Assembly (NCBI GenBank): GCA_964616855.1
Contig: CAZTUJ010000001.1
Span: 384,301 to 448,300 of the forward strand
From: an uncultured Gammaproteobacteria bacterium
Lineage (GTDB): Bacteria > Patescibacteriota > Patescibacteriia > Patescibacteriales > UBA12465
Length of the DNA stretch: 64,000 nucleotides
Direction of reading: 5' to 3'
Shown: positions 1 to 64,000 of the stretch, piece by piece
Layout: every line of letters starts with the position of its first letter
Position numbering within the stretch: position 1 is the first letter of the stretch
Notes under the pieces: generated by a model
Told to the model about the DNA's origin: nothing
Database searches by the model: none
Seen by the model: the letters and a program-made list of their open reading frames with translations, nothing else
Program-made: the position numbers and the translations under genes

Positions 1-461
1 AGGCCTTGGGCCCGGATTTTCGCCTTAAAATTTTCGGCGATGGCTTAGATTTGCCGCGCTTGCGCCAGTTGGCGGGAGAGGCTAGTAATATTGAGTTTTT
101 AGGAAGAGTGAGCGAAGAACAAAAGGCTGGGTTATACGCTCATGCTTTGGCCTTTATTAATCCTCAGGAAGAAGATTTTGGTATTACGGCGGTGGAAGCG
201 ATGGCGGCTGGCCGGCCGGTTTTAGCCTATCGTCGCGGTGGCGCCACCGAAACTGTTATTGAAGGGGAGACGGGCCTTTTCTTTAAAGAGCAGACAGCCG
301 CCGCTATTATGGATTTAGTTCGACGTTTTCTTAGTGATTTAGATACTGGCAGTCAGGTTTGGGATAGCGTTGTTATTAGGCGCCACGCTGAACAGTATTC
401 GGTGAAGAATTTTAAGAAGCAGATTGTTGAGTTTATCCACGGTCAAGGTTTAGAAATTTAA
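1..461 (+). CDS. Glycosyltransferase family 1 (GT-B, GT4-like), C-terminal fragment; 5' end outside window
   Basis: The ORF is open to the window edge. It carries EDFGITAVEAMAAGRPV, typical of the GT1 C-terminal nucleotide-sugar binding region. Confidence 0.8.
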   Translation, partial: ALGPDFRLKIFGDGLDLPRLRQLAGEASNIEFLGRVSEEQKAGLYAHALAFINPQEEDFGITAVEAMAAGRPVLAYRRGGATETVIEGETGLFFKEQTAAAIMDLVRRFLSDLDTGSQVWDSVVIRRHAEQYSVKNFKKQIVEFIHGQGLEI

Positions 462-469
462 TTTAAACT

Positions 470-1612
470 ATGAAGATTGGGGTCGACATTAGAGTCTTGA
501 TGGATAAGCAATATAGTGGTGTTTCTGAATATAGCTCTGTGCTTTTGCGCGAGCTTTTACGGATTGATAGCGATAATGAATATCGTTTATTCTATAATTC
601 TTTTCGTGATGTTAGCGCCCGTATTGGTAGTTTCAGTAACTCCAATTTAAGCATCAAGAAAAGTTCTTACCCTAATCGTCTTTTTAATTATTGTCTGCAG
701 AAAGGTTTTGCCTGGCCCAAATTAGATCGTTTGATTGGTGGCGCAGATATTTTTTGGTCTCCTCATATTAATTTTACCAGGCTGTCTCCGGAGACTAAGC
801 ACGTTCTTACTATCCACGACATTTCTTTTTTACATTATCCAGAATTTTTTAGTTATCGAAAAAACTTTTGGCACCGGGCTTTAGCTTTAAAAAAATTAAC
901 CTCCCAATGTACGGCGATTGTGGCTGTTTCTGAAAATACCCGACGCGATATTATTGATTTACTCAATGTCCCTGAAGAAAAAGTACATACGATTTATTCT
1001 GGCCTTAACCTCGGGGTGCCGATGCCCGGTCCAGAAGAAGAGCGTAATTTTTTTCGCCGTCATGAATTGAAAAAACGCTATATTCTCTATTTAGGGACAA
1101 TTGAACCACGCAAGAATATTGCCGGTTTGATTTATGCCTATAATCGTCTGCGTGATGATAATGTTACTCTAGTGGATTTACAGCTGGTTTTGGCTGGGGC
1201 TAATGGCTGGCGTAATCGCGGTATTTATCGCGCTTGGGAAGAATCGCCTTATCGTCGCGATATTAAATTTTTGGGATATGTTTCTCCTCGGGAAAAAGAA
1301 TTACTTTATCGTCGCGCCGAAACTTTTATCTATCCTTCTTATTACGAAGGTTTCGGTTTGCCGCCCTTAGAGGCGATGTCTCGTGATTTGCCGGTGATTA
1401 CCAGTAATGTCTCGAGCTTACCTGAGGTGGTGGGCTCGGCTGCTTTGGCGGTTAATCCTCATGATATTAATGAAATTGCTAAAGCCTTGGAGTTGGTTTC
1501 CACTGATACCGATTTGCGGGAGAAGTTAATTAAGGCCGGTCGGGAGCAAATCAGGCTTTTCTCTTGGGAGAAGACGGCTAAGCAATATTTAGAATTATTT
1601 AAGAGTCTATAA
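470..1612 (+). CDS. Glycosyltransferase family 1 (GT4-like)
   Basis: 380 aa with [12 protein letters not shown] and LPEV motifs. It starts 9 nt after the preceding GT gene. Confidence 0.85.
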
Positions 1613-1613
1613 T

Positions 1614-2051
1614 ATGCGGGCAATTGTGCAAAGAGTAAAGGAGACGGCCGTCAGCGTTGAGGGTCAAGAAATCAGCCGGATTAAGGCCGGTTTTTTGATT
1701 TTACTCGCGGTCAAAGTTGGTGATACTGAAATTCAGGCCAAAAAAATGGCGGAAAAAATCGCGAAACTGCGGATTATTGAAGACGGAGAGGGAAAGTTAA
1801 ATTTATCCCTGATCGATAAGCAAGAGGCGGTGCTTTTAGTCTCGCAGTTTACTTTATATGGTGATTGCAGTCAGGGCAACCGTCCCAGTTTCATTGTTTC
1901 CGCGCGCCCAGAGCAAGCCCAGCCTTTATTTGATTTAGTGGTCTCGGAAATTAGAAATCTCGGTTTAGAAGCGGCCACTGGTTCCTTCGGCGCCTATATG
2001 CAGGTTAGCTTAGTTAATGATGGTCCGACTACTCTTATTTTAGAAGTTTAA
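1614..2051 (+). CDS. dtd: D-aminoacyl-tRNA deacylase
   Basis: 145 aa. N-terminal MRAIVQRV and the SQFTLYGD and NDGPTT motifs are characteristic of Dtd. Confidence 0.9.
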   Translation: MRAIVQRVKETAVSVEGQEISRIKAGFLILLAVKVGDTEIQAKKMAEKIAKLRIIEDGEGKLNLSLIDKQEAVLLVSQFTLYGDCSQGNRPSFIVSARPEQAQPLFDLVVSEIRNLGLEAATGSFGAYMQVSLVNDGPTTLILEV

Positions 2052-2055
2052 AATC

Positions 2056-3141
2056 ATGTTGAAAAAGAAGAAATTAAAAATTTTAGTAGCGATGTCGGGC
2101 GGAGTTGATTCTTCCGTGGCTGCGCAATTACTCAAGAATCAGGGACATGAAGTCGCTGGTGTTTTTTTGCATTTTTGGAAAGATGAAAAAGCCCCGGAGA
2201 AGACCGAAAATAAATGTTGTTCCCTAGAATCATTTTTAGACGCCAAAGCAGTGGCTAGTCAAATTGGCATTCCTTTATTTTCTTTTAATTTTGCTCAGGA
2301 ATTTAAAACAGCGGTAGTTGATTATTTTTTAGCCGAATATGCGGCCGGGCGCACCCCTAATCCTTGTGTTGTTTGTAATAAGCAGATTAAGCTTGGTTTG
2401 CTTTTAAAGCACGCGCGGGCTTTAGGATATGATGGTGTGGCTAGCGGACATTATTTAAAAAGATTAGATAAGGATGGCGAGGCTAGAGTTTTCCGGGCCA
2501 AAGACGCTAACAAAGATCAATCCTATTTTCTCTATACCTTTACTCAGCAAGAACTGAAACATCTATATTTTCCTTTAGGCAATTATTTAAAGCCCCAAGT
2601 GCGAGTCTTAGCAGCTAAATATGGCTTACCGACAGCTTCGAAAAGTGAGAGTCAGGACATTTGCTTTCTTTCTGGGGCGCATAATAATTTTTTAAAGCGG
2701 CATTTGCAGTTAAAACCCGGACCAATTAAGCGGAAAGAAGATGGTCAAGTTATTGGCGAACATCAGGGTTTAGCTTTATATACCGTTGGGCAGAGAAGAG
2801 GTATTGAAATTGGCGGCACCGGTCCTTACTACGCGGCAGAAATGGACTATGATAATAATATTTTATGGGTAGTGCGGACTTGGGATGACAAGATTCTCTA
2901 TCGTTCGGACTTTAGCGTTAGTATTGCCACTTGGTTAGACAAGAAAGTGCCGTCTCTGCCTTTATCCTGTCAGGTTGTTATTCGTTACGGACATGCGCCT
3001 TTAGCTTGTCGCTTAGAGAAAGGTAGAAGAAAAGGAGAACTAAAAATATTTTTAAAAAAAGCGACTAGAGCAATTACTCCCGGTCAGAGTGCTGTTTTTT
3101 ATCAGGGTCGTCGGGTCTTGGGCGGAGGAATTATTGATTAA
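2056..3141 (+). CDS. mnmA: tRNA 2-thiouridine(34) synthase MnmA
   Basis: 361 aa. It has the PP-loop SGGVDSS, plus DQSYFL and CN-containing motifs typical of MnmA/TrmU. Confidence 0.9.
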   Translation: MLKKKKLKILVAMSGGVDSSVAAQLLKNQGHEVAGVFLHFWKDEKAPEKTENKCCSLESFLDAKAVASQIGIPLFSFNFAQEFKTAVVDYFLAEYAAGRTPNPCVVCNKQIKLGLLLKHARALGYDGVASGHYLKRLDKDGEARVFRAKDANKDQSYFLYTFTQQELKHLYFPLGNYLKPQVRVLAAKYGLPTASKSESQDICFLSGAHNNFLKRHLQLKPGPIKRKEDGQVIGEHQGLALYTVGQRRGIEIGGTGPYYAAEMDYDNNILWVVRTWDDKILYRSDFSVSIATWLDKKVPSLPLSCQVVIRYGHAPLACRLEKGRRKGELKIFLKKATRAITPGQSAVFYQGRRVLGGGIID

Positions 3142-3170
3142 TTTTTTACTTATTTTTTCCTTATAAGGAA

Positions 3171-3192
3171 AGGAGCTTCGGCTCTTTTTTCT
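3171..3192 (+). terminator. Intrinsic terminator after mnmA
   Basis: GAGC-UUCG-GCUC hairpin followed by a T-run. Confidence 0.55.
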
Positions 3193-3207
3193 TTTCTATT
3201 TTGCTTG

Positions 3208-3216
3208 TGCTATAAT
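3208..3216 (+). promoter_or_regulatory. Extended -10 promoter element (TGcTATAAT)
   Basis: TGCTATAAT lies about 30 nt upstream of the 3246 start. There is no good -35. Confidence 0.45.
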
Positions 3217-3245
3217 CATTCTTATTCATTATTTTTTTTATCACT

Positions 3246-3599
3246 ATGTCCAAACTGAACGAAGTTTTTAACCGTCTGCAAGAACAGCAGAAAAAACAGC
3301 GCGAATTAAAAAAGATGTACCGTGAAGCCTTGGCGGTTAATGGTAACTATCATGAAGTGATAGAGGAATTAGAAGCTTTAAAGATTAAGAAAAAGCAGAT
3401 TGAAGCTTCAGTTAAAGCCGATTTAAAAGAAGAATTTGATAAATTAGAAGGTTTGAAACTTAATATTGCCGGTGATAAGCAGATGCTCAGCGATATTGCC
3501 TTAACGCAGTTGACCAAAGGTGAGCCGGTAAAGGTAACTGATGAAAATCAAGTGGAATACGAACCTCTGTTTAGTGTCCGTTTCCAAAAGGTTAAATAA
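3246..3599 (+). CDS. Hypothetical coiled-coil protein
   Basis: 117-aa K/E-rich ORF with heptad-like composition. It is flanked by its own promoter element and terminator. No family was recognised. Confidence 0.5.
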   Translation: MSKLNEVFNRLQEQQKKQRELKKMYREALAVNGNYHEVIEELEALKIKKKQIEASVKADLKEEFDKLEGLKLNIAGDKQMLSDIALTQLTKGEPVKVTDENQVEYEPLFSVRFQKVK

Positions 3600-3612
3600 C
3601 TCGAAGATCAAC

Positions 3613-3638
3613 AAAAAAGACCCTAAAGGGTCTTTTTA
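3613..3638. terminator. Bidirectional intrinsic terminator (A-run, hairpin, T-run)
   Basis: AAAAAAGACCC-TAAA-GGGTCTTTTT lies between the convergent 3246 ORF (+) and tRNA-Leu (-). Confidence 0.8.
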
Positions 3639-3640
3639 TG

Positions 3641-3724
3641 TGCCGCGAGAGGGAATCGAACCCTCACGGAGTCTCCCCCACACGAGTTTGAGTCGTGCGC
3701 GTCTACCAGTTCCGCCACCGCGGC
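3641..3724 (-). tRNA. tRNA-Leu (anticodon CAA), class II with long variable arm; CCA not encoded
   Basis: The reverse complement folds by hand into a cloverleaf. The acceptor is GCCGCGG/TCGCGGC and the D-arm is GGCGGAACTGGTAGACGC. The anticodon stem CACGA/TCGTG carries the loop CTCAAAC. There is a long variable arm and a T-arm GAGGG-TTCGATT-CCCTC. Confidence 0.9.
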
Positions 3725-3745
3725 TCTCGGAGTTTTACGAATTCT

Positions 3746-3774
3746 AGTATAATAAATAAAAATTTAATTGTCAA
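3746..3774 (-). promoter_or_regulatory. Sigma70-type promoter for tRNA-Leu
   Basis: The minus strand reads TTGACA, a 17-nt spacer, then TATACT. The -10 ends about 20 nt upstream of the tRNA 5' end. Confidence 0.7.
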
Positions 3775-3796
3775 AGCAACGGTTTTAAGATATAAT
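3768..3796 (+). promoter_or_regulatory. Sigma70-type promoter for parA
   Basis: TTGTCA, a 17-nt spacer, then TATAAT. Its -35 overlaps the -35 of the divergent tRNA-Leu promoter. Confidence 0.65.
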
Positions 3797-3853
3797 AACT
3801 TTGTCCAAGTTCTGGATTTTACTCTTTTTTTCATAAAATTGTTGTTTGCTTGT

Positions 3854-4624
3854 ATGGGAAAAATCATTGCCGTTGTCAATCAAAAAGGGGGTGTGGGTAA
3901 GACCACAACCACCGTCAATTTAGGAGCTTATCTGGCTGAAGCCGGCAAGGAGGTCTTGCTGGTTGATTTAGATCCGCAAGCTAATGCTACTTCGGGCTTA
4001 GGTATTGAGCATCAGAAATTAGAAGCCGGCGTCTATGAGGCTCTCTTAGGGCAAAAACCGCTCTATTCTGTGATTAAGCGTACCGTTCAGCCTCGCTACA
4101 GCGTAGCCCCGGCCACAGTGGCCTTAGCGGGCGCAGGAATTGAGATGGTGGCTTTAGAAAACCGGGAATTTCGCTTAGCTTTGATGTTGGAAGAATTGCG
4201 TTCCGAATATGATTATATTATCGTTGACGGCCCTCCATCTTTAGGCTTGCTTACCGTTAACAGTCTAGTAGCCGCTGATGAAGTCTTAATTCCCATCCAA
4301 AGTGAATATTATGCCTTAGAAGGCCTGGGACAATTATTAGAAACAGTACAGCTAGTACGAGATAATCTCAAACCGTCTTTAAATATCATGGGCGCGGTGG
4401 TGACAATGTTTGACCGCCGCAATAAACTATCCGGGGCTGTTTTAGAAGAATTGAAGAAATTTTTTCCGGGTAAAATTTTTGATTCGGTCATTCCTAGAAG
4501 TGTAAAATTAGCGGAGGCTCCTAGTTATGGTCGCAGTATTCTCCATTATGATCCTAAGTCTAATGGGGCTAAGGCTTATGAAAGTTTAGCTCAAGAGGTG
4601 ATAGCTCTAGAAAAGGGTGTTTAG
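3854..4624 (+). CDS. parA: Chromosome partitioning ATPase ParA/Soj
   Basis: It has the deviant Walker A motif KGGVGKTT. I chose the ATG at 3854 (MGKIIAVVNQKGG) because the track's 3695 start would overlap tRNA-Leu and the promoters. Confidence 0.9.
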   Translation: MGKIIAVVNQKGGVGKTTTTVNLGAYLAEAGKEVLLVDLDPQANATSGLGIEHQKLEAGVYEALLGQKPLYSVIKRTVQPRYSVAPATVALAGAGIEMVALENREFRLALMLEELRSEYDYIIVDGPPSLGLLTVNSLVAADEVLIPIQSEYYALEGLGQLLETVQLVRDNLKPSLNIMGAVVTMFDRRNKLSGAVLEELKKFFPGKIFDSVIPRSVKLAEAPSYGRSILHYDPKSNGAKAYESLAQEVIALEKGV

Positions 4625-4626
4625 TT

Positions 4627-5232
4627 ATGAAAGATATTCTTATTGCCACTGCTAATCGCGGTAAAGCTCGGGAAATTGAAGTTATTTTTCAAGGCTCTTC
4701 TTTTCGTCCGCATTTTTTGTATGAATACCCAGATTTACAGAAGATTAACATTCAGGAAAACGCCCAGAGTTTTGAGGGTAATGCTTTAATTAAAGCCTTG
4801 TTAATCGGTCAGGCTTCCGGCATGATTACTTTAGCCGATGATAGCGGCATCTGCGTTGAGGCTTTAGAAGGGGCGCCAGGAGTACTCTCAGCTCGTTATT
4901 CGGAAGAAAGAACGGATGCAGCTAATAATCAAAAGTTGTTATTGGCTTTAGCCGGAATACCAACAGAAAAGCGTAATTGCCATTATCATTGCAGTGTGGC
5001 GATTTATAATCCCCTTGATAATTTTGTGGCTACTACCGTTGGCGTTTGGCAGGGAAGAGTGGCGGAGAAAGAGAGTGGTGACCGCAGTTTTGGTTACGCC
5101 CCGATTTTTTTGGCTGCAGAATTTAATTACGAAAAAAGTAATGCCGAGTGCGACCCGGAAGAGTTAACCGCTATCAATCACCGGGGCAGGGCTTTCCGGG
5201 GGGCTTTAGAAATTTTGCAAGAAAAATATTAA
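4627..5232 (+). CDS. rdgB: Non-canonical purine NTP pyrophosphatase (RdgB/HAM1 family)
   Basis: 201 aa. ATANRGKAREI, DDSGICVEAL and GAPGV...SARY motifs fit the family. Confidence 0.85.
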   Translation: MKDILIATANRGKAREIEVIFQGSSFRPHFLYEYPDLQKINIQENAQSFEGNALIKALLIGQASGMITLADDSGICVEALEGAPGVLSARYSEERTDAANNQKLLLALAGIPTEKRNCHYHCSVAIYNPLDNFVATTVGVWQGRVAEKESGDRSFGYAPIFLAAEFNYEKSNAECDPEELTAINHRGRAFRGALEILQEKY

Positions 5233-5241
5233 ATTAAAAAT

Positions 5242-6117
5242 ATGGCGCAAGCTTTAGGTCGGGGCTTAGGCTCCTTGATTCCCAAAAAAACATTTACGCC
5301 CACTACCAGTGAAGAATCGGCAGTGGTCTCTCCGCTTATTCCCGACTCTGAGCGTCTTTTCCAAATATCTCCCGATGAAATTGTGATCAACCCCTATCAG
5401 CCCCGTCATAACTTCAGCGAGATTTCTTTAAAAGAATTAATGGACTCAATTAAAGAGCACGGCATCTTACAGCCTTTAGTAGTAACCCGTAAAGATGGAG
5501 CTTATGAACTTATTGCCGGTGAGCGTCGCTGGCGTAGTGCTAAGCAATTAGGCTTGAAAAAAGTACCTGTTTTAATCCGAGAAGCAAGCGAACAGAAGAA
5601 GTTGGAATTAGCTTTAATTGAAAATCTCCAGCGCCAAGATTTAGATCCAGTGGAAACTGCCCGCGCCTATAGCCGTTTGATGACGGAGTTCAATTTAACT
5701 CAAGAGGAAACTGCTCAGAAAGTGGGTAAAGCTCGTTCTAGTTTAGCTAACTCTTTACGCCTGCTTGATTTACCCTTAGAAATGCAGGAGGCTTTAAGTT
5801 CTGCCCGTATTACCGAAGCCCATGCTAAATATTTATTAGGCATTAGTAATCCCACTCAGCAGGCAATTTTATTTAAAAAGATCATTAATCAAAACCTATC
5901 AGTTTTGCAGACCCATGAGGAGACTAAACGCTTCGGTGGCACTAAAGCGGCGCGGGTAGTCGTTAATTATGCGGATCAGAGCCGGGAAGAGCAGTTACGT
6001 TCTTTTTTCGGTACTAAGGCGAAGATTATCCGTTCTGGTCGGGGTGGCCGGGTTGTCCTTGATTTCTATAGCGAAGAAGAGTTGGGTAATATTATTGACA
6101 AAATTGAAAATATTTAG
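5242..6117 (+). CDS. parB: Chromosome partitioning protein ParB/Spo0J
   Basis: The ParB box GERRWRSA is present, with an HTH region (TQEETAQKVGKARSSLANSLRLL). Confidence 0.9.
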   Translation: MAQALGRGLGSLIPKKTFTPTTSEESAVVSPLIPDSERLFQISPDEIVINPYQPRHNFSEISLKELMDSIKEHGILQPLVVTRKDGAYELIAGERRWRSAKQLGLKKVPVLIREASEQKKLELALIENLQRQDLDPVETARAYSRLMTEFNLTQEETAQKVGKARSSLANSLRLLDLPLEMQEALSSARITEAHAKYLLGISNPTQQAILFKKIINQNLSVLQTHEETKRFGGTKAARVVVNYADQSREEQLRSFFGTKAKIIRSGRGGRVVLDFYSEEELGNIIDKIENI

Positions 6118-6150
6118 TATTTTTGTTTACAGATCCTTTAATCAAATATC

Positions 6151-6309
6151 ATGGATAGTGACCTTTTAAAAGTGTTGTGCTATATCGCCCTTATTATCCT
6201 TGTTGTCCTGGCTTCCGGATTCGTTTCTGTCCTCGTCCGCATGCCCAAGGTCGGACAAGGGAAAAATATGCATCTATTGGAACCGTGCGACGACTCAAAC
6301 AATGTTTAA
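6151..6309 (+). CDS. Possible 52-aa single-pass membrane protein (below the ORF-track cut-off)
   Basis: Hand translation gives MDSDLLKVLCYIALIILVVLASGFVSVLVRMPKVGQGKNMHLLEPCDDSNNV, with one clear TM helix. A hairpin and T-run follow directly. There is no SD sequence. Confidence 0.3.
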   Translation: MDSDLLKVLCYIALIILVVLASGFVSVLVRMPKVGQGKNMHLLEPCDDSNNV

Positions 6310-6315
6310 CCCTTT

Positions 6316-6353
6316 AAAAAGAGGGGCCCCAAGCGGCCTCTTTTTGTTTTTTT
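6316..6353 (+). terminator. Intrinsic terminator (imperfect GC hairpin plus long T-run)
   Basis: AGAGGGGCCCCAAGCGGCCTCT is followed by TTTTTGTTTTTTT. Confidence 0.6.
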
Positions 6354-6380
6354 CGGCAAGATTTTGCTTCTTTGGCAAGA

Positions 6381-6409
6381 TTGCGACTTCAGGATAAAAT
6401 TGTTATAGT
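6381..6409 (+). promoter_or_regulatory. Sigma70-type promoter for dnaE
   Basis: TTGCGA, a 17-nt spacer ending in TGT, then TATAGT. It lies about 40 nt upstream of the dnaE ATG. Confidence 0.6.
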
Positions 6410-6448
6410 AGAGAGATAGAAAAATGTTAAAAATTTTCTTATTTTTGC

Positions 6449-9400
6449 ATGTTTGTTCACCTCCACAACCACACGCACTATTCCTTGCTCGACGGTCTCA
6501 CTAAGATCGATGAGTTGGTTAATCGTGCTAAAGAAGAAGGCTCAATGGCGGTGGCCATTACTGATCATGGCGTTCTTTATGGCGCCATTGAATTTTATCA
6601 AAAATGTAAGAAGGCAGGCGTGAAGCCGATTATCGGAGTGGAAGCTTATCTAGCTCCAGCTTCGCGTCATGACAAAAATACCCGGGCTGATGGCCGTAGT
6701 TATCATTTGGTTTTATTGGCGGAAAATAACACTGGCTACAAGAATTTAATTAAATTAGTATCTTTAGCTCATCTCGAAGGTTTTTATTATAAGCCCCGCA
6801 TTGATTGGGAGTTATTAACTCAGCATCATGAGGGCTTAATTGCCACTAGCGCTTGTTTAGGCGGGGAAATCTCTCAGTTAATCTTGAGCGGGGATTTAGC
6901 TAAAGCCCGAAAGCGAATTTTAGAATATAGTGAGCTTTTTGGGCAGGATCATTACTATTTAGAAATAATGGACCACCCAGAATTAGATGGCCAGGAAAAA
7001 GTTAATCAACAATTAATTGCTTTTTCTAAAGAGCTGGGTGTTCCTTTGGTGGCGACCAACGATGTTCATTATTTCCGTCCCGAAGACGCCGAGGCGCAAG
7101 ACATTCTTCTTTGTTTGCAGAATAAAAAGAAAATTGATGATACCGACCGGATGCGGATGATTGGCCACGGTGATTATTCGATGCGGCCGGCGGCAGAGAT
7201 GGAAAAAGTTTTTGCTCATGTGCCTGAGGCCATTGCCAATACCGTCAAGATTGCGGACATGTGTCACCTCGATATTCCTTTGGGTGAAATTCAGTTGCCT
7301 TTTTTTGATGTCCCCGAAGGTCATGATGGTGATTCCTATCTACGTTATTTATGTGAACGCGGTTTAGAAAAAAAGTATGGCTTGATTAAAGAGGGTAATT
7401 CCTATCGTCTTCAAGACGGCCAGAAGCTAATTATTCATAATCTTTCTGTAGAAAAAATTCAGGAGCGCCTTGATTATGAGTTAGGGGTTATTGCCAAGAT
7501 GGGCTGGCCTTCATACTTCTTAATCGTCTCTGACTTTGTTAATTGGGCTAAAGATAATAAGATTGTGGTTGGCCCTGGTCGCGGTAGTGCGGCTGGTTCT
7601 TTAGTTTGCTATCTAACCGGCATCACCAACCTCGATCCCTTATTATATGACTTGCTCTTTGAGCGTTTTTTAAATCCTGACCGTATTTCCATGCCTGATA
7701 TTGATATGGACTTTGCCGATATCCGTCGAGCAGACGTCCTCAACTATGTGGAAAAAAAGTATGGACAGGACCATGTCGCTCAGATTATCACTTTTGGAAC
7801 AATGGCAGCCCGGGCGGCTGTGCGCGACGTTGGTCGGGTGCTCGGTGCTCCTTATGATTTCTGCGATAAGATTTCCAAAAGTATCCCGCCACTAACAAGC
7901 CTAACTAAAGCTTTGGCGGAAGTGCCAGAAGTAAAAGGCCTTTATCAAAATGACCCGGAAGCTAAAAAAATTCTAGACTACGCTAAACGTCTAGAAGGAG
8001 TGGCGCGCCATTCTTCCACTCATGCCTGCGGGGTTTTAATTACCCCCAAGCCTCTAACTGAATACGTGCCTATTCAATATGCTTCTTCAGCGGATAAAAG
8101 TATTATCTCTCAATACTCTCTGCACCCGGTGGAAGATTTGGGCTTGTTGAAGATGGACTTTTTGGGTTTGAAGAACTTGACGATTATCGAATCAGCTTTA
8201 CGTATCATTAAAAAGACTAGAGGTTTAGAGATTGATATTGATAATTTACCGTTACATGATGAGGCTACTTTCCGCTTATTCCAGCAAGGGGAGACAACCG
8301 GTGTTTTTCAGTTTGAATCGTCGGGGATGAAACGTTATCTCCGCGAACTGAAGCCGACGGAATTTGAAGATATTATTGCGATGGTGGCTCTATATCGGCC
8401 CGGACCGATGGAGTGGATTCCTGATTATATTGCCGGCAAGCATCAGGAGAAAAAAGTTGTCTATCTCCATCCTAAATTAGAGCCGATTTTAGCGCGTACT
8501 TATGGTGTGGCCATTTATCAGGAACAAGTCATGCAAATTTCCCGCGCTCTAGCTGGTTTTACTCCAGGGGAGGCTGATGTTTTGCGTAAGGCCATGGGAA
8601 AAAAAATTGCCGCCTTGTTAGCTGAACAGAAGGAGAAGTTTATTGATGGTTGTGTTAAAAATGGCATTTATAAGGAGTTGGCAGAAAAAGTTTTTTCTTT
8701 TATTGAGCCTTTTGCTGGCTACGGTTTTAACCGCAGTCATGCCGCCTGCTATGCCATGATTGGCTACCAAACCGCTTATCTAAAAGCCCACTGGCCGGTA
8801 GAATTTATGGCCGCCCTTTTGACTTCCGATCAGCATGATAGTGACCGAGTAGCGATTGAAATTGAAGAATGTCGGAGTATGGGATTGAAAGTGATGCCCC
8901 CCGATATTAACGAATCCTTCGATTCCTTTACGGTCGTTACCGCCGGCACCAAAGAGAACCGGATTGCGGATGCTAATGAAAAGGTTGATACTATCCGTTT
9001 TGGTTTGAATGCTGTTAAAAATGTGGGCGAACATATTGTGGAGGTGGTGATTGAAGAAAGAAAACAGAACGGCCCTTATGCTGATGTCTTTGATCTTTTA
9101 GAAAGAGTTAATGATCGCGATTTGAATAAAAAATCTCTAGAAAGTCTGATTCGGAGCGGGGCTTTAGAAAGTTGTGGTGAGCGCGGCTTCCTTCTGGCTA
9201 ATCTGGAAAAATTTCTCCTTTTTAATAAAGAGATATCGAAACAGCAGGAAAGTCGGCAGGTTAGTCTTTTTGCTTCTGCCCCCGAATTTAGTTCTCTATC
9301 TCGTCCTCAGCTTTTAGAGGCAGACCCGGTGGCCCCGATGGATAAATTATCTTGGGAAAAAGAATTGTTAGGCCTTTATATTAGCGATAACCCCTTATCG

Positions 9401-10153
9401 ATGTTTTCTTCATATCTCCAAGGCTTTAGTATTCCTTTAGCACAGCTAGGGAAACATCGGGGTGATGATTATGTCGTGGTGGCAGGGGTAGTGACTACAA
9501 TGAAGAAAATTATTACCCGTAAAGGTGAATCTATGCTGTTTGTTAAAATTGAAGATAAGAGCGGCAGTGTAGAGCTTTTAGTTTTTCCGGGTTTATTAAA
9601 GAGCACTTTAGAATTATGGCAAGATAGTTCTCTAATTATCGGTCGGGGCCGACTTTCAGAAAAAGATGCTGATTTAAAAGTTTTGCTTGATCAAGCCGCT
9701 CCTTTACGCGCAGATAAGCCGCAGGAGTCTATTGATGAATTTAAGCGCTTACTCCTAGCCAATAAAGATAACGGTCGCTGGCGACGAACTGGAAATGGGG
9801 GCAATTGGAATAATGGTGCGGTGGCGGCTAATAAAGTCTTAGCGGTTGCCTCTGCTCCTGCACTTGTTAGCCCTAGTCCTAAAGAATTGGGCCCGGTTTT
9901 AAGGATCGCCTTTAAGCGCCCCCCTAGTCCTGATCAACAGGCAAGCTTAAAAGAAATTTTGGCTACTTATCCAGGTTCAAGTCCGGTGTATTTACGGGTA
10001 CCGGAAGGGAAGAAGGACTTGGTTGTAAAAATTGGTCTAGCGGTTGATGATTCGCCCGCTTTACGCGCTCGTTTACAGTCCGAGTTTGCCGGCTTTGCTC
10101 AGATTGTTGTCGCAGAGACGGATATTACCCCTGTTTCTTCGGGTAAAGTTTGA
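6449..10153 (+). CDS. dnaE: DNA polymerase III alpha subunit
   Basis: 1234 aa. It has an N-terminal PHP domain (HLHNHTHYSLLDG), a pol IIIalpha palm/fingers region (DFLGLKNLT, GVFQFES) and a C-terminal OB region. Confidence 0.95.
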   Translation: MFVHLHNHTHYSLLDGLTKIDELVNRAKEEGSMAVAITDHGVLYGAIEFYQKCKKAGVKPIIGVEAYLAPASRHDKNTRADGRSYHLVLLAENNTGYKNLIKLVSLAHLEGFYYKPRIDWELLTQHHEGLIATSACLGGEISQLILSGDLAKARKRILEYSELFGQDHYYLEIMDHPELDGQEKVNQQLIAFSKELGVPLVATNDVHYFRPEDAEAQDILLCLQNKKKIDDTDRMRMIGHGDYSMRPAAEMEKVFAHVPEAIANTVKIADMCHLDIPLGEIQLPFFDVPEGHDGDSYLRYLCERGLEKKYGLIKEGNSYRLQDGQKLIIHNLSVEKIQERLDYELGVIAKMGWPSYFLIVSDFVNWAKDNKIVVGPGRGSAAGSLVCYLTGITNLDPLLYDLLFERFLNPDRISMPDIDMDFADIRRADVLNYVEKKYGQDHVAQIITFGTMAARAAVRDVGRVLGAPYDFCDKISKSIPPLTSLTKALAEVPEVKGLYQNDPEAKKILDYAKRLEGVARHSSTHACGVLITPKPLTEYVPIQYASSADKSIISQYSLHPVEDLGLLKMDFLGLKNLTIIESALRIIKKTRGLEIDIDNLPLHDEATFRLFQQGETTGVFQFESSGMKRYLRELKPTEFEDIIAMVALYRPGPMEWIPDYIAGKHQEKKVVYLHPKLEPILARTYGVAIYQEQVMQISRALAGFTPGEADVLRKAMGKKIAALLAEQKEKFIDGCVKNGIYKELAEKVFSFIEPFAGYGFNRSHAACYAMIGYQTAYLKAHWPVEFMAALLTSDQHDSDRVAIEIEECRSMGLKVMPPDINESFDSFTVVTAGTKENRIADANEKVDTIRFGLNAVKNVGEHIVEVVIEERKQNGPYADVFDLLERVNDRDLNKKSLESLIRSGALESCGERGFLLANLEKFLLFNKEISKQQESRQVSLFASAPEFSSLSRPQLLEADPVAPMDKLSWEKELLGLYISDNPLSMFSSYLQGFSIPLAQLGKHRGDDYVVVAGVVTTMKKIITRKGESMLFVKIEDKSGSVELLVFPGLLKSTLELWQDSSLIIGRGRLSEKDADLKVLLDQAAPLRADKPQESIDEFKRLLLANKDNGRWRRTGNGGNWNNGAVAANKVLAVASAPALVSPSPKELGPVLRIAFKRPPSPDQQASLKEILATYPGSSPVYLRVPEGKKDLVVKIGLAVDDSPALRARLQSEFAGFAQIVVAETDITPVSSGKV

Positions 10154-10161
10154 AAGAATAA

Positions 10162-10190
10162 TTGTTAGCTTGTTAAAAATTTGATATAAT
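10162..10190 (+). promoter_or_regulatory. Promoter with extended -10 (TTGTTA-17-TGaTATAAT)
   Basis: Read directly from the sequence, upstream of the 10266 gene. Confidence 0.55.
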
Positions 10191-10265
10191 AAAAAAATCA
10201 GAACATCGCTTGTAGGCGATGACCTTATTCTTCATATAACCGGCTTGTCCGGAGGAAACAAGCTT

Positions 10266-11705
10266 ATGCCAAAAATAAAAAAAGAAGCCGAAAAGAAAAC
10301 GGCTGTTCGCAAAGCGCGCCCTAAACGCGTAGTTAAAAAAGAAAAAGTTTTATCTCAGATAAAACCTATTACCATTGATGTCATTGCTGATGATGAGGAG
10401 GTGTTTTTTCGGCAACCTAATGCCGAGTTACCAGAGGACGATGCTGTAGGCCGAGAAGAAATGGATGTGCAAAAAAAATTCTTTTCTGACCTAGTGGCGG
10501 AAATTAAGGATAAAAAAGTTGAGAAGACTGATTTTAATGCTGTCGCGACTAAAAATAACACTCCTCAAAGAAAATCTTTGAATCTTTATCGCCGTATTGC
10601 CTTGCAGTTTGTAGGACTTACCGTTTTATTACTCTTAGTAGTTGCCTATTTCTTTTTACCGAGCTTAACCATTTCTTTGCGCCCTAGCGCCGAGGCCGTG
10701 GCTGATACGATGACATTTAAGATTATTGCTGAAGATAGTGAAAGCGAAGAGCCGGCAGCGGCTAACAGCCGTAGCCTAAAAGGAGAAATTAGGGTTTTAC
10801 CTTTGAGCGCGGAAAAAGTCTATGAAGCTAGTGGCGAAGAGATTTTGGGAGAAGAAGTTATTGGTGAAGTCACTTTACATAATGAATATAATAAAGCCCA
10901 ACCCTTAGTAGCTAAGACGCGTTTGCTTAGTACCGATAATAAGCTTTTCCGTTTGAGAGAAGCGGTTAATATTCCGGCTGGTGGGACCGTAAAGGCGGCC
11001 GTCTACGCTGATGAGAATTCAGAAGAAATGGCCATTGCCCCCACTCGTTTTACCATTCCCGGCCTTTGGCTCGGTTTACAGGACAAAATCTATGCTACTA
11101 GTGAAGAAAAATTTGAATACCGCCATCAAGTAAAGAAATATGTAAAACAGAGAGACCTAGATCAAGCTTTAAGTGATATTAAAAAAACTCTAGACAGCAA
11201 GGCAGAAAAATCCCTTAATTCTTTAGATGATGTTTCTGTTGCCATGGCCTATTCTTTGGATGAAAATGCGGCTATCGTTAAAGTGGGGGCTAAGTTAGGC
11301 GAGGAGGTGGCTGAATTTACCGTTTCCGCGGAAAATAATTTAGCAGTAGCCCTTTTTCCGCAAAGTGAAGCTGAGAATTTGGTAAAGGCTAAGTTGGCCT
11401 TCTTGTTGCCAGATGATAAGAAGCTGTCTTCTTTTGATAGTAATGAGATTGATTATCGCCTTGATTCCTTTGATGCCGAGTCTAAAACTGGTAGTGTCAC
11501 TGCTAGCTTCAAGGGCAGTATGTCTTTGCGCACGGATGCTAATATTATTGATAAGCGTCAGGTGGTTAATCTTAATCAAACACAAATTTCTGAATATTTA
11601 AGCGCTTTTCCGGAAATTGAATCTTATGAGCTTAATTTTTTCCCCAGTTTTATTAAGCGCGCCCCTAGTTTAGCCGATCGGATTAAAGTTGAAGTTATTC
11701 AATAA
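10266..11705 (+). CDS. Hypothetical membrane-anchored protein (basic N-terminus, one TM, large extracytoplasmic part)
   Basis: I prefer the ATG at 10266, which is preceded by GGAGGA 9 nt upstream, over the track's 10245 start. The TM segment is IALQFVGLTVLLLLVVAYFF. No family was recognised. Confidence 0.6.
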   Translation: MPKIKKEAEKKTAVRKARPKRVVKKEKVLSQIKPITIDVIADDEEVFFRQPNAELPEDDAVGREEMDVQKKFFSDLVAEIKDKKVEKTDFNAVATKNNTPQRKSLNLYRRIALQFVGLTVLLLLVVAYFFLPSLTISLRPSAEAVADTMTFKIIAEDSESEEPAAANSRSLKGEIRVLPLSAEKVYEASGEEILGEEVIGEVTLHNEYNKAQPLVAKTRLLSTDNKLFRLREAVNIPAGGTVKAAVYADENSEEMAIAPTRFTIPGLWLGLQDKIYATSEEKFEYRHQVKKYVKQRDLDQALSDIKKTLDSKAEKSLNSLDDVSVAMAYSLDENAAIVKVGAKLGEEVAEFTVSAENNLAVALFPQSEAENLVKAKLAFLLPDDKKLSSFDSNEIDYRLDSFDAESKTGSVTASFKGSMSLRTDANIIDKRQVVNLNQTQISEYLSAFPEIESYELNFFPSFIKRAPSLADRIKVEVIQ

Positions 11706-11720
11706 GCAATTGAGTTTATA

Positions 11721-11747
11721 AAAAAGACGCTAACTAGCGTCTTTTTT
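11721..11747. terminator. Bidirectional intrinsic terminator
   Basis: AAAAAGACGCTA-AC-TAGCGTCTTTTTT lies between convergent genes. Confidence 0.8.
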
Positions 11748-11763
11748 AGTATTTACGATTATT

Positions 11764-12717
11764 TTAGAATAATCCGAGAATTTTGTTTTTGTTTTTTTTC
11801 TTGGGGGCGGCTTTACTTTTTAAAATCTTCAGGGCTTCTTGATAGCTTTGACCTTGGTGGAGCATGGCATTAATTGCTTTACCTAGGGCGATGGCCTCTG
11901 TTAGGGGCCGTTGGTGGAGGTTGCGGCCGACAGCTAAACCGGCTGAGCCATTTTTCAATTGCCGTTCAAGGTGTTTCAATAACTCTTCCGCTCCTTGCTT
12001 GCTGCCACCGACGCAAATAACCTGAGTTTTGCCGGCCGCCTTAATTACTTCTTGAAAAGCATAGGCTTTTTTATCTGAATTAGCGGTTTTATAGGGATAC
12101 TTAACTTTAACAAAGTCAGCCCCTAGGCAAGCAGCGACGCCCGCACCGCCGGCAATTAGGTGGACATTATCTTCGTCCTTAATTTTAGAGTTACGGGGAT
12201 ACATCCAAATAATGGCGAGCAGACCGGCTTGGTGGGCGGCTTGGATAGTAGCGGCCGCTTCTTTTAGCATTTCTGCTTCGCGTTTACCGCCGAGATAGAC
12301 CGTATAGCCAAGACCAACAATTTTTAGCTTGCTTTGCTCTTGAAAGCGGATGATTTGATCAAGTGGGAGCCAAGCGGCACTGTAGCTGTCATCAGGACTG
12401 CTATCGAGAGGGCTCTTGCCGTTTACTTTAAGGATGAAGGGCAGTTGGGAATAGTTATGGCCATAATGTGCCAGCAGGCCAATATGGACTGCCAGGACGG
12501 CTCCGGGTAAGCCTGCGGCAATTTGGAAAAGATGTTCAGGGGAAGCATCAGCGGGGGCAATCCCGGAACCATAAAAATCGGCATTGAGATGTTCCACTTT
12601 TTGATCGCCGGCGAAAAGAAAGAGGCGCCCGGTGTTATTGGTAGCAATTTTAAAATTACGCTCGTAAGTCGCTTTTTTCTTGTTGGGCACCGATAAAGGG
12701 ATGGCTAATTTCGGCAT
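11764..12717 (-). CDS. Class I aldolase, DhnA/FbaB (archaeal-type fructose-bisphosphate aldolase) family
   Basis: 317 aa with a TIM-barrel aldolase pattern. The Schiff-base lysine context is DFVKVKYP, and a GGSK motif is present. Confidence 0.7.
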   Translation of the reverse strand: MPKLAIPLSVPNKKKATYERNFKIATNNTGRLFLFAGDQKVEHLNADFYGSGIAPADASPEHLFQIAAGLPGAVLAVHIGLLAHYGHNYSQLPFILKVNGKSPLDSSPDDSYSAAWLPLDQIIRFQEQSKLKIVGLGYTVYLGGKREAEMLKEAAATIQAAHQAGLLAIIWMYPRNSKIKDEDNVHLIAGGAGVAACLGADFVKVKYPYKTANSDKKAYAFQEVIKAAGKTQVICVGGSKQGAEELLKHLERQLKNGSAGLAVGRNLHQRPLTEAIALGKAINAMLHQGQSYQEALKILKSKAAPKKKNKNKILGLF

Positions 12718-12746
12718 AGGATTGGTTTTAAAAACTTAAATTATTA

Positions 12747-12755
12747 TGCTATAAT
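12747..12755 (+). promoter_or_regulatory. Extended -10 element (TGcTATAAT)
   Basis: It lies about 28 nt upstream of the 12783 start. Confidence 0.45.
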
Positions 12756-12782
12756 CAAATTATTCTTAATTATATCATATCT

Positions 12783-13703
12783 ATGGAAAAGAAGAATAGA
12801 GTCAAGACAGGAGTGGATTTAAAAAAATATGAAGATTCGGGTGGCGTCACCATCGGGAAGATGCATTTTGGTTTGTGGCTATCTTCCAATCGCCGCCGTA
12901 TTTTTAAAGGGATTATTATTTTTTTAATTATTGCTTCGGCCGGCATGCTAATTTATTCTAGTTATAGCTACGTCTTTTATCTTCTATATGGACGTGATGC
13001 CGATAAGGAGCTTAGCAATAGTTTAACGGAAAGCCAATTAGATACACAGGCTTATCGTGAAGCTAATGAGCCGATAGACTTAGAAATTGGCACGGTGAAT
13101 GTTTTTTCCGTTCAAGGGCGCTATGATTTCTTTGTCCCTATTAAAAATCTAAATCCTAAGCATGTTAGTAATTTTAGTTATTGTTTTCGCGATGGCGCCG
13201 GCGTGGATTTACTCTGTGGTAGCAGTTTTATCTTGCCGGGCTCAGATAAATATTTAGTGGTGGCGGGCAAGGAGTTGGAACAGGTTCCTGGTGCCGTAAA
13301 GTTTGTAATTACAAATTTTGCTTGGCAGCGCTTGAATGCACATGATATTCCTGACTGGCAGACATATGCGGCGACACGTTTAAATTTTAGTATTTCCGAT
13401 TTAAAATATAGCGCCCCTGATAATAGTGCTAAGAATCCTTTTCATAATCTTAGCTTTACTTTAAAAAATAATACGCCCTATCATTTTTCCCGTCTCCCCT
13501 TTGCTATTGTTTTATGGAATGGAAGTAATCCCACGGGAGTCAACCTGTCGGCTGCTGATAATTTTCTTTCTTCAGAGACCCGGGAAATTCATTTATCTTG
13601 GCCTTCCGGCGGAGAAAGGGCAGGTCGAGCGGAAGTAAAAATTGATTTAAATATTCTTGATAATTCAATTTATTTACCTTATCGGGGTGATAGTCAGCCT
13701 TAA
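12783..13703 (+). CDS. Hypothetical membrane-anchored protein
   Basis: 306 aa with one N-terminal TM (IFKGIIIFLIIASAGMLIY). No family was recognised. Confidence 0.55.
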   Translation: MEKKNRVKTGVDLKKYEDSGGVTIGKMHFGLWLSSNRRRIFKGIIIFLIIASAGMLIYSSYSYVFYLLYGRDADKELSNSLTESQLDTQAYREANEPIDLEIGTVNVFSVQGRYDFFVPIKNLNPKHVSNFSYCFRDGAGVDLLCGSSFILPGSDKYLVVAGKELEQVPGAVKFVITNFAWQRLNAHDIPDWQTYAATRLNFSISDLKYSAPDNSAKNPFHNLSFTLKNNTPYHFSRLPFAIVLWNGSNPTGVNLSAADNFLSSETREIHLSWPSGGERAGRAEVKIDLNILDNSIYLPYRGDSQP

Positions 13704-13706
13704 TTT

Positions 13707-14813
13707 ATGTGGTTGCGCCTTAAACTTTATTTTAAAGAATTTGATTGGCTACTTTTAGCCGCAGTTGTATTATTATCTGCTTTTGGCTTGATGGAAATAT
13801 ACAGTGTGGCGCTAGGGCAGGGAAATTTAAATCTGCTTAATTTCTATAAGCAGATTCTTTTTATTGTTATTGGCTTATTACTTTTATTTATTTTTTCTTT
13901 AATTGATTATCGTTTTTTAAAAAGTTTACGCCGTTATCTCTACGGTTTTGGGGCCTTAATTCTTGGTTTAGTTTTATTACTTGGTTCCAGTATCCGTGGC
14001 ACTCGTGGTTGGTTTGATGTGGCTGGTTTTGGTATCCAGCCGGTGGAAATTATTAAAATTATTCTTTTAATTTTTTTAGCCGGTTATTTTTCCGATTTGG
14101 CAACTAAAGTTAAAACTTTAAGGCACTTCATCGTTTCCGCTTTAAGCGCCGCCTTTTTAATGTTTTTAGTGCTCCTGCAGCCTGATTTTGGCTCGGCTTT
14201 AATGTTGGGCGCAATTTGGTTAGTGATGGTTATCTTGGCCGGATTTCCTAAAAAATATTTAATTGTTACAGGCACGGTGGCGTTAGTTGCCTTCATTCTC
14301 GCCTGGTCTTTCTTTTTTAAACCTTACCAGCAGCAGAGAGTTTTGACTTTATTTAATCCGGGTGATAATGCTTTGGCTGAGGGCTATAATATTTCTCAAG
14401 CAATTATCGCCGTCGGTTCTGGTTCCTGGCACGGCAAAGGGGTGGGCTTTGGTTCTCAATCGCAGTTAAAATTCTTACCAGAAGCGCAGAATGACTTTAT
14501 TTTTGCAGTTATTGCTGAAGAATTAGGGTTTTTAGGAGTAAGCTTGGTTCTATTATTTTTTTCCTTGTTTTTTAATCGTTGTTTGGTGGCCGTAAAAAGA
14601 TTACCCAATGATTTCAGCATTTACTTCGTGCTCGGGGCCGCGGGCTTGATTTTTATTCAAATGTTTATTAATATTGGTATGAATATCGGAATAATGCCGG
14701 TGGTTGGTTTGTCTTTGCCATTTATTAGTTATGGTGGCAGCTCCATCTTCTCCTTGTTTATTCTTACCGGTATTATTGAAAATATTATTATCAAATCGAA
14801 AATTAATTATTAG
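13707..14813 (+). CDS. SEDS-family peptidoglycan glycosyltransferase (FtsW/RodA/SpoVE)
   Basis: 368-aa polytopic protein. QPDFGSA, NDFIFAVI.EELGF and LPFISYGGSS motifs fit the family. Confidence 0.9.
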   Translation: MWLRLKLYFKEFDWLLLAAVVLLSAFGLMEIYSVALGQGNLNLLNFYKQILFIVIGLLLLFIFSLIDYRFLKSLRRYLYGFGALILGLVLLLGSSIRGTRGWFDVAGFGIQPVEIIKIILLIFLAGYFSDLATKVKTLRHFIVSALSAAFLMFLVLLQPDFGSALMLGAIWLVMVILAGFPKKYLIVTGTVALVAFILAWSFFFKPYQQQRVLTLFNPGDNALAEGYNISQAIIAVGSGSWHGKGVGFGSQSQLKFLPEAQNDFIFAVIAEELGFLGVSLVLLFFSLFFNRCLVAVKRLPNDFSIYFVLGAAGLIFIQMFINIGMNIGIMPVVGLSLPFISYGGSSIFSLFILTGIIENIIIKSKINY

Positions 14814-14860
14814 CCGCCGTCCGCTGAGAGAAATTTAGCTGAGAGGCGCTAGCAGTATCT

Positions 14861-15481
14861 ATGGAATTAAAATTATTAGCTGAAATTAGAACAAAAAAAG
14901 AGAAATTAGCCCCAGACCAATTAGCCGGTATTTTATACGGTCGTGGCTTGGAGAGCATCCAGTTGAAGCTTAACTATAATGTTTTTAATAAGCTTTTTAC
15001 AGAAGCAGGGGAATCAAATCTAATTTCCTTGTCTTTAGATGGACAAGAATTCCCGGTATTAGTCAAGGCTACCCAGAAGGATGTTTTAAAAAATACCTTT
15101 ATCCATGTAGATTTCTATAAGGTGAATATGAAAGAAAAAGTCCGCGCTGAAGTTCCTTTGGAGTTTGTGGGTGAATCTAAGGCAGTCAAAGAACTGAGTG
15201 GTGTCTTTATTGCCAATATCGATGAAATTTCGGTTGAATGTTTGCCGGCTGATTTAGTTGATCACATTGATGTTGATATCTCTAATTTAAATGAATTTGG
15301 CGATTTGTTACGTTTAAGCGATGTGCACTTACCCAAGGGTATGGAAATTTTGCATCATGAAGGCAATGAAGTGGTTTGCGTCGTGGAAGAACCGAAGAAG
15401 GTAGTAGTTGAGGAGGTTGTTGCCGCGGAAGTAGCAGCTGCTCCGGCCGAAGAAGCAAAGCCCGCCCCTGAGGCTAAATAA
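14861..15481 (+). CDS. rplY: 50S ribosomal protein L25 / general stress protein Ctc
   Basis: 206 aa. GILYGRG and the HVDFYKV-type core are present, with an acidic/Ala-rich tail. Confidence 0.85.
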   Translation: MELKLLAEIRTKKEKLAPDQLAGILYGRGLESIQLKLNYNVFNKLFTEAGESNLISLSLDGQEFPVLVKATQKDVLKNTFIHVDFYKVNMKEKVRAEVPLEFVGESKAVKELSGVFIANIDEISVECLPADLVDHIDVDISNLNEFGDLLRLSDVHLPKGMEILHHEGNEVVCVVEEPKKVVVEEVVAAEVAAAPAEEAKPAPEAK

Positions 15482-15502
15482 AACCCTAAGGGTTTGATCG
15501 CT

Positions 15503-16591
15503 ATGGAGGATAAAAATAAAAATTTCTTTTTTTCTAAAAAGGGAAGAGCCTTGTTGGCCCTCTCCCTTTTTGTATTATTTTTTTCCGCTCTTGGCTTATA
15601 TTATTTTGTCTTTGCCCCTAACTGGTCTTGGTTAGAAAATCTTTTTGCTAAAAAGCCAGGAGTAGAAATTATTGAAGAAACACCAATAGTAGCTTCGACT
15701 AGCCCCATTTGCCCTGATTGTCAGCCGCGCTGGCTGGATGGGGTGTTGGTAGCAGCAACTGCTACTAATGTTTTTCCGGTTGCAGTGGTGATTGATAATG
15801 ATATTCTCGCTCGGCCGCAAGCAGGGCTAAGCCAAGCCTCCTTGGTTTACGAAGCACCAGTAGAGGGCGGCATGACTAGATTCTTGGCAATTTTCCCAGC
15901 TGATGTAGATTTAAGCGCGGTCGGCCCGATTCGCAGTGCTCGGCCTTATTTTGTTGCTTGGGCAGAAGAGCTGGGGGCTCTTTTTGTCCACTGTGGCGGC
16001 AGTCCTGAAGCTTTAGAAGCGATTAGTAGCGCTTCTTTATACGACTTAAATGAGTTTTACAATAGTACTTATTTTTGGCGGGATCAGTCGATTGCGCGAA
16101 CGGCTCCGCACAATGTTTTAAGTAATAGTGAAAAAATTAGCTCTTATTTAGATAAGCGTGGCTTAGTGGAAAAAAAGGCGGACGCTTGGTTGTTTAAAGA
16201 GGAGGGCGAACACGCCTCTTCTTCTCCAGATTTAAAAATTTATTTTAGTTTGAATTTTCAAACTTTATGGCGCTATAATGCCGACGCCAATGTCTATTTT
16301 CGTTTTTTTAATGGTAATGAAAGCGTGGATGAAAGTGGAGCTATTAGCGCCAAAAATATTATTGTGCATTATTTAGAGAGTGAAGTTTTAGATGCGGCTG
16401 GGCGTTTGCGTTTAAGCATGAACGGCACGGGCCAGGCTTTGATTTGTCTTGATGGCACTTGTCAGCCAGGCGAATGGCGGAAGAGTACTAATAACCGGAC
16501 CCGCTATTATTATAAAAATGGGGAAGAGATAAAATTAAATCCAGGGGTGACCTGGATCGAAGTAGCGGATACTAATACAAGGGTAAATTGA
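15503..16591 (+). CDS. DUF3048 domain-containing protein (YerB-like)
   Basis: N-terminal TM, then PVAVVIDN...ARPQAGLSQASLVYEAPVEGGMTRFLAIF, typical of DUF3048. The start is uncertain (TTG at 15494 or ATG at 15503). Confidence 0.7.
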   Translation: MEDKNKNFFFSKKGRALLALSLFVLFFSALGLYYFVFAPNWSWLENLFAKKPGVEIIEETPIVASTSPICPDCQPRWLDGVLVAATATNVFPVAVVIDNDILARPQAGLSQASLVYEAPVEGGMTRFLAIFPADVDLSAVGPIRSARPYFVAWAEELGALFVHCGGSPEALEAISSASLYDLNEFYNSTYFWRDQSIARTAPHNVLSNSEKISSYLDKRGLVEKKADAWLFKEEGEHASSSPDLKIYFSLNFQTLWRYNADANVYFRFFNGNESVDESGAISAKNIIVHYLESEVLDAAGRLRLSMNGTGQALICLDGTCQPGEWRKSTNNRTRYYYKNGEEIKLNPGVTWIEVADTNTRVN

Positions 16592-17464
16592 TTATTTTTC
16601 TATTTGGATAAAACGTGTGCGGCCGCTGAGGTCGGACACTTTTTTAATTTCTGCTTTTGGAAAAAGAGCCTTAGCTTTTTTTATTAGCCCGGTTGCTTGT
16701 TGAGGATTAATTTCCATCATTAAAGAAAAAGGCCGGTCTTTAAGGCTTGTCTTTAAATCATGTAAAAGTCGGCGGTAGAGAGTGAGTCCGTCGCGGCCGC
16801 CGACGAGGGCGATCCGAGGTTCGTGAGTCAGACTCTTTTCTGCCTGGTGTTCACGCGAACTAAGATAAGGTAAATTAGCGGCAATGAATAAAGCCCTACC
16901 TGAGGCGGAAATAAATTCTTTTTTAAAGGGTGAAAAAAGATTCCCTTGGCGGAAAGTTATTTTTTTATCTAGCCTTAAAGATAGAGCATTGCGGTGCGCC
17001 ATCTTTAAAGCGGCGGCAGAAATATCTCCGGCATAAAAATGGGTTTGACGATAGCTTTGAGGAGATTCCTGGCGCCAAGCAGCGGCTAAAGAGAGAATTA
17101 GGGCGCCGGAACCGGTGCCTAAGTCTAAAAAATCAAATTGCTTATGGGCACGAGCAAACTCAAGGCCTGTTTCCACGATAATTTCGCTTTCTGGGCGGGG
17201 AATTAAAACCGCCGGAGAAACAAAGAAGTCATGCTGATAAAAAGACTTTTTACCCATTAAGTAAGCTAAGGGCCAGTGTTCTTGTCTTTTTTGTTGATAT
17301 TTTTTAAAAAGCTTTTCTTCGCTGGCCTTTAATTTGTATTCGGGGTGGGCAAGCACCCAGGCTTCATTTTTTTTACAAACAAAAGCCAGGAGCGTGATCT
17401 TCTCCCGGCCTAAAGTATTTTTTTGATATAAATAGTCAGCGAGACTAGACATAGTCTTAGGCAC
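16592..17464 (-). CDS. prmC: Release-factor glutamine N5-methyltransferase PrmC/HemK
   Basis: The SAM motif DLGTGSG is present. The catalytic tetrapeptide reads NLPY instead of NPPY. The gene overlaps the prfA stop by 8 nt. Confidence 0.85.
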   Translation of the reverse strand: MPKTMSSLADYLYQKNTLGREKITLLAFVCKKNEAWVLAHPEYKLKASEEKLFKKYQQKRQEHWPLAYLMGKKSFYQHDFFVSPAVLIPRPESEIIVETGLEFARAHKQFDFLDLGTGSGALILSLAAAWRQESPQSYRQTHFYAGDISAAALKMAHRNALSLRLDKKITFRQGNLFSPFKKEFISASGRALFIAANLPYLSSREHQAEKSLTHEPRIALVGGRDGLTLYRRLLHDLKTSLKDRPFSLMMEINPQQATGLIKKAKALFPKAEIKKVSDLSGRTRFIQIEK

Positions 17465-18494
17465 GTAAGGCTTTTTTGACAGTTTTAATAATTTCTTCTA
17501 AGTCACCGTCCATAATGGCACTGAGATTGTGCCAAGATTGACCGGCGCGATGGTCAGTGAGGCGGTCCTGAGGGAAATTATAAGTTTTAATCTTGTCACT
17601 GCGATCGCCAGCGCCTACTTGGTCTTTACGGGCGCTTGATTCGGCGGCCATTCTTTCTTCTTCTTGGCGGGCTAAAAGGCGAGAGCGTAATACCTGTAGA
17701 GCCTTTTCTTTATTTTGATGTTGTGATTTTTGATCTTGGCAACTAACAATGATACCGGTGGGGAGATGGAGGATACGAATAGCGGAATAGGTGGTATTAA
17801 CACTTTGGCCGCCCGGTCCGCTGGAACAGAAGGTATCAATACGGATATCTGACATTTTTAATTCTACATCTACTTCTTCTGCTTCCGGCAAAACCACGAC
17901 CGTGGCGGTAGAAGTATGAATACGTCCTTGTTTTTCTGTGTCAGGGACGCGCTGAACGCGGTGCGTACCAGCTTCGTATTTTAAAGCGCCAAAAGCACCA
18001 TTACCTTTGATGTTAAAGATTATTTCTTTAAAGCCGCCAATACCGATGGCGCTAGAGTCAATCATTTCTGTTTTCCAACCGCGACGTTCGCAGAAACGCA
18101 CGTACATGCGGAAAAGATCACCAGCAAATAGAGCGGCTTCATCGCCGCCAGTGCCGGCTCGGATTTCTAAAATAGCGGATTTATGGTCATTGGGGCCCTG
18201 GGGGTGACGTTCTTCATCAATTTCTTCACGGACGCGGAGGAGACTCTCGTTTAACAGGGCTAATTCTTCGGTAGCCATGGCTTTAAGTTCATCTTCGCCC
18301 GTTTGCGTCAACATAGCAGTGTTTTCGGCAATTTCTTTTTCTATTCTTTCTTCAGTATTAATCAGTTTGATTAGATTTTTGAGAGCAGCGTGGGCTTGGG
18401 AAATTTTAATCATTTCCTGGGGCTGTTTTAATAGCTCGGGGTCGGAGAGGCGACGTTCAATGTCCGCAAATTTTTCTTTAATGTCTTCGTACAT
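17457..18494 (-). CDS. prfA: Peptide chain release factor 1
   Basis: The GGQ motif (SGPGGQSVN) is present. The RF1-type recognition tripeptide context is RVQRVPDTEKQGRIHTS. Confidence 0.95.
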   Translation of the reverse strand: MYEDIKEKFADIERRLSDPELLKQPQEMIKISQAHAALKNLIKLINTEERIEKEIAENTAMLTQTGEDELKAMATEELALLNESLLRVREEIDEERHPQGPNDHKSAILEIRAGTGGDEAALFAGDLFRMYVRFCERRGWKTEMIDSSAIGIGGFKEIIFNIKGNGAFGALKYEAGTHRVQRVPDTEKQGRIHTSTATVVVLPEAEEVDVELKMSDIRIDTFCSSGPGGQSVNTTYSAIRILHLPTGIIVSCQDQKSQHQNKEKALQVLRSRLLARQEEERMAAESSARKDQVGAGDRSDKIKTYNFPQDRLTDHRAGQSWHNLSAIMDGDLEEIIKTVKKALRA

Positions 18495-18505
18495 ATAACG
18501 AGTGC

Positions 18506-18573
18506 TAAAAAAATAATTAGCTCTGTTGCTATTACTTCACTTGCAAGCAAGTTTAATAATAAGAGCTAATTAT
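18506..18573 (-). terminator. Long imperfect hairpin plus U-run between rpmE and prfA (terminator/attenuator)
   Basis: Perfect 12-bp outer stem ATAATTAGCTCT/AGAGCTAATTAT with further inner pairing, followed on the minus strand by TTTTTTT. Confidence 0.65.
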
Positions 18574-18589
18574 CTTTATGAGTGCGTAT

Positions 18590-18928
18590 TTATTTCTTGG
18601 TGTTGAGAGTCACTTGCGCGATTTTCTTGATGTCTTTAGTTTTTACCACAACTTCTTTACTGGCTTTAGCTTCAGCGCGTTCGGCTTTCTTCACTTTTTT
18701 ACCCTTTTTACCAGCAGAAGCGGTATCTTTAGCGGCTAATTTGGCGCCGAATTTCTCAACACGGCGGGCAGTATCAACTAATTTCTGTTTACCCGTATAG
18801 AAAGGATGGCAAGCGGAGCAAAGCTCAACTTTAATTTCCGGGACAGTAGAGCCGGTGCTAAAAGTATTGCCACAAACACAGGAAACTTGGCAATCAGTAT
18901 GATATTGAGGATGGATGTCTTTTTTCAT
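18590..18928 (-). CDS. rpmE: 50S ribosomal protein L31 with Lys/Ala-rich C-terminal extension
   Basis: [10 protein letters not shown]...[10 protein letters not shown] is the L31 core with its CxxC zinc motifs. A basic tail of about 40 aa follows. Confidence 0.9.
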
Positions 18929-19101
18929 ATAAATTTAAGGGAGGTTGGAAAAACCTCGGAATTTGTTTCTAATTTTGCGATAAAGGCACAAAAAAAGAAA
19001 ATTGATTTTTTTCTTTGGTATTACGATAATATCATAACTTTAAAAATTAATCAATACCTGTTATACTAAGGACATACTCTTAGTTTTTCGACTCCATTTT
19101 T

Positions 19102-20532
19102 ATGAATAAAGTCGCTAATATTGCGAAAAATACTTCTTACTTGACTCTTGCTCTGATCATTCAAAAAGTGATCTCTTTTTCTTATTTTATCCTTTTGGCT
19201 CGTTTTTTGGGTTTAGAAGTGCTCGGTCAGTATTATACCGCCATCTCTTTTACCACTATTTTTGCCATTTTTATTGATTTAGGTTTTGCTAGTGCTTTAA
19301 CTAGAGAGGTGGCCAAAGATCAGACCAGGGCCGCCCAGTGGCTGCGGACGGTTTTGTCTTTAAAGTTATGGTTAGCGGCGGGCACGGTCATTTTGGCTTT
19401 AGGCGTAGCCGGTTTTGCTTATGACCGCTTTCTTTTACTCTTAATTAGTATTTCCGTCTTATCGATGGTGCTCGATTCTTTTACTAATACTTTTTTTGCA
19501 GTTGCCCGCGGTTTTTATAATTTAAAGTATGAAAGTATTGCTGCGGTTATTTTCCAATTAATTGTTCTGGCCCTGGGTGTTTTAGCTATGTTTCTGGTCT
19601 GGCCCTTGCCGGCTATGCTTGGCATCTTGGTGGCGGCGAGTCTGTTTAACTTCATTTATTCTGCCAATATTGTTAAACGACGCCTACAATTATCCATTCG
19701 GCCGGCGTTAAATAGGGAGATGGCGAAGCGCATTTTTAATATTAGTTGGCCCTTTGCTTTATATAATATTTTCCAGCGCTTGTTTACTTATCTCGATTCT
19801 TTGTTACTCGGCTTTATTGCCGGCTATGGTCAAGTTGGTCTTTATCAAATTGCTTTTAAGCTAATCTTTGCTTTGCAATTTTTACCAATGGCCTTTACCG
19901 CCTCTCTGTATCCGGCGATGAGCGCTTATTGGTTGAATAATAAAGAACAGTTGCGGGTTTCTTTTGAAAGGGCTTTAAATTATTTACTCATTATTTCTTT
20001 GCCCATTATTTTTGGTATTTTTGCTTTAGCTGATAAGGTTTTGCCTTTGTTTAAAGCCGGTCCCGAAGCAATCTGGCCTTTGCGTGTTTCTATCCTGGCC
20101 ATCTTTTTTATTTTTTTAAATTTCCCCGTCGGTTCACTTTTAAATGCTTGTGATCGCCAGCGGCGCAATACCTTAAATATGGCGATTGTGACTGTTTTTA
20201 GTGTGGGCCTGAACCTGCTCCTGATTCCACGCTGGCAGGCCTTAGGGGCGAGCGTGACGGTTTTAGCTAGCAATGCCTTGATGTTTATCCTTGGCCTCCT
20301 TTCTATTCGGGGTTTAATTATTTATCGTCCGGCTAAGAATCTTAAAGTTTTAGCTCAAGCCCTTTTAGCGGCCACTTTAATGGCCTTGGTAATTTTCTGG
20401 GGGAAACAGCAATTTCATATTTTTATTGCCGTGATTGGCGGCGGCTTAATTTATTTTGTTGCTCTTTTTGCACTTGGTGGCCTCAAGAAGGCCGATATTA
20501 CTAGCGTCATTACTTCTTTCCGGCGCTCTTAA
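19102..20532 (+). CDS. Polysaccharide/oligosaccharide flippase (MOP/Wzx-type polysaccharide biosynthesis protein)
   Basis: 476 aa with about 12-14 TM segments. It sits at the head of a glycosyltransferase cluster. Confidence 0.75.
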   Translation: MNKVANIAKNTSYLTLALIIQKVISFSYFILLARFLGLEVLGQYYTAISFTTIFAIFIDLGFASALTREVAKDQTRAAQWLRTVLSLKLWLAAGTVILALGVAGFAYDRFLLLLISISVLSMVLDSFTNTFFAVARGFYNLKYESIAAVIFQLIVLALGVLAMFLVWPLPAMLGILVAASLFNFIYSANIVKRRLQLSIRPALNREMAKRIFNISWPFALYNIFQRLFTYLDSLLLGFIAGYGQVGLYQIAFKLIFALQFLPMAFTASLYPAMSAYWLNNKEQLRVSFERALNYLLIISLPIIFGIFALADKVLPLFKAGPEAIWPLRVSILAIFFIFLNFPVGSLLNACDRQRRNTLNMAIVTVFSVGLNLLLIPRWQALGASVTVLASNALMFILGLLSIRGLIIYRPAKNLKVLAQALLAATLMALVIFWGKQQFHIFIAVIGGGLIYFVALFALGGLKKADITSVITSFRRS

Positions 20533-20535
20533 ATT

Positions 20536-21624
20536 ATGAAACTACTACTTTGCACTTTAGAATATCCTCCCCAAATTGGCGGTGTTGCTAGTTACTATTA
20601 TAATTTAATCTCAGCTTGGCCAAAGGCTGATTCTTGGCGAGTTTTGGATAATAGCGAAAAAAAGCTTTGTGCGGTCTCTGGGCCTTGGCCTTGGCAAAGA
20701 GCTTTTGCCGCTCTCTGGAAAGAGTTGCAGGCAAATCCAGCCGATTTAGTTTTTATCGGGCAAATTTTGCCTTTAGGGACCGTGGCCTTGCTTTTAAATA
20801 TCATTAAACCCTTTACTTTCGGTCTTTTTTTACATGGCATGGATTTAAGTTTTGCTTTAAAATCACCACGCAAGCGTTTTTTAGCTAGGCTGATTTTAAA
20901 GAAAGCAAAAATAATAGTTTGTGCTAATTCTCGAGTCCAGGAAATTTTATTAGATTTTTTGCCTGATTTAAAAGACAAGGTAATGATTTTACATCCTGGA
21001 GCCACAGTTGGAGAAACTAATGTTGAGGTTAAAGCGGAATTGGAGAATCGCTATCATTTAGCCGGAAAAAAGATCATCTTTTCCCTTGGCCGTTTGGTAA
21101 AACGCAAAGGCTTCGATCAGGTGATTAAATCTTTGGAAAAAGTGTCGGTTAATCCTTGGCTTTATTTATTAGCTGGTGATGGGCCGGAAAGTGAATCTTT
21201 ACGCGCTTTAGCCGCTCAAAGTTCGATATCGGACAAAGTTATCTTTACAGGGGCTCTCAGTGAAGAGGAGAAATGGTCTTGTTTGGATTTATGTGATATA
21301 TTTATAACGACTTCTCGGGATTTAGATGGAGATTTTGAAGGTTTCGGTATTGTTTATCTGGAAGCGAATTTGATGGCCAAACCGGTAATTGCCGGCAATA
21401 GTGGTGGGGTCGCCGATGCAGTGATCAATAATCTTAATGGTCTTTTGGTTAATCCCGAAGACGCTGGTGAGATTGCCGCCGCCATTACTAAATTATTACA
21501 AAATCCAGCTGAAGCTTCTCGACTAGGTTTAGCGGGCAGGGAAAGGGCGGAAAAAGATTTTTCTTGGCCCAGCCAAGCGGCTAAACTTGCCGCCAGCCTA
21601 AAAGAAAGAATTAGTAGTATTTAA
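20536..21624 (+). CDS. Glycosyltransferase family 1
   Basis: FEGFGIVYLEANLMAKPVIAGNSGG motif, 362 aa. Confidence 0.85.
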   Translation: MKLLLCTLEYPPQIGGVASYYYNLISAWPKADSWRVLDNSEKKLCAVSGPWPWQRAFAALWKELQANPADLVFIGQILPLGTVALLLNIIKPFTFGLFLHGMDLSFALKSPRKRFLARLILKKAKIIVCANSRVQEILLDFLPDLKDKVMILHPGATVGETNVEVKAELENRYHLAGKKIIFSLGRLVKRKGFDQVIKSLEKVSVNPWLYLLAGDGPESESLRALAAQSSISDKVIFTGALSEEEKWSCLDLCDIFITTSRDLDGDFEGFGIVYLEANLMAKPVIAGNSGGVADAVINNLNGLLVNPEDAGEIAAAITKLLQNPAEASRLGLAGRERAEKDFSWPSQAAKLAASLKERISSI

Positions 21625-21634
21625 AGAATGGTCT

Positions 21635-22333
21635 ATGATTTCTATTATTATTCCGGTTTATAATCAAGCAAAAAAATTAGCTTTAACCCTAGCTAGTATC
21701 GCCCAGCAAGAATATAAAGATTGGGAAGTAATTATTGTTAACGATGGCTCCCAAGATGATCCCGAAAAAACTTTTTCTGAGTTTGTTAAAAATATTGAAA
21801 TAGATAATCATTTTATTTTTATCAATCAAGAAAATAAAGGGGCGCCAGCTGCCCGTAATCGCGGTTTTCGCGAATCTCAGGGTGAGTATTTATTCTTTTG
21901 TGATGCCGATGCTGATCTCTATCCCTCCGCTTTAGCGGAGTTAGTGGCGGTCTTGGATTTTAACCCTGAGGCTAGTTACGCCTATCCTTCTTTTCTCTGG
22001 GGAAAAAAATTATTTCGAGTCGGCCCCTTTAGTCCAGTTAAACTCCAAGCCGGCCCCTATATCCACACCATGGCTTTAATTAAGCGCTCTGATTTTCCGG
22101 CTGGTGGCTGGGATGAAAGCATTAAAAAATTTCAAGATTGGGATTTATGGTTGACGATGTTAAGCTCCGGTAAAAGCGGTGTTTGGGTAGATAAAGTGCT
22201 CTTTAAGATTGCTCCTGGTGGTACTATCAGTTCCTGGTTACCCTCTTTTGCCTATAAGCTGTTTCCTTTTTTACCAAGTGTGAAAAAATATCAAGCGGCG
22301 ATGGCCGTGATTAAAAATAAACATGGATTATAA
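21635..22333 (+). CDS. Glycosyltransferase family 2
   Basis: ISIIIPVYNQ...VIIVNDGSQD, with a DAD (DxD) motif. Confidence 0.85.
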   Translation: MISIIIPVYNQAKKLALTLASIAQQEYKDWEVIIVNDGSQDDPEKTFSEFVKNIEIDNHFIFINQENKGAPAARNRGFRESQGEYLFFCDADADLYPSALAELVAVLDFNPEASYAYPSFLWGKKLFRVGPFSPVKLQAGPYIHTMALIKRSDFPAGGWDESIKKFQDWDLWLTMLSSGKSGVWVDKVLFKIAPGGTISSWLPSFAYKLFPFLPSVKKYQAAMAVIKNKHGL

Positions 22334-22787
22334 GAAGATAAAAAAATATTGGCAGCAGTATCGTTTATTTGTTGGTCTTTTTTTTCTGCTATTGTTGATT
22401 ATTTTTTTGGCTTTAATTTTTTACAGTCGCCCCCACTTTCGCGTTCAGGCTAATGAGTGTATATTTTTAGTAGACAAAGCTTCTAGTCCCCGGCAACAAT
22501 ATCGAGGCTTATCGGGGAAGAAAGAATTAGCAATTAATCAGGGCATGCTTTTTCTGTTTGAGGGAGCGGCGGATCGCTCTTTTGTGATGAGAAAGATGAA
22601 TTTTCCTTTAGATATTATTTTTATTAAAGATCACCGCGTTATTAATCTTTATCATAATTTGTCGCCAGAAGGAGACACTCCGCGTCAATCATATGATAGC
22701 GGTAATCCGGCGGATGCAGTTTTAGAAATTAATGCCGGCCGTGCCCGCGCTTGTCGTTTGGGCGTTGGCAGTAAAATTTCTTGGTAA
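22323..22787 (+). CDS. DUF192 domain-containing protein
   Basis: N-terminal TM, then GMLFLF...FVMRKMNFPLDIIFI, the DUF192 signature. It overlaps the GT2 gene by 11 nt. Confidence 0.75.
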   Translation: MDYKKIKKYWQQYRLFVGLFFLLLLIIFLALIFYSRPHFRVQANECIFLVDKASSPRQQYRGLSGKKELAINQGMLFLFEGAADRSFVMRKMNFPLDIIFIKDHRVINLYHNLSPEGDTPRQSYDSGNPADAVLEINAGRARACRLGVGSKISW

Positions 22788-22790
22788 GCT

Positions 22791-24266
22791 ATGATTACTT
22801 TTAAACCACGTTACCCCTATTTTTTCCTGGGCGCTTTAATTCTCTTAGTTGAGCTACTTTCTTTTACCGCCTACTTTCTCCCGGAAATTCAGGTTTATCT
22901 TCTTGCCGCCTCTTTCTTGGCGGCCTTTTTATTAAGTTTATCTTCCCTAAAAATAGGCCTAGCTCTAGCTTTAGTAGAGCTAATTATTGGTTCTAAGGGG
23001 CATTTATTTTCAGCTGATGTTTTTGGTTTTAGTCTTTCTTTGCGCTTAGTTATCTGGGCGGCCTTAATGTTGGCTAGTTTGATTTTTATTATTCGTCACG
23101 GCTTTTTAAATTCTTGGCGTCAATCTGGTCGCTCTTATTATTTCTGGTTGCCATTTTTTGGTCTAACAGCCTTTGTTATTTTGGCTTTTGTTCAGGGCTT
23201 GATTCGTGGCTACAATCTTGGTGATATTTTCAGCGATGGCAATGCCTGGCTTTTCCTATCCTTAATTATTCCCTTGTTATTGGCGGGTGGGGTAAGGGAA
23301 GAAGGCGACCGCCAAGTTTTTCTAAAAATTTTCTTTTTGGCTAGTATTTTTTTAAGCCTAAAAACTTTAATCTTACTTTTTATCTTCTCCCATAATCTCA
23401 GTTTTATGCCCGATGTCTATCTCTGGGTGCGGCGTAGCGGGGTGGGGGAGATTACTGCCATGGGTGGTGGCTGGCAACGCATTTTTATCCAGTCGCAGAT
23501 TTATGCGCCAATTGCCTTCTTTTTAACTCTCTGGCCACTGATTTTAAAGAGAGTGGAGAATAAAAAAGAATTTTTCTTAGCTGTAGCGAAACTATCTTTA
23601 TTTTTAGCAGTAATTATTGTCAGTATGTCGCGCAGTTTCTGGCTAGGCTTTGGTCTCAGTGCCTTAATTATCGGCGTGCTTTGTTGTCGGCAAACTTGGT
23701 CTTTTTATCGTCGGGCCTTGTTTTATTCTTTAGCCTCCTTGGTGGGTGCCGCTTTAATTATTATTTTTGTAGTTAAGTTTCCTTTTCCCAATCCTCAGGC
23801 AGGCTTATCTGCTGAGGCCTTGGCTGCGCGTTTAGAGCTGAGCGGCGGGGAAGCGGCCCTAGCTTCGCGCTGGGCACTTCTACCTAATCTCTGGCAGGAG
23901 ATAAAGAAGGCGCCCTTTCTGGGGCAAGGATTTGGGGCGACTGTTGGTTACTATTCTCAAGATCCACGGGTCTTAGCCCAAAACCCTGATGGCTGGTATC
24001 GCTCCTACGCCTTTGAGTGGGCTTATCTTGATACTTGGCTGAAAATGGGTATTTTAGGTTTAGCTGTTTATTTAGCTTGGATTTTCTCCCTCCTTTTTCT
24101 ATTGTTGCGCGAGGCCTTCTTGAGTTCATCGGCTCTAGCTTGGTCTTTAGCCGCTAGCTTACTTTTCCTAATTATTGTCAATATTTTTACCCCCTATCTT
24201 AATCATCCTTTAGGCCTGGGCTTCCTGCTTTTTTGCTCTTGTTTTATCAAAAAAAATCCTTTATAA
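22791..24266 (+). CDS. O-antigen ligase-like (Wzy_C) polytopic membrane protein
   Basis: 491 aa with more than 10 TM segments. The SRSFWLG-containing loop is typical of O-antigen ligase/polymerase family proteins. Confidence 0.65.
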   Translation: MITFKPRYPYFFLGALILLVELLSFTAYFLPEIQVYLLAASFLAAFLLSLSSLKIGLALALVELIIGSKGHLFSADVFGFSLSLRLVIWAALMLASLIFIIRHGFLNSWRQSGRSYYFWLPFFGLTAFVILAFVQGLIRGYNLGDIFSDGNAWLFLSLIIPLLLAGGVREEGDRQVFLKIFFLASIFLSLKTLILLFIFSHNLSFMPDVYLWVRRSGVGEITAMGGGWQRIFIQSQIYAPIAFFLTLWPLILKRVENKKEFFLAVAKLSLFLAVIIVSMSRSFWLGFGLSALIIGVLCCRQTWSFYRRALFYSLASLVGAALIIIFVVKFPFPNPQAGLSAEALAARLELSGGEAALASRWALLPNLWQEIKKAPFLGQGFGATVGYYSQDPRVLAQNPDGWYRSYAFEWAYLDTWLKMGILGLAVYLAWIFSLLFLLLREAFLSSSALAWSLAASLLFLIIVNIFTPYLNHPLGLGFLLFCSCFIKKNPL

Positions 24267-24330
24267 TACATACTAATTGTCGCGCCCGGCGGGAATTTTT
24301 CCCCGGTCGTTTTAATCTTAATTTTTATTT

Positions 24331-24789
24331 ATGTCCGAACAAATCATTACGCAAGAAGGTTATGATAAATTACAAGATGAGCTTAATCACCTCAGTTCTT
24401 TGAAGCGTCGCGAAATTGCCGAAAGAATTGAGCGGGCCAAAGATTTAGGGGACTTGAGCGAAAACGCGGAATATAGTGAAGCTAAGGATGCTCAGGCTTT
24501 AAATGAAGGTCGGATTTTGGAGCTAACTAATATTTTAAAGAATGTCACCGTGGTCGACAAACATGGCGGTAAGGATGAAGTTACCATGGGCTCTTTAGTT
24601 ACTGTTAAGACTGATGGTAAGGAAAAGCAATATACCATTGTCAGCTTTAATGAAGCTGACCCCTTAAATGGTAAAATTTCCAATGAGTCCCCCTTAGGTG
24701 TGGCTTTTTTGGGAAAGCGTAAAGGAGCGGTTGTCAGCGTGGAAACTCCTCGAGGTGTTTTTGAATATAAGATTGTAAAAATAGATTAA
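24331..24789 (+). CDS. greA: Transcription elongation factor GreA
   Basis: 152 aa with GDLSENAEY in the coiled-coil tip. Confidence 0.9.
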   Translation: MSEQIITQEGYDKLQDELNHLSSLKRREIAERIERAKDLGDLSENAEYSEAKDAQALNEGRILELTNILKNVTVVDKHGGKDEVTMGSLVTVKTDGKEKQYTIVSFNEADPLNGKISNESPLGVAFLGKRKGAVVSVETPRGVFEYKIVKID

Positions 24790-24793
24790 AAAT

Positions 24794-26308
24794 ATGTCTG
24801 CAGAAAAGAACTTGGCACCGGGTAGCGAAAGGGAAGAGCGTTTGAAAAAACTGCTGGCCTTGCGAGAAGCAGGTATTAATCCCTATCCGGCGACGAGTAA
24901 ACGTAATTATAGTATTGCCCAGGTTTTGGCGGATTTTGATAAATTGGCCGAAAAGCAAAGTGTAGTTACTATTGCTGGTCGTTTGCGTAGTTTACGTAGC
25001 CACGGTAATCTCAGTTTTGCTGCCCTAGAAGATGCTAGTGGTCAATTGCAGTTGGCTTTTTCTAAAAAAGAACTCGGTGATGAGAGCTATAAGCGCTTTT
25101 TGAAATTAATTGATACGGGTGACTTTATTGAAGCCACTGGCTTAGCTTTCTTGACCCATCGTGGCGAGAAGAGTTTAATGTTGTCTGCTTGGCAGATTCT
25201 TAGTAAAGCAATTGCGCCCATTCCGGATGCCTGGTATGGCCTTAAAGATGAAGATGAGCGCTACCGCCGCCGCTACTTAGATATTTTACTTAATCCGGAA
25301 ACTAGAGACTTATTCTATAAAAAAGCCCTATTTTGGGAAGTAACCAGGGACTTTTTAAAGCGCCATGGTTTTTTTGAAGTCGAAACTCCAACTTTAGAAA
25401 CTAGCACCGGCGGAGCCGAGGCTAACCCTTTCCGCACTCACCATGATGATTTTGATTTAGATGTCTTTCTGCGCATCTCTGTGGGTGAGTTGTGGCAGAA
25501 ACGCTTAATGGCCGCCGGCTTTGAAAAAGTGTTTGAAATCGGCCGCGTCTATCGCAATGAAGGTTCTAGCCCCGATCATCTCCAGGAATTTACCAATATG
25601 GAGTTCTATTGGGCTTACGCTAACTATGAATTAGGGATGAAATTAGTCCAAGAACTATATCAAGAAATTGCTCTTAAAGTCTTCGCTAAGACCAAATTTA
25701 GTACTAAAGGGATGGAATATGACCTGGCGGGTGAATGGCCGCGCCTAGACTACCGCACGGCCGTCTTAGAGAATACTGGCATTGATGTCCTGACAGCCAC
25801 GGAAGCGGAAATGAAGGCAAAATTGAGTGAGTTGCAAGTGAAGTATGAAGGCGATAATCGCGAACGTTTGACCGATACTTTGTGGAAATATTGCCGCCGG
25901 AGTATTGCCGGCCCTGTTTTCTTAGTTAATCACCCTAAATTAGTTTCGCCGCTTTCCAAGGCCAAGCCAGAAAATCCCGAACTAACCGAACGTTTTCAGA
26001 TTATTATTGCCGGCAGTGAGGTGGGTAACGGTTTTTCGGAGTTAAATGACCCCGTAGACCAGCGGGAACGCTTTGAACTACAGCAGCAGTTAATTGATCG
26101 GGGCGATAAGGAAGCAATGATGCCGGACTGGGAATTTGTGGAGATGCTAGAACACGGCATGCCCCCGACCTGTGGTTTTGGCTTCGGCGAGCGTCTTTTT
26201 GCCTTTATGGTTGATAAACCGGTCAGAGAGACCACTCTTTTTCCCTTAATGAGGCCGAAAAGAGAAGCGGGTAAGGGCGGGGAAAAAGAAACCCTTGAAA
26301 AAAAATAA
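24794..26308 (+). CDS. lysS: Lysine--tRNA ligase (class II)
   Basis: 504 aa. It has an N-terminal OB anticodon-binding domain and class II motifs (FRNE-like YRNEGSSPDHLQEFT, GFGFGERL). Confidence 0.95.
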   Translation: MSAEKNLAPGSEREERLKKLLALREAGINPYPATSKRNYSIAQVLADFDKLAEKQSVVTIAGRLRSLRSHGNLSFAALEDASGQLQLAFSKKELGDESYKRFLKLIDTGDFIEATGLAFLTHRGEKSLMLSAWQILSKAIAPIPDAWYGLKDEDERYRRRYLDILLNPETRDLFYKKALFWEVTRDFLKRHGFFEVETPTLETSTGGAEANPFRTHHDDFDLDVFLRISVGELWQKRLMAAGFEKVFEIGRVYRNEGSSPDHLQEFTNMEFYWAYANYELGMKLVQELYQEIALKVFAKTKFSTKGMEYDLAGEWPRLDYRTAVLENTGIDVLTATEAEMKAKLSELQVKYEGDNRERLTDTLWKYCRRSIAGPVFLVNHPKLVSPLSKAKPENPELTERFQIIIAGSEVGNGFSELNDPVDQRERFELQQQLIDRGDKEAMMPDWEFVEMLEHGMPPTCGFGFGERLFAFMVDKPVRETTLFPLMRPKREAGKGGEKETLEKK

Positions 26309-26334
26309 TTAATTGTTATAATACCAATATCAGC

Positions 26335-26368
26335 AAAAATGGCTTTAAAGCAATGAAGCCATTTTTAT
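26335..26368 (+). terminator. Hairpin plus T-run after lysS, abutting tRNA-Gln
   Basis: AAAATGGCTT-(loop)-AAGCCATTTT followed by TAT. Confidence 0.6.
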
Positions 26369-26439
26369 TCGGGGATCGTCTAATGGTAGGACAACAGGTT
26401 CTGGTCCTGTTTATCGGGGTTCGAATCCCTGTCCCCGAG
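26369..26439 (+). tRNA. tRNA-Gln (anticodon CTG); CCA not encoded
   Basis: Hand fold: the acceptor is TCGGGGA/TCCCCGA with U1-A72, as is typical for tRNA-Gln. The anticodon stem ACAGG/CCTGT carries the loop TTCTGGT. The T-arm is CGGGG-TTCGAAT-CCCTG. Confidence 0.85.
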
Positions 26440-26586
26440 CTAAACACGAAAACAGGTTTAAAAAGCCTGTTTTCGTTTTAATATTAGATATATATTAAGT
26501 TTCAAAGCGGTTCTAACATTTTTGTGGTATTTATAGTATTTTTTAGAAAAACCTTTATTTTATTGGTCCATATTGGTTAGAATCCA
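26435..26586 (+). repeat. Direct repeat copy A (tRNA-Gln 3' end, terminator hairpin and ~100 nt of spacer)
   Basis: Hand alignment to 31574-31735 gives 49/54 identical in the first block. Overall identity is about 83% over ~152 aligned nt, with one 10-nt indel. Confidence 0.8.
26447..26480 (+). terminator. Intrinsic terminator after tRNA-Gln
   Basis: CGAAAACAGG-(9-nt loop)-CCTGTTTTCG followed by TTTT. Confidence 0.75.
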
Positions 26587-26740
26587 TTTGTCTGTTTTTT
26601 AAAAAATATTATTAAAATATTTTTAGTATTATATCATTTAGGCTGTATTATTATATTTATAGTAATTCTATTTTTTACTAAGATGAACAATTATGTTAAA
26701 ATATAAATAATAAAGTAATTAAAATGCATTTAATATAAAT

Positions 26741-29700
26741 ATGAGTAAAGTGAAAATTTATACGTCTATTTTTTTGTTGTTTAATTTTATATTTTCTGGT
26801 ATTTTATTGCCATTTAATGATGTTAGAGCCGATTCTAATAAGGTAATAACTATCACATTTGCTACAACACCGGTTTCGCCAGTTGTTAGTAAAACTCAAT
26901 TAAAATATAATAAAGATTTTGTTCTAAGTTATAGTTTTGACGATGGACTAATAAGAGGTTACGATACCGCCTTTAAATATATGAACGGTGGTTATTCTGA
27001 TTATCTTGGCCAATATTTTGGGGGGCTGTATTTTACTGATGGCGCTGGAAACAATGTACCATTTCGTGGTGGGTATGCTTTTTATGTCAGAAATGCTAGT
27101 TATTCAGATATTCACATTAATACCCCTAGCTATATAAAATGGACTCAATTGCAAGAAGCGGTTGATAGTGGTTGGAATGTATTTAATCATGGTTATACAT
27201 CGGCGTCTGTCTCCGCAGATAACCCTAATTACGTTTATTACGTCGGTGACCCGGGTGGTCATGCTACTGGTTCTTTAGACTATACTTATGAACTTACACA
27301 AGCAAATGTTGATATTGCCTCTCATATTAATTTAAAAAATAATGCTGGCACGGTAACTGGACCATTAAACGTTTCTCAAGTAATTTTACCAAATGGTGAT
27401 GATAATTATATTCAGCCAGCCTTTGATAATGGCTTTAATGCTGTTTATGCTCAAAGTGGAATCTTTCCCTTTGATGGAAGCACTACAACTGCGCCTACCT
27501 TTACGAATGTAAATAATCCAATAAGTAATAATCGTCATGTTATGCCTCGCTGGTTTGATTATGAATATAGATATTTATCAACAGGAGAATATCCTGGCGG
27601 TTTATTTAATCATGTTGATCAAGTTGCCTCATTAAGTACTAGCTCTACAAAATATTGGACTCAATCCTTTACTCATCACATTACTACTAGCACGTATCCC
27701 CCGGATTGGAACGGAGGGGTTACTTGGGATAGTTGGAAAAGCCTTATGGACCATGTTGAAAATACTTATGGTCGCTTTGGTAATGATAAAGCATGGGTAG
27801 CTGGAGCCGAAGAGGTTTATAATTACATGATGGTTAAGCAAAACTCCGTTGTGACTCAAAATTTAGTGGGGAATGTTTTAACTATAGAAATAGACACAAC
27901 CAGTGTTCCGGCTAATTTAAAAAACTACGCCTTATCTTTACTAGTAAGTTCTGACAATAATGCTGTTATAGACAGTATCAACTATGGAACTGATTTTACT
28001 TATCATAGTGACAACAAGGCAACGGGACTTATTAATATTGATTGGGGTGTAAATTCTTATTCAAAAAATGATATTACTCGCGTTGAATCATTAGTTTCTG
28101 AAGCTGAAACGAGTAAAAGGAAGTCAGATATTGATATTGCTAGGTCTTATGTTGATTTATTAACAACTAATCCAGCCTCTATAAAGACTTCATATGTTTC
28201 TAGATTAGATGCCATAGTTGTGCCACTCCGAACTTGGTATATAAATGTAAAAGGTATTACTAATCTAGTTAATTGTAATGATTATAATGGCGCGACTACT
28301 ACAAAATCTTATTCGCCATCAATCTATAATTGGAACTTATTTACCGTTGGTAACACTTCAGCTACTGCATGTGGTGACTTAAGTAATATAAGAGACTCAG
28401 ATAATCAGATATCAAATATTTCTTTATCAAATACCGCTCCTTTTAAAAATGGTGGTTTGCCAACAGCCGATACTGGAAATAATTCAGCTATATACCCTGA
28501 TGCGGTAATTGGTTCAGCGGGACAAATTTACAGTTCAGTCACAACACCAGCTAAAGTTAAAATATCTGGATTAGAGAGCATAAAAACGTATAATATTAAA
28601 TTATACGGCTATACTTCTGCTACCGGCGCCACTGGTAATAGTGCTATTACCTTATATACTATAGGCAGTACAACCAAAGAATTAATTGTAAAATCAAATA
28701 CAACAAGCACGGTTGAATTTCTAAATGTTATTCCAATTGCAGGAGAAATTGAAGTAACGGTCGCGCCCAAAGTTGCGGCTTGGGGGTATGGTTTTTTAAA
28801 TGCCTTTGAAATTAAAGAAAATATTTTAGCTGCCCCGACTAACTTATCTTACAACTCTCCTAATACCTACATAAAAAATAGTGCTATTATCCCATTATCT
28901 CCAACTGTAACTGGTTTAGGAATAACATATTCTGTTTCGCCAACACTACCATCAGGATTATCCATAAGCACTTCAACTGGTATTATTTCTGGAACACCAA
29001 CATCGGCCACCAGTTTGGCCACTTATACTGTCTCTGCGACTAATAATGGAGGCAGTACTACTTTTGGCGTTGTAATGGGAATAAATAATATCGCCCCAAA
29101 TTCGCTGTCGTACAATTCACCGAATAATTTTACAAGAAATACCTCAATTACTCCATTGTCACCAACTGTAAGCGGAGAGGAAATTACTTATTCCATTTCA
29201 CCGACACTACCAAGTGGGCTTTCTTTAGATGATTCAACCGGTATTATTTCAGGCACTCCAAGTGCAACCTCTACTCAAACTACTTATACGGTGACCGCAA
29301 CTAACTCGGGTGGTAGCACTACTTTTGATGTCGTTATTGAAGTTAACCATGCCGCCCCAACTAATTTATCCTATGCCACGCCAAATAGTTATATTAAGGA
29401 CTCCGCTATTACTCCGCTAACACCAACTATAACTGGTGCTGATTTAACTTACTCCATTTCACCGACACTACCAAGTGGGCTTTCTTTAGATGATTCAACC
29501 GGTATTATTTCAGGCACTCCAAGTGCAACCTCTACTCAAACTACTTATACGGTGACCGCAACTAACTCGGGTGGTAGCACTACTTTTGATGTCGTTATTG
29601 CTGTGGGTGATGTTATCTCTTACACACTGTCTTATCTGGCGAGTGCTAATGGTGCTATTACGGGCACAATATATCAATCAGTTGTCAGTGGTGCTAACGG

Positions 29701-30742
29701 CACTCAAGTAACCGCAACCCCTAACACCGGCTATCACTTTGTTGATTGGTCAGATGGAATATTAACTGCCGCTAGAACTGATTTAAATGTTCAAGCTAAT
29801 AAAACAGTAACTGCTAATTTTGCAATTGATGAACAAAGTAATATTTCAAATCCTCAACTTAGCCTACCAGCAGCTATTGGCAGTGGTTTAAGCGATGAAT
29901 CTATTCCAATGAACGAATCTCGTAGTATTGGTTCATTAACTAATTCTGGCACTAACATCCTAGCCTACATCAACTCTCAAGCTAATTTCCAGGCTCCAGA
30001 AAGTTCCAATGGCAATCAATTAGTAGGTCATAGTCTAACTATTTCCAACCTAAATTTAGCTACCAATATAATTACTCTTACCATCGCTTCTACTCCCCAA
30101 ATACTAACACTACAAAAAGGAGAAACGAGGCTGGTTGATATAGATGGTGATGGCATTAATGACATTGAAGTTACTTTCACGGACGTGTATGTGAACCGCG
30201 CTGAAGTAACTGTTAAAGCGCTAAATGATATTACTCCGATAATTACTTCAAGCTCAGAAAGTAACACTGAAGCAGTTACTAATGAAGAGTTAAAATTGGC
30301 TACTAAAATAAACACTAGTCTGATTAAAAAACTAGCCGGTCGTATATTACTACAGGTAGAAACCAAGGGCCAGGCCTGGTATTTAGACAAGATTTCTCTA
30401 AAAAGATATTATCTAGCTGACGGCCCTAGTGCCTATCAAGCTCTCCGTAAGTTTGGTTTAGGTATTACTAATACTGATCTAAATAAAATACCAGTAGCGC
30501 CTACTTCTGTTTTGCCAAGTGACTATGCTAAGAGTGCTAATTACTCAACCGAGCTAACTAATAGACTGTCAGGTAGAATAGTTCTTCAAGTAGAAAACCA
30601 TGGTGAAGCTTGGTACATTAATCCAGTCGATGGTTACAGATATTATCTAGCTAATGGAGGTGCTGCCTACCAGATAATGAGAAATTTGTCATTAGGAATT
30701 AACAATATTAATATTAGACAAATAAAAGTAGGAAATTGGTGA
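26741..30742 (+). CDS. Giant secreted mosaic surface protein: signal peptide, possible NodB-like region, three He_PIG-type Ig-like repeats, one Listeria-Bacteroides (InlB B-repeat-like) domain, two C-terminal ~55-aa repeats
   Basis: 1333 aa with an N-terminal signal (cleavage context VRA-DS). The FDDG motif sits in YSFDDGL. LPSGLSLDDSTGIISGTP occurs three times. GYHFVDWSDG is present, and the GRILLQVE...AWY...RYYL...AYQ module occurs twice. Confidence 0.85.
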   Translation: MSKVKIYTSIFLLFNFIFSGILLPFNDVRADSNKVITITFATTPVSPVVSKTQLKYNKDFVLSYSFDDGLIRGYDTAFKYMNGGYSDYLGQYFGGLYFTDGAGNNVPFRGGYAFYVRNASYSDIHINTPSYIKWTQLQEAVDSGWNVFNHGYTSASVSADNPNYVYYVGDPGGHATGSLDYTYELTQANVDIASHINLKNNAGTVTGPLNVSQVILPNGDDNYIQPAFDNGFNAVYAQSGIFPFDGSTTTAPTFTNVNNPISNNRHVMPRWFDYEYRYLSTGEYPGGLFNHVDQVASLSTSSTKYWTQSFTHHITTSTYPPDWNGGVTWDSWKSLMDHVENTYGRFGNDKAWVAGAEEVYNYMMVKQNSVVTQNLVGNVLTIEIDTTSVPANLKNYALSLLVSSDNNAVIDSINYGTDFTYHSDNKATGLINIDWGVNSYSKNDITRVESLVSEAETSKRKSDIDIARSYVDLLTTNPASIKTSYVSRLDAIVVPLRTWYINVKGITNLVNCNDYNGATTTKSYSPSIYNWNLFTVGNTSATACGDLSNIRDSDNQISNISLSNTAPFKNGGLPTADTGNNSAIYPDAVIGSAGQIYSSVTTPAKVKISGLESIKTYNIKLYGYTSATGATGNSAITLYTIGSTTKELIVKSNTTSTVEFLNVIPIAGEIEVTVAPKVAAWGYGFLNAFEIKENILAAPTNLSYNSPNTYIKNSAIIPLSPTVTGLGITYSVSPTLPSGLSISTSTGIISGTPTSATSLATYTVSATNNGGSTTFGVVMGINNIAPNSLSYNSPNNFTRNTSITPLSPTVSGEEITYSISPTLPSGLSLDDSTGIISGTPSATSTQTTYTVTATNSGGSTTFDVVIEVNHAAPTNLSYATPNSYIKDSAITPLTPTITGADLTYSISPTLPSGLSLDDSTGIISGTPSATSTQTTYTVTATNSGGSTTFDVVIAVGDVISYTLSYLASANGAITGTIYQSVVSGANGTQVTATPNTGYHFVDWSDGILTAARTDLNVQANKTVTANFAIDEQSNISNPQLSLPAAIGSGLSDESIPMNESRSIGSLTNSGTNILAYINSQANFQAPESSNGNQLVGHSLTISNLNLATNIITLTIASTPQILTLQKGETRLVDIDGDGINDIEVTFTDVYVNRAEVTVKALNDITPIITSSSESNTEAVTNEELKLATKINTSLIKKLAGRILLQVETKGQAWYLDKISLKRYYLADGPSAYQALRKFGLGITNTDLNKIPVAPTSVLPSDYAKSANYSTELTNRLSGRIVLQVENHGEAWYINPVDGYRYYLANGGAAYQIMRNLSLGINNINIRQIKVGNW
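29192..29339 (+). repeat. Perfect 148-bp repeat, copy 1 (copy 2 at 29453-29600)
   Basis: Compared base by base. The two copies are identical and offset by 261 nt. Confidence 0.9.
29453..29600 (+). repeat. Perfect 148-bp repeat, copy 2
   Basis: Identical to 29192-29339. Confidence 0.9.
30331..30739 (+). repeat. Two tandem C-terminal ~55-aa repeats of unassigned family (module also present at 39487-39840)
   Basis: LAGRILLQVETKGQAWYLDKISLKRYYLADGPSAYQALRKFGLGITNTDLNKIP and LSGRIVLQVENHGEAWYINPVDGYRYYLANGGAAYQIMRNLSLGINNINIRQIK. Confidence 0.8.
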
Positions 30743-30811
30743 AAAATAAGTAAATTTTAGCTATTATCAGCCATTGAAGTTCGGAAGCTGTCCATCCAAG
30801 CGAGCATATAT

Positions 30812-30840
30812 AAAATAGCCCTATTTCAGGGCTATTTTTA
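30812..30840 (+). terminator. Intrinsic terminator after the giant gene
   Basis: AAATAGCCC-TATTTCA-GGGCTATTT followed by TT. Confidence 0.8.
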
Positions 30841-30848
30841 GTAGGGAG

Positions 30849-30877
30849 TTTATAGCTTTAGAACCATATGGTATAAT
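30849..30877 (+). promoter_or_regulatory. Promoter with extended -10 (TTTATA-17-TGgTATAAT)
   Basis: Read directly from the sequence, about 45 nt upstream of the 30923 ATG. Confidence 0.55.
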
Positions 30878-30922
30878 TTTATGTAATAATAACATTATTA
30901 TTTAATTGAGTTGTTTATTTAT

Positions 30923-31507
30923 ATGGAAATTAAAGAAATTTTTGGTCTATTATCGGCCATAGTGTTATTGATAGGTGGGTTGCCATACTTAAAAGATATT
31001 TGGCAAAAGAAAATTCATCCTCATATCCTGTCCTGGCTGGGGTGGTCTTTTATTACTGCTCTTGGTGGTTCAGCAATGTTGGCCGAAGGCAGTCGTTGGG
31101 TAGTGGCATTACTTTTTGCTAATACCTTGCTCTGCTTTATTATAGCTGGAATGGCCATTGTAAAACGAGTTGGTGTTTGGAGAGCCTCTGTTTATGATCG
31201 TTTATTTTTTGCTTTAGGTATTATTGGTTTGCTTCTGTGGCAAATATCTGATTTACCGGTTATTGCCTTAATTTTTGCTATAGTGGCTGATTTTTCTTTC
31301 GGGGTTCCAACAATAATTAAAACTTATAAACACCCTGAAACCGAAACTTATTTTGCTTGGGCGGCCTCGGCTACTTCTGGTTTATTATCTCTTTTTGCCA
31401 TAGAGAGATTTAATTTTGCGGAGTTAGCCTATCCATTATATCTTTTTATTTTTGATACATTAGTATTATTGTTAGTTTTAAAGATTTTAAGAAGAAAAGT
31501 CGCTTAG
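30923..31507 (+). CDS. Six-TM membrane protein with internal 3+3 TM duplication (PQ-loop/SemiSWEET-like arrangement, tentative)
   Basis: The two halves carry similar loops after their first helix (GGLPYLKDIWQKK and FGVPTIIKTYKHP). I prefer the ATG at 30923 over the TTG at 30911. Confidence 0.5.
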   Translation: MEIKEIFGLLSAIVLLIGGLPYLKDIWQKKIHPHILSWLGWSFITALGGSAMLAEGSRWVVALLFANTLLCFIIAGMAIVKRVGVWRASVYDRLFFALGIIGLLLWQISDLPVIALIFAIVADFSFGVPTIIKTYKHPETETYFAWAASATSGLLSLFAIERFNFAELAYPLYLFIFDTLVLLLVLKILRRKVA

Positions 31508-31573
31508 TAAGGGAGAGGACTCTAAACGACTCAGCGTTATTTATTCAAAACCGTTCCAACTATATCCCAAACT

Positions 31574-31735
31574 CCGAGCCAAACATGAAAACAGGTTTTA
31601 AAAGCCTATTTTTGTTTTAATATTAGACACATTTTAAGTTCCAAAGTGGTTCTAACTATTTTATGATATTTGAGATAATTTATAGTAATCTTTAGAAAAG
31701 TCCCGATTTTATTGGTTTATATTGGTTCGAACCAA
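31574..31735 (+). repeat. Direct repeat copy B (degenerate tRNA-Gln 3' end, weakened hairpin and spacer)
   Basis: Aligns to 26435-26586. Upstream, GTTCCAACTATATCCC resembles the tRNA T-arm GGTTCGAATCCC. Confidence 0.8.
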
Positions 31736-31736
31736 T
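31721..31736. promoter_or_regulatory. Perfect 16-bp palindrome ATTGGTTCGAACCAAT (candidate operator)
   Basis: It lies immediately upstream of the -35 position of the tfoX-like gene promoter. The copy A counterpart is degenerate (ATTGGTTAGAATCCAT). Confidence 0.5.
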
Positions 31737-31740
31737 GTTC

Positions 31741-31769
31741 CTTTATTCGAAGTTAAGATATGGTATACT
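31741..31769 (+). promoter_or_regulatory. Promoter with extended -10 (TGgTATACT)
   Basis: TGGTATACT sits at 31761-31769, about 18 nt upstream of the 31787 ATG. The -35 is weak. Confidence 0.5.
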
Positions 31770-31786
31770 TAAGTAAATATTAAAAT

Positions 31787-32119
31787 ATGGCGAGCAAACA
31801 AATTGTAGTTGATTATATTATTGATCAGTTATTATCTCTTGGTAACGTAAGAGTCAGAAAAATGTTTGGCGAGTATGCTTTATATTGCAATGATAAGGTT
31901 GTGGCTTTGATTTGCAATAATAGATTGTTCGTTAAAATTACAGCTGAAGGCAAAAAATTTGTAGGTGGCGAATATTTAGAAGGCTACGCCTACAAAGGCG
32001 CAAAAGCATCAATTTTAATAGATGAGGATAAAATAGATGATTCTGATTGGCTCAGTGAGTTAATTAAAATTACGGCCTATAATTTACCAGTTTCAAAAAT
32101 AATGAAAAATACTAAATAA
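31787..32119 (+). CDS. TfoX N-terminal domain-containing protein
   Basis: 110 aa. VRKMFGEYALYCNDKVVALICNNRLFVK matches the TfoX_N pattern (MFGG.glY.dg..fa.i.dd.LyLK). Confidence 0.75.
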   Translation: MASKQIVVDYIIDQLLSLGNVRVRKMFGEYALYCNDKVVALICNNRLFVKITAEGKKFVGGEYLEGYAYKGAKASILIDEDKIDDSDWLSELIKITAYNLPVSKIMKNTK

Positions 32120-32122
32120 GAT

Positions 32123-32389
32123 ATGAAACATAAACTAATCAAAATTGCAGCGAGTTTAATGATTATATTAATTTTTAGTATTTTCTGGCTATTGAAATTT
32201 ATAAAATACGGCGCTAGCAACTGTGATACAAATGGAAAATCATGTGATTGTTTTTGTTGTAATTCATTCGGCTTACGAGGGTATGAATCTTGCGGAAATT
32301 ACGGATTTATTGTTGGAGTTGGTATTGGTCTGGTAGCCATGTTAATTATATATTTATTTTTAAAAAATATTAATAAATCAAAAAAATAA
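32123..32389 (+). CDS. Small two-TM protein with Cys-rich loop
   Basis: 88 aa. The loop between the helices reads NCDTNGKSCDCFCCNSFG. Confidence 0.5.
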   Translation: MKHKLIKIAASLMIILIFSIFWLLKFIKYGASNCDTNGKSCDCFCCNSFGLRGYESCGNYGFIVGVGIGLVAMLIIYLFLKNINKSKK

Positions 32390-32421
32390 AAAATAATTTT
32401 AATAATTTATATAATAAAATT

Positions 32422-33204
32422 ATGAAAAAAATGCTTATAAAAATTTTTACCGGATTTGTCTATATTGCCATGGTGGTGGTAAATTTTTTGGCCAACGGTT
32501 TGCCCCTTAATAACCGTTCTACTGGAGCCATCTCAGATGCCTATCCAAATCTATTTGCTCCTGCCGGCGCAGCCTTTTCTATTTGGGGTTTGATTTATTT
32601 GTTGCTTGGCGCTTATGTACTCTACCAATTTGTAAACAAGGATCAAAAAATAGATGCTCTAATAAAAAAAATTAATCCATTTTTCATTACTTCTTCACTA
32701 GCTAATATAGCCTGGATATTCACCTGGCACTACGATTACATTGGCTTTTCGGTAATTATTATGGCGGCATTACTTTTTTTTCTTATCAAAATTGCCGACA
32801 TTATTCGTGTGCAAAAATTTTCTTTACAAGAAAAACTCTTTATTTGGACCCCTTTTAGTGTTTATTTTGGTTGGATTACCGTAGCGACGATTGCCAACAT
32901 TACTGTATTTTTAGTGAGTATTGGCTGGAAGGGATTTGGCATTGCTGATTTTATCTGGACAAGTATTATTTTGCTTGTTGGCACATTAATTGGAATTTGG
33001 CGCATGCAAAAAGACAAAAATATTGTCTACGCATTAGTGCTTGTCTGGGCGTATTCTTGGATACTTTTTAAACACTTATCTTTGGGAGGATTTGGTGGGC
33101 AATATCCTTTGATTATTGCCACCGTGATAGCGTGCTTAATTTTATTTGTGTTATTTATTGAAAAAATTACCAAATATCGGATCAAAATGAAATTAAAAAA
33201 ATAA
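32422..33204 (+). CDS. Polytopic Trp-rich membrane protein, TspO/MBR-related (tentative)
   Basis: 260 aa with about 7 TM segments. PNLFAPAGAAFSIWGLIY and many Trp residues recall TspO-related families, from memory only. Confidence 0.4.
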   Translation: MKKMLIKIFTGFVYIAMVVVNFLANGLPLNNRSTGAISDAYPNLFAPAGAAFSIWGLIYLLLGAYVLYQFVNKDQKIDALIKKINPFFITSSLANIAWIFTWHYDYIGFSVIIMAALLFFLIKIADIIRVQKFSLQEKLFIWTPFSVYFGWITVATIANITVFLVSIGWKGFGIADFIWTSIILLVGTLIGIWRMQKDKNIVYALVLVWAYSWILFKHLSLGGFGGQYPLIIATVIACLILFVLFIEKITKYRIKMKLKK

Positions 33205-33214
33205 TATAAATTTT

Positions 33215-33922
33215 ATGAAAAAAACAGCAGAACAAGCTTTAGCGGAAATATTTGATGAATATAAAAATCAGGGGCTTATTTCTTTGTATTTATACGGATC
33301 AATTTTAACAAGCGATTATATTGAGGGTGAAAGCGATATTGATTCGATTGGTTTTGCCTCTGAAGATATGGCTCTATCCCTTGAAAATGAGATAAAGAAT
33401 AAGCTATGTGAAAAAACTGATTTTGATAAATTTGGTTTTAGGCTTTTATATAAATCAGAATTAGATACTGGCATCATTAAAGGCAATCTCGCTAGCTTTA
33501 TCCACCCTCAATTACTGCTTCTCGACCTACCTCATTGGAAGCACGTAGTAGGGAAAGACTTTTCAAGATCAGATTTCTCACTAGCTGATATTAATACGGC
33601 GGGAGCCGTAAAAATTAGATTAGAGCATCTGGTAAAAATTGAGGATGGTTCATATAAGACAGCTCCTGGAAATAGCCATGTTTTATTTTTAAAGGTATTA
33701 GCTCGAATCATCTTTCATTTACAGGGCGAGCGCGGTTGCAAAGAACCTTTTTCATATAGTTCAGTATTTTCTCATGCCAACGAAGAAGAAAAACCGGTAG
33801 CGCAAGCAATATTAGATTGTAAGAAGAGTAAATGGAGTAAATCAGTATTTGTAGAAAATGAGGCTATCTATAAAAATTTTATTAATGCCTTAAATAGTCG
33901 CTATCGTGAGCGACTTGGATAA
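33215..33922 (+). CDS. Nucleotidyltransferase-domain protein, AadA/ANT-like architecture
   Basis: LYLYGS...ESDIDSIGF is the polbeta-type NTase G[GS]-x(n)-DxD motif. It is followed by a helical C-terminal domain, as in aminoglycoside adenylyltransferases. Confidence 0.6.
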   Translation: MKKTAEQALAEIFDEYKNQGLISLYLYGSILTSDYIEGESDIDSIGFASEDMALSLENEIKNKLCEKTDFDKFGFRLLYKSELDTGIIKGNLASFIHPQLLLLDLPHWKHVVGKDFSRSDFSLADINTAGAVKIRLEHLVKIEDGSYKTAPGNSHVLFLKVLARIIFHLQGERGCKEPFSYSSVFSHANEEEKPVAQAILDCKKSKWSKSVFVENEAIYKNFINALNSRYRERLG

Positions 33923-33963
33923 TCATCTAAAAGGTTTTTACTCTTACTTCTGACTAAATTATT

Positions 33964-33991
33964 AAATAGACTAATTTTAGTCTATTTTTTG
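33964..33991 (+). terminator. Intrinsic terminator
   Basis: AAATAGAC-TAATTTTA-GTCTATTT followed by TTT. Confidence 0.65.
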
Positions 33992-33999
33992 TTATATTA

Positions 34000-34028
34000 T
34001 TGACAAAATAATGATAATATATTATATT
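34000..34028 (+). promoter_or_regulatory. Near-consensus sigma70 promoter (TTGACA-17-TATATT)
   Basis: Read directly from the sequence. It drives the 34113 gene through a leader of about 80 nt. Confidence 0.7.
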
Positions 34029-34051
34029 TTGGCATACCGTTCCTTAAAAAA

Positions 34052-34099
34052 TTTATTGGTTTTCAGAGAAGATTTAGATCTTTTGTGAAAACCAATAAA
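34052..34099 (+). promoter_or_regulatory. 48-nt leader hairpin in the 5' UTR of the 34113 gene
   Basis: Perfect 14-bp outer stem TTTATTGGTTTTCA/TGAAAACCAATAAA with inner AAGAT/ATCTT pairing. It ends 13 nt before the ATG. Confidence 0.6.
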
Positions 34100-34112
34100 A
34101 CTATAAAGCGAA

Positions 34113-34682
34113 ATGGAAATAAATATTCTGTATAAAGCGGAGTCATTAGATGACTTTTCTTTGCAACTCAAAAAGGTGATCCAGTATTTTGATGCTAAAA
34201 TCTTCAAGAAACCGGCTAAAGTAAGCATCCGAGAGGGCAAATTTTTTCTGGGAAAGGGCGCAGCTGCTTCCTCAACTAAGAAATGGCTCTTCAGACTTCT
34301 GGGGATGCCAGATGATTACTTCATATTTAGAGAGGGTAAGCATTTGGAAGATTTAAGCAAGTTAGAGTTTGGAGCTATTTGTTGCGGCATGCACGAAGTT
34401 AGGCACAGATTTCAGCACTATAACAATAGATGCTTAATCAGTCCGGCTTTTGCTAGGAAAAACACCAAATATTTTTCCAAAAAGATGGTTGATTATCTTT
34501 ATGAAAGCACCTATTCAAGGTATGGTAAAGATAAAAAAACCTTCGAAAGAGAATTTGACGCCTATCTTCTTGAATCAATCGTATCTTTAAATTGTAAGAA
34601 TTATAAAATGACAACAGAAGTTGTCACGGAATTAATAACTTGCAATCAGGAGAATATTGAGTCAATTATGCTAAAGATTTGA
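34113..34682 (+). CDS. Hypothetical protein with HExxH motif (possible zinc metallopeptidase)
   Basis: 189 aa. CGMHEVRHRFQH contains HEVRH. No family was recognised. Confidence 0.45.
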   Translation: MEINILYKAESLDDFSLQLKKVIQYFDAKIFKKPAKVSIREGKFFLGKGAAASSTKKWLFRLLGMPDDYFIFREGKHLEDLSKLEFGAICCGMHEVRHRFQHYNNRCLISPAFARKNTKYFSKKMVDYLYESTYSRYGKDKKTFEREFDAYLLESIVSLNCKNYKMTTEVVTELITCNQENIESIMLKI

Positions 34683-34701
34683 TAATTCTTTGATCATTCT
34701 C

Positions 34702-34729
34702 AAAAAAGCCGTTACCCAACGGTTTTTTT
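34702..34729 (+). terminator. Intrinsic terminator
   Basis: AAAAAAGCCGTT-ACCC-AACGGTTTTTTT. Confidence 0.75.
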
Positions 34730-34739
34730 ATTTATAAAT

Positions 34740-35031
34740 ACCCCTTAATAAGCTTAAATTGGCTCTTAGTTCGGGGCCAGATTAGGGGGCTTATAATCAT
34801 TGTTTGTAACAATATCACCCAAGGCACGGCAGGATAATTATGAGCGTTTTATGCGGCGGCCGCAGAGGCTACCTTATAAAATGCTCACGAAAAATATACT
34901 CTCGACATTAGAAAATAAATAATGTTACCAGAGTTTATTGCTTACGAGTGCAGACGCCTCGTTCCCACCGAGACGTCTGCACATCCTTGTAGGCATTAAT
35001 TTGGAAAAACTAATTTATTAATATAAATAAT
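34740..35031 (+). ncRNA. Candidate structured RNA / regulatory leader (unassigned)
   Basis: About 290 nt with no ORF over 25 aa on either strand. GC is locally higher than in neighbouring spacers. Several stems were found by hand: 34841-34850/34878-34887 (10 bp), ATTGTT/AACAAT, and a 13-bp stem at 34948-34982. Confidence 0.3.
34948..34982. promoter_or_regulatory. Strong GC-rich inverted repeat, no U-run on either strand
   Basis: GTGCAGACGcCTCG-TTCCCAC-CGAGaCGTCTGCAC, 50 nt upstream of the cupin gene ATG. Confidence 0.55.
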
Positions 35032-35436
35032 ATGAAAGGATTTAGCGCCAACATCGAAAAAGCGACTTTAGAAAATAATAATTTTCGTAAAGTTTTATAC
35101 ACGGCTAAACACAGCCAACTAGTATTAATGTGTCTTTTACCAAAAGAGGAAATTGGAATGGAGGTGCACGAGGACACTGATCAATTTTTCCGTTTTGAAA
35201 AAGGGCAGGGAAAATGTATTATTGATGATAGTGAATATATCGTTGGCGATAGATCGGGTGTAATTGTGCCCGCCGGCGCCAAACATAACATTATTAATAC
35301 TTCAAATTCAGAGAGTTTAAAGCTTTATACAATCTACTCCCCGGCTCACCATAAGGATGGAGTTGTCCATTCAACCAAACAAGAGGCCGACAAGGAGCAG
35401 AAAGAAGAAAAATTCGACGGAAAAACCACGGAATAA
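35032..35436 (+). CDS. Cupin domain-containing protein
   Basis: 134 aa. GMEVHEDTDQFFRFEKGQG...VPAGAKHNIINTS are cupin motifs 1 and 2. Confidence 0.8.
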   Translation: MKGFSANIEKATLENNNFRKVLYTAKHSQLVLMCLLPKEEIGMEVHEDTDQFFRFEKGQGKCIIDDSEYIVGDRSGVIVPAGAKHNIINTSNSESLKLYTIYSPAHHKDGVVHSTKQEADKEQKEEKFDGKTTE

Positions 35437-35470
35437 GCAGAGTGATTAATATTTTAAATTTAAGTTTAAT

Positions 35471-35500
35471 AAAAAGAAGGGGTAAAACCCCTTCTTTTTA
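35471..35500 (+). terminator. Intrinsic terminator
   Basis: AAAAAGAAGGGG-TAAAA-CCCCTTCTTTTT. Confidence 0.85.
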
Positions 35501-35626
35501 GGTATTAGTAATAATTTTTAAACAAGGATTGAGATCAGAGAGAGGGTACTATTTTTCAGTAAATAGACAAAAATGGCATTTTTATGCTATTTTTTATATA
35601 TATTTGATTATAATTAAATTAGTAAT

Positions 35627-36370
35627 ATGAAAAAACTATTAATCTTAACCCTAATTTTATCTCTTTCTTCTTTATCAGCTTGTAGTTTAAATAAGAATAA
35701 CGGGGTGGAAGAAAAATCTGGACAAATAAATCAGCCTAATATTGTTGGCGCTGATCGTGATGAGCATGGTTGTATCGCTTCAGCGGGCTATAGCTGGTGC
35801 GAAATAAAACAAAAATGTCTTAGAATTTGGGAGGAAAAATGTGAAGAGGGCGGACTTGAAGTTAATGAAAGTGTATCTTCTGAAAAACTAGGCATCAAAG
35901 TTTCATATTATTCAAGTACTGAAAATAAAACTGGGTCAAAAGTAGAAGATAATCGTATTTACTTTTATATGAACGGGTCGGTAAATGTTAGTGACTATAA
36001 ATCCGGTCAATATTTAGAAGGATTTACTAAAGAGACTAACTTGAGCCTCCAAAGTGCTATTGAGAATAATTTTCTAAAAAATATAGCTAAAGATAAATGT
36101 TTTGTAGAAATTATTGAAGATACTCCTGATTATCAAAAAGCCATTATTAATTATCCTGACGCCCCTTGTTCAGACGGTAGTCCTGCCTTTACTTGCAATA
36201 CTTGCCCGGCTGGATATAGTCGAACTAATGGTATTTCTTACTTTATGCATTATAAAAGTCACCCCAATTCCTATTTTTATTTTAGTATTGGCCAGTATTC
36301 TTTAATAATGGGCGACCCTCAAGCAACGAGCAGCTTAGAATGGTTTAATAATATAGAATTTCTCAAGTAG
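35627..36370 (+). CDS. Lipoprotein, function unknown
   Basis: Signal peptide with a lipobox LSAC. 247 aa and Cys-rich. Confidence 0.65.
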   Translation: MKKLLILTLILSLSSLSACSLNKNNGVEEKSGQINQPNIVGADRDEHGCIASAGYSWCEIKQKCLRIWEEKCEEGGLEVNESVSSEKLGIKVSYYSSTENKTGSKVEDNRIYFYMNGSVNVSDYKSGQYLEGFTKETNLSLQSAIENNFLKNIAKDKCFVEIIEDTPDYQKAIINYPDAPCSDGSPAFTCNTCPAGYSRTNGISYFMHYKSHPNSYFYFSIGQYSLIMGDPQATSSLEWFNNIEFLK

Positions 36371-36392
36371 ATTTTTTAAATTGTAAATATTT

Positions 36393-37292
36393 ATGCCCAA
36401 AATAATTGTTTTTGGAGCCACGCTAGATGATAGTCAAAAAAAGCGTTTAGAGGCTTTAGCTGAAGTTATTTATTTTCCTAGTCCAAATAATCCAGAGGAA
36501 TTGATAAAACAGGCGGAAGGAGCCGATGTTTTATTTAGTAATGGCGCTTTCCTTTTAGATAGTCTACCGGCCTTAAATAATATTTTTGTGAGCTATCCCT
36601 ATATCGAACTAGGAGTTTTTAATTCGGAAGATTTAAAAAAGAAGGGCGTCATTGTCGCTAACGCCCAGGGTGGCAATCGCCCCTCTATCATTGAATGGGT
36701 AATGTTTATGACCTTGGAGCTATTTAGAAAGTTTTCTCATCTTATCAGAGTAAAAGAAAATATGCCTTTACAGCTTCAAGAGAGTCTTGACGGTAAAAAA
36801 GTTTTAATTGTAGGCAAGGGAAGTATCGGCACAAAAATTGCCATTGCTTGTCAGGTTTTTGGCATGGAAGTAGATTTTTTTGAAAGAGGTGATGACTTAA
36901 TAGCTAAAGCTGCTAAAGTCGACCTTATCATTAACTCCCTTAATTGCAACTCTTCAAGCAAAAATCTTTTAAATAAAGACTTCTTTCTCTCCCTTAAGCC
37001 AGGATCATGCTTTATATCTTTTGTCCGCCAGTATACCTATGATTTAGACGGTTTAATAGAATCTATAAACAAAGGGGTTGTGGCTGGTGCGGCCATTGAC
37101 TGTGATCCGGAGAAATTTGGCGATACAGATAATGAATTTTATCAAAAAGCTTTAAGCAATAACCATATATTAGTTACACCTCATATCGCCTGGTCCACCA
37201 GACAGGCACTTGCTAATGGCGTTGAGATTGCGGTACAGAATATTGAAGCCTTTCTAAATGGTCGTCCGCAAAATATATTAACGAAGAAATAA
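36393..37292 (+). CDS. D-isomer-specific 2-hydroxyacid dehydrogenase family protein
   Basis: Rossmann motif VLIVGKGSIGTKIA. The C-terminal TPHIAWST contains the catalytic His context. Confidence 0.85.
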   Translation: MPKIIVFGATLDDSQKKRLEALAEVIYFPSPNNPEELIKQAEGADVLFSNGAFLLDSLPALNNIFVSYPYIELGVFNSEDLKKKGVIVANAQGGNRPSIIEWVMFMTLELFRKFSHLIRVKENMPLQLQESLDGKKVLIVGKGSIGTKIAIACQVFGMEVDFFERGDDLIAKAAKVDLIINSLNCNSSSKNLLNKDFFLSLKPGSCFISFVRQYTYDLDGLIESINKGVVAGAAIDCDPEKFGDTDNEFYQKALSNNHILVTPHIAWSTRQALANGVEIAVQNIEAFLNGRPQNILTKK

Positions 37293-37302
37293 GTTACGGG
37301 CT

Positions 37303-38043
37303 ATGTCTATGGAAAGTAAAATGGAATTAAAATCAGTTACTTTATTAGCGATTGATTGCGTAAATTTAGAAAGAGTAAAGCAAGTTGTTGAAATTTGCCT
37401 TAATCATTTTGAATTTGCCGAAGTTAAAATTTTATCTTCATTAGTATCTAATGATTCAGAGAATATTTATAAGATAGCTTCTATCAAATCTACTGAAGAA
37501 TATTCATCTTTTGTAATTAATGAGCTCTATAAGTATGTTGATACCGCTCAAGTGCTAATCGTTCAATATGACGGCTTTATTCTTAATCCTAAAGCTTGGA
37601 ATGATGAATTTTTAAAATATGACTATCTGGGCGCCCCTTGGTTGGTGGCTGACTGGTCGGTAGATAAATATGACTTTCCCCCTGAATTACTAGGAAAATA
37701 TGTTGTTGGCAATGGCGGCTTTAGTTTGCGTAGCAAGAAGCTTTTATCTTTAACCGCTCACTTGGCGCAAGAGGGAAAATTAAAAAAATATCACCCCGAG
37801 GATGTTTCGATTTGTGTTTATTACCGTGAACTTTTAGAAAAAAATGGAATAAAATTTGCCCCGATTGATTTGGCTAAACAATTTTCTTTTGAGGGAGAGA
37901 GTTTAGATAATTATGCCTGGAATAATCAATTTGGATTCCATGGACTCAAATGGACAGATATTTCTAAATGGAGTAAATTAAATGAAGAGCATAAAATTGA
38001 TAATCCGGCCACTGATGAATTGGAAATAGTAAAATATCTTTAA
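37303..38043 (+). CDS. DUF5672-like protein
   Basis: 246 aa. YDYLGAPW...GNGGFSLRSKK resembles the DUF5672 signature, from memory. Confidence 0.55.
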   Translation: MSMESKMELKSVTLLAIDCVNLERVKQVVEICLNHFEFAEVKILSSLVSNDSENIYKIASIKSTEEYSSFVINELYKYVDTAQVLIVQYDGFILNPKAWNDEFLKYDYLGAPWLVADWSVDKYDFPPELLGKYVVGNGGFSLRSKKLLSLTAHLAQEGKLKKYHPEDVSICVYYRELLEKNGIKFAPIDLAKQFSFEGESLDNYAWNNQFGFHGLKWTDISKWSKLNEEHKIDNPATDELEIVKYL

Positions 38044-38130
38044 TAGAAAATATTGTTATAAAATATTTTAATTGTATGTAAAATTAACTAGTTTATTTAT
38101 TAAAAAGACTTTTTATATTAATTATTATTT

Positions 38131-39852
38131 ATGAAAATCAAAAAAATTTATTATTTATTTCCAATGCTAGTAATATTAGTACTTCCTTTTTTTTCAAAAG
38201 TACATGCAGCTCAATTTGATACTGAATCAAAAATTCTCTATAATATCCCGTCCGATATTAGAACTTCAATTGTTATGCCATTTTTTTCTAATGATGGAGA
38301 GCAATTTGCTTTTGTAAAAAATTATATCAATGCCACTAGTTCAGTAATTTTTAATGGAAAAGAGGTGTACGATAACTATAAAAAAGTAGGTTTAATTCCT
38401 AAATTTAGCCCAGATGGCACAAAATTTGCCTATGTCGTTACTTATAATGATAATCGACCAAACGCCTCAAGCTCTCATCTAATACTAAATGGTCAGGATT
38501 ATCAGAGCTATAAATCAATAGAATCAGATTCGTTAATATTTAGCGCTGATAGCCAGCATTATGCTTTTACAGCCTCCGCTGATGGAAAAATGTTTATTGT
38601 TGTCGATAAGCAAGAAAATAATAAGTATGATGAGGTCTCATATCCTAATATAAGTTTTGATGGAAAAAGGCTAGCCTATAGCGCAAAAAATGATATTGAT
38701 ATTGGAAAATCGTTAATAATTGATGGCAAAATTTGGGGGAAATATGTTGACGTAAAATATCCAATTGTTTTTAGCGCTGATGGTTCACATGTAGCTTATG
38801 CTGCTAGTAACGGTAGCTGGTCTTTGTTTGTTGATGATAAAGAAGTCTCCTCTGGGTATGACAATATCACAAATATTTGGGTCGGAAATTCTGGAAAATA
38901 TGCCTTTATTGGTGTAAGGGGAACAGAATATAAAGCAAATATAAATGGTGAGGAGAGCCAGTCATACTCTATGGCCTCTGGTTTAATCATTAGCTACGAT
39001 GAAAAGCGTTCAATTTTTGCCGCTCGTAGAGGCAACAACGAATTTGCTGTAATTGATGGCAAGGAAGGAATTTCATATCCTATTTTTATAACTGGATCAA
39101 TTCCAAATTTTAGTCCCGACAGCAAACACGTGGTTTATAAAACTAGCCGGTTCTCTTCTGATGGGATGAAAAGACTATTTTTCTTGGTGGCCGATGGTCA
39201 AGAGATTGGTGTTAACGGTTGGTATTTTAACGGTTTTGATTTGGGTAACGGTCAACATACTGAGTTTTATTTTTCAAAAAATAGCCGTTATTTGATTTAT
39301 AATTCTTTGGTAAATAAAAATCAAATTGTTAGGAATCAAATTGATTTAGTAGGAAAAGATGATGTGCCCGTTGTCACTCAAGACGTAAAGGTAAATTCGT
39401 CGATAAAATCTGAAGATAAGAATATATCAACAAGTGGCGCCATTATTAAGCCAACATCTCCCGCTAAACTTGACCCAATTGCTAATCGCCTAAAGGGCAT
39501 GATACTTTTACAAGTTGAAGATAAGGGTCAGGCTTGGTATGTAAATCCTAAAGATGGCAGAAGATATTATTTGGCGGATGGTAATTCTGCATATCAAGTT
39601 ATGAAAAATTTGGGAATTGGTATAAATAATAAGGATTTAGATAAAATTAAAACAAGCGCTGATTTTAGAAAAAAATTTATTGGTAAAATATTTTTACAAG
39701 TAGAATCTCACGGAGAGGCTTATTATATTAGTCAAAATGGTAGGTATAATTATCTGAAAGATGGTGCGGCGGCTTATTCGGTTATGAGAAATTTTGGCAT
39801 CGGCGTCACAAACAGTGACTTGAATAAAATATCACTGGGTGAACAAAATTAA
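38131..39852 (+). CDS. Secreted TolB/WD40-like beta-propeller repeat protein with two C-terminal ~55-aa repeats
   Basis: Signal peptide (VHA-AQ). FSPDG/FSADG/SFDGK blades recur. The C-terminus carries LKGMILLQVEDKGQAWYVNPKDGRRYYLADGNSAYQVMKNLGIGINNKDLDKIK and a second copy. Confidence 0.75.
   Translation: MKIKKIYYLFPMLVILVLPFFSKVHAAQFDTESKILYNIPSDIRTSIVMPFFSNDGEQFAFVKNYINATSSVIFNGKEVYDNYKKVGLIPKFSPDGTKFAYVVTYNDNRPNASSSHLILNGQDYQSYKSIESDSLIFSADSQHYAFTASADGKMFIVVDKQENNKYDEVSYPNISFDGKRLAYSAKNDIDIGKSLIIDGKIWGKYVDVKYPIVFSADGSHVAYAASNGSWSLFVDDKEVSSGYDNITNIWVGNSGKYAFIGVRGTEYKANINGEESQSYSMASGLIISYDEKRSIFAARRGNNEFAVIDGKEGISYPIFITGSIPNFSPDSKHVVYKTSRFSSDGMKRLFFLVADGQEIGVNGWYFNGFDLGNGQHTEFYFSKNSRYLIYNSLVNKNQIVRNQIDLVGKDDVPVVTQDVKVNSSIKSEDKNISTSGAIIKPTSPAKLDPIANRLKGMILLQVEDKGQAWYVNPKDGRRYYLADGNSAYQVMKNLGIGINNKDLDKIKTSADFRKKFIGKIFLQVESHGEAYYISQNGRYNYLKDGAAAYSVMRNFGIGVTNSDLNKISLGEQN
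39487..39840 (+). repeat. Two tandem C-terminal ~55-aa repeats, same family as 30331-30739
   Basis: Protein-level alignment by eye. More than 20 positions are conserved across all four copies. Confidence 0.8.
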
Positions 39853-39873
39853 AAGCTATAACATATTGTTGTT

Positions 39874-39900
39874 AAAAATCCAGCTTAGGCTGGATTTTTA
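39874..39900. terminator. Bidirectional intrinsic terminator
   Basis: AAAAATCCAGC-TTAG-GCTGGATTTTT lies between convergent genes. Confidence 0.85.
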
Positions 39901-39918
39901 ATATGAAACTATCTATAG

Positions 39919-40674
39919 TTAATAGGGAAAACTAAATTTTTCATAGAAATTTAACTTTCTCATCTTATAGCAAATTACCTCGTCATCCCTATGTTGCTTA
40001 ACTAAGAGCGGATAGAATTCCTGTCCGTTTATTTTTACCTTCAGGAAGTCTTTAAGCTTAGCTATCGTTGCTTGATTTATTTCTTTTTTGTTTAATTTTC
40101 CAAATACTTGGTATAACTCTTTTCTATTAGCATCTTGATAATTAATTGGCTCATTACTACAAAAAATACTTAGAGCTTTAAAGAGCTTGCTGCTGATAGC
40201 GGGGCTATCTTGGGGGCCACATTCTATACCTACTCCGCAATTAAAAAAGCGCGATAGGGGCCCAGTCAAACGGCCGTTGTTCTTGCTTCCCCAAATAACG
40301 ATATTTTTTATTGGCAATAAATAGGCCAGCATTAAATTAGCTGGAATCGGGTTAGTAACAATTGTAAATAGGCTACATCTAGAAGTGGCGCTATGAATAT
40401 CTATAGTAAATTGATATTTATTAGCTAAATTATTAATTTCCCAGGCTCGGTTTTTTTCGTAGTTAGTTGACGCTCTCTCCCCTGGGGCGACTCGGTTTAA
40501 ATCGCTATCAAGATATCTTTTCTTTGCCTCCAGGGCTTTGGGGTTGCCAATAATCATTTTAAATTTATTAGGAAACTCTTTCTGCAGCCTTTTAATCACA
40601 GGGATGCTAAAACCTTCATCGCCATGAGTGGCGGTGATAATTAAAAATTTTTGATTTTTCATAATTTTTTTCAT
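39919..40674 (-). CDS. Succinylglutamate desuccinylase/aspartoacylase (AstE/AspA) family zinc hydrolase
   Basis: 251 aa. N-terminal ATHGDEGFS provides the H-x-x-E zinc ligands, with a later IDIHS histidine. Confidence 0.65.
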   Translation of the reverse strand: MKKIMKNQKFLIITATHGDEGFSIPVIKRLQKEFPNKFKMIIGNPKALEAKKRYLDSDLNRVAPGERASTNYEKNRAWEINNLANKYQFTIDIHSATSRCSLFTIVTNPIPANLMLAYLLPIKNIVIWGSKNNGRLTGPLSRFFNCGVGIECGPQDSPAISSKLFKALSIFCSNEPINYQDANRKELYQVFGKLNKKEINQATIAKLKDFLKVKINGQEFYPLLVKQHRDDEVICYKMRKLNFYEKFSFPY

Positions 40675-40729
40675 GTTTTATAAGTAAAAGTAGGGGCTGA
40701 TTAGTGAAGACACCAATCAGCCTAAATTT

Positions 40730-41272
40730 CTACTTACAACCCCTTTGCCAGACTTCTTTAAAGATGCACAAAAGTACATCATCACAGTATTCACCGTTAA
40801 TGTAGTACTCTTTTAGCATTAAGCCTTGCTGCTGAAAGCCCAGGCGGAGTAAACGCTTAACGTTTCTATCATTAAAACTAAAGACGTCAGCATTAATTTT
40901 CCTTAAGTTAAGGGTTTGAAAAGCGTAATCTAGCAGTAATCTCAAGGCTTGAGTGCCATAGCCTTTACCCTGGTTTTTTTCAGAGACAAAGGTTGTAGTT
41001 TTGCCGGTACCGTTTATTTGATTAATGCGGCGCAACATAATAAAACCAAGAATTTCCTCTTTGTCTTTTAAGGTAATTCCTAATATAAGCTGATCCGGAC
41101 CGGTCATGTATGAAATAATCCTTTGCCGGTCATAGGGTAAATTTCTACCCAGATGATGTCCCCACTGAGGATCATTACGAAACTCCATCATTTTGTCTTG
41201 ATGAGACTCAGATAATGAATCCAGCACAATAAGCTCCACCGCTTCATTGCTTAAAAACACTTGTTTTTTCAT
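40730..41272 (-). CDS. GNAT family N-acetyltransferase (RimJ/RimL-like)
   Basis: 180 aa. The acetyl-CoA motif A is QGKGYGTQALRLLLDYAF. Confidence 0.85.
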   Translation of the reverse strand: MKKQVFLSNEAVELIVLDSLSESHQDKMMEFRNDPQWGHHLGRNLPYDRQRIISYMTGPDQLILGITLKDKEEILGFIMLRRINQINGTGKTTTFVSEKNQGKGYGTQALRLLLDYAFQTLNLRKINADVFSFNDRNVKRLLRLGFQQQGLMLKEYYINGEYCDDVLLCIFKEVWQRGCK

Positions 41273-41331
41273 CTTTAATTGATTTTAATGGTTTAAGGAA
41301 CTAGTTTATCTTTGGTTTATTGCTATATAAC

Positions 41332-41356
41332 AAAAAACCCTTCCGTTAAGAAGGGG
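41332..41356 (-). terminator. Intrinsic terminator after the TrpR-like gene
   Basis: The minus strand reads CCCTTC-TTAACG-GAAGGG followed by TTTTTT. Confidence 0.7.
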
Positions 41357-41387
41357 CTGCTGTTATCTAAATAAAAACAATCCTTTC

Positions 41388-41699
41388 CTAACGGAATTTA
41401 TCAGGATTGTGATGATAAAGAGAGGCTAATATTTGTTTATATCCGCCCAGAGGGCCTTTTAACCATTTGGATATTCTGGCAATAGTGGTAGAGGATAGCC
41501 CGGTTTTTTGAGAAATATCAAGATAAGAGACATTCTCCGTTAATAATCTCGCTGCTTCTAAGCGACTAGAAAATTCCTCTATTTCTTTAGGTGTCATTAA
41601 ATCACGCAAAAAAGCCTCTACTTCTTTGGGGTTGCTTAAAGTTAAAAAGGCGGAAATTAACTGCTGTTTTTCTTTTGTTTTCCAGTCAACATCTTTCAT
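41388..41699 (-). CDS. TrpR-related YerC/YecD family DNA-binding protein
   Basis: 103 aa. LMTPKEIEEFSSRLEAARLL...SYLDISQKTGLSSTTIARISKWLK matches the YerC/YecD pattern. Confidence 0.8.
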   Translation of the reverse strand: MKDVDWKTKEKQQLISAFLTLSNPKEVEAFLRDLMTPKEIEEFSSRLEAARLLTENVSYLDISQKTGLSSTTIARISKWLKGPLGGYKQILASLYHHNPDKFR

Positions 41700-41803
41700 A
41701 TCCTTTACTTTATCAAACTAAAGTGAGATTGTCAAGCAGTTATTAAACTTAGTTATTTTAGGAAAAAATTTATAGTTTTAGTTTAATGTGATATAATTTA
41801 ATT

Positions 41804-41986
41804 ATGAAAAAATATTACTGGAAAATAATTTATCTTACTTTAGCACTATTGTTTAGTGTCTTTATGTTTATATATGGCGGTTACGATGATAGCCCGGGTG
41901 CCCAGTTATTAGGACTGATCATATTTATTATCAGTATTATTGGGTTAGTGAGGATTAGAAAAAAACATTATAGTATAAAAAGATAA
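41804..41986 (+). CDS. Small two-TM protein
   Basis: 60 aa. TGaTATAAT lies 8 nt upstream of the ATG, so the transcript is near-leaderless. Confidence 0.45.
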   Translation: MKKYYWKIIYLTLALLFSVFMFIYGGYDDSPGAQLLGLIIFIISIIGLVRIRKKHYSIKR

Positions 41987-42081
41987 ATTATTTTCCAGTA
42001 ATATTTTTACAGTATTTAAAGAATAATTTGATTTTATTCTAAAAAGAGGCTAAGATAAGTATTATTAATTTAAACATCTAT

Positions 42082-42204
42082 ATGGCTAAAAGAAGCACTG
42101 GTGTAGGGAAGGGCAAAAAGTCTCACTCTCACAAAACCAAAAAACGCTTAGAAATAAAGCGAGTAATGCTGGAGGAAAAAGCAAAAAAGGCAAACAAAGG
42201 CTAA
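42082..42204 (+). CDS. Possible 40-aa highly basic protein (below the track cut-off)
   Basis: Hand translation gives MAKRSTGVGKGKKSHSHKTKKRLEIKRVMLEEKAKKANKG. A terminator lies downstream. There is no SD sequence. Confidence 0.3.
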   Translation: MAKRSTGVGKGKKSHSHKTKKRLEIKRVMLEEKAKKANKG

Positions 42205-42256
42205 TTATTATTAAGATGAGTCTTGTTCCCGCCAATCAAATTAGAGTTTTTCTATA

Positions 42257-42282
42257 AAAACGCGCCTTAGGCGTGTTTTTGT
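42257..42282 (+). terminator. Intrinsic terminator
   Basis: AACGCGCC-TTA-GGCGTGTT followed by TTT. Confidence 0.7.
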
Positions 42283-42302
42283 TATTATTTTTACTATAAA
42301 AA

Positions 42303-42331
42303 TGGACTTTTTGGGAAAAAAGTGGTATAAT
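42303..42331 (+). promoter_or_regulatory. Promoter with extended -10 (TGGACT-17-TGgTATAAT)
   Basis: Read directly from the sequence, upstream of the 42391 gene. Confidence 0.55.
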
Positions 42332-42390
42332 ACGGAAATCTTCAACTTTTTATCATCTTTATCATTTATTTTTAGATTAATATAAAATCT

Positions 42391-44715
42391 ATGTCTTTAT
42401 TTGACAAATTAGGCCAAAGAAAAACTGAAAAGATTAGCAAAGAAAAAGAGGCAATTAATGCTGAAAAAAAGCAAAGCGTAGAAGAGCTAGCGGCGGCAAT
42501 TGTAGCTGCTAATGATAAAAAAACGCGCCTAGAAACAATGCTCAGAGATCTAGACTGGGCTTTTAAGGGTGGCAAACAGGCCTTGGATAGCTTTAAAGGC
42601 AAAAAAGAGCAGTTACAGTCAGCTTATGACGAGCACCAAGATATTTTAGCGGAAGACGGGGTCAACAATTTTGAAGAAATGCTTGAGGTTAATGCTGACG
42701 AAATTGAAGTCAAGGAATATCGAAGAAGCGGTGGCCGCGCTCCTAAGAATCAAAATGAAGAAGTCGGAGCAACCGGATCTTTATATAAAGGTGTTAAGAC
42801 GCTGGTGGACTTGAAAGCCGCTATTCAGGCAGAGATGCCCGATGTTAAGCTCAACTTTGCCGCCACTAAGAGAAAGGGCGAAGAAATTAGCAACCGGGAG
42901 GCTAGCTATACCGCCATTGCTGAATATTTAAAAAATTTAGATCAAGAAATAATTGAATTACAAAAGAAGAAAGAACAGGCCTATTTAGAGACTAGTGAAG
43001 GGAAAAGAGATTTAATTAATAAGACTAGAAATGTTGATTATACCTTTAATAATATTACTCTTAAAACCCCTGATAACTTCTACTTTGAAGACAACGTCTT
43101 ATCTTTAAGCCAACAAATTGGATCGGAAGCCATTAAAGAGGTTTATGCGGAAAAACTAACAGAAAAACTTAAAAAAGAAGCTTGGTCTAATAAAAATAAA
43201 GATCAGCGCGATTCCTATAATAAAAGTGAAGAGCAAAAAGGGATTGAAAATCAACCGGCTTTAAAAGAATTGGTTGAAGCTAGGTATAACCGCCAAGAAC
43301 TGCAAGAATCGCAGGCTCTTTATCAAGAAGCTCTAAAACATTTGAGTTCTCTATTTAAAGATAGGGATCTTAAAGATAAAATTTTAGGGTACGGCTTGGG
43401 CAGGTATTCGGATAAGGAAAGTTATCGGGATTGGGACGAAGAAAAGATTTTAGCAGATCGCTATCTACAACATGTGGCGGAAATGGGGCATATCATTCCT
43501 GGCTTTAACCAAAGCTCAGAAAATTTTAACAATCTAGTCGAACAGTTTGAAAAAAATTCTTCTAATTTAAGTAATCGTAATTTCAAAGATAATCTTTATC
43601 GGCCGGAATATTTCCACACCTGCTTTGAAAATTTCAACAAATTCTTCAACTACATCAAAAATGAAACTACCATTGAAAGTAATTTTGTTGGCAATAAGAC
43701 AACCCAAGACTCAGTTTTAAATAGATTTTCTAATAAAGATTTTCGTCAGCAGCTGGGTCTAGATGAATTTAAATCTGATAATTGGCCCCAAGGGCATAAA
43801 TTCTCAGTCCCCAAAGATTACATTGAACGTAATGGGGGTTTTAGCCAGGCTTGGGAAAGGGCGGACAACTTTAGCAGCAACTGGGAAAAAGAAAAGGCAG
43901 ATTTAGAAAAATTAAGCAAAGCCTTAGTTGATTTCCGTTGGGCCCAAGGATTCGAGCGTTGGCATCGAGAAAAAAATAAAGAAGTTTTAAATGAATATGA
44001 CTATAATGATGGTCTATCCCAAAATATTCGCCACCAATTAGAAACGAGTAGACTGATTAAAGATCCGCGTTTTCAAGATAGAAAAATTAAATTAATTGAC
44101 GGCGGCTTTTCAGAACAAACAGCAATTAAAGATGTTAGTTCGGAAGAAGAATATCAAAAAAATCATCAAGAAAGACAAGAAATTCAAAAAGAAATTGATA
44201 CTTTCAGCTCCGAAAAGAAAGAGGCTTTAGAAAAATCAATGGGCGCCATCAGACGGGCCTTACTGACATTTAATAAAGAATCAAAAATTGAAGAGTTAAA
44301 CAAACAATGGCGCGTCTTTGATTATCTGAAGGCGGATAGACAGATTGATTGGGATTTTGCCGCTAAAAATTTATCTCCAGAGGATTTTGCCAAAGTAAAA
44401 GAGCTGGCAGAAAAAAGAAAAACCAACAATGATGAATATAAAGCCTATGATCAGAAAAGATTAAACTTCTTAGAAGCCTCTAGCTCTAAGGCTTTTTATC
44501 TGAAATTTAGACCCAAGGATATCTTAGCTAATCAAGAAATGACGGTAGCGGAGTTACCCACTCGGCTTCAAAATCGCCTCAAAGAATTAGAAGTGGCAAT
44601 GAATAATCTACCAGAAAAAGAAGCGGCTATTATTGCGGAAAGGAAGAGAATCCATGAGGAACTGGAAAAGGCTAAAGAAACCATGGACGAGGTCTTCTCT
44701 AAAATTAGGAAATAA
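42391..44715 (+). CDS. Large cytoplasmic K/E-rich coiled-coil protein, orphan
   Basis: 774 aa with no signal peptide or TM. The ends are long and heptad-like, and the middle is aromatic/Asn-rich. No family was recognised. Confidence 0.7.
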   Translation: MSLFDKLGQRKTEKISKEKEAINAEKKQSVEELAAAIVAANDKKTRLETMLRDLDWAFKGGKQALDSFKGKKEQLQSAYDEHQDILAEDGVNNFEEMLEVNADEIEVKEYRRSGGRAPKNQNEEVGATGSLYKGVKTLVDLKAAIQAEMPDVKLNFAATKRKGEEISNREASYTAIAEYLKNLDQEIIELQKKKEQAYLETSEGKRDLINKTRNVDYTFNNITLKTPDNFYFEDNVLSLSQQIGSEAIKEVYAEKLTEKLKKEAWSNKNKDQRDSYNKSEEQKGIENQPALKELVEARYNRQELQESQALYQEALKHLSSLFKDRDLKDKILGYGLGRYSDKESYRDWDEEKILADRYLQHVAEMGHIIPGFNQSSENFNNLVEQFEKNSSNLSNRNFKDNLYRPEYFHTCFENFNKFFNYIKNETTIESNFVGNKTTQDSVLNRFSNKDFRQQLGLDEFKSDNWPQGHKFSVPKDYIERNGGFSQAWERADNFSSNWEKEKADLEKLSKALVDFRWAQGFERWHREKNKEVLNEYDYNDGLSQNIRHQLETSRLIKDPRFQDRKIKLIDGGFSEQTAIKDVSSEEEYQKNHQERQEIQKEIDTFSSEKKEALEKSMGAIRRALLTFNKESKIEELNKQWRVFDYLKADRQIDWDFAAKNLSPEDFAKVKELAEKRKTNNDEYKAYDQKRLNFLEASSSKAFYLKFRPKDILANQEMTVAELPTRLQNRLKELEVAMNNLPEKEAAIIAERKRIHEELEKAKETMDEVFSKIRK

Positions 44716-44731
44716 TTTGTTGATAAAAAAT

Positions 44732-44761
44732 AAAAAACACCTCAATTTGGGGTGTTTTTTA
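44732..44761 (+). terminator. Intrinsic terminator
   Basis: AAAAAACACC-TCAATTTGG-GGTGTTTTTT. Confidence 0.8.
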
Positions 44762-44793
44762 TTGCTAATTTTAAGGCAAATATCTAATATACA

Positions 44794-44822
44794 TTGACAA
44801 ATATTAATAAAAATGATATAAT
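44794..44822 (+). promoter_or_regulatory. Consensus sigma70 promoter (TTGACA-17-TATAAT with TG)
   Basis: Both hexamers are perfect and the spacer is 17 nt. Confidence 0.8.
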
Positions 44823-44865
44823 ATGACTATTAAAATTACGTTCATTAACCAAAACGATATACAGA

Positions 44866-45402
44866 ATGAGACAGACACGCTCGTATGAGCAAAGCAAAGC
44901 CGATTTTAAAGGCAAAAATCCTTGGATTCCCCAGGAGGACTATGAAAAAATTCTACGCACCATGATTGTGCCGTGTGTGGATATTATTCTCCACACCGAA
45001 GACGAGCGCGGTATTTACCTCGCAAAAAGGATTGCTCTGCCCATGGCGAGCTACTGGTGTCTTGGTGGACGCATGATGTTTAGCGACGCTAGCTTCGAAA
45101 AAGCAGCTGCCCGCTCCCTTAACCGCGAAAGTGGTTTAGTAATAAACCCTTCGAGGTTTAAATTCCTTTGTAACCATCTCTACGCTTGGGAAGCTCTGGC
45201 TCAGGGTAACTTTACTGGCCGTAATATCGCCATCGTCTTCTCCTTAAAGATCAGCTTAAAAGAGCTAAACCAAATCAAAAAAAATCTCAATAGAGATGAA
45301 TTTGATACTGAGTTCAGCTTACAAAAGTTTGACCGACAAAGACTTTTGGACACAGGTGTCCATAAAGCCATGGTCGATATCTTCGACCAGCTATTCCCGT
45401 AG
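44866..45402 (+). CDS. Nudix-fold protein with degenerate Nudix box
   Basis: GGRMMFSDASFEKAAARSLNRESGL aligns to Gx5Ex7REUxEExGU. The first Glu is replaced by Asp, and two of the three Glu in REUxEE are replaced (RSLNRE). Confidence 0.5.
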   Translation: MRQTRSYEQSKADFKGKNPWIPQEDYEKILRTMIVPCVDIILHTEDERGIYLAKRIALPMASYWCLGGRMMFSDASFEKAAARSLNRESGLVINPSRFKFLCNHLYAWEALAQGNFTGRNIAIVFSLKISLKELNQIKKNLNRDEFDTEFSLQKFDRQRLLDTGVHKAMVDIFDQLFP

Positions 45403-45425
45403 GAAAGACAAAAACTTTCAATCTT

Positions 45426-45458
45426 GGCCGCCGCAATTTACTTGGCGGCCTTTTTTTA
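45426..45458 (+). terminator. Intrinsic terminator
   Basis: GGCCGCC-(11-nt loop)-GGCGGCC followed by TTTTTTT. Confidence 0.8.
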
Positions 45459-45507
45459 TTCTCAAAACTGAGGTAAGATTAAAATATAAAGATTATTATT
45501 ACTAAAT

Positions 45508-45948
45508 ATGGCTCAAATCACTTTAAAAAAAGCGACGCTTAAAGATATTGAAACAGTGGCCGCCTTGGAAAAAGGGGCTAGCTCTAAAACCTATTCCGCC
45601 CGCATCAGTCCAGCCGAACTAAAAAAATTTATTACTAAACAAGCAGTCTTTTTAATTAAAAACCAACAAACAACCGTTGGCCTACTGGCCTATGAATTGA
45701 TTGGTAAAAAAAGAATACACTTTAACGGCTTGATTATTGACCCTAAATTTAGACGTCGCGGCTTTGCTCGTCTGGCTTTAATTGCTATTTTAAAAAAGTT
45801 AAAAAAATACCCGCGCATTGATCTGGTTGCCCATCCCCATAACTCGGCCGCTATCGCCCTTTATCTCTCCCTCGGCTTTATTATTGAAGCTTGGCACGAT
45901 AATCATTTTGGCGATGGGGAACCCAGGCTAGAATTAGTAAAAAAATAG
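45508..45948 (+). CDS. GNAT family N-acetyltransferase
   Basis: 146 aa with motif A RRRGFARLAL. Confidence 0.85.
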   Translation: MAQITLKKATLKDIETVAALEKGASSKTYSARISPAELKKFITKQAVFLIKNQQTTVGLLAYELIGKKRIHFNGLIIDPKFRRRGFARLALIAILKKLKKYPRIDLVAHPHNSAAIALYLSLGFIIEAWHDNHFGDGEPRLELVKK

Positions 45949-45978
45949 ACCAAAGAAACAATAAATTCCAACCTTGAC

Positions 45979-46010
45979 AAAATAGCATAAAAAATGCTAT
46001 TTTATTTTAT
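45979..46010 (+). terminator. Intrinsic terminator
   Basis: AAATAGCAT-AAAAA-ATGCTATTT followed by a T-rich tract. Confidence 0.7.
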
Positions 46011-46048
46011 TCAGCTAACGGAGTGTAAATTAAAAACCATAATAAAAA

Positions 46049-47107
46049 ATGCAAAGAAAAAATGAGTACCTGTTTTTTTGCGGACGCAATAACCGGCAAC
46101 TAGGATTAAGAGTCCTTAGTCATTTGAGTAACTTACTTGGACGTCCAGAAGGTAGGGGCCTAGAATTTAGCTTCATAGACTTCGGTTTGTGGGGCGATGG
46201 TTGTCCCAATGACAAAATCATTGACTGGACTGAAGTCAAGGGAAGAAACATTGTTCTTTTTGACTCTCTCACAACCAGGGAATCAATGTTGGAATTCATC
46301 CAATTGGTTATGGCTTTCCGCCGGCAATATGGCGCCGCCAGTTTACTAGCAGTTATTCCTTTTTTATTAGTGCGTCGTTGTGACCACGAAGAAAAGGCGG
46401 AAGAAATTGCTTACTTAAAACATTATATCGAGCTCTTAGCCTTCGCTGGCGTGACTGATATGATTGTTTGTTCTCCCCACTCCGATGCCATCGCTACAAA
46501 TTGTGAGAAAGTCGGAATTAAATTTGAGGCTGCCTATATGGATTTCAGCCAAACTTTAAAAACCCTGGTGCCAAAAGGGGAAAAAATAATTGTATATTCT
46601 CCTGATGAAGGTTCTATCCCTAGGGCCATTGCCCACGCCAAAAAAATACCCGGCGCTAAGGTAATGTTTAACTTTAAGGTTAGAAAGAAAAACCGGCGAA
46701 CAGAAATCCGACAACCATCAAAACAAGAAATTGAAGCTGTAATAAAAAAATACAGCGAAGAATTTGATTTTGATATAAGCTATATTAATGAAGAGGAAAT
46801 TAAGGGGGCTAACGTCATCATGATTGATGATGAGATGTCATCGGGTGGTACAGCCAGTTCAACCGGTCGATCCTTGAGAGAGATGAGTGCAAAAGCAGTA
46901 TTTTTTGCCTTCACTCATCCCGTTTGTTCTTCAGGTGAATGGAAGGAAAACATTATCTATCAGCAGATATTTAAAAAAATTCTGGCTGGAGATACAATTA
47001 TCAGGAATGAATACAACCGTACTGGCGGAAAGATTATTGATGTCTCCACCACTGAGGTTATATCCTCAGCTATGTATAGGTTAACCCATCAAGACATGGA
47101 GTCCTAA
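46049..47107 (+). CDS. Divergent ribose-phosphate pyrophosphokinase (Prs)-family protein
   Basis: The two-PRTase-domain layout is colinear with Prs, including the PRPP-loop VIMIDDEMSSGGT, YSPDEGS and FTHPV. The RQDRK region reads RRCDHEEK, and the flexible loop appears to carry an extra ~35 aa. Confidence 0.65.
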   Translation: MQRKNEYLFFCGRNNRQLGLRVLSHLSNLLGRPEGRGLEFSFIDFGLWGDGCPNDKIIDWTEVKGRNIVLFDSLTTRESMLEFIQLVMAFRRQYGAASLLAVIPFLLVRRCDHEEKAEEIAYLKHYIELLAFAGVTDMIVCSPHSDAIATNCEKVGIKFEAAYMDFSQTLKTLVPKGEKIIVYSPDEGSIPRAIAHAKKIPGAKVMFNFKVRKKNRRTEIRQPSKQEIEAVIKKYSEEFDFDISYINEEEIKGANVIMIDDEMSSGGTASSTGRSLREMSAKAVFFAFTHPVCSSGEWKENIIYQQIFKKILAGDTIIRNEYNRTGGKIIDVSTTEVISSAMYRLTHQDMES

Positions 47108-47131
47108 TAAGCCCATTGTTAAAATTCTTTT

Positions 47132-47164
47132 TGAGACCGCCCACCACAGCGGTCTCAGTTTTTA
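47132..47164 (+). terminator. Intrinsic terminator
   Basis: TGAGACCGC-CCACCACA-GCGGTCTCA followed by GTTTTT. Confidence 0.85.
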
Positions 47165-47234
47165 TCTTCTTTCTTGTTGACAAAATATTGAAAATATACC
47201 AAGATAAGAACATTCCTTTAAAATCAGTTAGTAT

Positions 47235-47690
47235 ATGAAAAGAAAAGAAATTTGGCGGCGATATCGGATTGATGTCATCGCTTTAATTATTTTTGGCTTA
47301 GTAACCAGCTTTACCACCATCATTTATGAGGTGCTATTGGCTGGCACCAGCCCAGAGCAATGGTTGGGGATAAGAATTATATATAATATCCTCCGCTTTG
47401 CTGGCGCCTATCTCCTGGGAGACTTGATTGAAAAGATTAGGGCAAAATTAGCACCAAAAGGCGGTTTTATCAGTAAAGCCTTAGCCGATGCCTGCGCCCT
47501 CTCTTTATATCAACTCCCGATTTATTTTATCAGTGCCTTGATTATGCAGGTTAGTTTAAAAAGCATGCTCATCACGGCCGTGCTCTACGTTTTGGATAAC
47601 ATCTTCTTAGGTTGGGTATACGGATATACCCGCGATCGAGTAAAAATCTTCTTTTTTAAGAAAGCTCTCAAAAAACAAGCTAAATGTTAA
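47235..47690 (+). CDS. alaE: L-alanine exporter AlaE-like membrane protein
   Basis: 151 aa. It is colinear by eye with E. coli AlaE as I remember it (LAG.S.EQ, LAD...YQ.PIY, GWVYGY). Confidence 0.6.
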   Translation: MKRKEIWRRYRIDVIALIIFGLVTSFTTIIYEVLLAGTSPEQWLGIRIIYNILRFAGAYLLGDLIEKIRAKLAPKGGFISKALADACALSLYQLPIYFISALIMQVSLKSMLITAVLYVLDNIFLGWVYGYTRDRVKIFFFKKALKKQAKC

Positions 47691-47799
47691 AAATAAAGCT
47701 TGTTTTTTTGCGTCCAAAAACTAAGACCTTACCAGTTCTTGGATAGGCAATATTTTAACATTATGCTAATATTATCTTATATAAATAAATTAATACTTT

Positions 47800-50700
47800 A
47801 TGAAAAAATACATATTTTTAATATTCTCTCTGCTGTTTTTAGGGGGGCTCTATTTCTTCCGAGCAGATTTAAACAGATACCTAGATTGGCCGCCGACAGC
47901 TAATGCGGCCGAGGCTAGTAGTGGTTCTCTAATTAAAACAAGCAGTATTTCCTCGGTCTATTATCTTGGTGATGACGGCAAGCGCTATGTATTTCCTTCA
48001 GAATCAGTCTATTTTTCCTGGTACAAAGATTTTGAAAGCGTAATCACAATTCCTGCCGCCGAATTACAAAGCTACCCCTTGGGCGGCAACGTGGTTATGC
48101 GGGCTGGTACAAAATTAGTAAAGATTACCACTGACCCGGCTGTTTATGCGGTGGAGCCGGAAGGAGTATTAAGAAAAATTACCAACGAGGAACAAGCAAA
48201 AAAATTATACGGAGATAATTGGGCAAAACGAGTCCAAGATATTCCCGATGCTTTTTTTAATGATTACCAGATAGGCAACGAATTACCTGATAATCAGATT
48301 CCCACTGGTTCTCTTGTTAAAGAGGCGGGAACTGAGGCTTATTATTACTACGACGGCACTGGTTATCGAAAAATTAATAGTGCCGAAGCTTTTCGTGCCA
48401 ACCGTTTCTATTCAGAATATATTCTTCAGGTTAATAATCCGCTTTCTAATAACGGCGAGCTAATTGCTAGCTCTGACCAAAACTTATTAACTTTAATTCA
48501 AAAAAGAATAAAGAATAATAGCAATCTCCCGGGAGATAATAATACTAATAACAATAATGGTGGAAACAACAACTCCGGCAATATTGGTGGTGGTGGAGGC
48601 GGGGGTGGCAACGGTGGTGGTGGAGGAGGCGGGGGTGGCAACGCTAGTTGTAGCGGTGCCTACACCCAATCTTGTAGCATCACTAATGGCCAAGGCAATC
48701 AAGCGAGAACCTGTAGTAACGGCAATTGGTCAGCCTGGGGAGATTGTAATTTATCTTCTTGTAATACTGGTTACCAACCAAATACGGCATCCAATACCTG
48801 TGTCGCTATTACCTGCGCTGGAGACTCTAGCCAGAGCTGTGCCATTAATAATGGTGCAGGGAATCAAAACCGTGTTTGTAGTAATGGTGCTTGGTCAGCC
48901 TGGGGAGATTGTAATTTATCTTCTTGTAATGCTGGTTACCAACCGAGTAATAATACCTGCGTGGCTATGGATTGCAGCGGTAACTCCACTCAATCTTGTA
49001 GCATCACTAATGGCCAAGGAGCACAAATAAGAACTTGCACCCTGGGTAATTGGTCTGGCTGGGGAACTTGTGCTCTCGTTTCTTGTAATGCTGGCTACCA
49101 ACCAAGTGGTAACGCTTGCGTCGCCCTTAGTTGTAGTGGAAATTCTAGTCAAGCTTGTAGCATCACCAACGGTCAGGGTAGTCAAAGTCGAACCTGCAAC
49201 CTCGGAGCTTGGTCTGGCTGGGGAACTTGTGCTCTCGTTTCTTGTAATGCTGGCTACCAACCGAGCGGTAATACTTGCATTGCTCTTACCTGTGAAGGCG
49301 CCTCTACTCAATCTTGTGCCATCACTAATGGCCAAGGCAGCCAAAGTCGGACCTGTACTTTAGGTACTTGGTCGGGCTGGGGAAGCTGTTCTTTAGTTTC
49401 TTGTAATTCCGGCTATCAAGTTAGTGGCAACACCTGCGTTGCTAGCGGCGGCGGTAATTTAGCCGCCAGTAATTTACAAAAATTAATACATAATCAAAAT
49501 TTCGTTATACCCAGTAATGCCAGTAACGGTGACGTCGTTGGTCAAATTAATACTTTTTGGGAAGCTTGGGAAAATCGCAATGTAACTTATACCATCAATA
49601 ATAATACTGGCGCCTTTAGCATTGATAACAATGGCAAGATTGTCTTACTCAACAGTACTGCTTTAAGCGGTCAAAGTAATATTAACTTAAGTGTTCAAGC
49701 GCAAGATTCAGTTAGACAAGAATATGAAAATGCCACTATCGCTATTCGCGTCCTACCGGCGGCGGAAACATATTTTATTGATCCTAGTGTTGCCACCAAC
49801 GGCAACGGTAGTAAAGAAAGTCCCTATAAAAACTGGTCAAATGTTACTATGGCCTCTAATCGAAATTATCTCCAAAAAAGGGGAACCGAGGCGACAGTTT
49901 CTGCCCGAGTTAATATTAATAACTTAAATAATGTCACCATTGGCGCTTACGGCAGCAGTGATACCCGGCCTAAAATTATCGGCTGGAATATAAATGGAAG
50001 CAGTAATGGTGCTATGGGCTTAAGCGGCAATAACAACACTATCCGCGATTTAGATATTGACGCCCGTCAATCTACCTCTGGTATTTATATTGGGGCAAGC
50101 ACTAACGCCACGATTGATAATTGTCGGATCCAAAATAGTGAATGGGCTATCAGAACCATGGTTAGTGGTGACGGCACTAAGATTATTAACTCAGAAATTG
50201 CCTACACTGGAGATGACGGACATTACAACCAAAATCATAATAATATGGAAATAGCCTATAACTATATCCATCATGTTAATCAAAAATGGAATGAAAATAG
50301 TTACTGGTATAATGGTAAGACTGAGAATGAATCTCCGGGTGACAGCATTCAGTTAAATGGCACGGCCTTCGGATTCAATGTTCATCACAATATTATGGAT
50401 CGCTCCGATACTGGTAATAAATTCTGTGTTCTTGTCGGCTTATTATCTAGCCCCATTAATACTAACGGATTATTAGAGCATAATTATTGTAAGATGGGTC
50501 TAGGGACTCAAGGATTTTATGTGGAGCGGGGGGCCGTGGGCGTTAAAATACGTTACAACACTTTTGCCGACGGCCGAGGTGTCTTTACTCACGCCCCCGA
50601 CCTTAATGTTTCCTATAATCTTTTTCTTAACTCTCGTGCCTATTTTGGTGAGCCGGGTGCAAGTTATAAAGTTTACAATAATATTTTTTACGGTACCGAG

Positions 50701-51033
50701 GCTGGCTCATATTCGGTATCGATGTGGCGCGACAACCTTGATATGCGTAACAACATTTTCTTTTTTACCAACGATACGGCCACCGGACTACAAAGCTCTT
50801 CGCAGTATACTGTTATCACAGAGCATAATCTCTATTATCCTAATTTCCGAGGAGTGGGCAGTTCGGCCACTAATATAATCGCCGACCCTCTCTTTATTAA
50901 TCCAGCTGCTGGCGACTTCCGTTTGCAAGCAGCATCACCAGCAATTGGAGCGGGGGTAAGCATTGGCGAAAGTCATGATTTTTACGTTAATCCTTTAAAT
51001 AGCAGTATTAATATCGGTCTATGGCAAAATTAA
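47800..51033 (+). CDS. Giant secreted mosaic protein: N-terminal anchor/signal, three ~55-aa repeats, poly-N/G tract, five six-Cys WSxWGxC repeats, cadherin-like domain, right-handed beta-helix
   Basis: 1077 aa. The domains were read from the translation. The beta-helix part shows NxxIxN-type coils (IRDLDID, IDNCRIQN, MEIAYNYIHH). Confidence 0.85.
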   Translation: MKKYIFLIFSLLFLGGLYFFRADLNRYLDWPPTANAAEASSGSLIKTSSISSVYYLGDDGKRYVFPSESVYFSWYKDFESVITIPAAELQSYPLGGNVVMRAGTKLVKITTDPAVYAVEPEGVLRKITNEEQAKKLYGDNWAKRVQDIPDAFFNDYQIGNELPDNQIPTGSLVKEAGTEAYYYYDGTGYRKINSAEAFRANRFYSEYILQVNNPLSNNGELIASSDQNLLTLIQKRIKNNSNLPGDNNTNNNNGGNNNSGNIGGGGGGGGNGGGGGGGGGNASCSGAYTQSCSITNGQGNQARTCSNGNWSAWGDCNLSSCNTGYQPNTASNTCVAITCAGDSSQSCAINNGAGNQNRVCSNGAWSAWGDCNLSSCNAGYQPSNNTCVAMDCSGNSTQSCSITNGQGAQIRTCTLGNWSGWGTCALVSCNAGYQPSGNACVALSCSGNSSQACSITNGQGSQSRTCNLGAWSGWGTCALVSCNAGYQPSGNTCIALTCEGASTQSCAITNGQGSQSRTCTLGTWSGWGSCSLVSCNSGYQVSGNTCVASGGGNLAASNLQKLIHNQNFVIPSNASNGDVVGQINTFWEAWENRNVTYTINNNTGAFSIDNNGKIVLLNSTALSGQSNINLSVQAQDSVRQEYENATIAIRVLPAAETYFIDPSVATNGNGSKESPYKNWSNVTMASNRNYLQKRGTEATVSARVNINNLNNVTIGAYGSSDTRPKIIGWNINGSSNGAMGLSGNNNTIRDLDIDARQSTSGIYIGASTNATIDNCRIQNSEWAIRTMVSGDGTKIINSEIAYTGDDGHYNQNHNNMEIAYNYIHHVNQKWNENSYWYNGKTENESPGDSIQLNGTAFGFNVHHNIMDRSDTGNKFCVLVGLLSSPINTNGLLEHNYCKMGLGTQGFYVERGAVGVKIRYNTFADGRGVFTHAPDLNVSYNLFLNSRAYFGEPGASYKVYNNIFYGTEAGSYSVSMWRDNLDMRNNIFFFTNDTATGLQSSSQYTVITEHNLYYPNFRGVGSSATNIIADPLFINPAAGDFRLQAASPAIGAGVSIGESHDFYVNPLNSSINIGLWQN
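47923..48445 (+). repeat. Three N-terminal ~55-aa repeats (GSL[IV]K...[VA]YY...G.[RL][YR]..I)
   Basis: SVYYLGDDGKRYVFPS, AVYAVEPEGVLRKITN and EAYYYYDGTGYRKINS. Confidence 0.6.
48529..48645 (+). repeat. Low-complexity Asn/Gly tract including a near-tandem 27/30-nt duplication (48586-48642)
   Basis: The tract encodes NNTNNNNGGNNNSGNIGGGGGGGGNGGGGGGGGGN. The unit GGTGGTGGTGGAGG(AGG)CGGGGGTGGCAAC is repeated. Confidence 0.85.
48649..49446 (+). repeat. Five tandem 52-55-aa six-cysteine repeats (C-x7-C-x12-C-x10-C-x4-C-x10-C; core GxWSxWGxC)
   Basis: An example unit is CSGNSTQSCSITNGQGAQIRTCTLGNWSGWGTCALVSCNAGYQPSGNACVALS. Units 3 and 4 share a 54-bp identical run (49050-49103 and 49209-49262). 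Confidence 0.9.
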
Positions 51034-51071
51034 TTAATTTAATCTTACCTAGACGCAAACACCACATAAAT

Positions 51072-51992
51072 ATGAAAAATAAAATCACCATTATTGGCGC
51101 CGGCATGGTCGGCAGCACTAGTGCCTATGGCTTAATTGCCGCCGACATCACCGAAGAAATTGCCTTAATTGACCTTAATCAAAAATTGGCAGTTTCCCAG
51201 GTAATGGATTTACAGCACTCCGTTCCTTTTTGGGGCTATACTGAACTAAAGGTTGGCACTTATGCTGACTTAAAAGATAGTCGCTTGGTGGTTATTACCT
51301 GTGGAGCTGCCCAGAAAGTAGGGGAAACCAGGATTGACCTTTTAAAGAAGAACTCAGCAATTATCAAAGAGTTAATGCCCAAGATATTCAAAGAGAACCC
51401 AAATATTATTGTTTTAATCGTGACTAATCCCGTTGATATTCTTACCAACATCGCTGTCAAAATGTTCCCTGGCAAGAAAAAACAAATTTTTGGCTCAGGA
51501 ACTATTCTTGATACTGCTCGCTTCCGTTTGCTCTTAGGAGAAAAGATGTCGGTTGATCCTAAAAGTGTTCACGCCTATATTGTCGGCGAACACGGCGATA
51601 GCGAAGTGCCCCTCTGGAGCACGGCCATGGTCGGTAATGCTCCAATTAACAGTTTTAAAAAGTTATCAAAACAGGGAAGAAAGCATATCTTTGAACAAGC
51701 GAAAAATGCGGCTTACGCCATTATTGAAGGCAAACAAGCCACTTATTATGCTATCGCTGCCGGCGTCGTCCAACTCGCTCGGGCCGTCTTATTTGATAAA
51801 AAGACCGTCTTTACCGTCTCTCACCCCTTAAATGGTGAATTTGGTATTAAGGGCGTATCCCTGAGTCTGCCCGTGGTAATTGGTAACCAAGGAGTCCTGC
51901 GTCAGATTGATTTAAATATTTCCGCGGAAGAAAAGAGGTTGCTCCAGAAATCCGCAGAGAAACTAAGGGAAGCAGAAAAGAGCTTGAGATAA
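51072..51992 (+). CDS. ldh: L-lactate dehydrogenase
   Basis: ITIIGAGMVGS is the Rossmann motif and VGEHGDSEVPLWS is the LDH signature. I prefer the ATG at 51072 over the track start at 51021, which overlaps the upstream gene. Confidence 0.9.
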   Translation: MKNKITIIGAGMVGSTSAYGLIAADITEEIALIDLNQKLAVSQVMDLQHSVPFWGYTELKVGTYADLKDSRLVVITCGAAQKVGETRIDLLKKNSAIIKELMPKIFKENPNIIVLIVTNPVDILTNIAVKMFPGKKKQIFGSGTILDTARFRLLLGEKMSVDPKSVHAYIVGEHGDSEVPLWSTAMVGNAPINSFKKLSKQGRKHIFEQAKNAAYAIIEGKQATYYAIAAGVVQLARAVLFDKKTVFTVSHPLNGEFGIKGVSLSLPVVIGNQGVLRQIDLNISAEEKRLLQKSAEKLREAEKSLR

Positions 51993-51997
51993 GAAAT

Positions 51998-52029
51998 AAA
52001 AATACTGCTCAGTCGAGCAGTATTTTTTA
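51998..52029 (+). terminator. Intrinsic terminator
   Basis: AATACTGCTC-AGTC-GAGCAGTATT followed by TTTT. Confidence 0.85.
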
Positions 52030-52072
52030 AGCTTTATTTTCACAGATACCTTTAGTATAATGGGATTAGCCT

Positions 52073-53194
52073 ATGCGTAAAATCGGCTTTTATCTTCTCA
52101 AAATTATTGGCAGTTTATTGCTGGCATTTTTGCTACTCTTGGTGGCCGGTTTTTTTGCTGTTCGCTGGGGTCTAACTAATGTCGCCGGCGAAGAAGATAA
52201 TAATTCCTTTGCCTATAACTCCATTGCCGCGGAACTTCCCCTAGAAGAGAAAATTAATCCCGGTCTCCCTGAAAATTCTTCAATCTACGGTGATAATGAA
52301 AATTTAAATTGGTGCCTACTGGGTGTGGCCACAGAAAATTATCCCTATGATGCCGCTGGTATTTTCCAAGCCTATCGCCAAACTAAATCCGAAGAGTTAC
52401 TAAAGCGTATGCTTTTAGCTTTGGAATTAAGAGCCGGCCCTAGCAGCCAATTTAAAAAAGAGCTAAGTAGCTGTGGAAACGAAGTAAATATTTGGAATGA
52501 AGAAAAACTACAAATAGCTTTAAACCAGCCCTTTGGCCAAAGTATTTATAGTTGGCAAAATAGCGAGTACTGGCAGATTATTAAAGAAGCGATTTTAAAG
52601 GATAAAAGTAAAATTGAAGAGGCTTCGCTAAAAGCCGGCATTCAACCTCGACTCTTAGTTTCGGTGGCGATTGTCGAACAACTCCGTCTTTATTATACCC
52701 AGAGGGAATTTTATGAAAAATTTTTTAAACCCTTAAAAATTTTAGCTAACGCCAACAAGATGGCCTGGGGAGTGATGTCAATTAAAGAAAAAATGGCGAT
52801 TGAAACAGAAGAGCATCTGCGCGACTCCAACTCAGCTTTCTATCTCGGACCTAATTATGAACAATTATTAGCTTTCCCAGCAGGAAGTGAAGCAGCAAAA
52901 GAGCGCTACAACCGCTTAACCAACGAAAAAGACCACAGTTACTCCTATCTCTACGGAGCGCTAATTATCAAACAATTACAAACTCAGTGGGAAAAATCTG
53001 GCTTTATTATTAACTATCGCCCGGAGGTTGTCGCCACTCTTTTTAACATCGGCTTTAACCATTCACAACCAAAGGCCAATCCTATAGTCGGCGGCTCCAC
53101 CCTGGAGATTAATGGAGAGAAATACTTTTTTGGATCACTAGCTTATGAATTTTATTATTCCGGAGAATTAGCCACTGAATTTCCTTTTGAATAA
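52073..53194 (+). CDS. Membrane-anchored hypothetical protein (weak lytic-transglycosylase-like motifs)
   Basis: N-terminal TM. IVEQ...AWGVMSIK...LFNIGFN is loosely reminiscent of the SLT motifs E-S / GLMQ / AYNAG. This is very tentative. Confidence 0.5.
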   Translation: MRKIGFYLLKIIGSLLLAFLLLLVAGFFAVRWGLTNVAGEEDNNSFAYNSIAAELPLEEKINPGLPENSSIYGDNENLNWCLLGVATENYPYDAAGIFQAYRQTKSEELLKRMLLALELRAGPSSQFKKELSSCGNEVNIWNEEKLQIALNQPFGQSIYSWQNSEYWQIIKEAILKDKSKIEEASLKAGIQPRLLVSVAIVEQLRLYYTQREFYEKFFKPLKILANANKMAWGVMSIKEKMAIETEEHLRDSNSAFYLGPNYEQLLAFPAGSEAAKERYNRLTNEKDHSYSYLYGALIIKQLQTQWEKSGFIINYRPEVVATLFNIGFNHSQPKANPIVGGSTLEINGEKYFFGSLAYEFYYSGELATEFPFE

Positions 53195-53262
53195 AAATTA
53201 TATTTGCTCCCGACTATCCTTGGATGTATACTATAAGAAGAAAATAATAGGGAATTAAAGAT

Positions 53263-54183
53263 ATGATTAATTACTACCAACGCAGCATTAAAGATGCTCA
53301 GATAAAAGATCTAAAAGACTACCAAGTGGGCAGTCTGATTTTAGTGAGTAGTCCCAGTGAAAAAGAATTAGACTCTTTGGCGGAAAAATTTAAATTAGAA
53401 AGAGATTTACTCTCTGACGCTCTTGATCCCTATGAGGTGCCGCGCATGGAAGTAGAGAAGAATGCAATTTATGCTTTTGCTCGCATTCCCAGCGAAGACG
53501 GTCGTCGTACTTCCACGCTCCCGCTATTGTTAATTGTAGGCGATGGCTTTTTAATGTTGGTCGCTCAAAAAGACTTAGATTTTCTTTTTAAAGACTTACG
53601 CCGGCGACCAGACTTTTTTACCACTCAACGCACTAAATGCTTCTTACAAATCTTCGGAGAAATTCAAGCGGACTATCACCACATGCTCACCAAGATTAAT
53701 AAAAAGATTAACTACTTTTCTCTGAACATGGATAAGATTGGTGATAAGGATATTGCCAACTTTGTTAACTTTGAAATTATCCTAAATGAATTTTTGAGTG
53801 CCCTTTTACCGATCAGACATATTCTTAGTAATACCTCCAGCGGGAAGACACTTAGTTTCTATCACGATGACGAAGAAATTTTAGAAGATTTGCGCTTGCA
53901 CAATGACCAGTTAGTCGAACGTTGTAAAAGTAATCTAACTAATTCTACCAACCTCCGCCAAGCCTATGAAGTTATCTCTACTAACCGTTTAAATCGTACC
54001 ATGAAACTGCTAACGGCTATGACGGTCGTTTTAGCCCTGCCGACGATGGTTACCAGCTTCTATGGTATGAATGTCAACTTACCCTTTGCCGGCTCACCTC
54101 AAGTCTTCTGGGGCATCCTGGGGCTAATCCTATTCCTAGTCGGCCTACTCCTAATGGCTTTCCGGGGGAGAAAGCTGCTTTAA
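53263..54183 (+). CDS. corA: CorA-family magnesium/cobalt transporter
   Basis: 306 aa. YGMN (FYGMNV) lies before the last TM, and there are two C-terminal TM segments. Confidence 0.85.
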   Translation: MINYYQRSIKDAQIKDLKDYQVGSLILVSSPSEKELDSLAEKFKLERDLLSDALDPYEVPRMEVEKNAIYAFARIPSEDGRRTSTLPLLLIVGDGFLMLVAQKDLDFLFKDLRRRPDFFTTQRTKCFLQIFGEIQADYHHMLTKINKKINYFSLNMDKIGDKDIANFVNFEIILNEFLSALLPIRHILSNTSSGKTLSFYHDDEEILEDLRLHNDQLVERCKSNLTNSTNLRQAYEVISTNRLNRTMKLLTAMTVVLALPTMVTSFYGMNVNLPFAGSPQVFWGILGLILFLVGLLLMAFRGRKLL

Positions 54184-54194
54184 TTGATAATCAC

Positions 54195-54225
54195 AAAAAA
54201 ACAGGGTCCTTAGGCTCTGTTTTTA
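54195..54225 (+). terminator. Intrinsic terminator
   Basis: AAAAAAACAGGGTCC-TTAG-GCTCTGTTTTT, with G-U pairs in the stem. Confidence 0.65.
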
Positions 54226-54283
54226 TATTTGACTTATTTATTATTTTATGTTAATAAATCCCTAGTACCTAAATATATGTATC

Positions 54284-54541
54284 ATGAGAAAAAAGCGAAA
54301 AAATAAAATTAAGATTATTGGCTTCATCGAAAAAATGGAGACAAAGAGATTCTTTATCAGCCTGTTATTCCGCACGGTGCGCGGCCATTACTTTGAGCTT
54401 AAAATCAAGCAAAAAAAGAGAGGTTTACGCGACTTTAGCCATGAAATCGGTAAAGTAATTACCCAAAAGCAAAAAGTCCGTTTTGACGGACATTACATTG
54501 TGCCCATACCGGGGCCAATCCGAAGGGGAATGATGGCTTAA
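54284..54541 (+). CDS. Small basic hypothetical protein
   Basis: 85 aa. It has its own downstream terminator. No family was recognised. Confidence 0.4.
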   Translation: MRKKRKNKIKIIGFIEKMETKRFFISLLFRTVRGHYFELKIKQKKRGLRDFSHEIGKVITQKQKVRFDGHYIVPIPGPIRRGMMA

Positions 54542-54561
54542 TTTTAAAGACATTGAGCAGG

Positions 54562-54591
54562 GAAACCAGTCAGCAACGGCTGGTTTTTTTA
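54562..54591 (+). terminator. Intrinsic terminator
   Basis: AACCAG-(10-nt loop)-CTGGTT followed by TTTTT. Confidence 0.7.
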
Positions 54592-54704
54592 TTACTTTTA
54601 TGCTACAATCAGCAAAGCTTAATGAAAGATTAATTAACAATTAATCTATTTTTTATTTTAATTTTAAGTAAATATCAGAAGATTAAATTTACACTTTTTA
54701 GTTT

Positions 54705-56648
54705 ATGCCCGGCATCTTTCAACTCCAATCTGAATTCGAGCCAGCCGGTGATCAGGCTCAGGCTATCAAAAAACTGCTTCAAGGCTTGGAGCAGGGTTTA
54801 TCGTATCAAACCCTCTTAGGAGTTACCGGTTCGGGTAAAACTTTTACGGCTGCTAATTTAATTGCTGCTTATAATAAACCGGCTTTAGTAATTGCCCCCA
54901 ATAAAGCTTTAGCCGCCCAGCTCTACCGTGAGTATAAAAACTTCTTTCCCAATAATGCTGTCCACTACTTTGTCTCTTACTATGACTACTACCAACCAGA
55001 AGCCTATCTACCTATCACCGATACCTATATCGACAAAGAAGCAATGATTAATGAAGAGATGGACAGACTGCGCCATGGCGCCACCTCAGCGCTCTTGAGC
55101 CGGCCCGATGTTATTATTGTTGCTTCCGTTTCTTGTATCTACAACTTGGGTGTGCCTTTAAATTACTTAGAGGCCTCGCTCCATTTAGAAAAAGGGAAGA
55201 CTATTACCCGAGCAGATTTAATTAGACAGCTAGTGGGGATGCAATTTGAAAGAGTTAACGGGGAAGTAAAGCGCGGACAATTTCGTGTCCGGGGCGATGC
55301 TTTTGAAATTCGACCGATGTCAGAAAATGTTGTTTATCGGGTGGACTTGGAAGCTCAAGCAGTTAAAGACTTATGTATTATTGATAACACCAGTAAAAAC
55401 ATCATTGATAATTTGGAGGAAATGGTTATTTTTCCGCCTAAACATTTTATTTCCACTCAACCCCAGATTGAACAAGCCTTAAAAAATATTCAGGAAGAAC
55501 TGCAGGATCGCTTAGCCCATTTCAAAGCTAATGGTTTGTACTTAGAAGCGGAAAGATTAGAGCGACGCACTCGCTACGACCTGGAAATGCTGCACACGCT
55601 CGGCTACTGCCATGGCATTGAAAACTATTCCCGCCAACTGTCAGGGAAGCTGGCCGGAGAAACGCCAGATGCACTTTTAAGCTATTTTCCTTGGAAAGAA
55701 GGTAAGCCCGACTTTCTCACCATTATTGATGAGTCCCATATCACTATTCCTCAAATTCGGGGCATGTATAACGGTGATCGCTCCCGCAAAAACACTCTCG
55801 TTCAGTATGGCTGGCGTCTACCCAGTGCTTTAGATAACCGCCCCTTAAAATTTACTGAGTTTCAAAAGCGAGTTGGCCCCGTAATCTTTACCACCGCCAC
55901 CCCCGGTGACTACGAAAAGGAAAATTCTCAACAAATAGCCGAGCAAATTATCCGACCAACTGGTCTAGTTGATCCGGAGATAGAAATCAGACCGGTATTT
56001 AACAAAGATACTAATTACAGTCAGATTAACGACATTATGGCCGAAGCGGAACGCTTAGCGGCTAAGAATGAAAGGGTAATCATTAATACCCTAACTAAAA
56101 AGCAAGCGGAAGATTTGAGCACCTTTCTTAATCAAAAAGGTCTAAAGGCTAATTATCTCCACTCTGATATTAAAACCTTTGAACGCACCGATATCCTTAA
56201 AGCTTTCCGGGAGGGGGCCTTTGATGTCCTTATCGGAGTCAATCTCTTACGTGAGGGCTTGGACTTACCGGAAGTAACTCTAGTCGCTATCTTAGACGCT
56301 GATCGTGAAGGCTTCCTGCGCAGCCAAACCTCCCTGATGCAAACAATGGGGCGCGCCGCTCGTAATGTTTCTGGAAAAATTATCCTCTATGCTGACAAAG
56401 AAACTGATTCCATGAAAAAAGCTATTGCCGAATCCCGCCGCCGTCGTGAAAAACAACTAGCCTATAACCAAAAACATAAAATTACGCCACAAACTGTTAT
56501 TAAAAAAATTGAAAGTCTGCTTGGCTTAGAAGAAGAAAGGGAAGGAATAGAAGAAAGACGACAAGAAAAAGAAAAAATTAAAAAAGAAAAATATGGAAAA
56601 CGAAAAACAACGACCGCTCGTCGGGGTGGGCGTGATGGTAAAAAATAA
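54705..56648 (+). CDS. uvrB: Excinuclease ABC subunit B; C-terminal UVR domain apparently replaced by a K/E/R-rich tail
   Basis: Walker A GVTGSGKT is present, with helicase motifs (DESH, LREGLDLPEV, QTMGRAARN). The tail [25 protein letters not shown] lacks the FE.AA..RD pattern. Confidence 0.95.
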   Translation: MPGIFQLQSEFEPAGDQAQAIKKLLQGLEQGLSYQTLLGVTGSGKTFTAANLIAAYNKPALVIAPNKALAAQLYREYKNFFPNNAVHYFVSYYDYYQPEAYLPITDTYIDKEAMINEEMDRLRHGATSALLSRPDVIIVASVSCIYNLGVPLNYLEASLHLEKGKTITRADLIRQLVGMQFERVNGEVKRGQFRVRGDAFEIRPMSENVVYRVDLEAQAVKDLCIIDNTSKNIIDNLEEMVIFPPKHFISTQPQIEQALKNIQEELQDRLAHFKANGLYLEAERLERRTRYDLEMLHTLGYCHGIENYSRQLSGKLAGETPDALLSYFPWKEGKPDFLTIIDESHITIPQIRGMYNGDRSRKNTLVQYGWRLPSALDNRPLKFTEFQKRVGPVIFTTATPGDYEKENSQQIAEQIIRPTGLVDPEIEIRPVFNKDTNYSQINDIMAEAERLAAKNERVIINTLTKKQAEDLSTFLNQKGLKANYLHSDIKTFERTDILKAFREGAFDVLIGVNLLREGLDLPEVTLVAILDADREGFLRSQTSLMQTMGRAARNVSGKIILYADKETDSMKKAIAESRRRREKQLAYNQKHKITPQTVIKKIESLLGLEEEREGIEERRQEKEKIKKEKYGKRKTTTARRGGRDGKK

Positions 56649-57027
56649 AAAAGGAGAAATCCTTTTAGGCCTACGTCGTTCTCCCCATGGCCAAGGCACT
56701 TGGAGTTTTCCAGGTGGCCACTTAGAATTTGGAGAAACTATGGCCGCCGCTGCTATCCGAGAGACTAAGGAAGAGACCGGCTTGGAGGTTTCAGAATTAG
56801 AGTTAGTTTCTTTAGCTGACGAAATGGGCAGTCTGGATAAAGGTAAACATTATGTCAATGTCGGCTTCTTGGCTCATTTTGTCTCCGGCGAACCAATGGT
56901 AACCGAGCCAGAAAAATGGGAAGGTTGGCAATGGTTTGATCCCGGGAAATTACCAGAACCAATTTTTGAAGGCACTTACTTAATGATTCAGCGCTACCAA
57001 GCCGGACAGCTTTATTGGAACCGATAA
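56593..57027 (+). CDS. Nudix hydrolase (MutT-like), canonical Nudix box
   Basis: [24 protein letters not shown]. The gene overlaps the uvrB 3' end by 56 nt in another frame. Confidence 0.85.
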
Positions 57028-57043
57028 AATTAAATAAACAAAC

Positions 57044-59584
57044 ATGCAAGATAAAATAATCATCCGTGGTGCGCGGATGCACAATTTAAAAAATATCAAC
57101 CTGGAAATACCGCACAACAGTCTTTCGGTTATTACCGGTGTTTCTGGTTCGGGTAAATCATCGCTGGCTTTTGATACAATTTTTGCCGAAGGACAGAGAC
57201 AATATGTGGAATCGCTTTCGCCCTATATGCGCCAATTTTTGGGCCAAAAAAAACCAGCGGATGTGGATGAAATTTTAGGCTTAGCCCCGGCTATTTCTAT
57301 TGACCAAAAAGCTTTATCCCACAACCCGCGCTCTACCGTTGGCACTCTTACCGAAATCCACGATTATCTACGCGTTCTCTACGCTCGCGTGGGCGAAGTT
57401 TTTTGTCCTCATTGTGGCATCAAGATTGAAAAGCTTACCCTGGAAGAAATGATTGATATTATTATTTCCCGCGGTAAAGAATACCAAGAAGAATATGCGG
57501 TAATTTTAAGTCCGGTGGTACGTGACCGCAAAGGCGAATACTACCAATTGCTCTATGACTACCTTAAACTCGGTTATGCCGAAGCTCGGGTCGATGGGGA
57601 AGATAAAAATCTGCGTGAACCGGTAAAACTGAATGCTAAAACTAAACATAATATTGATATTGTCATTGATAAAGTCATGCTTAGTGATGAGGGGCGCCTC
57701 TTTGAAGCGGTAGAAAATGCTTTACAATACAGCCAGGGCTTGGTGATTGTTAAATTTCAGAAACAAGAATTTCTGCTTTCTTCTAATTGGACCTGTCCCA
57801 ATGACAGTTTTTCTTTTCCGGAAGTAGAACCGCGTCTTTTTTCTTTTAACTCTCCCCACGGCGCTTGTCCCCAGTGTTCTGGTTTAGGTAAAATTGGTTT
57901 TTCCGCCGACAAATTTTGTCCCGAATGTCAGGGACAACGTCTCCGCCCGGAATCACTGTCGGTAAAAGTCAACGGCAAAAATATTGCCGATCTCAGCCAT
58001 TTAAGTATTGATAAAGCCTATGATTTCTTCTGGAAGTATTATCAAAAGATGAATAAAAGACAGCTGACAATTGCCGACAACGTCATGGGTCAAATTCTCA
58101 ACCGCTTAGAGTTTTTAAATAAAGTCGGCTTAAACTATCTCTCTCTCGATCGGGAAGCCGAAAGCCTCTCTGGTGGGGAAGCCCAACGCATCCGCCTGTC
58201 TTCACAAATTGGCTCCCAACTCTCCCGCACCCTCTATGTTCTAGACGAGCCGACGATTGGCCTGCATGAACGCGATACCGAGCGCTTAATCAAAACACTC
58301 GAAACTCTGCGCGATAAAAATAATACGGTGATTATCGTGGAACATGACGAACGGACAATTTTAGCTTCCGACTATCTCGTCGATCTTGGCCCTCTAGCTG
58401 GCGTCCACGGTGGCCAAATCGAAGCGATGGGGGAAACCTCTAAACTGCTTGCGGCTGAACAAAAAAAACCAGGAAGCCAGTCCTTGACCATGCAATATTT
58501 AGCGGGACATAAAGAAATTGCTATTCCTGAAAAACGCCGTAGCCAGAACCACGGTAGCCTCAAAATTATTGGCGCCAAAGTAAATAATTTAAAAAATCTT
58601 AAAGCGGAAATACCGCTTGGCCGCTTAGTCGGCATCAGCGGCGTTTCCGGTTCTGGAAAATCTTCCTTGCTCTACGATGTCCTCTATAAAAATCTATCTT
58701 ATATTAAAAACAATCCCGGCAAAAAAAATAAGCTCAGCGGGCTTGATGAGCTTAAAGGAGCGGAATATGTTAATAAAATTGTCGTGATTGATCAGTCGCC
58801 GATCGGTCGGACTCCTCGTTCTAATCCCGCTACCTATACCGGTATATTTACCCCCATCCGTGATTTTTATGCAGCCCTACCAGAAGCCAAAGAACGCGCC
58901 TACTCCATCTCCCGTTTTTCCTTTAATCGACCAGGTGGACGCTGTGAAGCCTGCGAGGGGGCTGGTTCTAACTTAATTGAAATGCATTTCTTGCCCGCAG
59001 TTTTAGTGGAGTGCGAAGTTTGCCGCGGTCGTCGTTTCAACCGCGAAACTTTACAGGTTAAATATAAAGGTAAAAATATTGCTGATGTCTTAGAAATGAC
59101 GATTGATGAAGCGATTGATTTATTTGATGGTAATTATTATATTACGGACAAACTCCGAGTTTTACAGTCAGTCGGCCTAGGTTATCTCAAGCTAGGACAA
59201 TCGGCTACCACCTTATCTGGAGGGGAAGCTCAGCGAGTAAAAATCGGCAAAGAACTGACTCATACCCTGGGTAAACGCACCCTCTATCTCTTAGATGAAC
59301 CGACCACCGGTCTTCACTATTATGATATCGATATGCTCTTAAATGTTTTAAATAAGCTGGTAGAGAAGGGAAATTCAGTCCTAGTCATAGAGCACAACCT
59401 GCACATGCTTAAATCCATGGACTATCTTTTAGATTTAGGTCCAGACGGCGGCGACGCTGGCGGCAAAATAGTGGCGGCTGGCACCCCCGAAGAAGTAGCT
59501 GCTAATCCTAAAAGCTTAACCGGACAATACTTAAAAAAACTGCTAAAAGGGCAGAAAAAAGAAAAAACTGGGAAGATTCTCTAA
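57044..59584 (+). CDS. uvrA: Excinuclease ABC subunit A, short form lacking the insertion domain
   Basis: Two ABC modules are present (GVSGSGKSS twice, LSGGE twice). The UvrB-binding region appears to be present. The second zinc module reads [23 protein letters not shown], with only about 10 aa where an insertion domain of about 100 aa normally sits. Confidence 0.95.
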
Positions 59585-59887
59585 AGTTGCCTTTAAAGTT
59601 TCTTACCCAGTTCCGGCGAAGCGTGCTCTTACCGAGCTTTATTTTAGCTAGGGGCCAAGAACAGAATGCAAACATTCATAGTTGTGGCGGTCAGCTACAA
59701 GTCGCTTCTTTTTCTCCTTGCGGAGGCTCTTTGTAATTTTGGGGGCGGGTTTAGGCAAACTGATTATCACCATCTAATCAGACTGAGATACGCGAGGTGC
59801 GCCCTATTTACAAAAATCCAAAGAACAATTTGATGACGCAATCTTAGCAAGCTAATAATTTTTGTCAAGACTTAAGATTTTACCACC
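59585..59887. ncRNA. ORF-poor, comparatively GC-rich 300-nt spacer; candidate structured RNA or small-protein locus (unassigned)
   Basis: Local hairpins include GAATG-CAAA-CATTC, CTCC-TTGC-GGAG, CTGATTA-(8)-TAATCAG and a GGGCG/CGCCC closing stem. There is also a 55-aa ATG ORF at 59666-59833 (MQTFIVVAVSYKSLLFLLAEALCNFGGG...). Confidence 0.25.
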
Positions 59888-60211
59888 ATGAAAGACCAAA
59901 AAACTATCAACCCCAGCCCCTTTGCCAGCGCTGTTTACAAGCTAACCGGTCTCATTCCTTTGGGAAAAGTAGCTACTTATGGTCAAATTGCTCGGAAGAT
60001 GGGAAAACCAAAGGCCGCTCGTGCTGTTGGCCAAGCTTTACACTGCAATCCCCTTGCCCCCAAAGTTCCTTGTCACCGAGTTGTCCAAAGTAATGGAGAC
60101 TTAGGTGGTTTTGCCGGAGGATTAAAAAAGAAAACAATTCTCTTAAGACAGGAGGGAATAGTAATAAAAGACAATCGCCTTGATTTGAATAAATATCAAG
60201 CCAAACTATAA
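59888..60211 (+). CDS. Single-domain MGMT-family protein (O6-alkylguanine alkyltransferase C-terminal/DNA-binding domain only; active-site Cys retained)
   Basis: 107 aa with the VPCHRVV motif. The N-terminal Ada/Ogt domain is absent. Confidence 0.85.
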   Translation: MKDQKTINPSPFASAVYKLTGLIPLGKVATYGQIARKMGKPKAARAVGQALHCNPLAPKVPCHRVVQSNGDLGGFAGGLKKKTILLRQEGIVIKDNRLDLNKYQAKL

Positions 60212-60213
60212 GC

Positions 60214-61416
60214 ATGCCTCATCCGCTGAAAAACTTATTAAAAGAAATTCCGAAAACGCCCGGCGTCTATTTTTGGTATGGGGCGAATAAAGAAATTTTG
60301 TATGTGGGCAGGGCAGTAAATTTAAAAAATCGGCTCAGCCAATATTTTCAAAAAAACATTGATAGCCGTATTGCCGAGATGGTAGCCCAAGCAACTGACT
60401 TAAAATTCACCACCTGCGAGAGCTTATTGGAAGCAATTATCTTAGAAGCCAGTAACATTAAAAAATACTGGCCCAAATATAACATTGTTGACCGTGATGA
60501 TCGGTCTTTTATCTATATTGCCATTAATAGCAAAGAGGAATATCCGCGGCCGATTATTATCCGGGGGCAAGATTTGAAAAAATTTCCTTCCCGCGCCTAT
60601 CATCTCTTTGGCCCCTATCAATCATATTATTTAATGAATTCGGCTTTACGACTGTTGCGTCGAATTTTTCCCTACAGCACTTGTACTCCTAAGAGTGGTA
60701 AGGCTTGTTTTGACTACCAAATTGGTCTTTGCCCGGGCGCCTGTATTACCAGCATCAGCCCGACCGCTTACAAAAAAAATATTCGCAATCTCATTCTCCT
60801 CTTAAAGGGAGAACGCCAACGCCTATTACAGAAACTAGAGAAAGAAAATCCAGAACAAGCTAGGGCTTTACGCCATCTACAAGAAGTCTCGCTGCTGGGC
60901 CGCGAAAATGATCTCAATCAAAGCCGTCTCCAGCGTATTGAAGGCTATGATATTTCCCACTTCCAGGGTAAAGAAGCTTACGCCTCGATGGTGGTTTTTA
61001 GTAACGGCGAAAAACAAAATTCCGCTTATCGACTCTTTAAAATTAAAGAAGCGCCCGCCGGTGACGATGAACGCGCCCTTTTAGAGACTCTACTAAGAAG
61101 ATTTCAGCACGCCGACTGGCCTCGTCCAGAAATGATTATGATTGACGGCGGCAGCCCCCAAATCAGCTTCCTGACCAGGGAATTAGCCAAACATAATATT
61201 GTCCTCCCCTTAGTTGGTATCTCTAAATTCGGCGGCGATCGCTTAGTTTTCCCTAAGGGGGTAAAGAAAAACTTTAAAGATTTAGCTGCCGTTTTAAAAC
61301 CAACCCTCCTCCAAGTTAGGGAAGAAGCTCATCGCTTTGCTAATTATGGCCGCAAACGCGGCGCTAAAAAAAGCGCTTTTCCGCTTGACAATAAGAGGAA
61401 ATCTGCTAATATATAA
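60214..61416 (+). CDS. uvrC: Excinuclease ABC subunit C, short form (GIY-YIG plus RNase H-like domain; no (HhH)2, UVR domain not recognisable)
   Basis: The GIY-YIG domain is GVYFWYG...ILYVGRA.NLKNRL. RIEGYDISH, MIDGG and REEAHRFA are present. The protein ends at 400 aa, where canonical UvrC continues for about 100 aa. Confidence 0.85.
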   Translation: MPHPLKNLLKEIPKTPGVYFWYGANKEILYVGRAVNLKNRLSQYFQKNIDSRIAEMVAQATDLKFTTCESLLEAIILEASNIKKYWPKYNIVDRDDRSFIYIAINSKEEYPRPIIIRGQDLKKFPSRAYHLFGPYQSYYLMNSALRLLRRIFPYSTCTPKSGKACFDYQIGLCPGACITSISPTAYKKNIRNLILLLKGERQRLLQKLEKENPEQARALRHLQEVSLLGRENDLNQSRLQRIEGYDISHFQGKEAYASMVVFSNGEKQNSAYRLFKIKEAPAGDDERALLETLLRRFQHADWPRPEMIMIDGGSPQISFLTRELAKHNIVLPLVGISKFGGDRLVFPKGVKKNFKDLAAVLKPTLLQVREEAHRFANYGRKRGAKKSAFPLDNKRKSANI

Positions 61417-61419
61417 ATA

Positions 61420-61587
61420 CAAATCAATCATTTGCCCCAGACAGCAAGCAAAAAAGTAAGACTTGCCTAGGTAAATTCAAGCTAATATTAGCTTTTATTT
61501 AATCTGCGGCTGACCTCAGATTTTTTTGTTTTAAAGGTCTTATTAACAAAGTACTTATAAATCAGCGTGAAAACGCTTTAAAAAAAT
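61420..61587 (+). promoter_or_regulatory. Candidate L10 (rplJ) leader with attenuator-like hairpin plus U-run and a GAAA-capped hairpin next to the start codon
   Basis: AATCTG-(10)-CAGATT followed by TTTTTT lies at 61501-61527. AGCGT-GAAA-ACGCT lies at 61563-61577. The position upstream of rplJ-rplL matches the known autoregulated leader, but homology was not verified. Confidence 0.35.
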
Positions 61588-62112
61588 ATGCCAAAAAGCA
61601 AAGTCCAAAAGCAGGAAATCCTGCGGAGCTTGGAAAAAAAGATTGAGAAATCAAAATCAATCGTTTTTGCCGGCTTTAACGCTTTGGGGGTAAAAGATAA
61701 TGAGGCTCTACGTGACCAGTTACGCCAAGAAAACGGCGAATACTACGTTGCCAAGAAAACCTTATTAGGCTTAGCCTTCAAAAATCAAGGCGTGGACGGC
61801 TTGGATACAAAAGGTCTTGATGGCAAGATTGCCGCAATTTTCTCCTATGGAGACGAGGTAGCGGCCGCGAAAGTGCTCGATACTTTCCGTAAAGATAGAG
61901 GTGAAAAACTCTATTTCTTAGGCGGAATCTTGGAAGGGAAACTACTTTCCAAGGAAGAAATCGAAGCAGTCGCGAAACTGCCGAGTAAGCCTGAATTGTA
62001 TGCCAAACTCGTGGGCTCCTTAAACGCCCCGGTCTCCGGTTTTGTTAACGCTTTAGCCGGAAATCTCCGCAACCTTGTGTACGTCTTGAAAGCGATTGAA
62101 GAAAAAAAATAA
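61588..62112 (+). CDS. rplJ: 50S ribosomal protein L10
   Basis: 174 aa. Its position before rplL and the typical N-terminal KSKSIVFAGF and YVAKKTL patterns support the call. Confidence 0.9.
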   Translation: MPKSKVQKQEILRSLEKKIEKSKSIVFAGFNALGVKDNEALRDQLRQENGEYYVAKKTLLGLAFKNQGVDGLDTKGLDGKIAAIFSYGDEVAAAKVLDTFRKDRGEKLYFLGGILEGKLLSKEEIEAVAKLPSKPELYAKLVGSLNAPVSGFVNALAGNLRNLVYVLKAIEEKK

Positions 62113-62163
62113 TAAATAAACGCCTGCTCCGGATACTATCCGGACAGAGCGATCAATAAAACT

Positions 62164-62583
62164 ATGTCCGAAGAAATGAAAAATGACGCCGCTGAAGAAG
62201 TGGTGGTACCGGCTAAGTTTCAGAGCTTAGTCAGCGAAATTGAAAAGATGAGCGTTTTAGATTTAGCTGAGCTCGTCAAAATCTTAGAAAAGAAATTCGG
62301 TGTTTCTGCTGCTGCCCCGGCCATGATGATGGCTCCGGCTGCTGGTGGTGCTGCCGCTGCCGTAGAAGAAAAGGATAGCTTTGATGTAGAATTGACTGAA
62401 GGTGGAGCTAATAAAATCAATGTCATCAAGGTGGTGCGCGAAGTTACTGAAATGGGTTTAAAGGAAGCTAAAGACTTAGTCGATGGCGCTCCGAAGATGA
62501 TCAAAGAAGGTTTAAAGAAGGAAGAAGCTGAAGCTTTAAAGAAGAAATTCGAAGAAGCTGGTGCTAAGATCACCTTGAAATAA
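62164..62583 (+). CDS. rplL: 50S ribosomal protein L7/L12
   Basis: Ala-rich hinge, with a C-terminal [23 protein letters not shown]...[13 protein letters not shown]. Confidence 0.95.
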
Positions 62584-62598
62584 ATATTTCTCAGAACT

Positions 62599-62633
62599 AA
62601 AAAACACCTCGGCGTTAGTCGAGGTGTTTTTGT
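62599..62633. terminator. Bidirectional intrinsic terminator
   Basis: AAAAAACACCTCG-(8)-CGAGGTGTTTTT lies between convergent genes. Confidence 0.85.
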
Positions 62634-62646
62634 TATCTCAAAAAAT

Positions 62647-63969
62647 CTATTCTAAGCCAATCCTATAAATAGCATCATCATTGAGGAAATAGGCGGTTTT
62701 ATTGTCGCTGGAAATACTAAAGTCTTTAAGATTATTAAGCGAGGGGAGGCGGAATTGTTTAAGTAAAGCCCCTTCTTTATTAAAAATTAACAGACGCTTA
62801 CTATTTTTATCAAGGATAAAAAAACGATCAGTACTAGCTTTCAAAAGAGAAGCGCTATCTAAAGCCGGATCAACGGCAGCTAAAGAGAAATCTTGGGGAC
62901 GATTAAGATAAAATTTTTGAACTTGACCGTTATTCTTTAAAACCAAGACATCGCCAGTAACTGCTAAATCAATAGCATCACCCAATTGCACCTCTTCTTT
63001 TAACCAAGAAGTCTTAGAATCATAATTATTGCCGTTGGGATTTAAGCGATAAATCTGATTATTATCAGCCATTAAAACATAAAGGCGATTGTTATAAAAT
63101 TGAAAAGCATTAATTTTATCATCAGGACCAATGCCATTAAGATTAAGGGTACTATTATTACCATTGGTAATATCTAAACTGATTAAACGATTAGCACTGA
63201 GATAATAAATTTTATCCGCTAATAAAACCGGCTTTTCTAAGGAATTAAAATCTCCGCTTAACAAGAAGGAGTCACTTTTCTTGGCATTCAAGTCCCAGGA
63301 ATAAACCGCTTTAGCGGCGGCATCAGCGGCGTACAATTTATCTTTAACAAAAATTAGATTTCTAGCTTCAGCCGAAGCATTGTAGTCCTTGAAATTTACC
63401 AACAATTCAGGACTATCAACCGTAGTTAATTTCTGCACCTTAGCTCTTTGTCCTTCAATCTCTGCCCGAATCTGATCACGACGAGCTATTTGTTCTTCGC
63501 CTTTAACTGGCAAAGAGTCCAGAGCCGCCAAGCTCTCACCAATTAAAGTCTTAGCTCCTTCCTGATTATCATATAAAAGATAGGAATCAACCATGCTCTT
63601 TTTCGCTTCCAGGCCAGCAATTAGATTATTAAAGTATTCCTCATTAGTCCGCCGACGATTATTAATCCCCGTAATCACTAAACTTCCTAATAAAATCAGG
63701 AAAGCAAGGGCTAAAAGGGCAAACATCGCTTTATTGCGCGGGTTTAAAGATGAGAGCCAGGCCCGATTTTTTTGCCAAATTTCTTTCCAAAAAATAGGGT
63801 TAAATAGGTTGATAAACACCGAGGCCACAATCTTCAAAGAACGACCAAAGCGAAAGCGCTTCCGACCAAAATTCATTTTTTCTTTAATCATTCGGGTGGC
63901 AGAAAAAGTTTTCTGCTTGCTTAAAGAAGGTAAATTTTTATTAACCGGTAACTGATTTTTTAAACGCAA
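62647..63969 (-). CDS. Membrane-anchored hypothetical protein with probable beta-propeller ectodomain; true start uncertain
   Basis: 440 aa from a TTG start. The reading frame stays open to the window edge at 64000, and internal ATGs (MIKEKMNF) are alternative starts. One TM is present (AMFALLALAFLILLGSLVITGI). Confidence 0.55.
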   Translation of the reverse strand: MRLKNQLPVNKNLPSLSKQKTFSATRMIKEKMNFGRKRFRFGRSLKIVASVFINLFNPIFWKEIWQKNRAWLSSLNPRNKAMFALLALAFLILLGSLVITGINNRRRTNEEYFNNLIAGLEAKKSMVDSYLLYDNQEGAKTLIGESLAALDSLPVKGEEQIARRDQIRAEIEGQRAKVQKLTTVDSPELLVNFKDYNASAEARNLIFVKDKLYAADAAAKAVYSWDLNAKKSDSFLLSGDFNSLEKPVLLADKIYYLSANRLISLDITNGNNSTLNLNGIGPDDKINAFQFYNNRLYVLMADNNQIYRLNPNGNNYDSKTSWLKEEVQLGDAIDLAVTGDVLVLKNNGQVQKFYLNRPQDFSLAAVDPALDSASLLKASTDRFFILDKNSKRLLIFNKEGALLKQFRLPSLNNLKDFSISSDNKTAYFLNDDAIYRIGLE

Positions 63970-64000
63970 GGGCGCTTCGGTTGAACCAATTTTTGAGTGC

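Follow-up and report, generated by a model that had tools for sequence, protein, structure and literature searches.

A paired module of exported Patescibacteria proteins and its possible role in envelope retention

In this work we have analysed a window of 64,000 nucleotides, by which we mean the whole stretch of DNA at its full length, in which two genes encode secreted proteins ending in the same tandem module (Table 1). Protein 1 consists of an N-terminal region of about 700 aa, three He_PIG Ig-like domains (Pfam, 6.5e-27), one Flg_new_2 domain (3.3e-12) and the C-terminal tandem. No family match was obtained for the N-terminal ~700 aa, and the last 140 aa gave zero Pfam matches. Three full-length orthologues of this protein were found (L001, L003 and L008), and a look-up of its exact product returned no record. 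In protein 2 the tandem follows a PD40/TolB-like beta-propeller (PD40, 3.8e-08), and this exact protein is present on a 626-kb NCBI contig, in the JGI/IMG metagenome 3300059473 and in the Logan assembly of run SRR12261223. The N-termini of both proteins, read by eye, are basic, then hydrophobic and then AxA-like; in protein 1 the hydrophobic core is followed by a VRA site, where we place the putative cleavage.

Table 1. Features of the two module-carrying genes in the window
Feature	Coordinates	Strand	Description
Protein 1 gene	26741..30742	+	ORF, 1333 aa, secreted
Protein 1 predicted Sec signal peptide	26741..26830	+	aa 1-30, MSKVKIYTSIFLLFNFIFSGILLPFNDVRA, next residue D; read by eye
Copy 1a, first-position subtype	30317..30499	+	aa 1193-1253 of protein 1; HMM 113.7 bits
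Linker 1a-1b	30500..30550	+	17 aa, PTSVLPSDYAKSANYST; without calcium-binding TSP3 motif
Copy 1b, second-position subtype	30551..30739	+	aa 1271-1333, to the C-terminus of protein 1; HMM 115.9 bits
Protein 2 gene	38131..39852	+	ORF, 573 aa, secreted; PD40/TolB-like beta-propeller, then C-terminal tandem
Protein 2 predicted Sec signal peptide	38131..38208	+	aa 1-26, MKIKKIYYLFPMLVILVLPFFSKVHA, next residues AQF; by eye, cleavage site inferred
Copy 2a, first-position subtype	39478..39657	+	aa 450-509 of protein 2; HMM 120.6 bits
Copy 2b, second-position subtype	39664..39849	+	aa 512-573 of protein 2; HMM 112.0 bits

An earlier note on this DNA had described two copies of the module at the end of each protein, placing them at 30331-30739 and 39487-39840, and we found four copies of about 60 aa in just these places (30317-30739 and 39478-39849). 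Compared pairwise with the first copy, the others are 45-53% identical to it, and 17 columns are invariant in all four. The C-terminal regions of the two proteins match each other by BLASTP at E = 8e-39, with cross-matches of individual copies at 7e-26 and 1e-18, and the remainder of the two proteins is indeed unrelated, as the note had also held (1186 aa against 445 aa, best E = 2.8). When a profile of the four copies was run against the six-frame translation of the window it recovered these four only, the next match having E = 1.6. The consensus that the note had drawn from the four copies is essentially right when set beside that of about 300 modules of the family, l..rLkG.IlLQVE..GEAWYvnP.dgkryYl.dG..AY..mR.lgLGItN.dL.KIpvg, and all four carry the family signature G.I.LQVE..GEAWY....(D)G.RYY...G..AY..MR..GLGI.N.D...I (112-121 bits against the profile). 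Copy 2b is peculiar in having GEAYY and a loop between the second and third strands that is shorter by one residue. Could such a likeness result from chance, from low-complexity sequence or from an assembly artefact? We give this practically no credence, since it is refuted by the E value of the C-terminal regions, by thousands of homologues, by the presence of the exact protein 2 in the JGI/IMG metagenome and the Logan assembly, and by DNA identity of only about 60%. At 58-62% among the four copies, this last value points to old duplications kept by selection at the protein level and not to recent repeats or artefacts of assembly.

The note had been unable to place the module in a named family, and our searches agree. 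Against Pfam and NCBIfam at E <= 1, whole proteins and isolated tandems gave only scattered matches on the module, all far below threshold, and the precomputed Pfam field was empty ('-') for every database protein that consists of the module only. No genuine match was obtained when PDB sequences were searched with the module profile; an apparent one with a deeper profile, PDB 6xi1 ('Flagellin hook IN motif family', E = 0.003), was discarded as four identical 3.8-bit matches summed over a repeated segment. Foldseek searches of PDB and BFVD with an AlphaFold model yielded nothing significant. The best matches, all non-significant, were the repeats of EccB (E = 0.085; probability 0.08-0.11, TM ~0.2, rmsd ~20 A) and folds of the lambda-integrase type, with three strands plus helix (E = 0.58); the module profile, run to E <= 10, retrieved not one EccB sequence. 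Homology to PlyCB, a protein of Streptococcus phage C1, was rejected at the sequence level (hhalign probability 0.4%). The phage family phrog_12883, of unknown function, matched the tandem of protein 2 at E = 3.6e-7, but just 1 of 69 single modules reached E <= 0.001 and we consider the match marginal. A literature search with motif, lineage and envelope terms found no description of the module. Thus there is no confident match to a characterised domain family.

The family itself is large. An exhaustive search returned 3,604 representatives (clustered at 50% identity) at E < 1e-3 and 2,262 at E < 1e-30. Wherever the record title of a genome match gives a lineage, it is one of the Patescibacteria (Falkow-, Komeili-, Buchanan-, Uhr- and Magasanikbacteria), which agrees with the idea of a lineage-specific module put forward in the note. 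Module identity across different candidate phyla is 54-63%. The family also includes phage-encoded proteins with one N-terminal copy; a tblastn search of the INPHARED phage genomes gave zero matches. On a viral contig (L082, 3928..4890, minus strand), in a position resembling that of a lysis cassette, the C-terminus of a papain-like peptidase has by eye the look of a divergent module, but with a score of only 7.8 bits (E ~0.06) we take it as no more than a lead. Single modules also occur as stand-alone secreted proteins (P0222, P0252 and P0016).

Are the carriers exported? By a hydrophobicity heuristic applied to N-termini, 68 of 73 complete carriers begin with a hydrophobic segment compared with 78 of 209 control ORFs, so the carriers are not mostly cytoplasmic proteins devoid of signal peptides and the module, as had been supposed, appears almost confined to exported proteins. 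The partner domains point the same way. In 97 relatives they include Ig-like domains (Pur_ac_phosph_N, fn3, CARDB, TIG), trypsin-like, S8 and metallo-peptidases, LVIVD and PG_binding_1, and by their family assignments all are of extracytoplasmic types. Peptidoglycan hydrolases, on which wall-binding modules are classically found, do not stand out in this set, and glycoside hydrolases are nearly absent. The gene neighbourhood revealed neither a conserved partner nor any operon logic. Taken together, the module represents a large unnamed extracytoplasmic domain family of the Patescibacteria (CPR).

The description of the module as a C-terminal repeat has to be modified on both counts. The copies are in tandem, as was noted, but the unit is a fixed pair of distinct subtypes and not a generic repeat. 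Exactly two copies were present in 82 of 86 genome ORFs and in 149 of 150 representatives, the latter share being inflated since these are the top-scoring representatives and two copies score higher. Of 302 modules, 295 have their closest relative from another protein at the same position, first or second, and each of the window copies likewise has its closest relatives at the matching position in other proteins (for copies 1a and 1b, with identities up to 89% and 83%, respectively); judged by these sequence relationships, the first and second copies are distinct subtypes. The C-terminal position holds for both window proteins and about 75% of carriers (116 of 150 representatives; 54 of 73 complete genome carriers), but in 20-26% the pair is N-terminal and follows the signal peptide directly (30 and 19, respectively), and in four representatives it is in mid-protein. 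The N-terminal pairs begin a few residues past an AxA-type cleavage site, and C-terminal carriers stop within 15 aa of the module, which leaves no LPXTG motif or membrane anchor downstream of it. Passenger regions that are unrelated to each other share the pair, which is shuffled as one piece: in the relative L002 the same tandem, at 84% identity, is joined to a passenger region with only 23% identity. We had considered that the module might evolve more slowly than the passenger region, but this was not borne out, as among orthologues it is conserved to the same degree as the globular N-terminal region and better only than the Ig-like spacers.

The two copies are joined in most relatives by a linker with two DxDxDG calcium loops. 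A TSP3_bac calcium-binding linker (PF18884, DxDxDGxxDxxE) was found in 58 of 97 relatives; judged by linker length, 91 of 150 have one; one member matched Dockerin_1 (2.4e-4) and two matched EF-hand_6. The TSP3 repeat is characteristic of envelope-associated proteins. Neither window protein has it: the linker is of 17 aa in protein 1, a type conserved in relatives, and of just 1-2 residues in protein 2. In the AlphaFold prediction the module opens with a short helix, which is followed by a three-stranded antiparallel beta-meander (ILLQVE / EAWYV / RYYL), a helix of 11 residues, the short strand GLGI and a last helix. The tandem of protein 2 is modelled far better (pLDDT 89.8, pTM 0.80) than a single module (68 and 0.49), in which the short strand is lost, suggesting that the two modules stabilise each other. 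On these confidence values alone we argue that the pair may be the folding unit, and the two non-identical modules are probably packed into one compact pseudo-dimer.

What could such a pair be for? From the architecture of the carriers we infer envelope anchoring or partner binding, and our preferred reading, for and against which we see the balance as about even, is that the pair is a non-catalytic, pseudo-dimeric module retaining Sec-exported proteins on the cell's own envelope. The carrier would be exported by the Sec pathway and its signal peptide removed, after which the pair would bind non-covalently to a conserved component of the producer's envelope, which is taken to be Gram-positive-like; candidate ligands are peptidoglycan, a secondary wall glycopolymer and the S-layer. 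If the pair binds in this way, then proteases, Ig-like adhesin arrays, beta-propellers and other passengers would be held on the surface and would not diffuse away. The SLH and CWB2 triplets of Firmicutes act in this manner. SLH, CWB2 and LysM anchors occur at either terminus of their proteins and sorting signals do not, so the placement of our pair at either end is the pattern of anchors. The identity kept across candidate phyla fits a conserved ligand. CPR envelopes have been inferred to be Gram-positive-like (PMC6744442), and released exoproteins of such cells would therefore need a retention device. The unrelated extracytoplasmic passengers, the fixed copy number and the TSP3 linkers of most relatives also speak for retention. 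On the other side, Foldseek found no fold relative with known wall-binding activity, peptidoglycan hydrolases have no prominent place among the partners, the gene neighbourhood gives no hint, and the module does not surpass the N-terminal passenger region in conservation.

Other readings must be weighed against this one. The pair could serve in adhesion or targeting, with a foreign surface (the envelope of a host or partner cell, or an environmental polymer) as the destination to which proteases and adhesin arrays would be brought. An episymbiotic life is widely inferred for CPR bacteria, in which gene families connected with cell-cell interaction are enriched (PMC6744442). The Ig-like arrays, proteases and propellers found as passengers are typical of adhesins and attack factors, and the aromatic and acidic residues that are conserved (W22, Y23, Y32, Y33, Q14 and E16) would suit the binding of carbohydrate on any surface. 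Nevertheless, we regard this reading as rather unlikely. Modules for host recognition usually diversify, whereas this one keeps its 54-63% identity across phyla with presumably different hosts, and the scarcity of glycoside hydrolases deprives it of the usual partners of carbohydrate-binding modules. Moreover, with the signal peptide cleaved and any other anchor absent, most carriers would have no link to the cell that produced them. A bolder proposal, improbable in our opinion though worth stating, is that the pair is a new fold and either the universal surface-display anchor of a large ABY1-type clade of Patescibacteria, acting on a unique envelope polymer, or a device attaching symbiont effectors to host cells, and that phages captured single copies to bring their own proteases to that same surface. 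Were the universal anchor to exist, a single profile would define the whole anchored surface proteome of the clade.

Is it possible that the pair contacts a protein and not a glycan? A docking module in the style of dockerin and cohesin, attaching its carriers to one shared protein scaffold (an S-layer protein, a pilus or some surface complex, for example), would agree with the copy number fixed at two, the position-specific subtypes and the apparent mutual stabilisation. The calcium loops of most linkers, with the Dockerin_1 and EF-hand_6 matches, recall such systems, and the secreted single-module proteins could serve as adaptors or competitors. However, both window proteins do without the calcium linker, of which any docking must therefore be independent; our searches brought up no candidate partner family, and the neighbouring genes are not conserved. 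Exposed aromatic-rich beta-sheets would, in addition, be more typical of glycan binders, and we consider docking distinctly unlikely. There is very little probability, in our judgement, that the pair acts as a signal for sorting or secretion, recognised by a dedicated machine for export or attachment and perhaps removed afterwards in the manner of the T9SS CTD, LPXTG/sortase or PEP-CTERM/exosortase systems. Such a signal would account for a pair that is restricted to one lineage, is common to many otherwise unrelated exported proteins and lies at the extreme C-terminus in about three quarters of carriers. It is disfavoured by position, because the extreme C-terminus is not obligatory for the pair: in a substantial minority it directly follows an ordinary Sec signal peptide, and it is internal in a few carriers. 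The stand-alone module proteins and the single N-terminal copy of phage-encoded proteins also speak against it, as does the predicted folded, globular unit of 2 x 60 aa, which has no terminal hydrophobic or charged tail.

Returning to retention on the producer's own envelope, the CPR/Patescibacteria account for much of bacterial diversity and almost all of them are uncultured; to our knowledge, how they build their surface and make contact with other cells is largely unknown. A conserved tag of ~120 aa on thousands of exported proteins might allow the surface-retained proteome to be listed straight from metagenomes, and about 3,600 clusters of 'hypothetical' proteins could gain a domain assignment. 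A fusion of the tandem with GFP could provide a small probe, predicted to fold well, for labelling cells or wall polymer in environmental samples and enrichments, and the module is a candidate new fold for structural study.

How does the pair compare with known systems? LysM is likewise a small non-catalytic module that has been shuffled to one end or the other of many secreted proteins, where it binds the glycan backbone of the wall; it differs in its length of ~44 aa, its b-a-a-b fold, its variable copy number and its flexible linkers, whereas our module is predicted to be a-b-b-b-a-b-a and has no match to PF01476. The pattern G.AWY...G.RYY. resembles the GW..WYY..G of CW_binding_1, which is also C-terminal on secreted proteins. 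That repeat, however, is an all-beta hairpin of ~20 aa forming a solenoid in long arrays (4 to >10), in contrast to a module of ~60 aa with three predicted helices and exactly two copies, and PF01473 gave no match on the module at E <= 1. The EccB periplasmic repeats and PlyCB, given their non-significant structural and profile scores, offer a lead and not a relationship. The CWB2 triplet of the Cwp proteins of Clostridioides difficile is, like our pair, a tandem of fixed number; it forms a compact pseudo-oligomer at either terminus and anchors a family of surface proteins, proteases and adhesins included, to a lineage-specific wall polysaccharide. The CWB2 units, however, are of ~90-100 aa, alpha/beta and toprim-like, and come in threes, and our module is without a Pfam match. 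The SLH triplet differs in being all-helical and in having three copies, whereas the module has two copies of predicted b-b-b-a-b-a topology and no match to PF00395; the SLH ligand is established as pyruvylated SCWP, whereas that of the module is a proposed one. SLH nevertheless shares with it a unit of ~55-60 aa, a small fixed copy number and one pseudo-symmetric body, the last of these being what we propose for the module. Since SLH is found at either terminus of many unrelated Sec-exported proteins, as our pair is, and retains them non-covalently on a wall polymer, it serves as our working analogy for what the pair may do on the patescibacterial surface.

Two secreted proteins of the window, protein 1 and protein 2, each end in two copies of the same module, as the earlier note had claimed, and the coordinates which we obtained for the four copies agree with its ranges. 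There are 17 invariant columns across the copies, and identity to the first copy is 45-53%. In BLASTP the two C-terminal regions match each other at E = 8e-39, and no similarity was found between the remaining 1186 and 445 residues (best E = 2.8). When the window was searched in six-frame translation with a profile of the four copies, no fifth one was detected. As the DNA identity among the copies is only 58-62%, they are old duplications kept by selection on the protein rather than recent repeats or assembly errors. An antisense ORF of 120 aa (30028-30390, minus strand) overlaps the end of protein 1 and part of copy 1a; with its TTG start and hydrophobic low-complexity sequence it is unlikely to be a real gene. 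The earlier note had left the module without a named family, and this was borne out by our searches: neither Pfam-A (2025 copy) nor NCBIfam gave a match to it at E <= 1, with whole proteins or with isolated tandems. Profile searches of all PDB sequences returned nothing real for the module; the sole sub-threshold match, 6xi1, was rejected, as its score adds up four identical matches of 3.8 bits each. Database proteins made up of nothing but the module lack a precomputed Pfam domain and are labelled 'hypothetical protein', and no description of the module was found in the searchable literature.

Coordinates of the module genes, the module copies and associated features (window positions unless a viral contig is named)
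Feature	Position	Strand	Description
Protein 1 gene	26741-30742	+	ORF, 1333 aa, ends in two ~60-aa module copies
Protein 2 gene	38131-39852	+	ORF, 573 aa, ends in two ~60-aa module copies
Module copy 1a (first of protein 1)	30317-30499	+	
Module copy 1b (second of protein 1)	30551-30736	+	
Module copy 2a (first of protein 2)	39478-39657	+	
Module copy 2b (second of protein 2)	39664-39846	+	
tRNA-Gln	26369-26440		Low-GC block starts directly after
Family-2 glycosyltransferase, DUF192, Wzy_C (O-antigen polymerase/ligase-like) membrane protein	21635-24266		Upstream of GreA and LysRS genes
L082 carrier (viral contig)	5903-6940		Signal peptide, single module, Pro-rich linker, trypsin-like protease
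L084 carrier (viral contig)	5929-6723		Signal peptide, single module, Pro-rich linker, unassigned domain

When 1.84 billion representative proteins were searched exhaustively with HMMER, 3,604 matched at E < 1e-3, and the number was still 3,267 at E < 1e-10 and 2,262 at E < 1e-30, so that the family is large and has sharp limits. At least 513 module loci were confirmed in a pattern scan that covered 185,579 species genomes, and every match with a lineage in its record title was patescibacterial, in support of the earlier suggestion that the module is lineage-specific. The titles name Candidatus Falkow-, Komeili-, Buchanan-, Uhr- and Magasanikbacteria and 'Parcubacteria', and also Jacksonbacteria; we take such lineages to fall in class ABY1 of GTDB. 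About 30 of 80 loci (L001, L006, L009, L011 and L019 among them) are titled 'uncultured Gammaproteobacteria bacterium', and these are MAG records from binchicken/SRP co-assembly TPA sets. We regard this title as unreliable because L001 carries an orthologue of protein 1 (83% DNA identity, 86-87% protein identity); it is probably a generic or mistaken label, and the organisms behind it are likely to be Patescibacteria. Exactly two copies were present in 149 of the 150 top representatives, a list which favours two-copy proteins since the scores of the copies add up, and in 82 of 86 carrier ORFs of the less biased set of genome loci. Secreted single-module proteins also exist on their own (P0016, P0222 and P0252). 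The association with secreted proteins was upheld, a hydrophobic N-terminus being found in 68 of 73 complete carriers versus 78 of 209 control ORFs taken from these loci. The C-terminal position held for both window proteins and for 54 of these 73 carriers, but it is not universal, as the pair is N-terminal in the other 19; among the top 150 there were 116 proteins with a C-terminal pair, 30 in which it follows the signal peptide immediately and four with the pair in mid-protein. No further anchor follows the pair. First and second copies are position-specific subtypes: 295 of 302 modules have their nearest relative from another protein at the matching position, first or second.

The passengers, the parts outside the pair, are varied. 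Both window proteins begin with the typical basic-hydrophobic-AxA pattern, and their passengers are unrelated: that of protein 1 comprises about 700 aa without a family match, three He_PIG Ig-like domains and a Flg_new_2 domain, and that of protein 2 is a PD40/TolB-like beta-propeller. The propeller (38131-39465) matches TmcD_fam of NCBIfam far below threshold (74.7 bits, cutoff 440) and also TolB, which probably reflects only the generic PD40-type repeat. Within the He_PIG repeats, direct comparison revealed an exact 141-bp direct repeat (29198-29338 and 29459-29599, period 261 bp) not listed by Tandem Repeats Finder or a general repeat search; a recent duplication or gene conversion could account for it, or the assembly may have collapsed here. 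In relatives the partner domains are of extracytoplasmic types throughout: Ig-like (Pur_ac_phosph_N, fn3, CARDB, TIG, Kre9_KNH), peptidases (Trypsin_2, Trypsin, S8, Mx1), LVIVD and a single PG_binding_1. The locus L002 (5-4426) encodes a 1,473-aa protein whose passenger is only 23% identical to protein 1 and whose tandem, including the linker, is 84% identical; at the DNA level it matches the window over 30329-30732 only (81% identity). Such a similar tandem on an unlike passenger means that the pair moves as a unit, a clear exchange between genes. By eye, the L002 passenger contains SBBP-like and BNR-like propeller repeats. Five IMG/VR viral contigs (L082-L086) encode a signal peptide followed by a single module and a trypsin-like protease or a domain without assignment. 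The phage of L084 has genes for GroES- and GroEL-like proteins as well (3202-5283). On L082 (3650-5180, minus strand) a 320-aa papain-like cysteine peptidase is flanked by two small single-TM proteins, an arrangement reminiscent of a lysis cassette; the peptidase C-terminus (KLKGKYILRAEGAGEVYKVLDDGTLEYL...) resembles the module start with a score of only 7.8 bits (E ~0.06).

The AlphaFold2 model of the protein 2 tandem (126 aa, 38-sequence alignment) reached a mean pLDDT of 89.8 and a pTM of 0.80. Each module is predicted to open with a short helix, which is followed by three strands (ILLQ / AWYV / RYYL) and an 11-residue helix, and to close with a short strand (IGI) and one more helix; the fold is possibly new. 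Modelled singly with a deeper alignment, the module gave only pLDDT 68 and pTM 0.49 and lost the short strand, and this is indirect evidence that the two modules may stabilise each other, perhaps via the invariant GLGI strands. In one subfamily (P0187, P0197, P0007, P0009) the linker between the modules contains a conserved cysteine, and a further one lies in the second copy within the b2-b3 loop (e.g. ...SVCASNS... and ...DPSKCRRIYMKDG...), suggesting a disulfide bond, which would fit an extracytoplasmic location of the module.

Both module genes lie in a low-GC block (26000-45000) of mostly unannotated genes or genes without a family match (GC 0.31-0.37, GC3 0.24-0.34 versus 0.40-0.45 in the flanks). 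The block is possibly an integrated island; no repeat of the tRNA-Gln was found elsewhere in the window. The glycosyltransferase and Wzy_C-type genes and their DUF192 neighbour, upstream of the block, indicate envelope glycopolymer synthesis in this organism. The neighbourhood revealed no functional link between the two module genes besides the module itself.

What could the pair do? The module is strongly conserved, of non-catalytic size and restricted to exported proteins, and it is shuffled as a fixed pair onto unrelated passengers at either terminus. By analogy with known wall-anchoring repeats, it is plausible that the pair is an envelope anchor: the carrier would be exported by Sec and lose its signal peptide, the pair would bind to something conserved in the Gram-positive-like envelope of the producer, and the passenger would be retained at the surface. 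The envelopes of Patescibacteria (CPR) have been argued to be Gram-positive-like (PMC6744442). Among orthologues, conservation of the module equals that of the N-terminal globular region and exceeds that of the Ig spacers, which is compatible with a conserved ligand and no proof of one; that the three strands, with their conserved Q, E, W and Y, would be suited to binding glycans is speculation. Could the pair instead adhere to a host or foreign surface? We consider this unlikely, and we give still less credit to protein-protein docking onto a scaffold. Docking is suggested by the linker of relatives, about 60 acidic residues with two DxDxDGxxDxxE motifs in 91 of 150 representatives, called TSP3_bac by Pfam in 58 of 97 members and reaching Dockerin_1 in one member and EF-hand_6 in two, but both window proteins belong to the short-linker minority without this segment. 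The loops of the linker are putative calcium-binding sites, and it may have a function of its own. That the pair is a sorting signal is contradicted by the N-terminal carriers and seems very improbable.

The module, so far unnamed, is of a kind already known, the mobile surface-retention or binding modules; it is useful and widespread in a region of the bacterial tree that is poorly understood, and expectations are not overturned. As an envelope anchor, the pair would resemble the SLH and CWB2 triplets, the wall-anchoring repeats of Firmicutes, in retaining surface proteins.

Follow-up and report, generated by a model that had tools for sequence, protein, structure and literature searches.

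[quoted passage not shown] In model systems, 3' incision requires contact between the UVR domains of UvrB and UvrC, and domain 4 of UvrB has an autoinhibitory role (PMC7835731). UvrC adopts a closed state in which its RNase H1 and (HhH)2 domains obstruct the active sites; contact with UvrB is required for 3' but not for 5' incision, the RNase H domain contributes to UvrB binding, and a Cys4 cluster supplies Fe-S ligands (PMC10085695). Engineered deletion mutants keep active cores: they incise short substrates and make dual incisions in which the 5' cut is weaker. UvrA without its insertion domain (E. coli, B. stearothermophilus) supports incision with poor damage discrimination, Mfd-coupled repair being less affected (PMC3025350), and D. 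radiodurans UvrC devoid of (HhH)2 retains dual incision (PMC10085695). E. coli Cho (class II) carries no UVR motif, yet incises at UvrB-DNA complexes. [quoted passage not shown] Alkyltransferase-like proteins (ATLs) have been linked to UvrA and UvrC, and the N-terminal domain of alkylguanine transferases (AGTs) stabilises the protein and enhances its activity but is not strictly required (review, PMC10779285).

Gene order and domain content of the uvr cluster

The window, by which we mean the whole 64-kb stretch of DNA analysed, from a Falkowbacteria-like member of Patescibacteria, carries at 54705-61416, all on the + strand, uvrB, a Nudix gene, uvrA, a single-domain MGMT gene and uvrC (Table 1), in exactly the order and at the coordinates that an earlier, sequence-only reading had given; the spacer listed there as 300 nt measures 303 nt. 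In E. coli K-12, uvrB and uvrC lie ~1.2 Mb apart, versus one cluster here. By the longest-ORF rule, the Nudix gene overlaps uvrB by 56 nt. The hairpin upstream of uvrB is probably the end of the preceding transcription unit. The spacer between uvrA and the MGMT gene is unconserved (32% mean column identity in seven close relatives), unstructured (fold z-score +0.73) and without a match in an Rfam search, and probably contains a promoter for MGMT-uvrC.

Table 1. Position, strand and supporting evidence of features in and around the uvr cluster of the window
Feature	Position	Strand	Details
Terminator-like hairpin upstream of uvrB	54559..54590	+	13-bp stem + T-run; consensus scan only
uvrB	54705..56648	+	647 aa; NCBIfam, Pfam, PDB alignment, custom UVR HMM
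UvrB C-terminal K/E/R-rich basic tail	56532..56645	+	aa 610-647, 38 aa; replaces linker + UVR domain
Nudix hydrolase gene	56593..57027	+	144 aa; PF00293, 84.6 bits
uvrA	57044..59584	+	846 aa; NCBIfam, Pfam, PDB alignment, Zn motifs
UvrA Zn2 module, CPQC-13 aa-CPEC	57866..57928	+	aa 275-295; exact site of missing insertion domain
Intergenic spacer, 303 nt	59585..59887	.	uvrA-MGMT gap
MGMT/AGT C-terminal-domain gene	59888..60211	+	107 aa; PF01035, 110 bits
uvrC	60214..61416	+	400 aa
GIY-YIG 3'-incision nuclease domain	60262..60483	+	UvrC aa 17-90; PF01541; catalytic residues present (motif survey)
Cys4 cluster, C157-x7-C165-x7-C173-x3-C177	60682..60744	+	No variation in alignment A1, which includes E. 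coli
UVR stub, two short helices (aa 201-211, 213-220; LLQKLEKENPEQARALRHLQ)	60814..60873	+	E. coli alignment; AF2
RNase H-type 5'-incision nuclease domain	60922..61341	+	UvrC aa 237-376; PF08459, 109.6 bits; 2nrt alignment
Short basic disordered UvrC C-terminal tail in place of (HhH)2	61345..61413	+	pLDDT below 50 at aa 389-400

Proteins were identified by NCBIfam equivalog cut-offs and residue-level alignments to PDB chains, and domains were scanned with Pfam at E<=1, using as positive control E. coli UvrB and UvrC, in which the UVR and HhH families were found. HMMs and alignments alike bear out the suggestion that all three Uvr proteins are domain-minimised. UvrA scores 1189.1 bits (cut-off 1147) and retains both ABC modules, the UvrB-binding domain (aa 132-239), Zn2 and Zn3. 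PF17755 was not found in it by Pfam (E<=1), and its alignment to chain 9gxk skips the stretch between about residue 305 and residue 422, leaving the ~115-aa insertion domain missing. The earlier placement of this loss at Zn2 was correct, but the Zn2 spacer is 13 aa and not 15; it measures 12-13 aa in 66/66 set-1 orthologs and up to 126-138 aa in domain-bearing proteins. The second half of Zn1 reads C-x2-D, not C-x2-C.

UvrB (913.6 bits, cut-off 743) retains the helicase core, the UvrA-interaction domain (aa 159-248) and PF12344 (aa 561-602) according to Pfam. Neither Pfam (PF02151, E<=1) nor a custom UVR HMM, which gives 31 bits for E. coli UvrB, matched a UVR domain, and the alignment to chain 9gy7 ends at UvrB aa 609, equivalent to chain residue 599 of 661. 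UvrB thus lacks the linker and domain 4, the UVR domain, and does end, as had been read by eye, in a K/E/R tail. This tail is confined to the window's subclade; by their C-termini, most orthologous UvrB proteins end at 611 aa.

UvrC barely passes its equivalog cut-off (287.2 bits against 285.45) and scores 68 bits with the Cho model. It keeps the GIY-YIG domain, the beta motif, the Cys4 cluster (77 of 78 set-1 orthologs), a reduced helical bundle and the RNase H-type nuclease, whose DDH triad is present in 78/78 orthologs. Neither PF02151 nor any HhH family was detected in it by Pfam (E<=1), and its alignment to chain 2nrt stops at position 167 of 220, ahead of the (HhH)2 domain; in orthologs, the C-terminal tail has a median length of 15 aa and a net charge of +6. 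The presence of both nuclease regions and the loss of (HhH)2 had been recognised before, whereas the UVR domain, described as merely shortened, is a 20-residue helical stub that remains after deletion of the UvrB-binding hairpin tip, as judged from the E. coli alignment and the AF2 model. The UVR HMM gives 5.8 bits here versus 36 for E. coli UvrC; pLDDT in the stub region is above 90, and the model as a whole has a pTM of 0.59, its inter-domain arrangement being unreliable. The central RNase H1 domain (~116 aa, PF22920), overlooked in the earlier reading, is wholly missing.

Conservation and order of the domain losses

Five modules are therefore gone (UvrA insertion, UvrB linker and domain 4, UvrC UVR tip, RNase H1 and (HhH)2), and the cores are kept. 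The cluster had been treated as a feature of one genome; a survey of its truncations showed it to be shared by a large part of Patescibacteria. In 59/62 related loci, each from a different species, uvrB, uvrA and uvrC stand together and are truncated in the same way, and four other named Patescibacteria phyla also carry this trio. Independent precomputed Pfam annotation gives the same architecture in Pacebacteria-like, Azambacteria, Magasanikbacteria and Harrisonbacteria contigs. Of 68 loci, 67 have uvrA upstream of uvrC; lengths in relatives are ~611 aa for UvrB, 830-872 aa for UvrA and 384-445 aa for UvrC. The HMMs gave no intact UVR domain in UvrB or UvrC, and the cluster is conserved in relatives.

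Short UvrC proteins (380-470 aa) were scanned as a set of 116, made up of the window UvrC and members of 115 of the top 150 clusters at 50% identity: HhH and PF22920 occur in none of the 116, and UVR is kept in 92. UVR was absent from all 118 scored closest relatives of P0129. The status of UvrB and UvrC agreed in all 84 paired loci (64 without UVR in both, 20 with it in both, none discordant); these loci are not independent, and UVR co-loss represents few events, in one large clade and in the distant lineage L116, which is a probable second independent co-loss. The joint loss of the two interaction domains, proposed from the window alone, is in this way strongly backed. The losses are nested, short UvrC being the most widespread, insertion-domain-less UvrA a subset of it, and joint UVR loss a clade inside that subset; the same order is seen in the UvrA tree.

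Reductive evolution is typical of Patescibacteria and domains held essential in model systems are missing, so decaying or repurposed NER remnants that no longer perform excision repair might be imagined. However, dN/dS of uvrC is 0.026, uvrA and uvrB have a pN far lower than their pS, no catalytic residue varies among orthologs sharing 56-97% identity, and gene order is maintained in several candidate phyla, all of which makes decay most improbable. We also find it quite improbable that second canonical uvr genes or separate small UVR/HhH proteins encoded elsewhere provide the lost domains in trans, with the short genes being specialised paralogs. UvrA paralogs and the UvrC homologue Cho do exist in other bacteria, and our view extends up to 10 kb on either side of uvrC in relatives and over 64 kb here; but within this range no such ORFs appear in about 165 loci, and the short genes score as NER equivalogs, not as UvrA2 or Cho, and are strongly constrained. 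Moreover, Patescibacteria genomes are generally ~1 Mb in size with few paralogs.

The Nudix and MGMT-domain genes

The Nudix protein has an intact Nudix box, exceeds no NCBIfam equivalog cut-off (MutT, 42 versus 97.9) and has 4kyx, AtNUDX1 and NUDT15 as best PDB relatives. Its gene occupies the uvrB-uvrA slot in 7/62 loci and is a variable passenger. The Nudix and MGMT slots hold unrelated genes in other genomes (for a CYTH protein, an EamA transporter or a Gmad2/Germane protein), so position inside the cluster is no evidence of partnership.

The MGMT-domain protein carries PCHR at aa 61-64 (PCHRV). Alignment to hAGT and M. tuberculosis Ogt maps its Y31, R45, N54, C62, H63, R64 and E89 onto hAGT Y114, R128, N137, C145, H146, R147 and E172. 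The protein had been called ATL-like, and its N-terminal domain is indeed missing, but it keeps the Cys, His, Glu, Arg finger, Tyr and Asn of active alkyltransferases and scores 66 bits with active AGTs versus 46-52 bits with ATLs. Judged by these residues, it is probably an active single-domain O6-alkylguanine alkyltransferase, co-expressed with uvrC.

The sequence-only reading also saw in it a possible functional partner; as an NER component, it would sense O6-alkylguanine in the manner of an ATL, hand it over to UvrA and UvrC and compensate for the lost domains. A gap of 2 nt separates the gene from the uvrC start codon, and all 26 MGMT-domain genes in 160 loci directly adjoin uvrC, on its upstream side in one clade (21 in set 1, often overlapping its start by 16-28 nt) and on its downstream side in others (5 in set 2), so that some MGMT-uvrC link is plausible; UvrA and UvrC, though not UvrB, are moreover binding partners of E. 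coli ATL, and ATLs also lack the N-terminal domain (PMC10779285). Against this, the gene is present at the window's site in 21/77 related loci of the clade, whereas every one has the truncations, and therefore cannot be what compensates for them. The retained catalytic residues, the absence of the ATL-defining Cys-to-Trp/Ala change, the unrelated genes filling the same slot elsewhere and a dN/dS of about 0.2, meaning a constraint ten times looser than on uvrC, likewise speak against such a role. The case for an MGMT partnership is thus weak; the partnership is not supported, and we regard the NER role as unlikely.

Proposed mechanism and comparison with known systems

We propose that the cluster is probably a working, stripped-down UvrABC operon for nucleotide excision repair, typical of a large part of Patescibacteria. 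As a natural minimal variant of the bacterial pathway it is real and apparently undescribed. UvrA2-UvrB would still find and verify lesions but discriminate less well against undamaged DNA, a weakness that a genome of ~1 Mb may tolerate or that recruitment factors may offset. With its autoinhibitory domain 4 gone, UvrB would be constitutively de-repressed. Since RNase H1 and (HhH)2, which occlude both nuclease sites in canonical UvrC, are missing, the short UvrC would be in an 'open' state, in which the UvrB UVR domain would no longer be needed for unlocking the 3' nuclease; the UVR-UVR contact could thus have become dispensable and been lost from both proteins together. Recruitment of UvrC might proceed via secondary contacts (e.g. 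the RNase H domain) and DNA, aided by the short basic tails. A UVR-independent UvrB-UvrC handover is, on the sequence evidence, well supported, although the need for UVR contact in 3' incision in model systems means that a UVR-less pair might be impaired or work differently.

Compared with canonical class I UvrABC (E. coli, Bacillus, Thermotoga, Deinococcus, Mycobacterium), the window encodes the same three proteins by equivalog HMMs, with the ATPase, helicase and nuclease cores, the UvrA-UvrB interaction domains, Cys4 and DDH in common. It differs in lacking the UvrA insertion, UvrB domain 4 and the UvrC UVR tip, RNase H1 and (HhH)2, in the Cys-x2-Asp second half of Zn1, and in having all three genes in one cluster. 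Almost identical segments have been deleted in engineered mutants (E. coli UvrA delta290-400, B. stearothermophilus UvrA, D. radiodurans UvrC, and UvrB* or UvrB without domain 4); these were each constructed singly in the laboratory, whereas the deletions of the window co-exist naturally and are maintained by selection. Because canonical UvrC makes no 3' incision with a UvrB that lacks domain 4, the natural pair must license UvrC differently. Cho (class II, III) shares with the window UvrC the GIY-YIG domain and Cys-rich region; unlike Cho, the window protein retains an active C-terminal RNase H nuclease, and scores 287 bits as UvrC versus 68 bits as Cho. ATLs (E. coli YbaZ/eATL, S. pombe Atl1, V. 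parahaemolyticus vpAtl) resemble the MGMT protein in being single-domain, without the AGT N-terminal domain, and in their DNA-binding helix-turn-helix, Arg finger and Tyr; however, Trp or Ala takes the place of the Cys in them, and they have no transferase activity, whereas the window protein has PCHR, with Cys, His and Glu. With Ogt, Ada-C and human AGT it shares the C-terminal catalytic, DNA-binding domain and all key residues, but not their N-terminal domain.

Domain content of the clustered Uvr proteins

The repair cluster lies between corA and a conserved 373-aa gene on its upstream side and rplJ, then rplL, downstream of uvrC. The remaining genes of the window are ordinary chromosomal ones (dnaE, ftsW, a tRNA 2-thiouridylase-type gene, and genes for a class II tRNA synthetase, a class I release factor and a malate/lactate dehydrogenase), and the nearest relatives are metagenome-assembled genomes labelled Candidatus Falkowbacteria or Patescibacteria.

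Features of the uvr cluster, in window coordinates
Feature	Position	Orientation or placement	Remarks
Terminator-like hairpin	54559-54590		sets the cluster apart from the upstream genes
uvrB	54705-56648	co-oriented with the other four genes	647 aa; from the ORF listing
Nudix gene	56593-57027	same strand	144 aa; 56-nt overlap with uvrB
uvrA	57044-59584	same strand	846 aa
uvrA/MGMT spacer		between uvrA and the MGMT-domain gene	303 nt
MGMT-domain gene	59888-60211	same strand	107 aa
uvrC	60214-61416	same strand	400 aa; starts 2 nt past the MGMT stop codon

Just before the hairpin 5' of uvrB, a putative 85-aa K/R-rich ORF without family assignment occupies positions 54284-54541. Elsewhere in the window there is a 125-nt direct repeat (80% identity; 26369-26549 and 31564-31688), whose first copy starts within the tRNA-Gln(CTG) 3' end and whose second lies 5.1 kb further on. 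The two copies flank a gene for an Ig-like (He_PIG) surface protein of 1333 aa, with which a low-GC stretch begins (~26-48 kb; GC 0.32-0.38 versus 0.40-0.44 elsewhere). This repeat-bracketed region may be an integration scar or an island.

The sequence-only reading had described the three Uvr proteins as domain-minimised, and Pfam scans with an E. coli control, together with alignments to PDB structures, bore this out: the UVR domain (PF02151) is absent from UvrB and UvrC, the HhH motif from UvrC and the insertion domain from UvrA. UvrA, UvrB and UvrC are members of their families by core features, and each fails at least one standard feature. In the positive control, E. coli UvrB and UvrC were both UVR-positive in the same scan, and E. 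coli UvrC also matched PF22920 and the HhH families.

UvrB scores 913.6 bits in NCBIfam (cut-off 743), and its core is complete in Pfam, with UvrB_inter (PF17757), Helicase_C (PF00271) and PF12344 all matched. Its C-terminal UVR domain (domain 4) was not found by PF02151 at E<=1, in a scan where E. coli UvrB scores 29 bits. A custom UVR HMM, built from the UVR-positive short UvrCs with which our metagenome loci were fetched (set 2, see below), picks up UvrC and UvrB of E. coli at 36 and 31 bits, gives no match to the window's UvrB and leaves its UvrC undetected (5.8 bits). The UvrB alignment reaches residue 599 of the 661 of the reference chain and is followed by a 38-aa basic tail, which is confined to the window's subclade plus a few others; most UvrB orthologs are 611 aa long and end directly after PF12344.

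UvrA passes NCBIfam NF001503 (1189.1 bits; cut-off 1147) and retains both ABC ATPase modules with their signature domains, as indicated by ABC_tran matches in four stretches and by a PDB alignment that spans both, as well as the UvrB-binding domain (PF17760, aa 132-239, 82.3 bits). The insertion domain PF17755 had no Pfam match at E<=1, and in alignments to 9gxk and 2r6f the Zn2 module has lost ~115 residues from between its two CxxC pairs, leaving a spacer that measures 13 aa and not the 15 counted by eye. Motif reading places CxxC pairs in Zn2 and Zn3, and C-x2-D in the second half of Zn1 (aa ~250-253). This Cys-x2-Asp stands in place of Cys-x2-Cys in 81 of the 82 UvrAs that have no insertion domain, and the Cys is kept in 9 of 13 that carry it; judged from these motifs, Zn1 may bind zinc through a Cys3Asp site or may be a degenerated module, tied to insertion-domain loss. 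With UvrA deprived of the insertion domain, short damaged duplexes are still incised; on plasmids, undamaged DNA is poorly discriminated against, and Mfd-coupled repair is less affected (PMC3025350). A 2025 cryo-EM study called the insertion domain essential for DNA coordination (PMC11985968).

UvrC barely passes the NCBIfam UvrC equivalog (287.2 bits; cut-off 285.45, a margin below 2 bits). It carries the GIY-YIG nuclease (PF01541, aa 17-90), a Cys4 cluster (C157, C165, C173 and C177) that is invariant in the alignment, E. coli included, and a C-terminal RNase H-type nuclease (PF08459, 109.6 bits) that aligns to 2nrt and displays the DDH triad motifs. The chain ends at position 167 of the 220 of 2nrt, before the (HhH)2 domain, and no HHH, HHH_5 or HHH_3 match was obtained in the scan in which E. 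coli UvrC was positive. The (HhH)2 loss seen by eye stands; loss of the central inactive RNase H1 domain (PF22920, at aa 251-368 of E. coli UvrC and absent here at E<=1) comes in addition and had been overlooked. The UVR hairpin gave no PF02151 match. Compared with E. coli UvrC, ~160 alignment columns are absent, comprising the tip of the UVR hairpin and the entire RNase H1, and a 20-residue UVR stub is left (...LLQKLEKENP-EQARALRHLQEV...), which forms two short helices (201-211 and 213-220) in an AlphaFold2 model (mean pLDDT 83.7). Among orthologs, a basic tail past the last helix has a median length of 15 aa and a net charge of +6.

Distribution and nested order of domain loss

A scan of species-representative genomes yielded 80 related loci (set 1), whose UvrCs are 56-97% identical to that of the window. 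Of the 68 loci with enough sequence, 67 have a co-oriented uvrA upstream of uvrC, and the full uvrB-uvrA-uvrC trio is present in 59 of 62, the same truncations co-occurring across the lineage. Proteins of this set measure 830-872 aa (UvrA), 384-445 aa (UvrC) and usually 611 aa (UvrB).

Decay of the uvr genes, as an explanation of the missing domains, is excluded by two lines of evidence. The catalytic motifs are kept, the DDH triad in 78/78 and the Cys4 cluster in 77/78 set-1 UvrCs, and comparison with the closest relative gives signals of purifying selection for uvrC (dN/dS 0.026 at dS 0.62) as well as for uvrA and uvrB (pN 0.07-0.11, pS ~0.75).

An exhaustive search covered 1.84 billion cluster representatives, from which the best 150 clusters at 50% identity were taken, 115 of them of 380-470 aa. 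In Pfam, neither HhH nor PF22920 was matched in any of the 116 short UvrCs (these 115 representatives and the window's), and UVR was matched in 92 (72/83 and 20/33 in the two scanned alignments, A2 and A3), indicating that the short UvrC is widespread and that UVR loss is a further step. Twenty-four of the 116 proteins (among representatives P0121-P0270) match DUF7508 (PF24348), whose function is unknown.

A second set of 80 metagenome loci (set 2) was fetched with a profile of UVR-positive short UvrCs. Across both sets, UVR is absent from UvrB and UvrC in 64 of 84 paired loci, present in both in 20 and confined to one partner in none, the 84 loci not being independent observations since independent loss events are few. 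The two UVR domains behave as a co-evolving pair. Locus L116, whose UvrC is 29% identical to the window's and has a different UVR-less segment, and whose UvrB ends directly past PF12344, probably represents an independent co-loss and is the only good candidate for a second event.

Independent loss was also considered for P0129, a still more reduced UvrC. A second whole-database search seeded with this protein listed 120 matches, under names that include Pacebacteria, Azambacteria, Magasanikbacteria, Harrisonbacteria and Minisyncoccota; 118 of those listed were scored with the UVR HMM, and UVR was absent from all 118. On four contigs of these matches, independent precomputed Pfam annotation recovered the same cluster, with UvrB of 608-661 aa lacking PF02151, UvrA of 832-855 aa lacking PF17755 and UvrC of 387-431 aa. 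The relatives of P0129 belong to the same broad UVR-less group, and a separate loss was rejected, P0129-type proteins having a stub that is reduced still more.

None of the 70 set-1 UvrAs has the insertion domain; in set 2 it is missing from 18 and retained by 14. In a neighbor-joining UvrA tree, the outermost lineages have both the insertion domain and UVR, the next group lacks the insertion domain only, and nested within it is one clade, including the window, that lacks both. Loss of the insertion domain extends beyond UVR loss and does not depend on it.

Short UvrCs (P0010, P0015, P0129 and others) are named by NCBI simply as 'GIY-YIG nuclease family protein'. Such naming, together with the bare equivalog pass, implies that nucleotide excision repair (NER) may be wrongly scored as incomplete in candidate phyla radiation bacteria, and automated annotation may under-call NER in Patescibacteria.

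The MGMT-domain gene and other neighbors of the trio

In the 107-aa MGMT protein, PF01035 spans aa 11-91, corresponding to the AGT C-terminal fold; an N-terminal domain is absent. The match to the Ogt model NF007626, which has 171 positions, is limited to residues 86-169 (85 bits; cut-off 192), and TIGR00589 is passed (97.5 bits; cut-off 46.4). The likeness to alkyltransferase-like proteins (ATLs) put forward from sequence holds for the missing N-terminal domain, and in that respect only: in ATLs the Cys is replaced (PWHRV or PAHRV) and transferase activity is lacking, whereas the window's protein keeps the Cys in PCHRV, and PCHR(V/I) occurs in all 25 linked MGMT genes where the motif could be located. 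Residues Y31, R45, N54, C62, H63, R64 and E89 align with Y114, R128, N137, C145, H146, R147 and E172 of hAGT, and the best alignments are to active AGTs, with M. tuberculosis Ogt first (66 bits) and human AGT and Ada-C next; scores against ATLs are lower (46-52 bits). From these residues and scores, the protein is predicted to be an active single-domain alkyltransferase. According to a review, the AGT N-terminal domain is not strictly required for activity (PMC10779285).

Two explanations were weighed for the 303-nt spacer that precedes this gene. A structured RNA was rejected, as the fold z-score is +0.73, Rfam gave no match and the spacer is unconserved among close relatives. A decayed MGMT N-terminal domain was likewise rejected: no upstream coding remnant was found, the spacer being unconserved and MGMT abutting uvrA without a spacer in other loci.

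Of 77 related loci, 21 have the MGMT gene, which evolves with a dN/dS of ~0.2; it cannot be a compensation for the lost Uvr domains. All 26 MGMT-domain genes in 160 loci directly adjoin uvrC, upstream of it in the window's clade, often overlapping its start, and downstream in more distant lineages. This constant adjacency, combined with the reported binding of E. coli ATL to UvrA and UvrC, and not to UvrB (PMC10779285), makes a real link to uvrC plausible. A single 449-aa ORF past uvrC in locus L099 (2400-3749) joins an MGMT domain (PCHRV) in frame to an entire release factor (PCRF and RF-1); this may reflect a gene fusion, a stop codon that was missed or the context of a frameshift.

The Nudix gene, found in 7 of 62 loci, encodes a protein with an intact Nudix box that falls under every equivalog cut-off. 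Its description as MutT-like fails at that level (TIGR00586, 42.1 bits; cut-off 97.9), so a true MutT was rejected; its nearest solved relatives, 4kyx, AtNUDX1 and NUDT15, are nucleotide-pool enzymes, and only this broad type is supported. In 17 set-1 loci the uvrB-uvrA slot holds a conserved CYTH-domain gene (PF01928, ~193 aa; e.g. L017:6560-7165). CYTH and Nudix proteins are both (poly)phosphate hydrolases, and the slot may favor nucleotide-phosphate enzymes, coincidence being equally possible. Between uvrA and uvrC, an EamA-family transporter gene is found in 11 loci (e.g. L019:8773-9666) and a Gmad2/Germane protein gene in one (L165:9168-10004). The cluster tolerates gene insertions without breaking up, and a partnership of the slot genes with the Uvr proteins was rejected because CYTH, EamA, Gmad2/Germane and other unrelated genes fill the same slots in other genomes. 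Further repair genes occur near the cluster in some relatives: a UDG-family glycosylase gene is divergent from uvrB in L164 (4418-5011), and a UvrD/PD-(D/E)XK helicase-nuclease gene lies ~8 kb downstream of the cluster in L166 (19375-21296).

Proposed licensing of a short UvrC and its known parallels

UvrB domain 4 is autoinhibitory, and its UvrC contact is required for 3' incision (PMC7835731). In D. radiodurans UvrC, RNase H1 is an inactive platform packed on the GIY-YIG site, (HhH)2 packs on the RNase H2 site to give a closed state, and release of the 3' nuclease has been proposed to occur via UvrB binding to the UVR helices; without (HhH)2, dual incision is kept with weaker 5' cutting, and the RNase H2 domain adds to UvrB binding (PMC10085695). 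Beyond the domain contents, distribution and conservation observed for the trio, we infer a licensing mechanism for the short UvrC. With both occluding domains lost, unlocking by the UVR domain of UvrB would be unneeded; the UVR-UVR contact would become dispensable once UvrC lacks its self-blocking domains, and could then be dropped from UvrB and UvrC together. Recruitment of UvrC would use secondary UvrB contacts and DNA, perhaps aided by the short basic tails. This proposed sequence draws on the published single-deletion experiments and on the nested order of loss.

A broader picture seems unlikely to us as a whole: that a large part of Patescibacteria performs NER with differently licensed incision, by a UvrC devoid of both self-blocking domains and of the UVR-UVR contact, and that in some genomes a Cys-bearing single-domain alkyltransferase, translationally coupled to uvrC, would double as an ATL-type adaptor for UvrA/UvrC, joining direct reversal to excision repair.

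Literature searches on natural UvrAs without the insertion domain, and on excision repair among Patescibacteria or the wider candidate phyla radiation, returned nothing relevant and gave no description of this architecture. The domain requirements of NER have hitherto been defined in a few model species, and the trio amounts to a natural deletion experiment in which five NER modules were removed, in a nested order, with the outcome kept by strong selection across many lineages. At ~1840 aa versus ~2220 aa in E. coli, the clade's trio is a small system for biochemistry and cryo-EM, and could address UvrC recruitment and licensing, the least understood step of NER.

The closest parallels of the trio are laboratory deletion mutants. 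[quoted passage not shown] Cho corresponds to the N-terminal half of UvrC only and lacks an active C-terminal nuclease, whereas the window's UvrC, which scores 68 bits against the Cho model NF007833 (cut-off 367), has the RNase H domain, predicted to be active.
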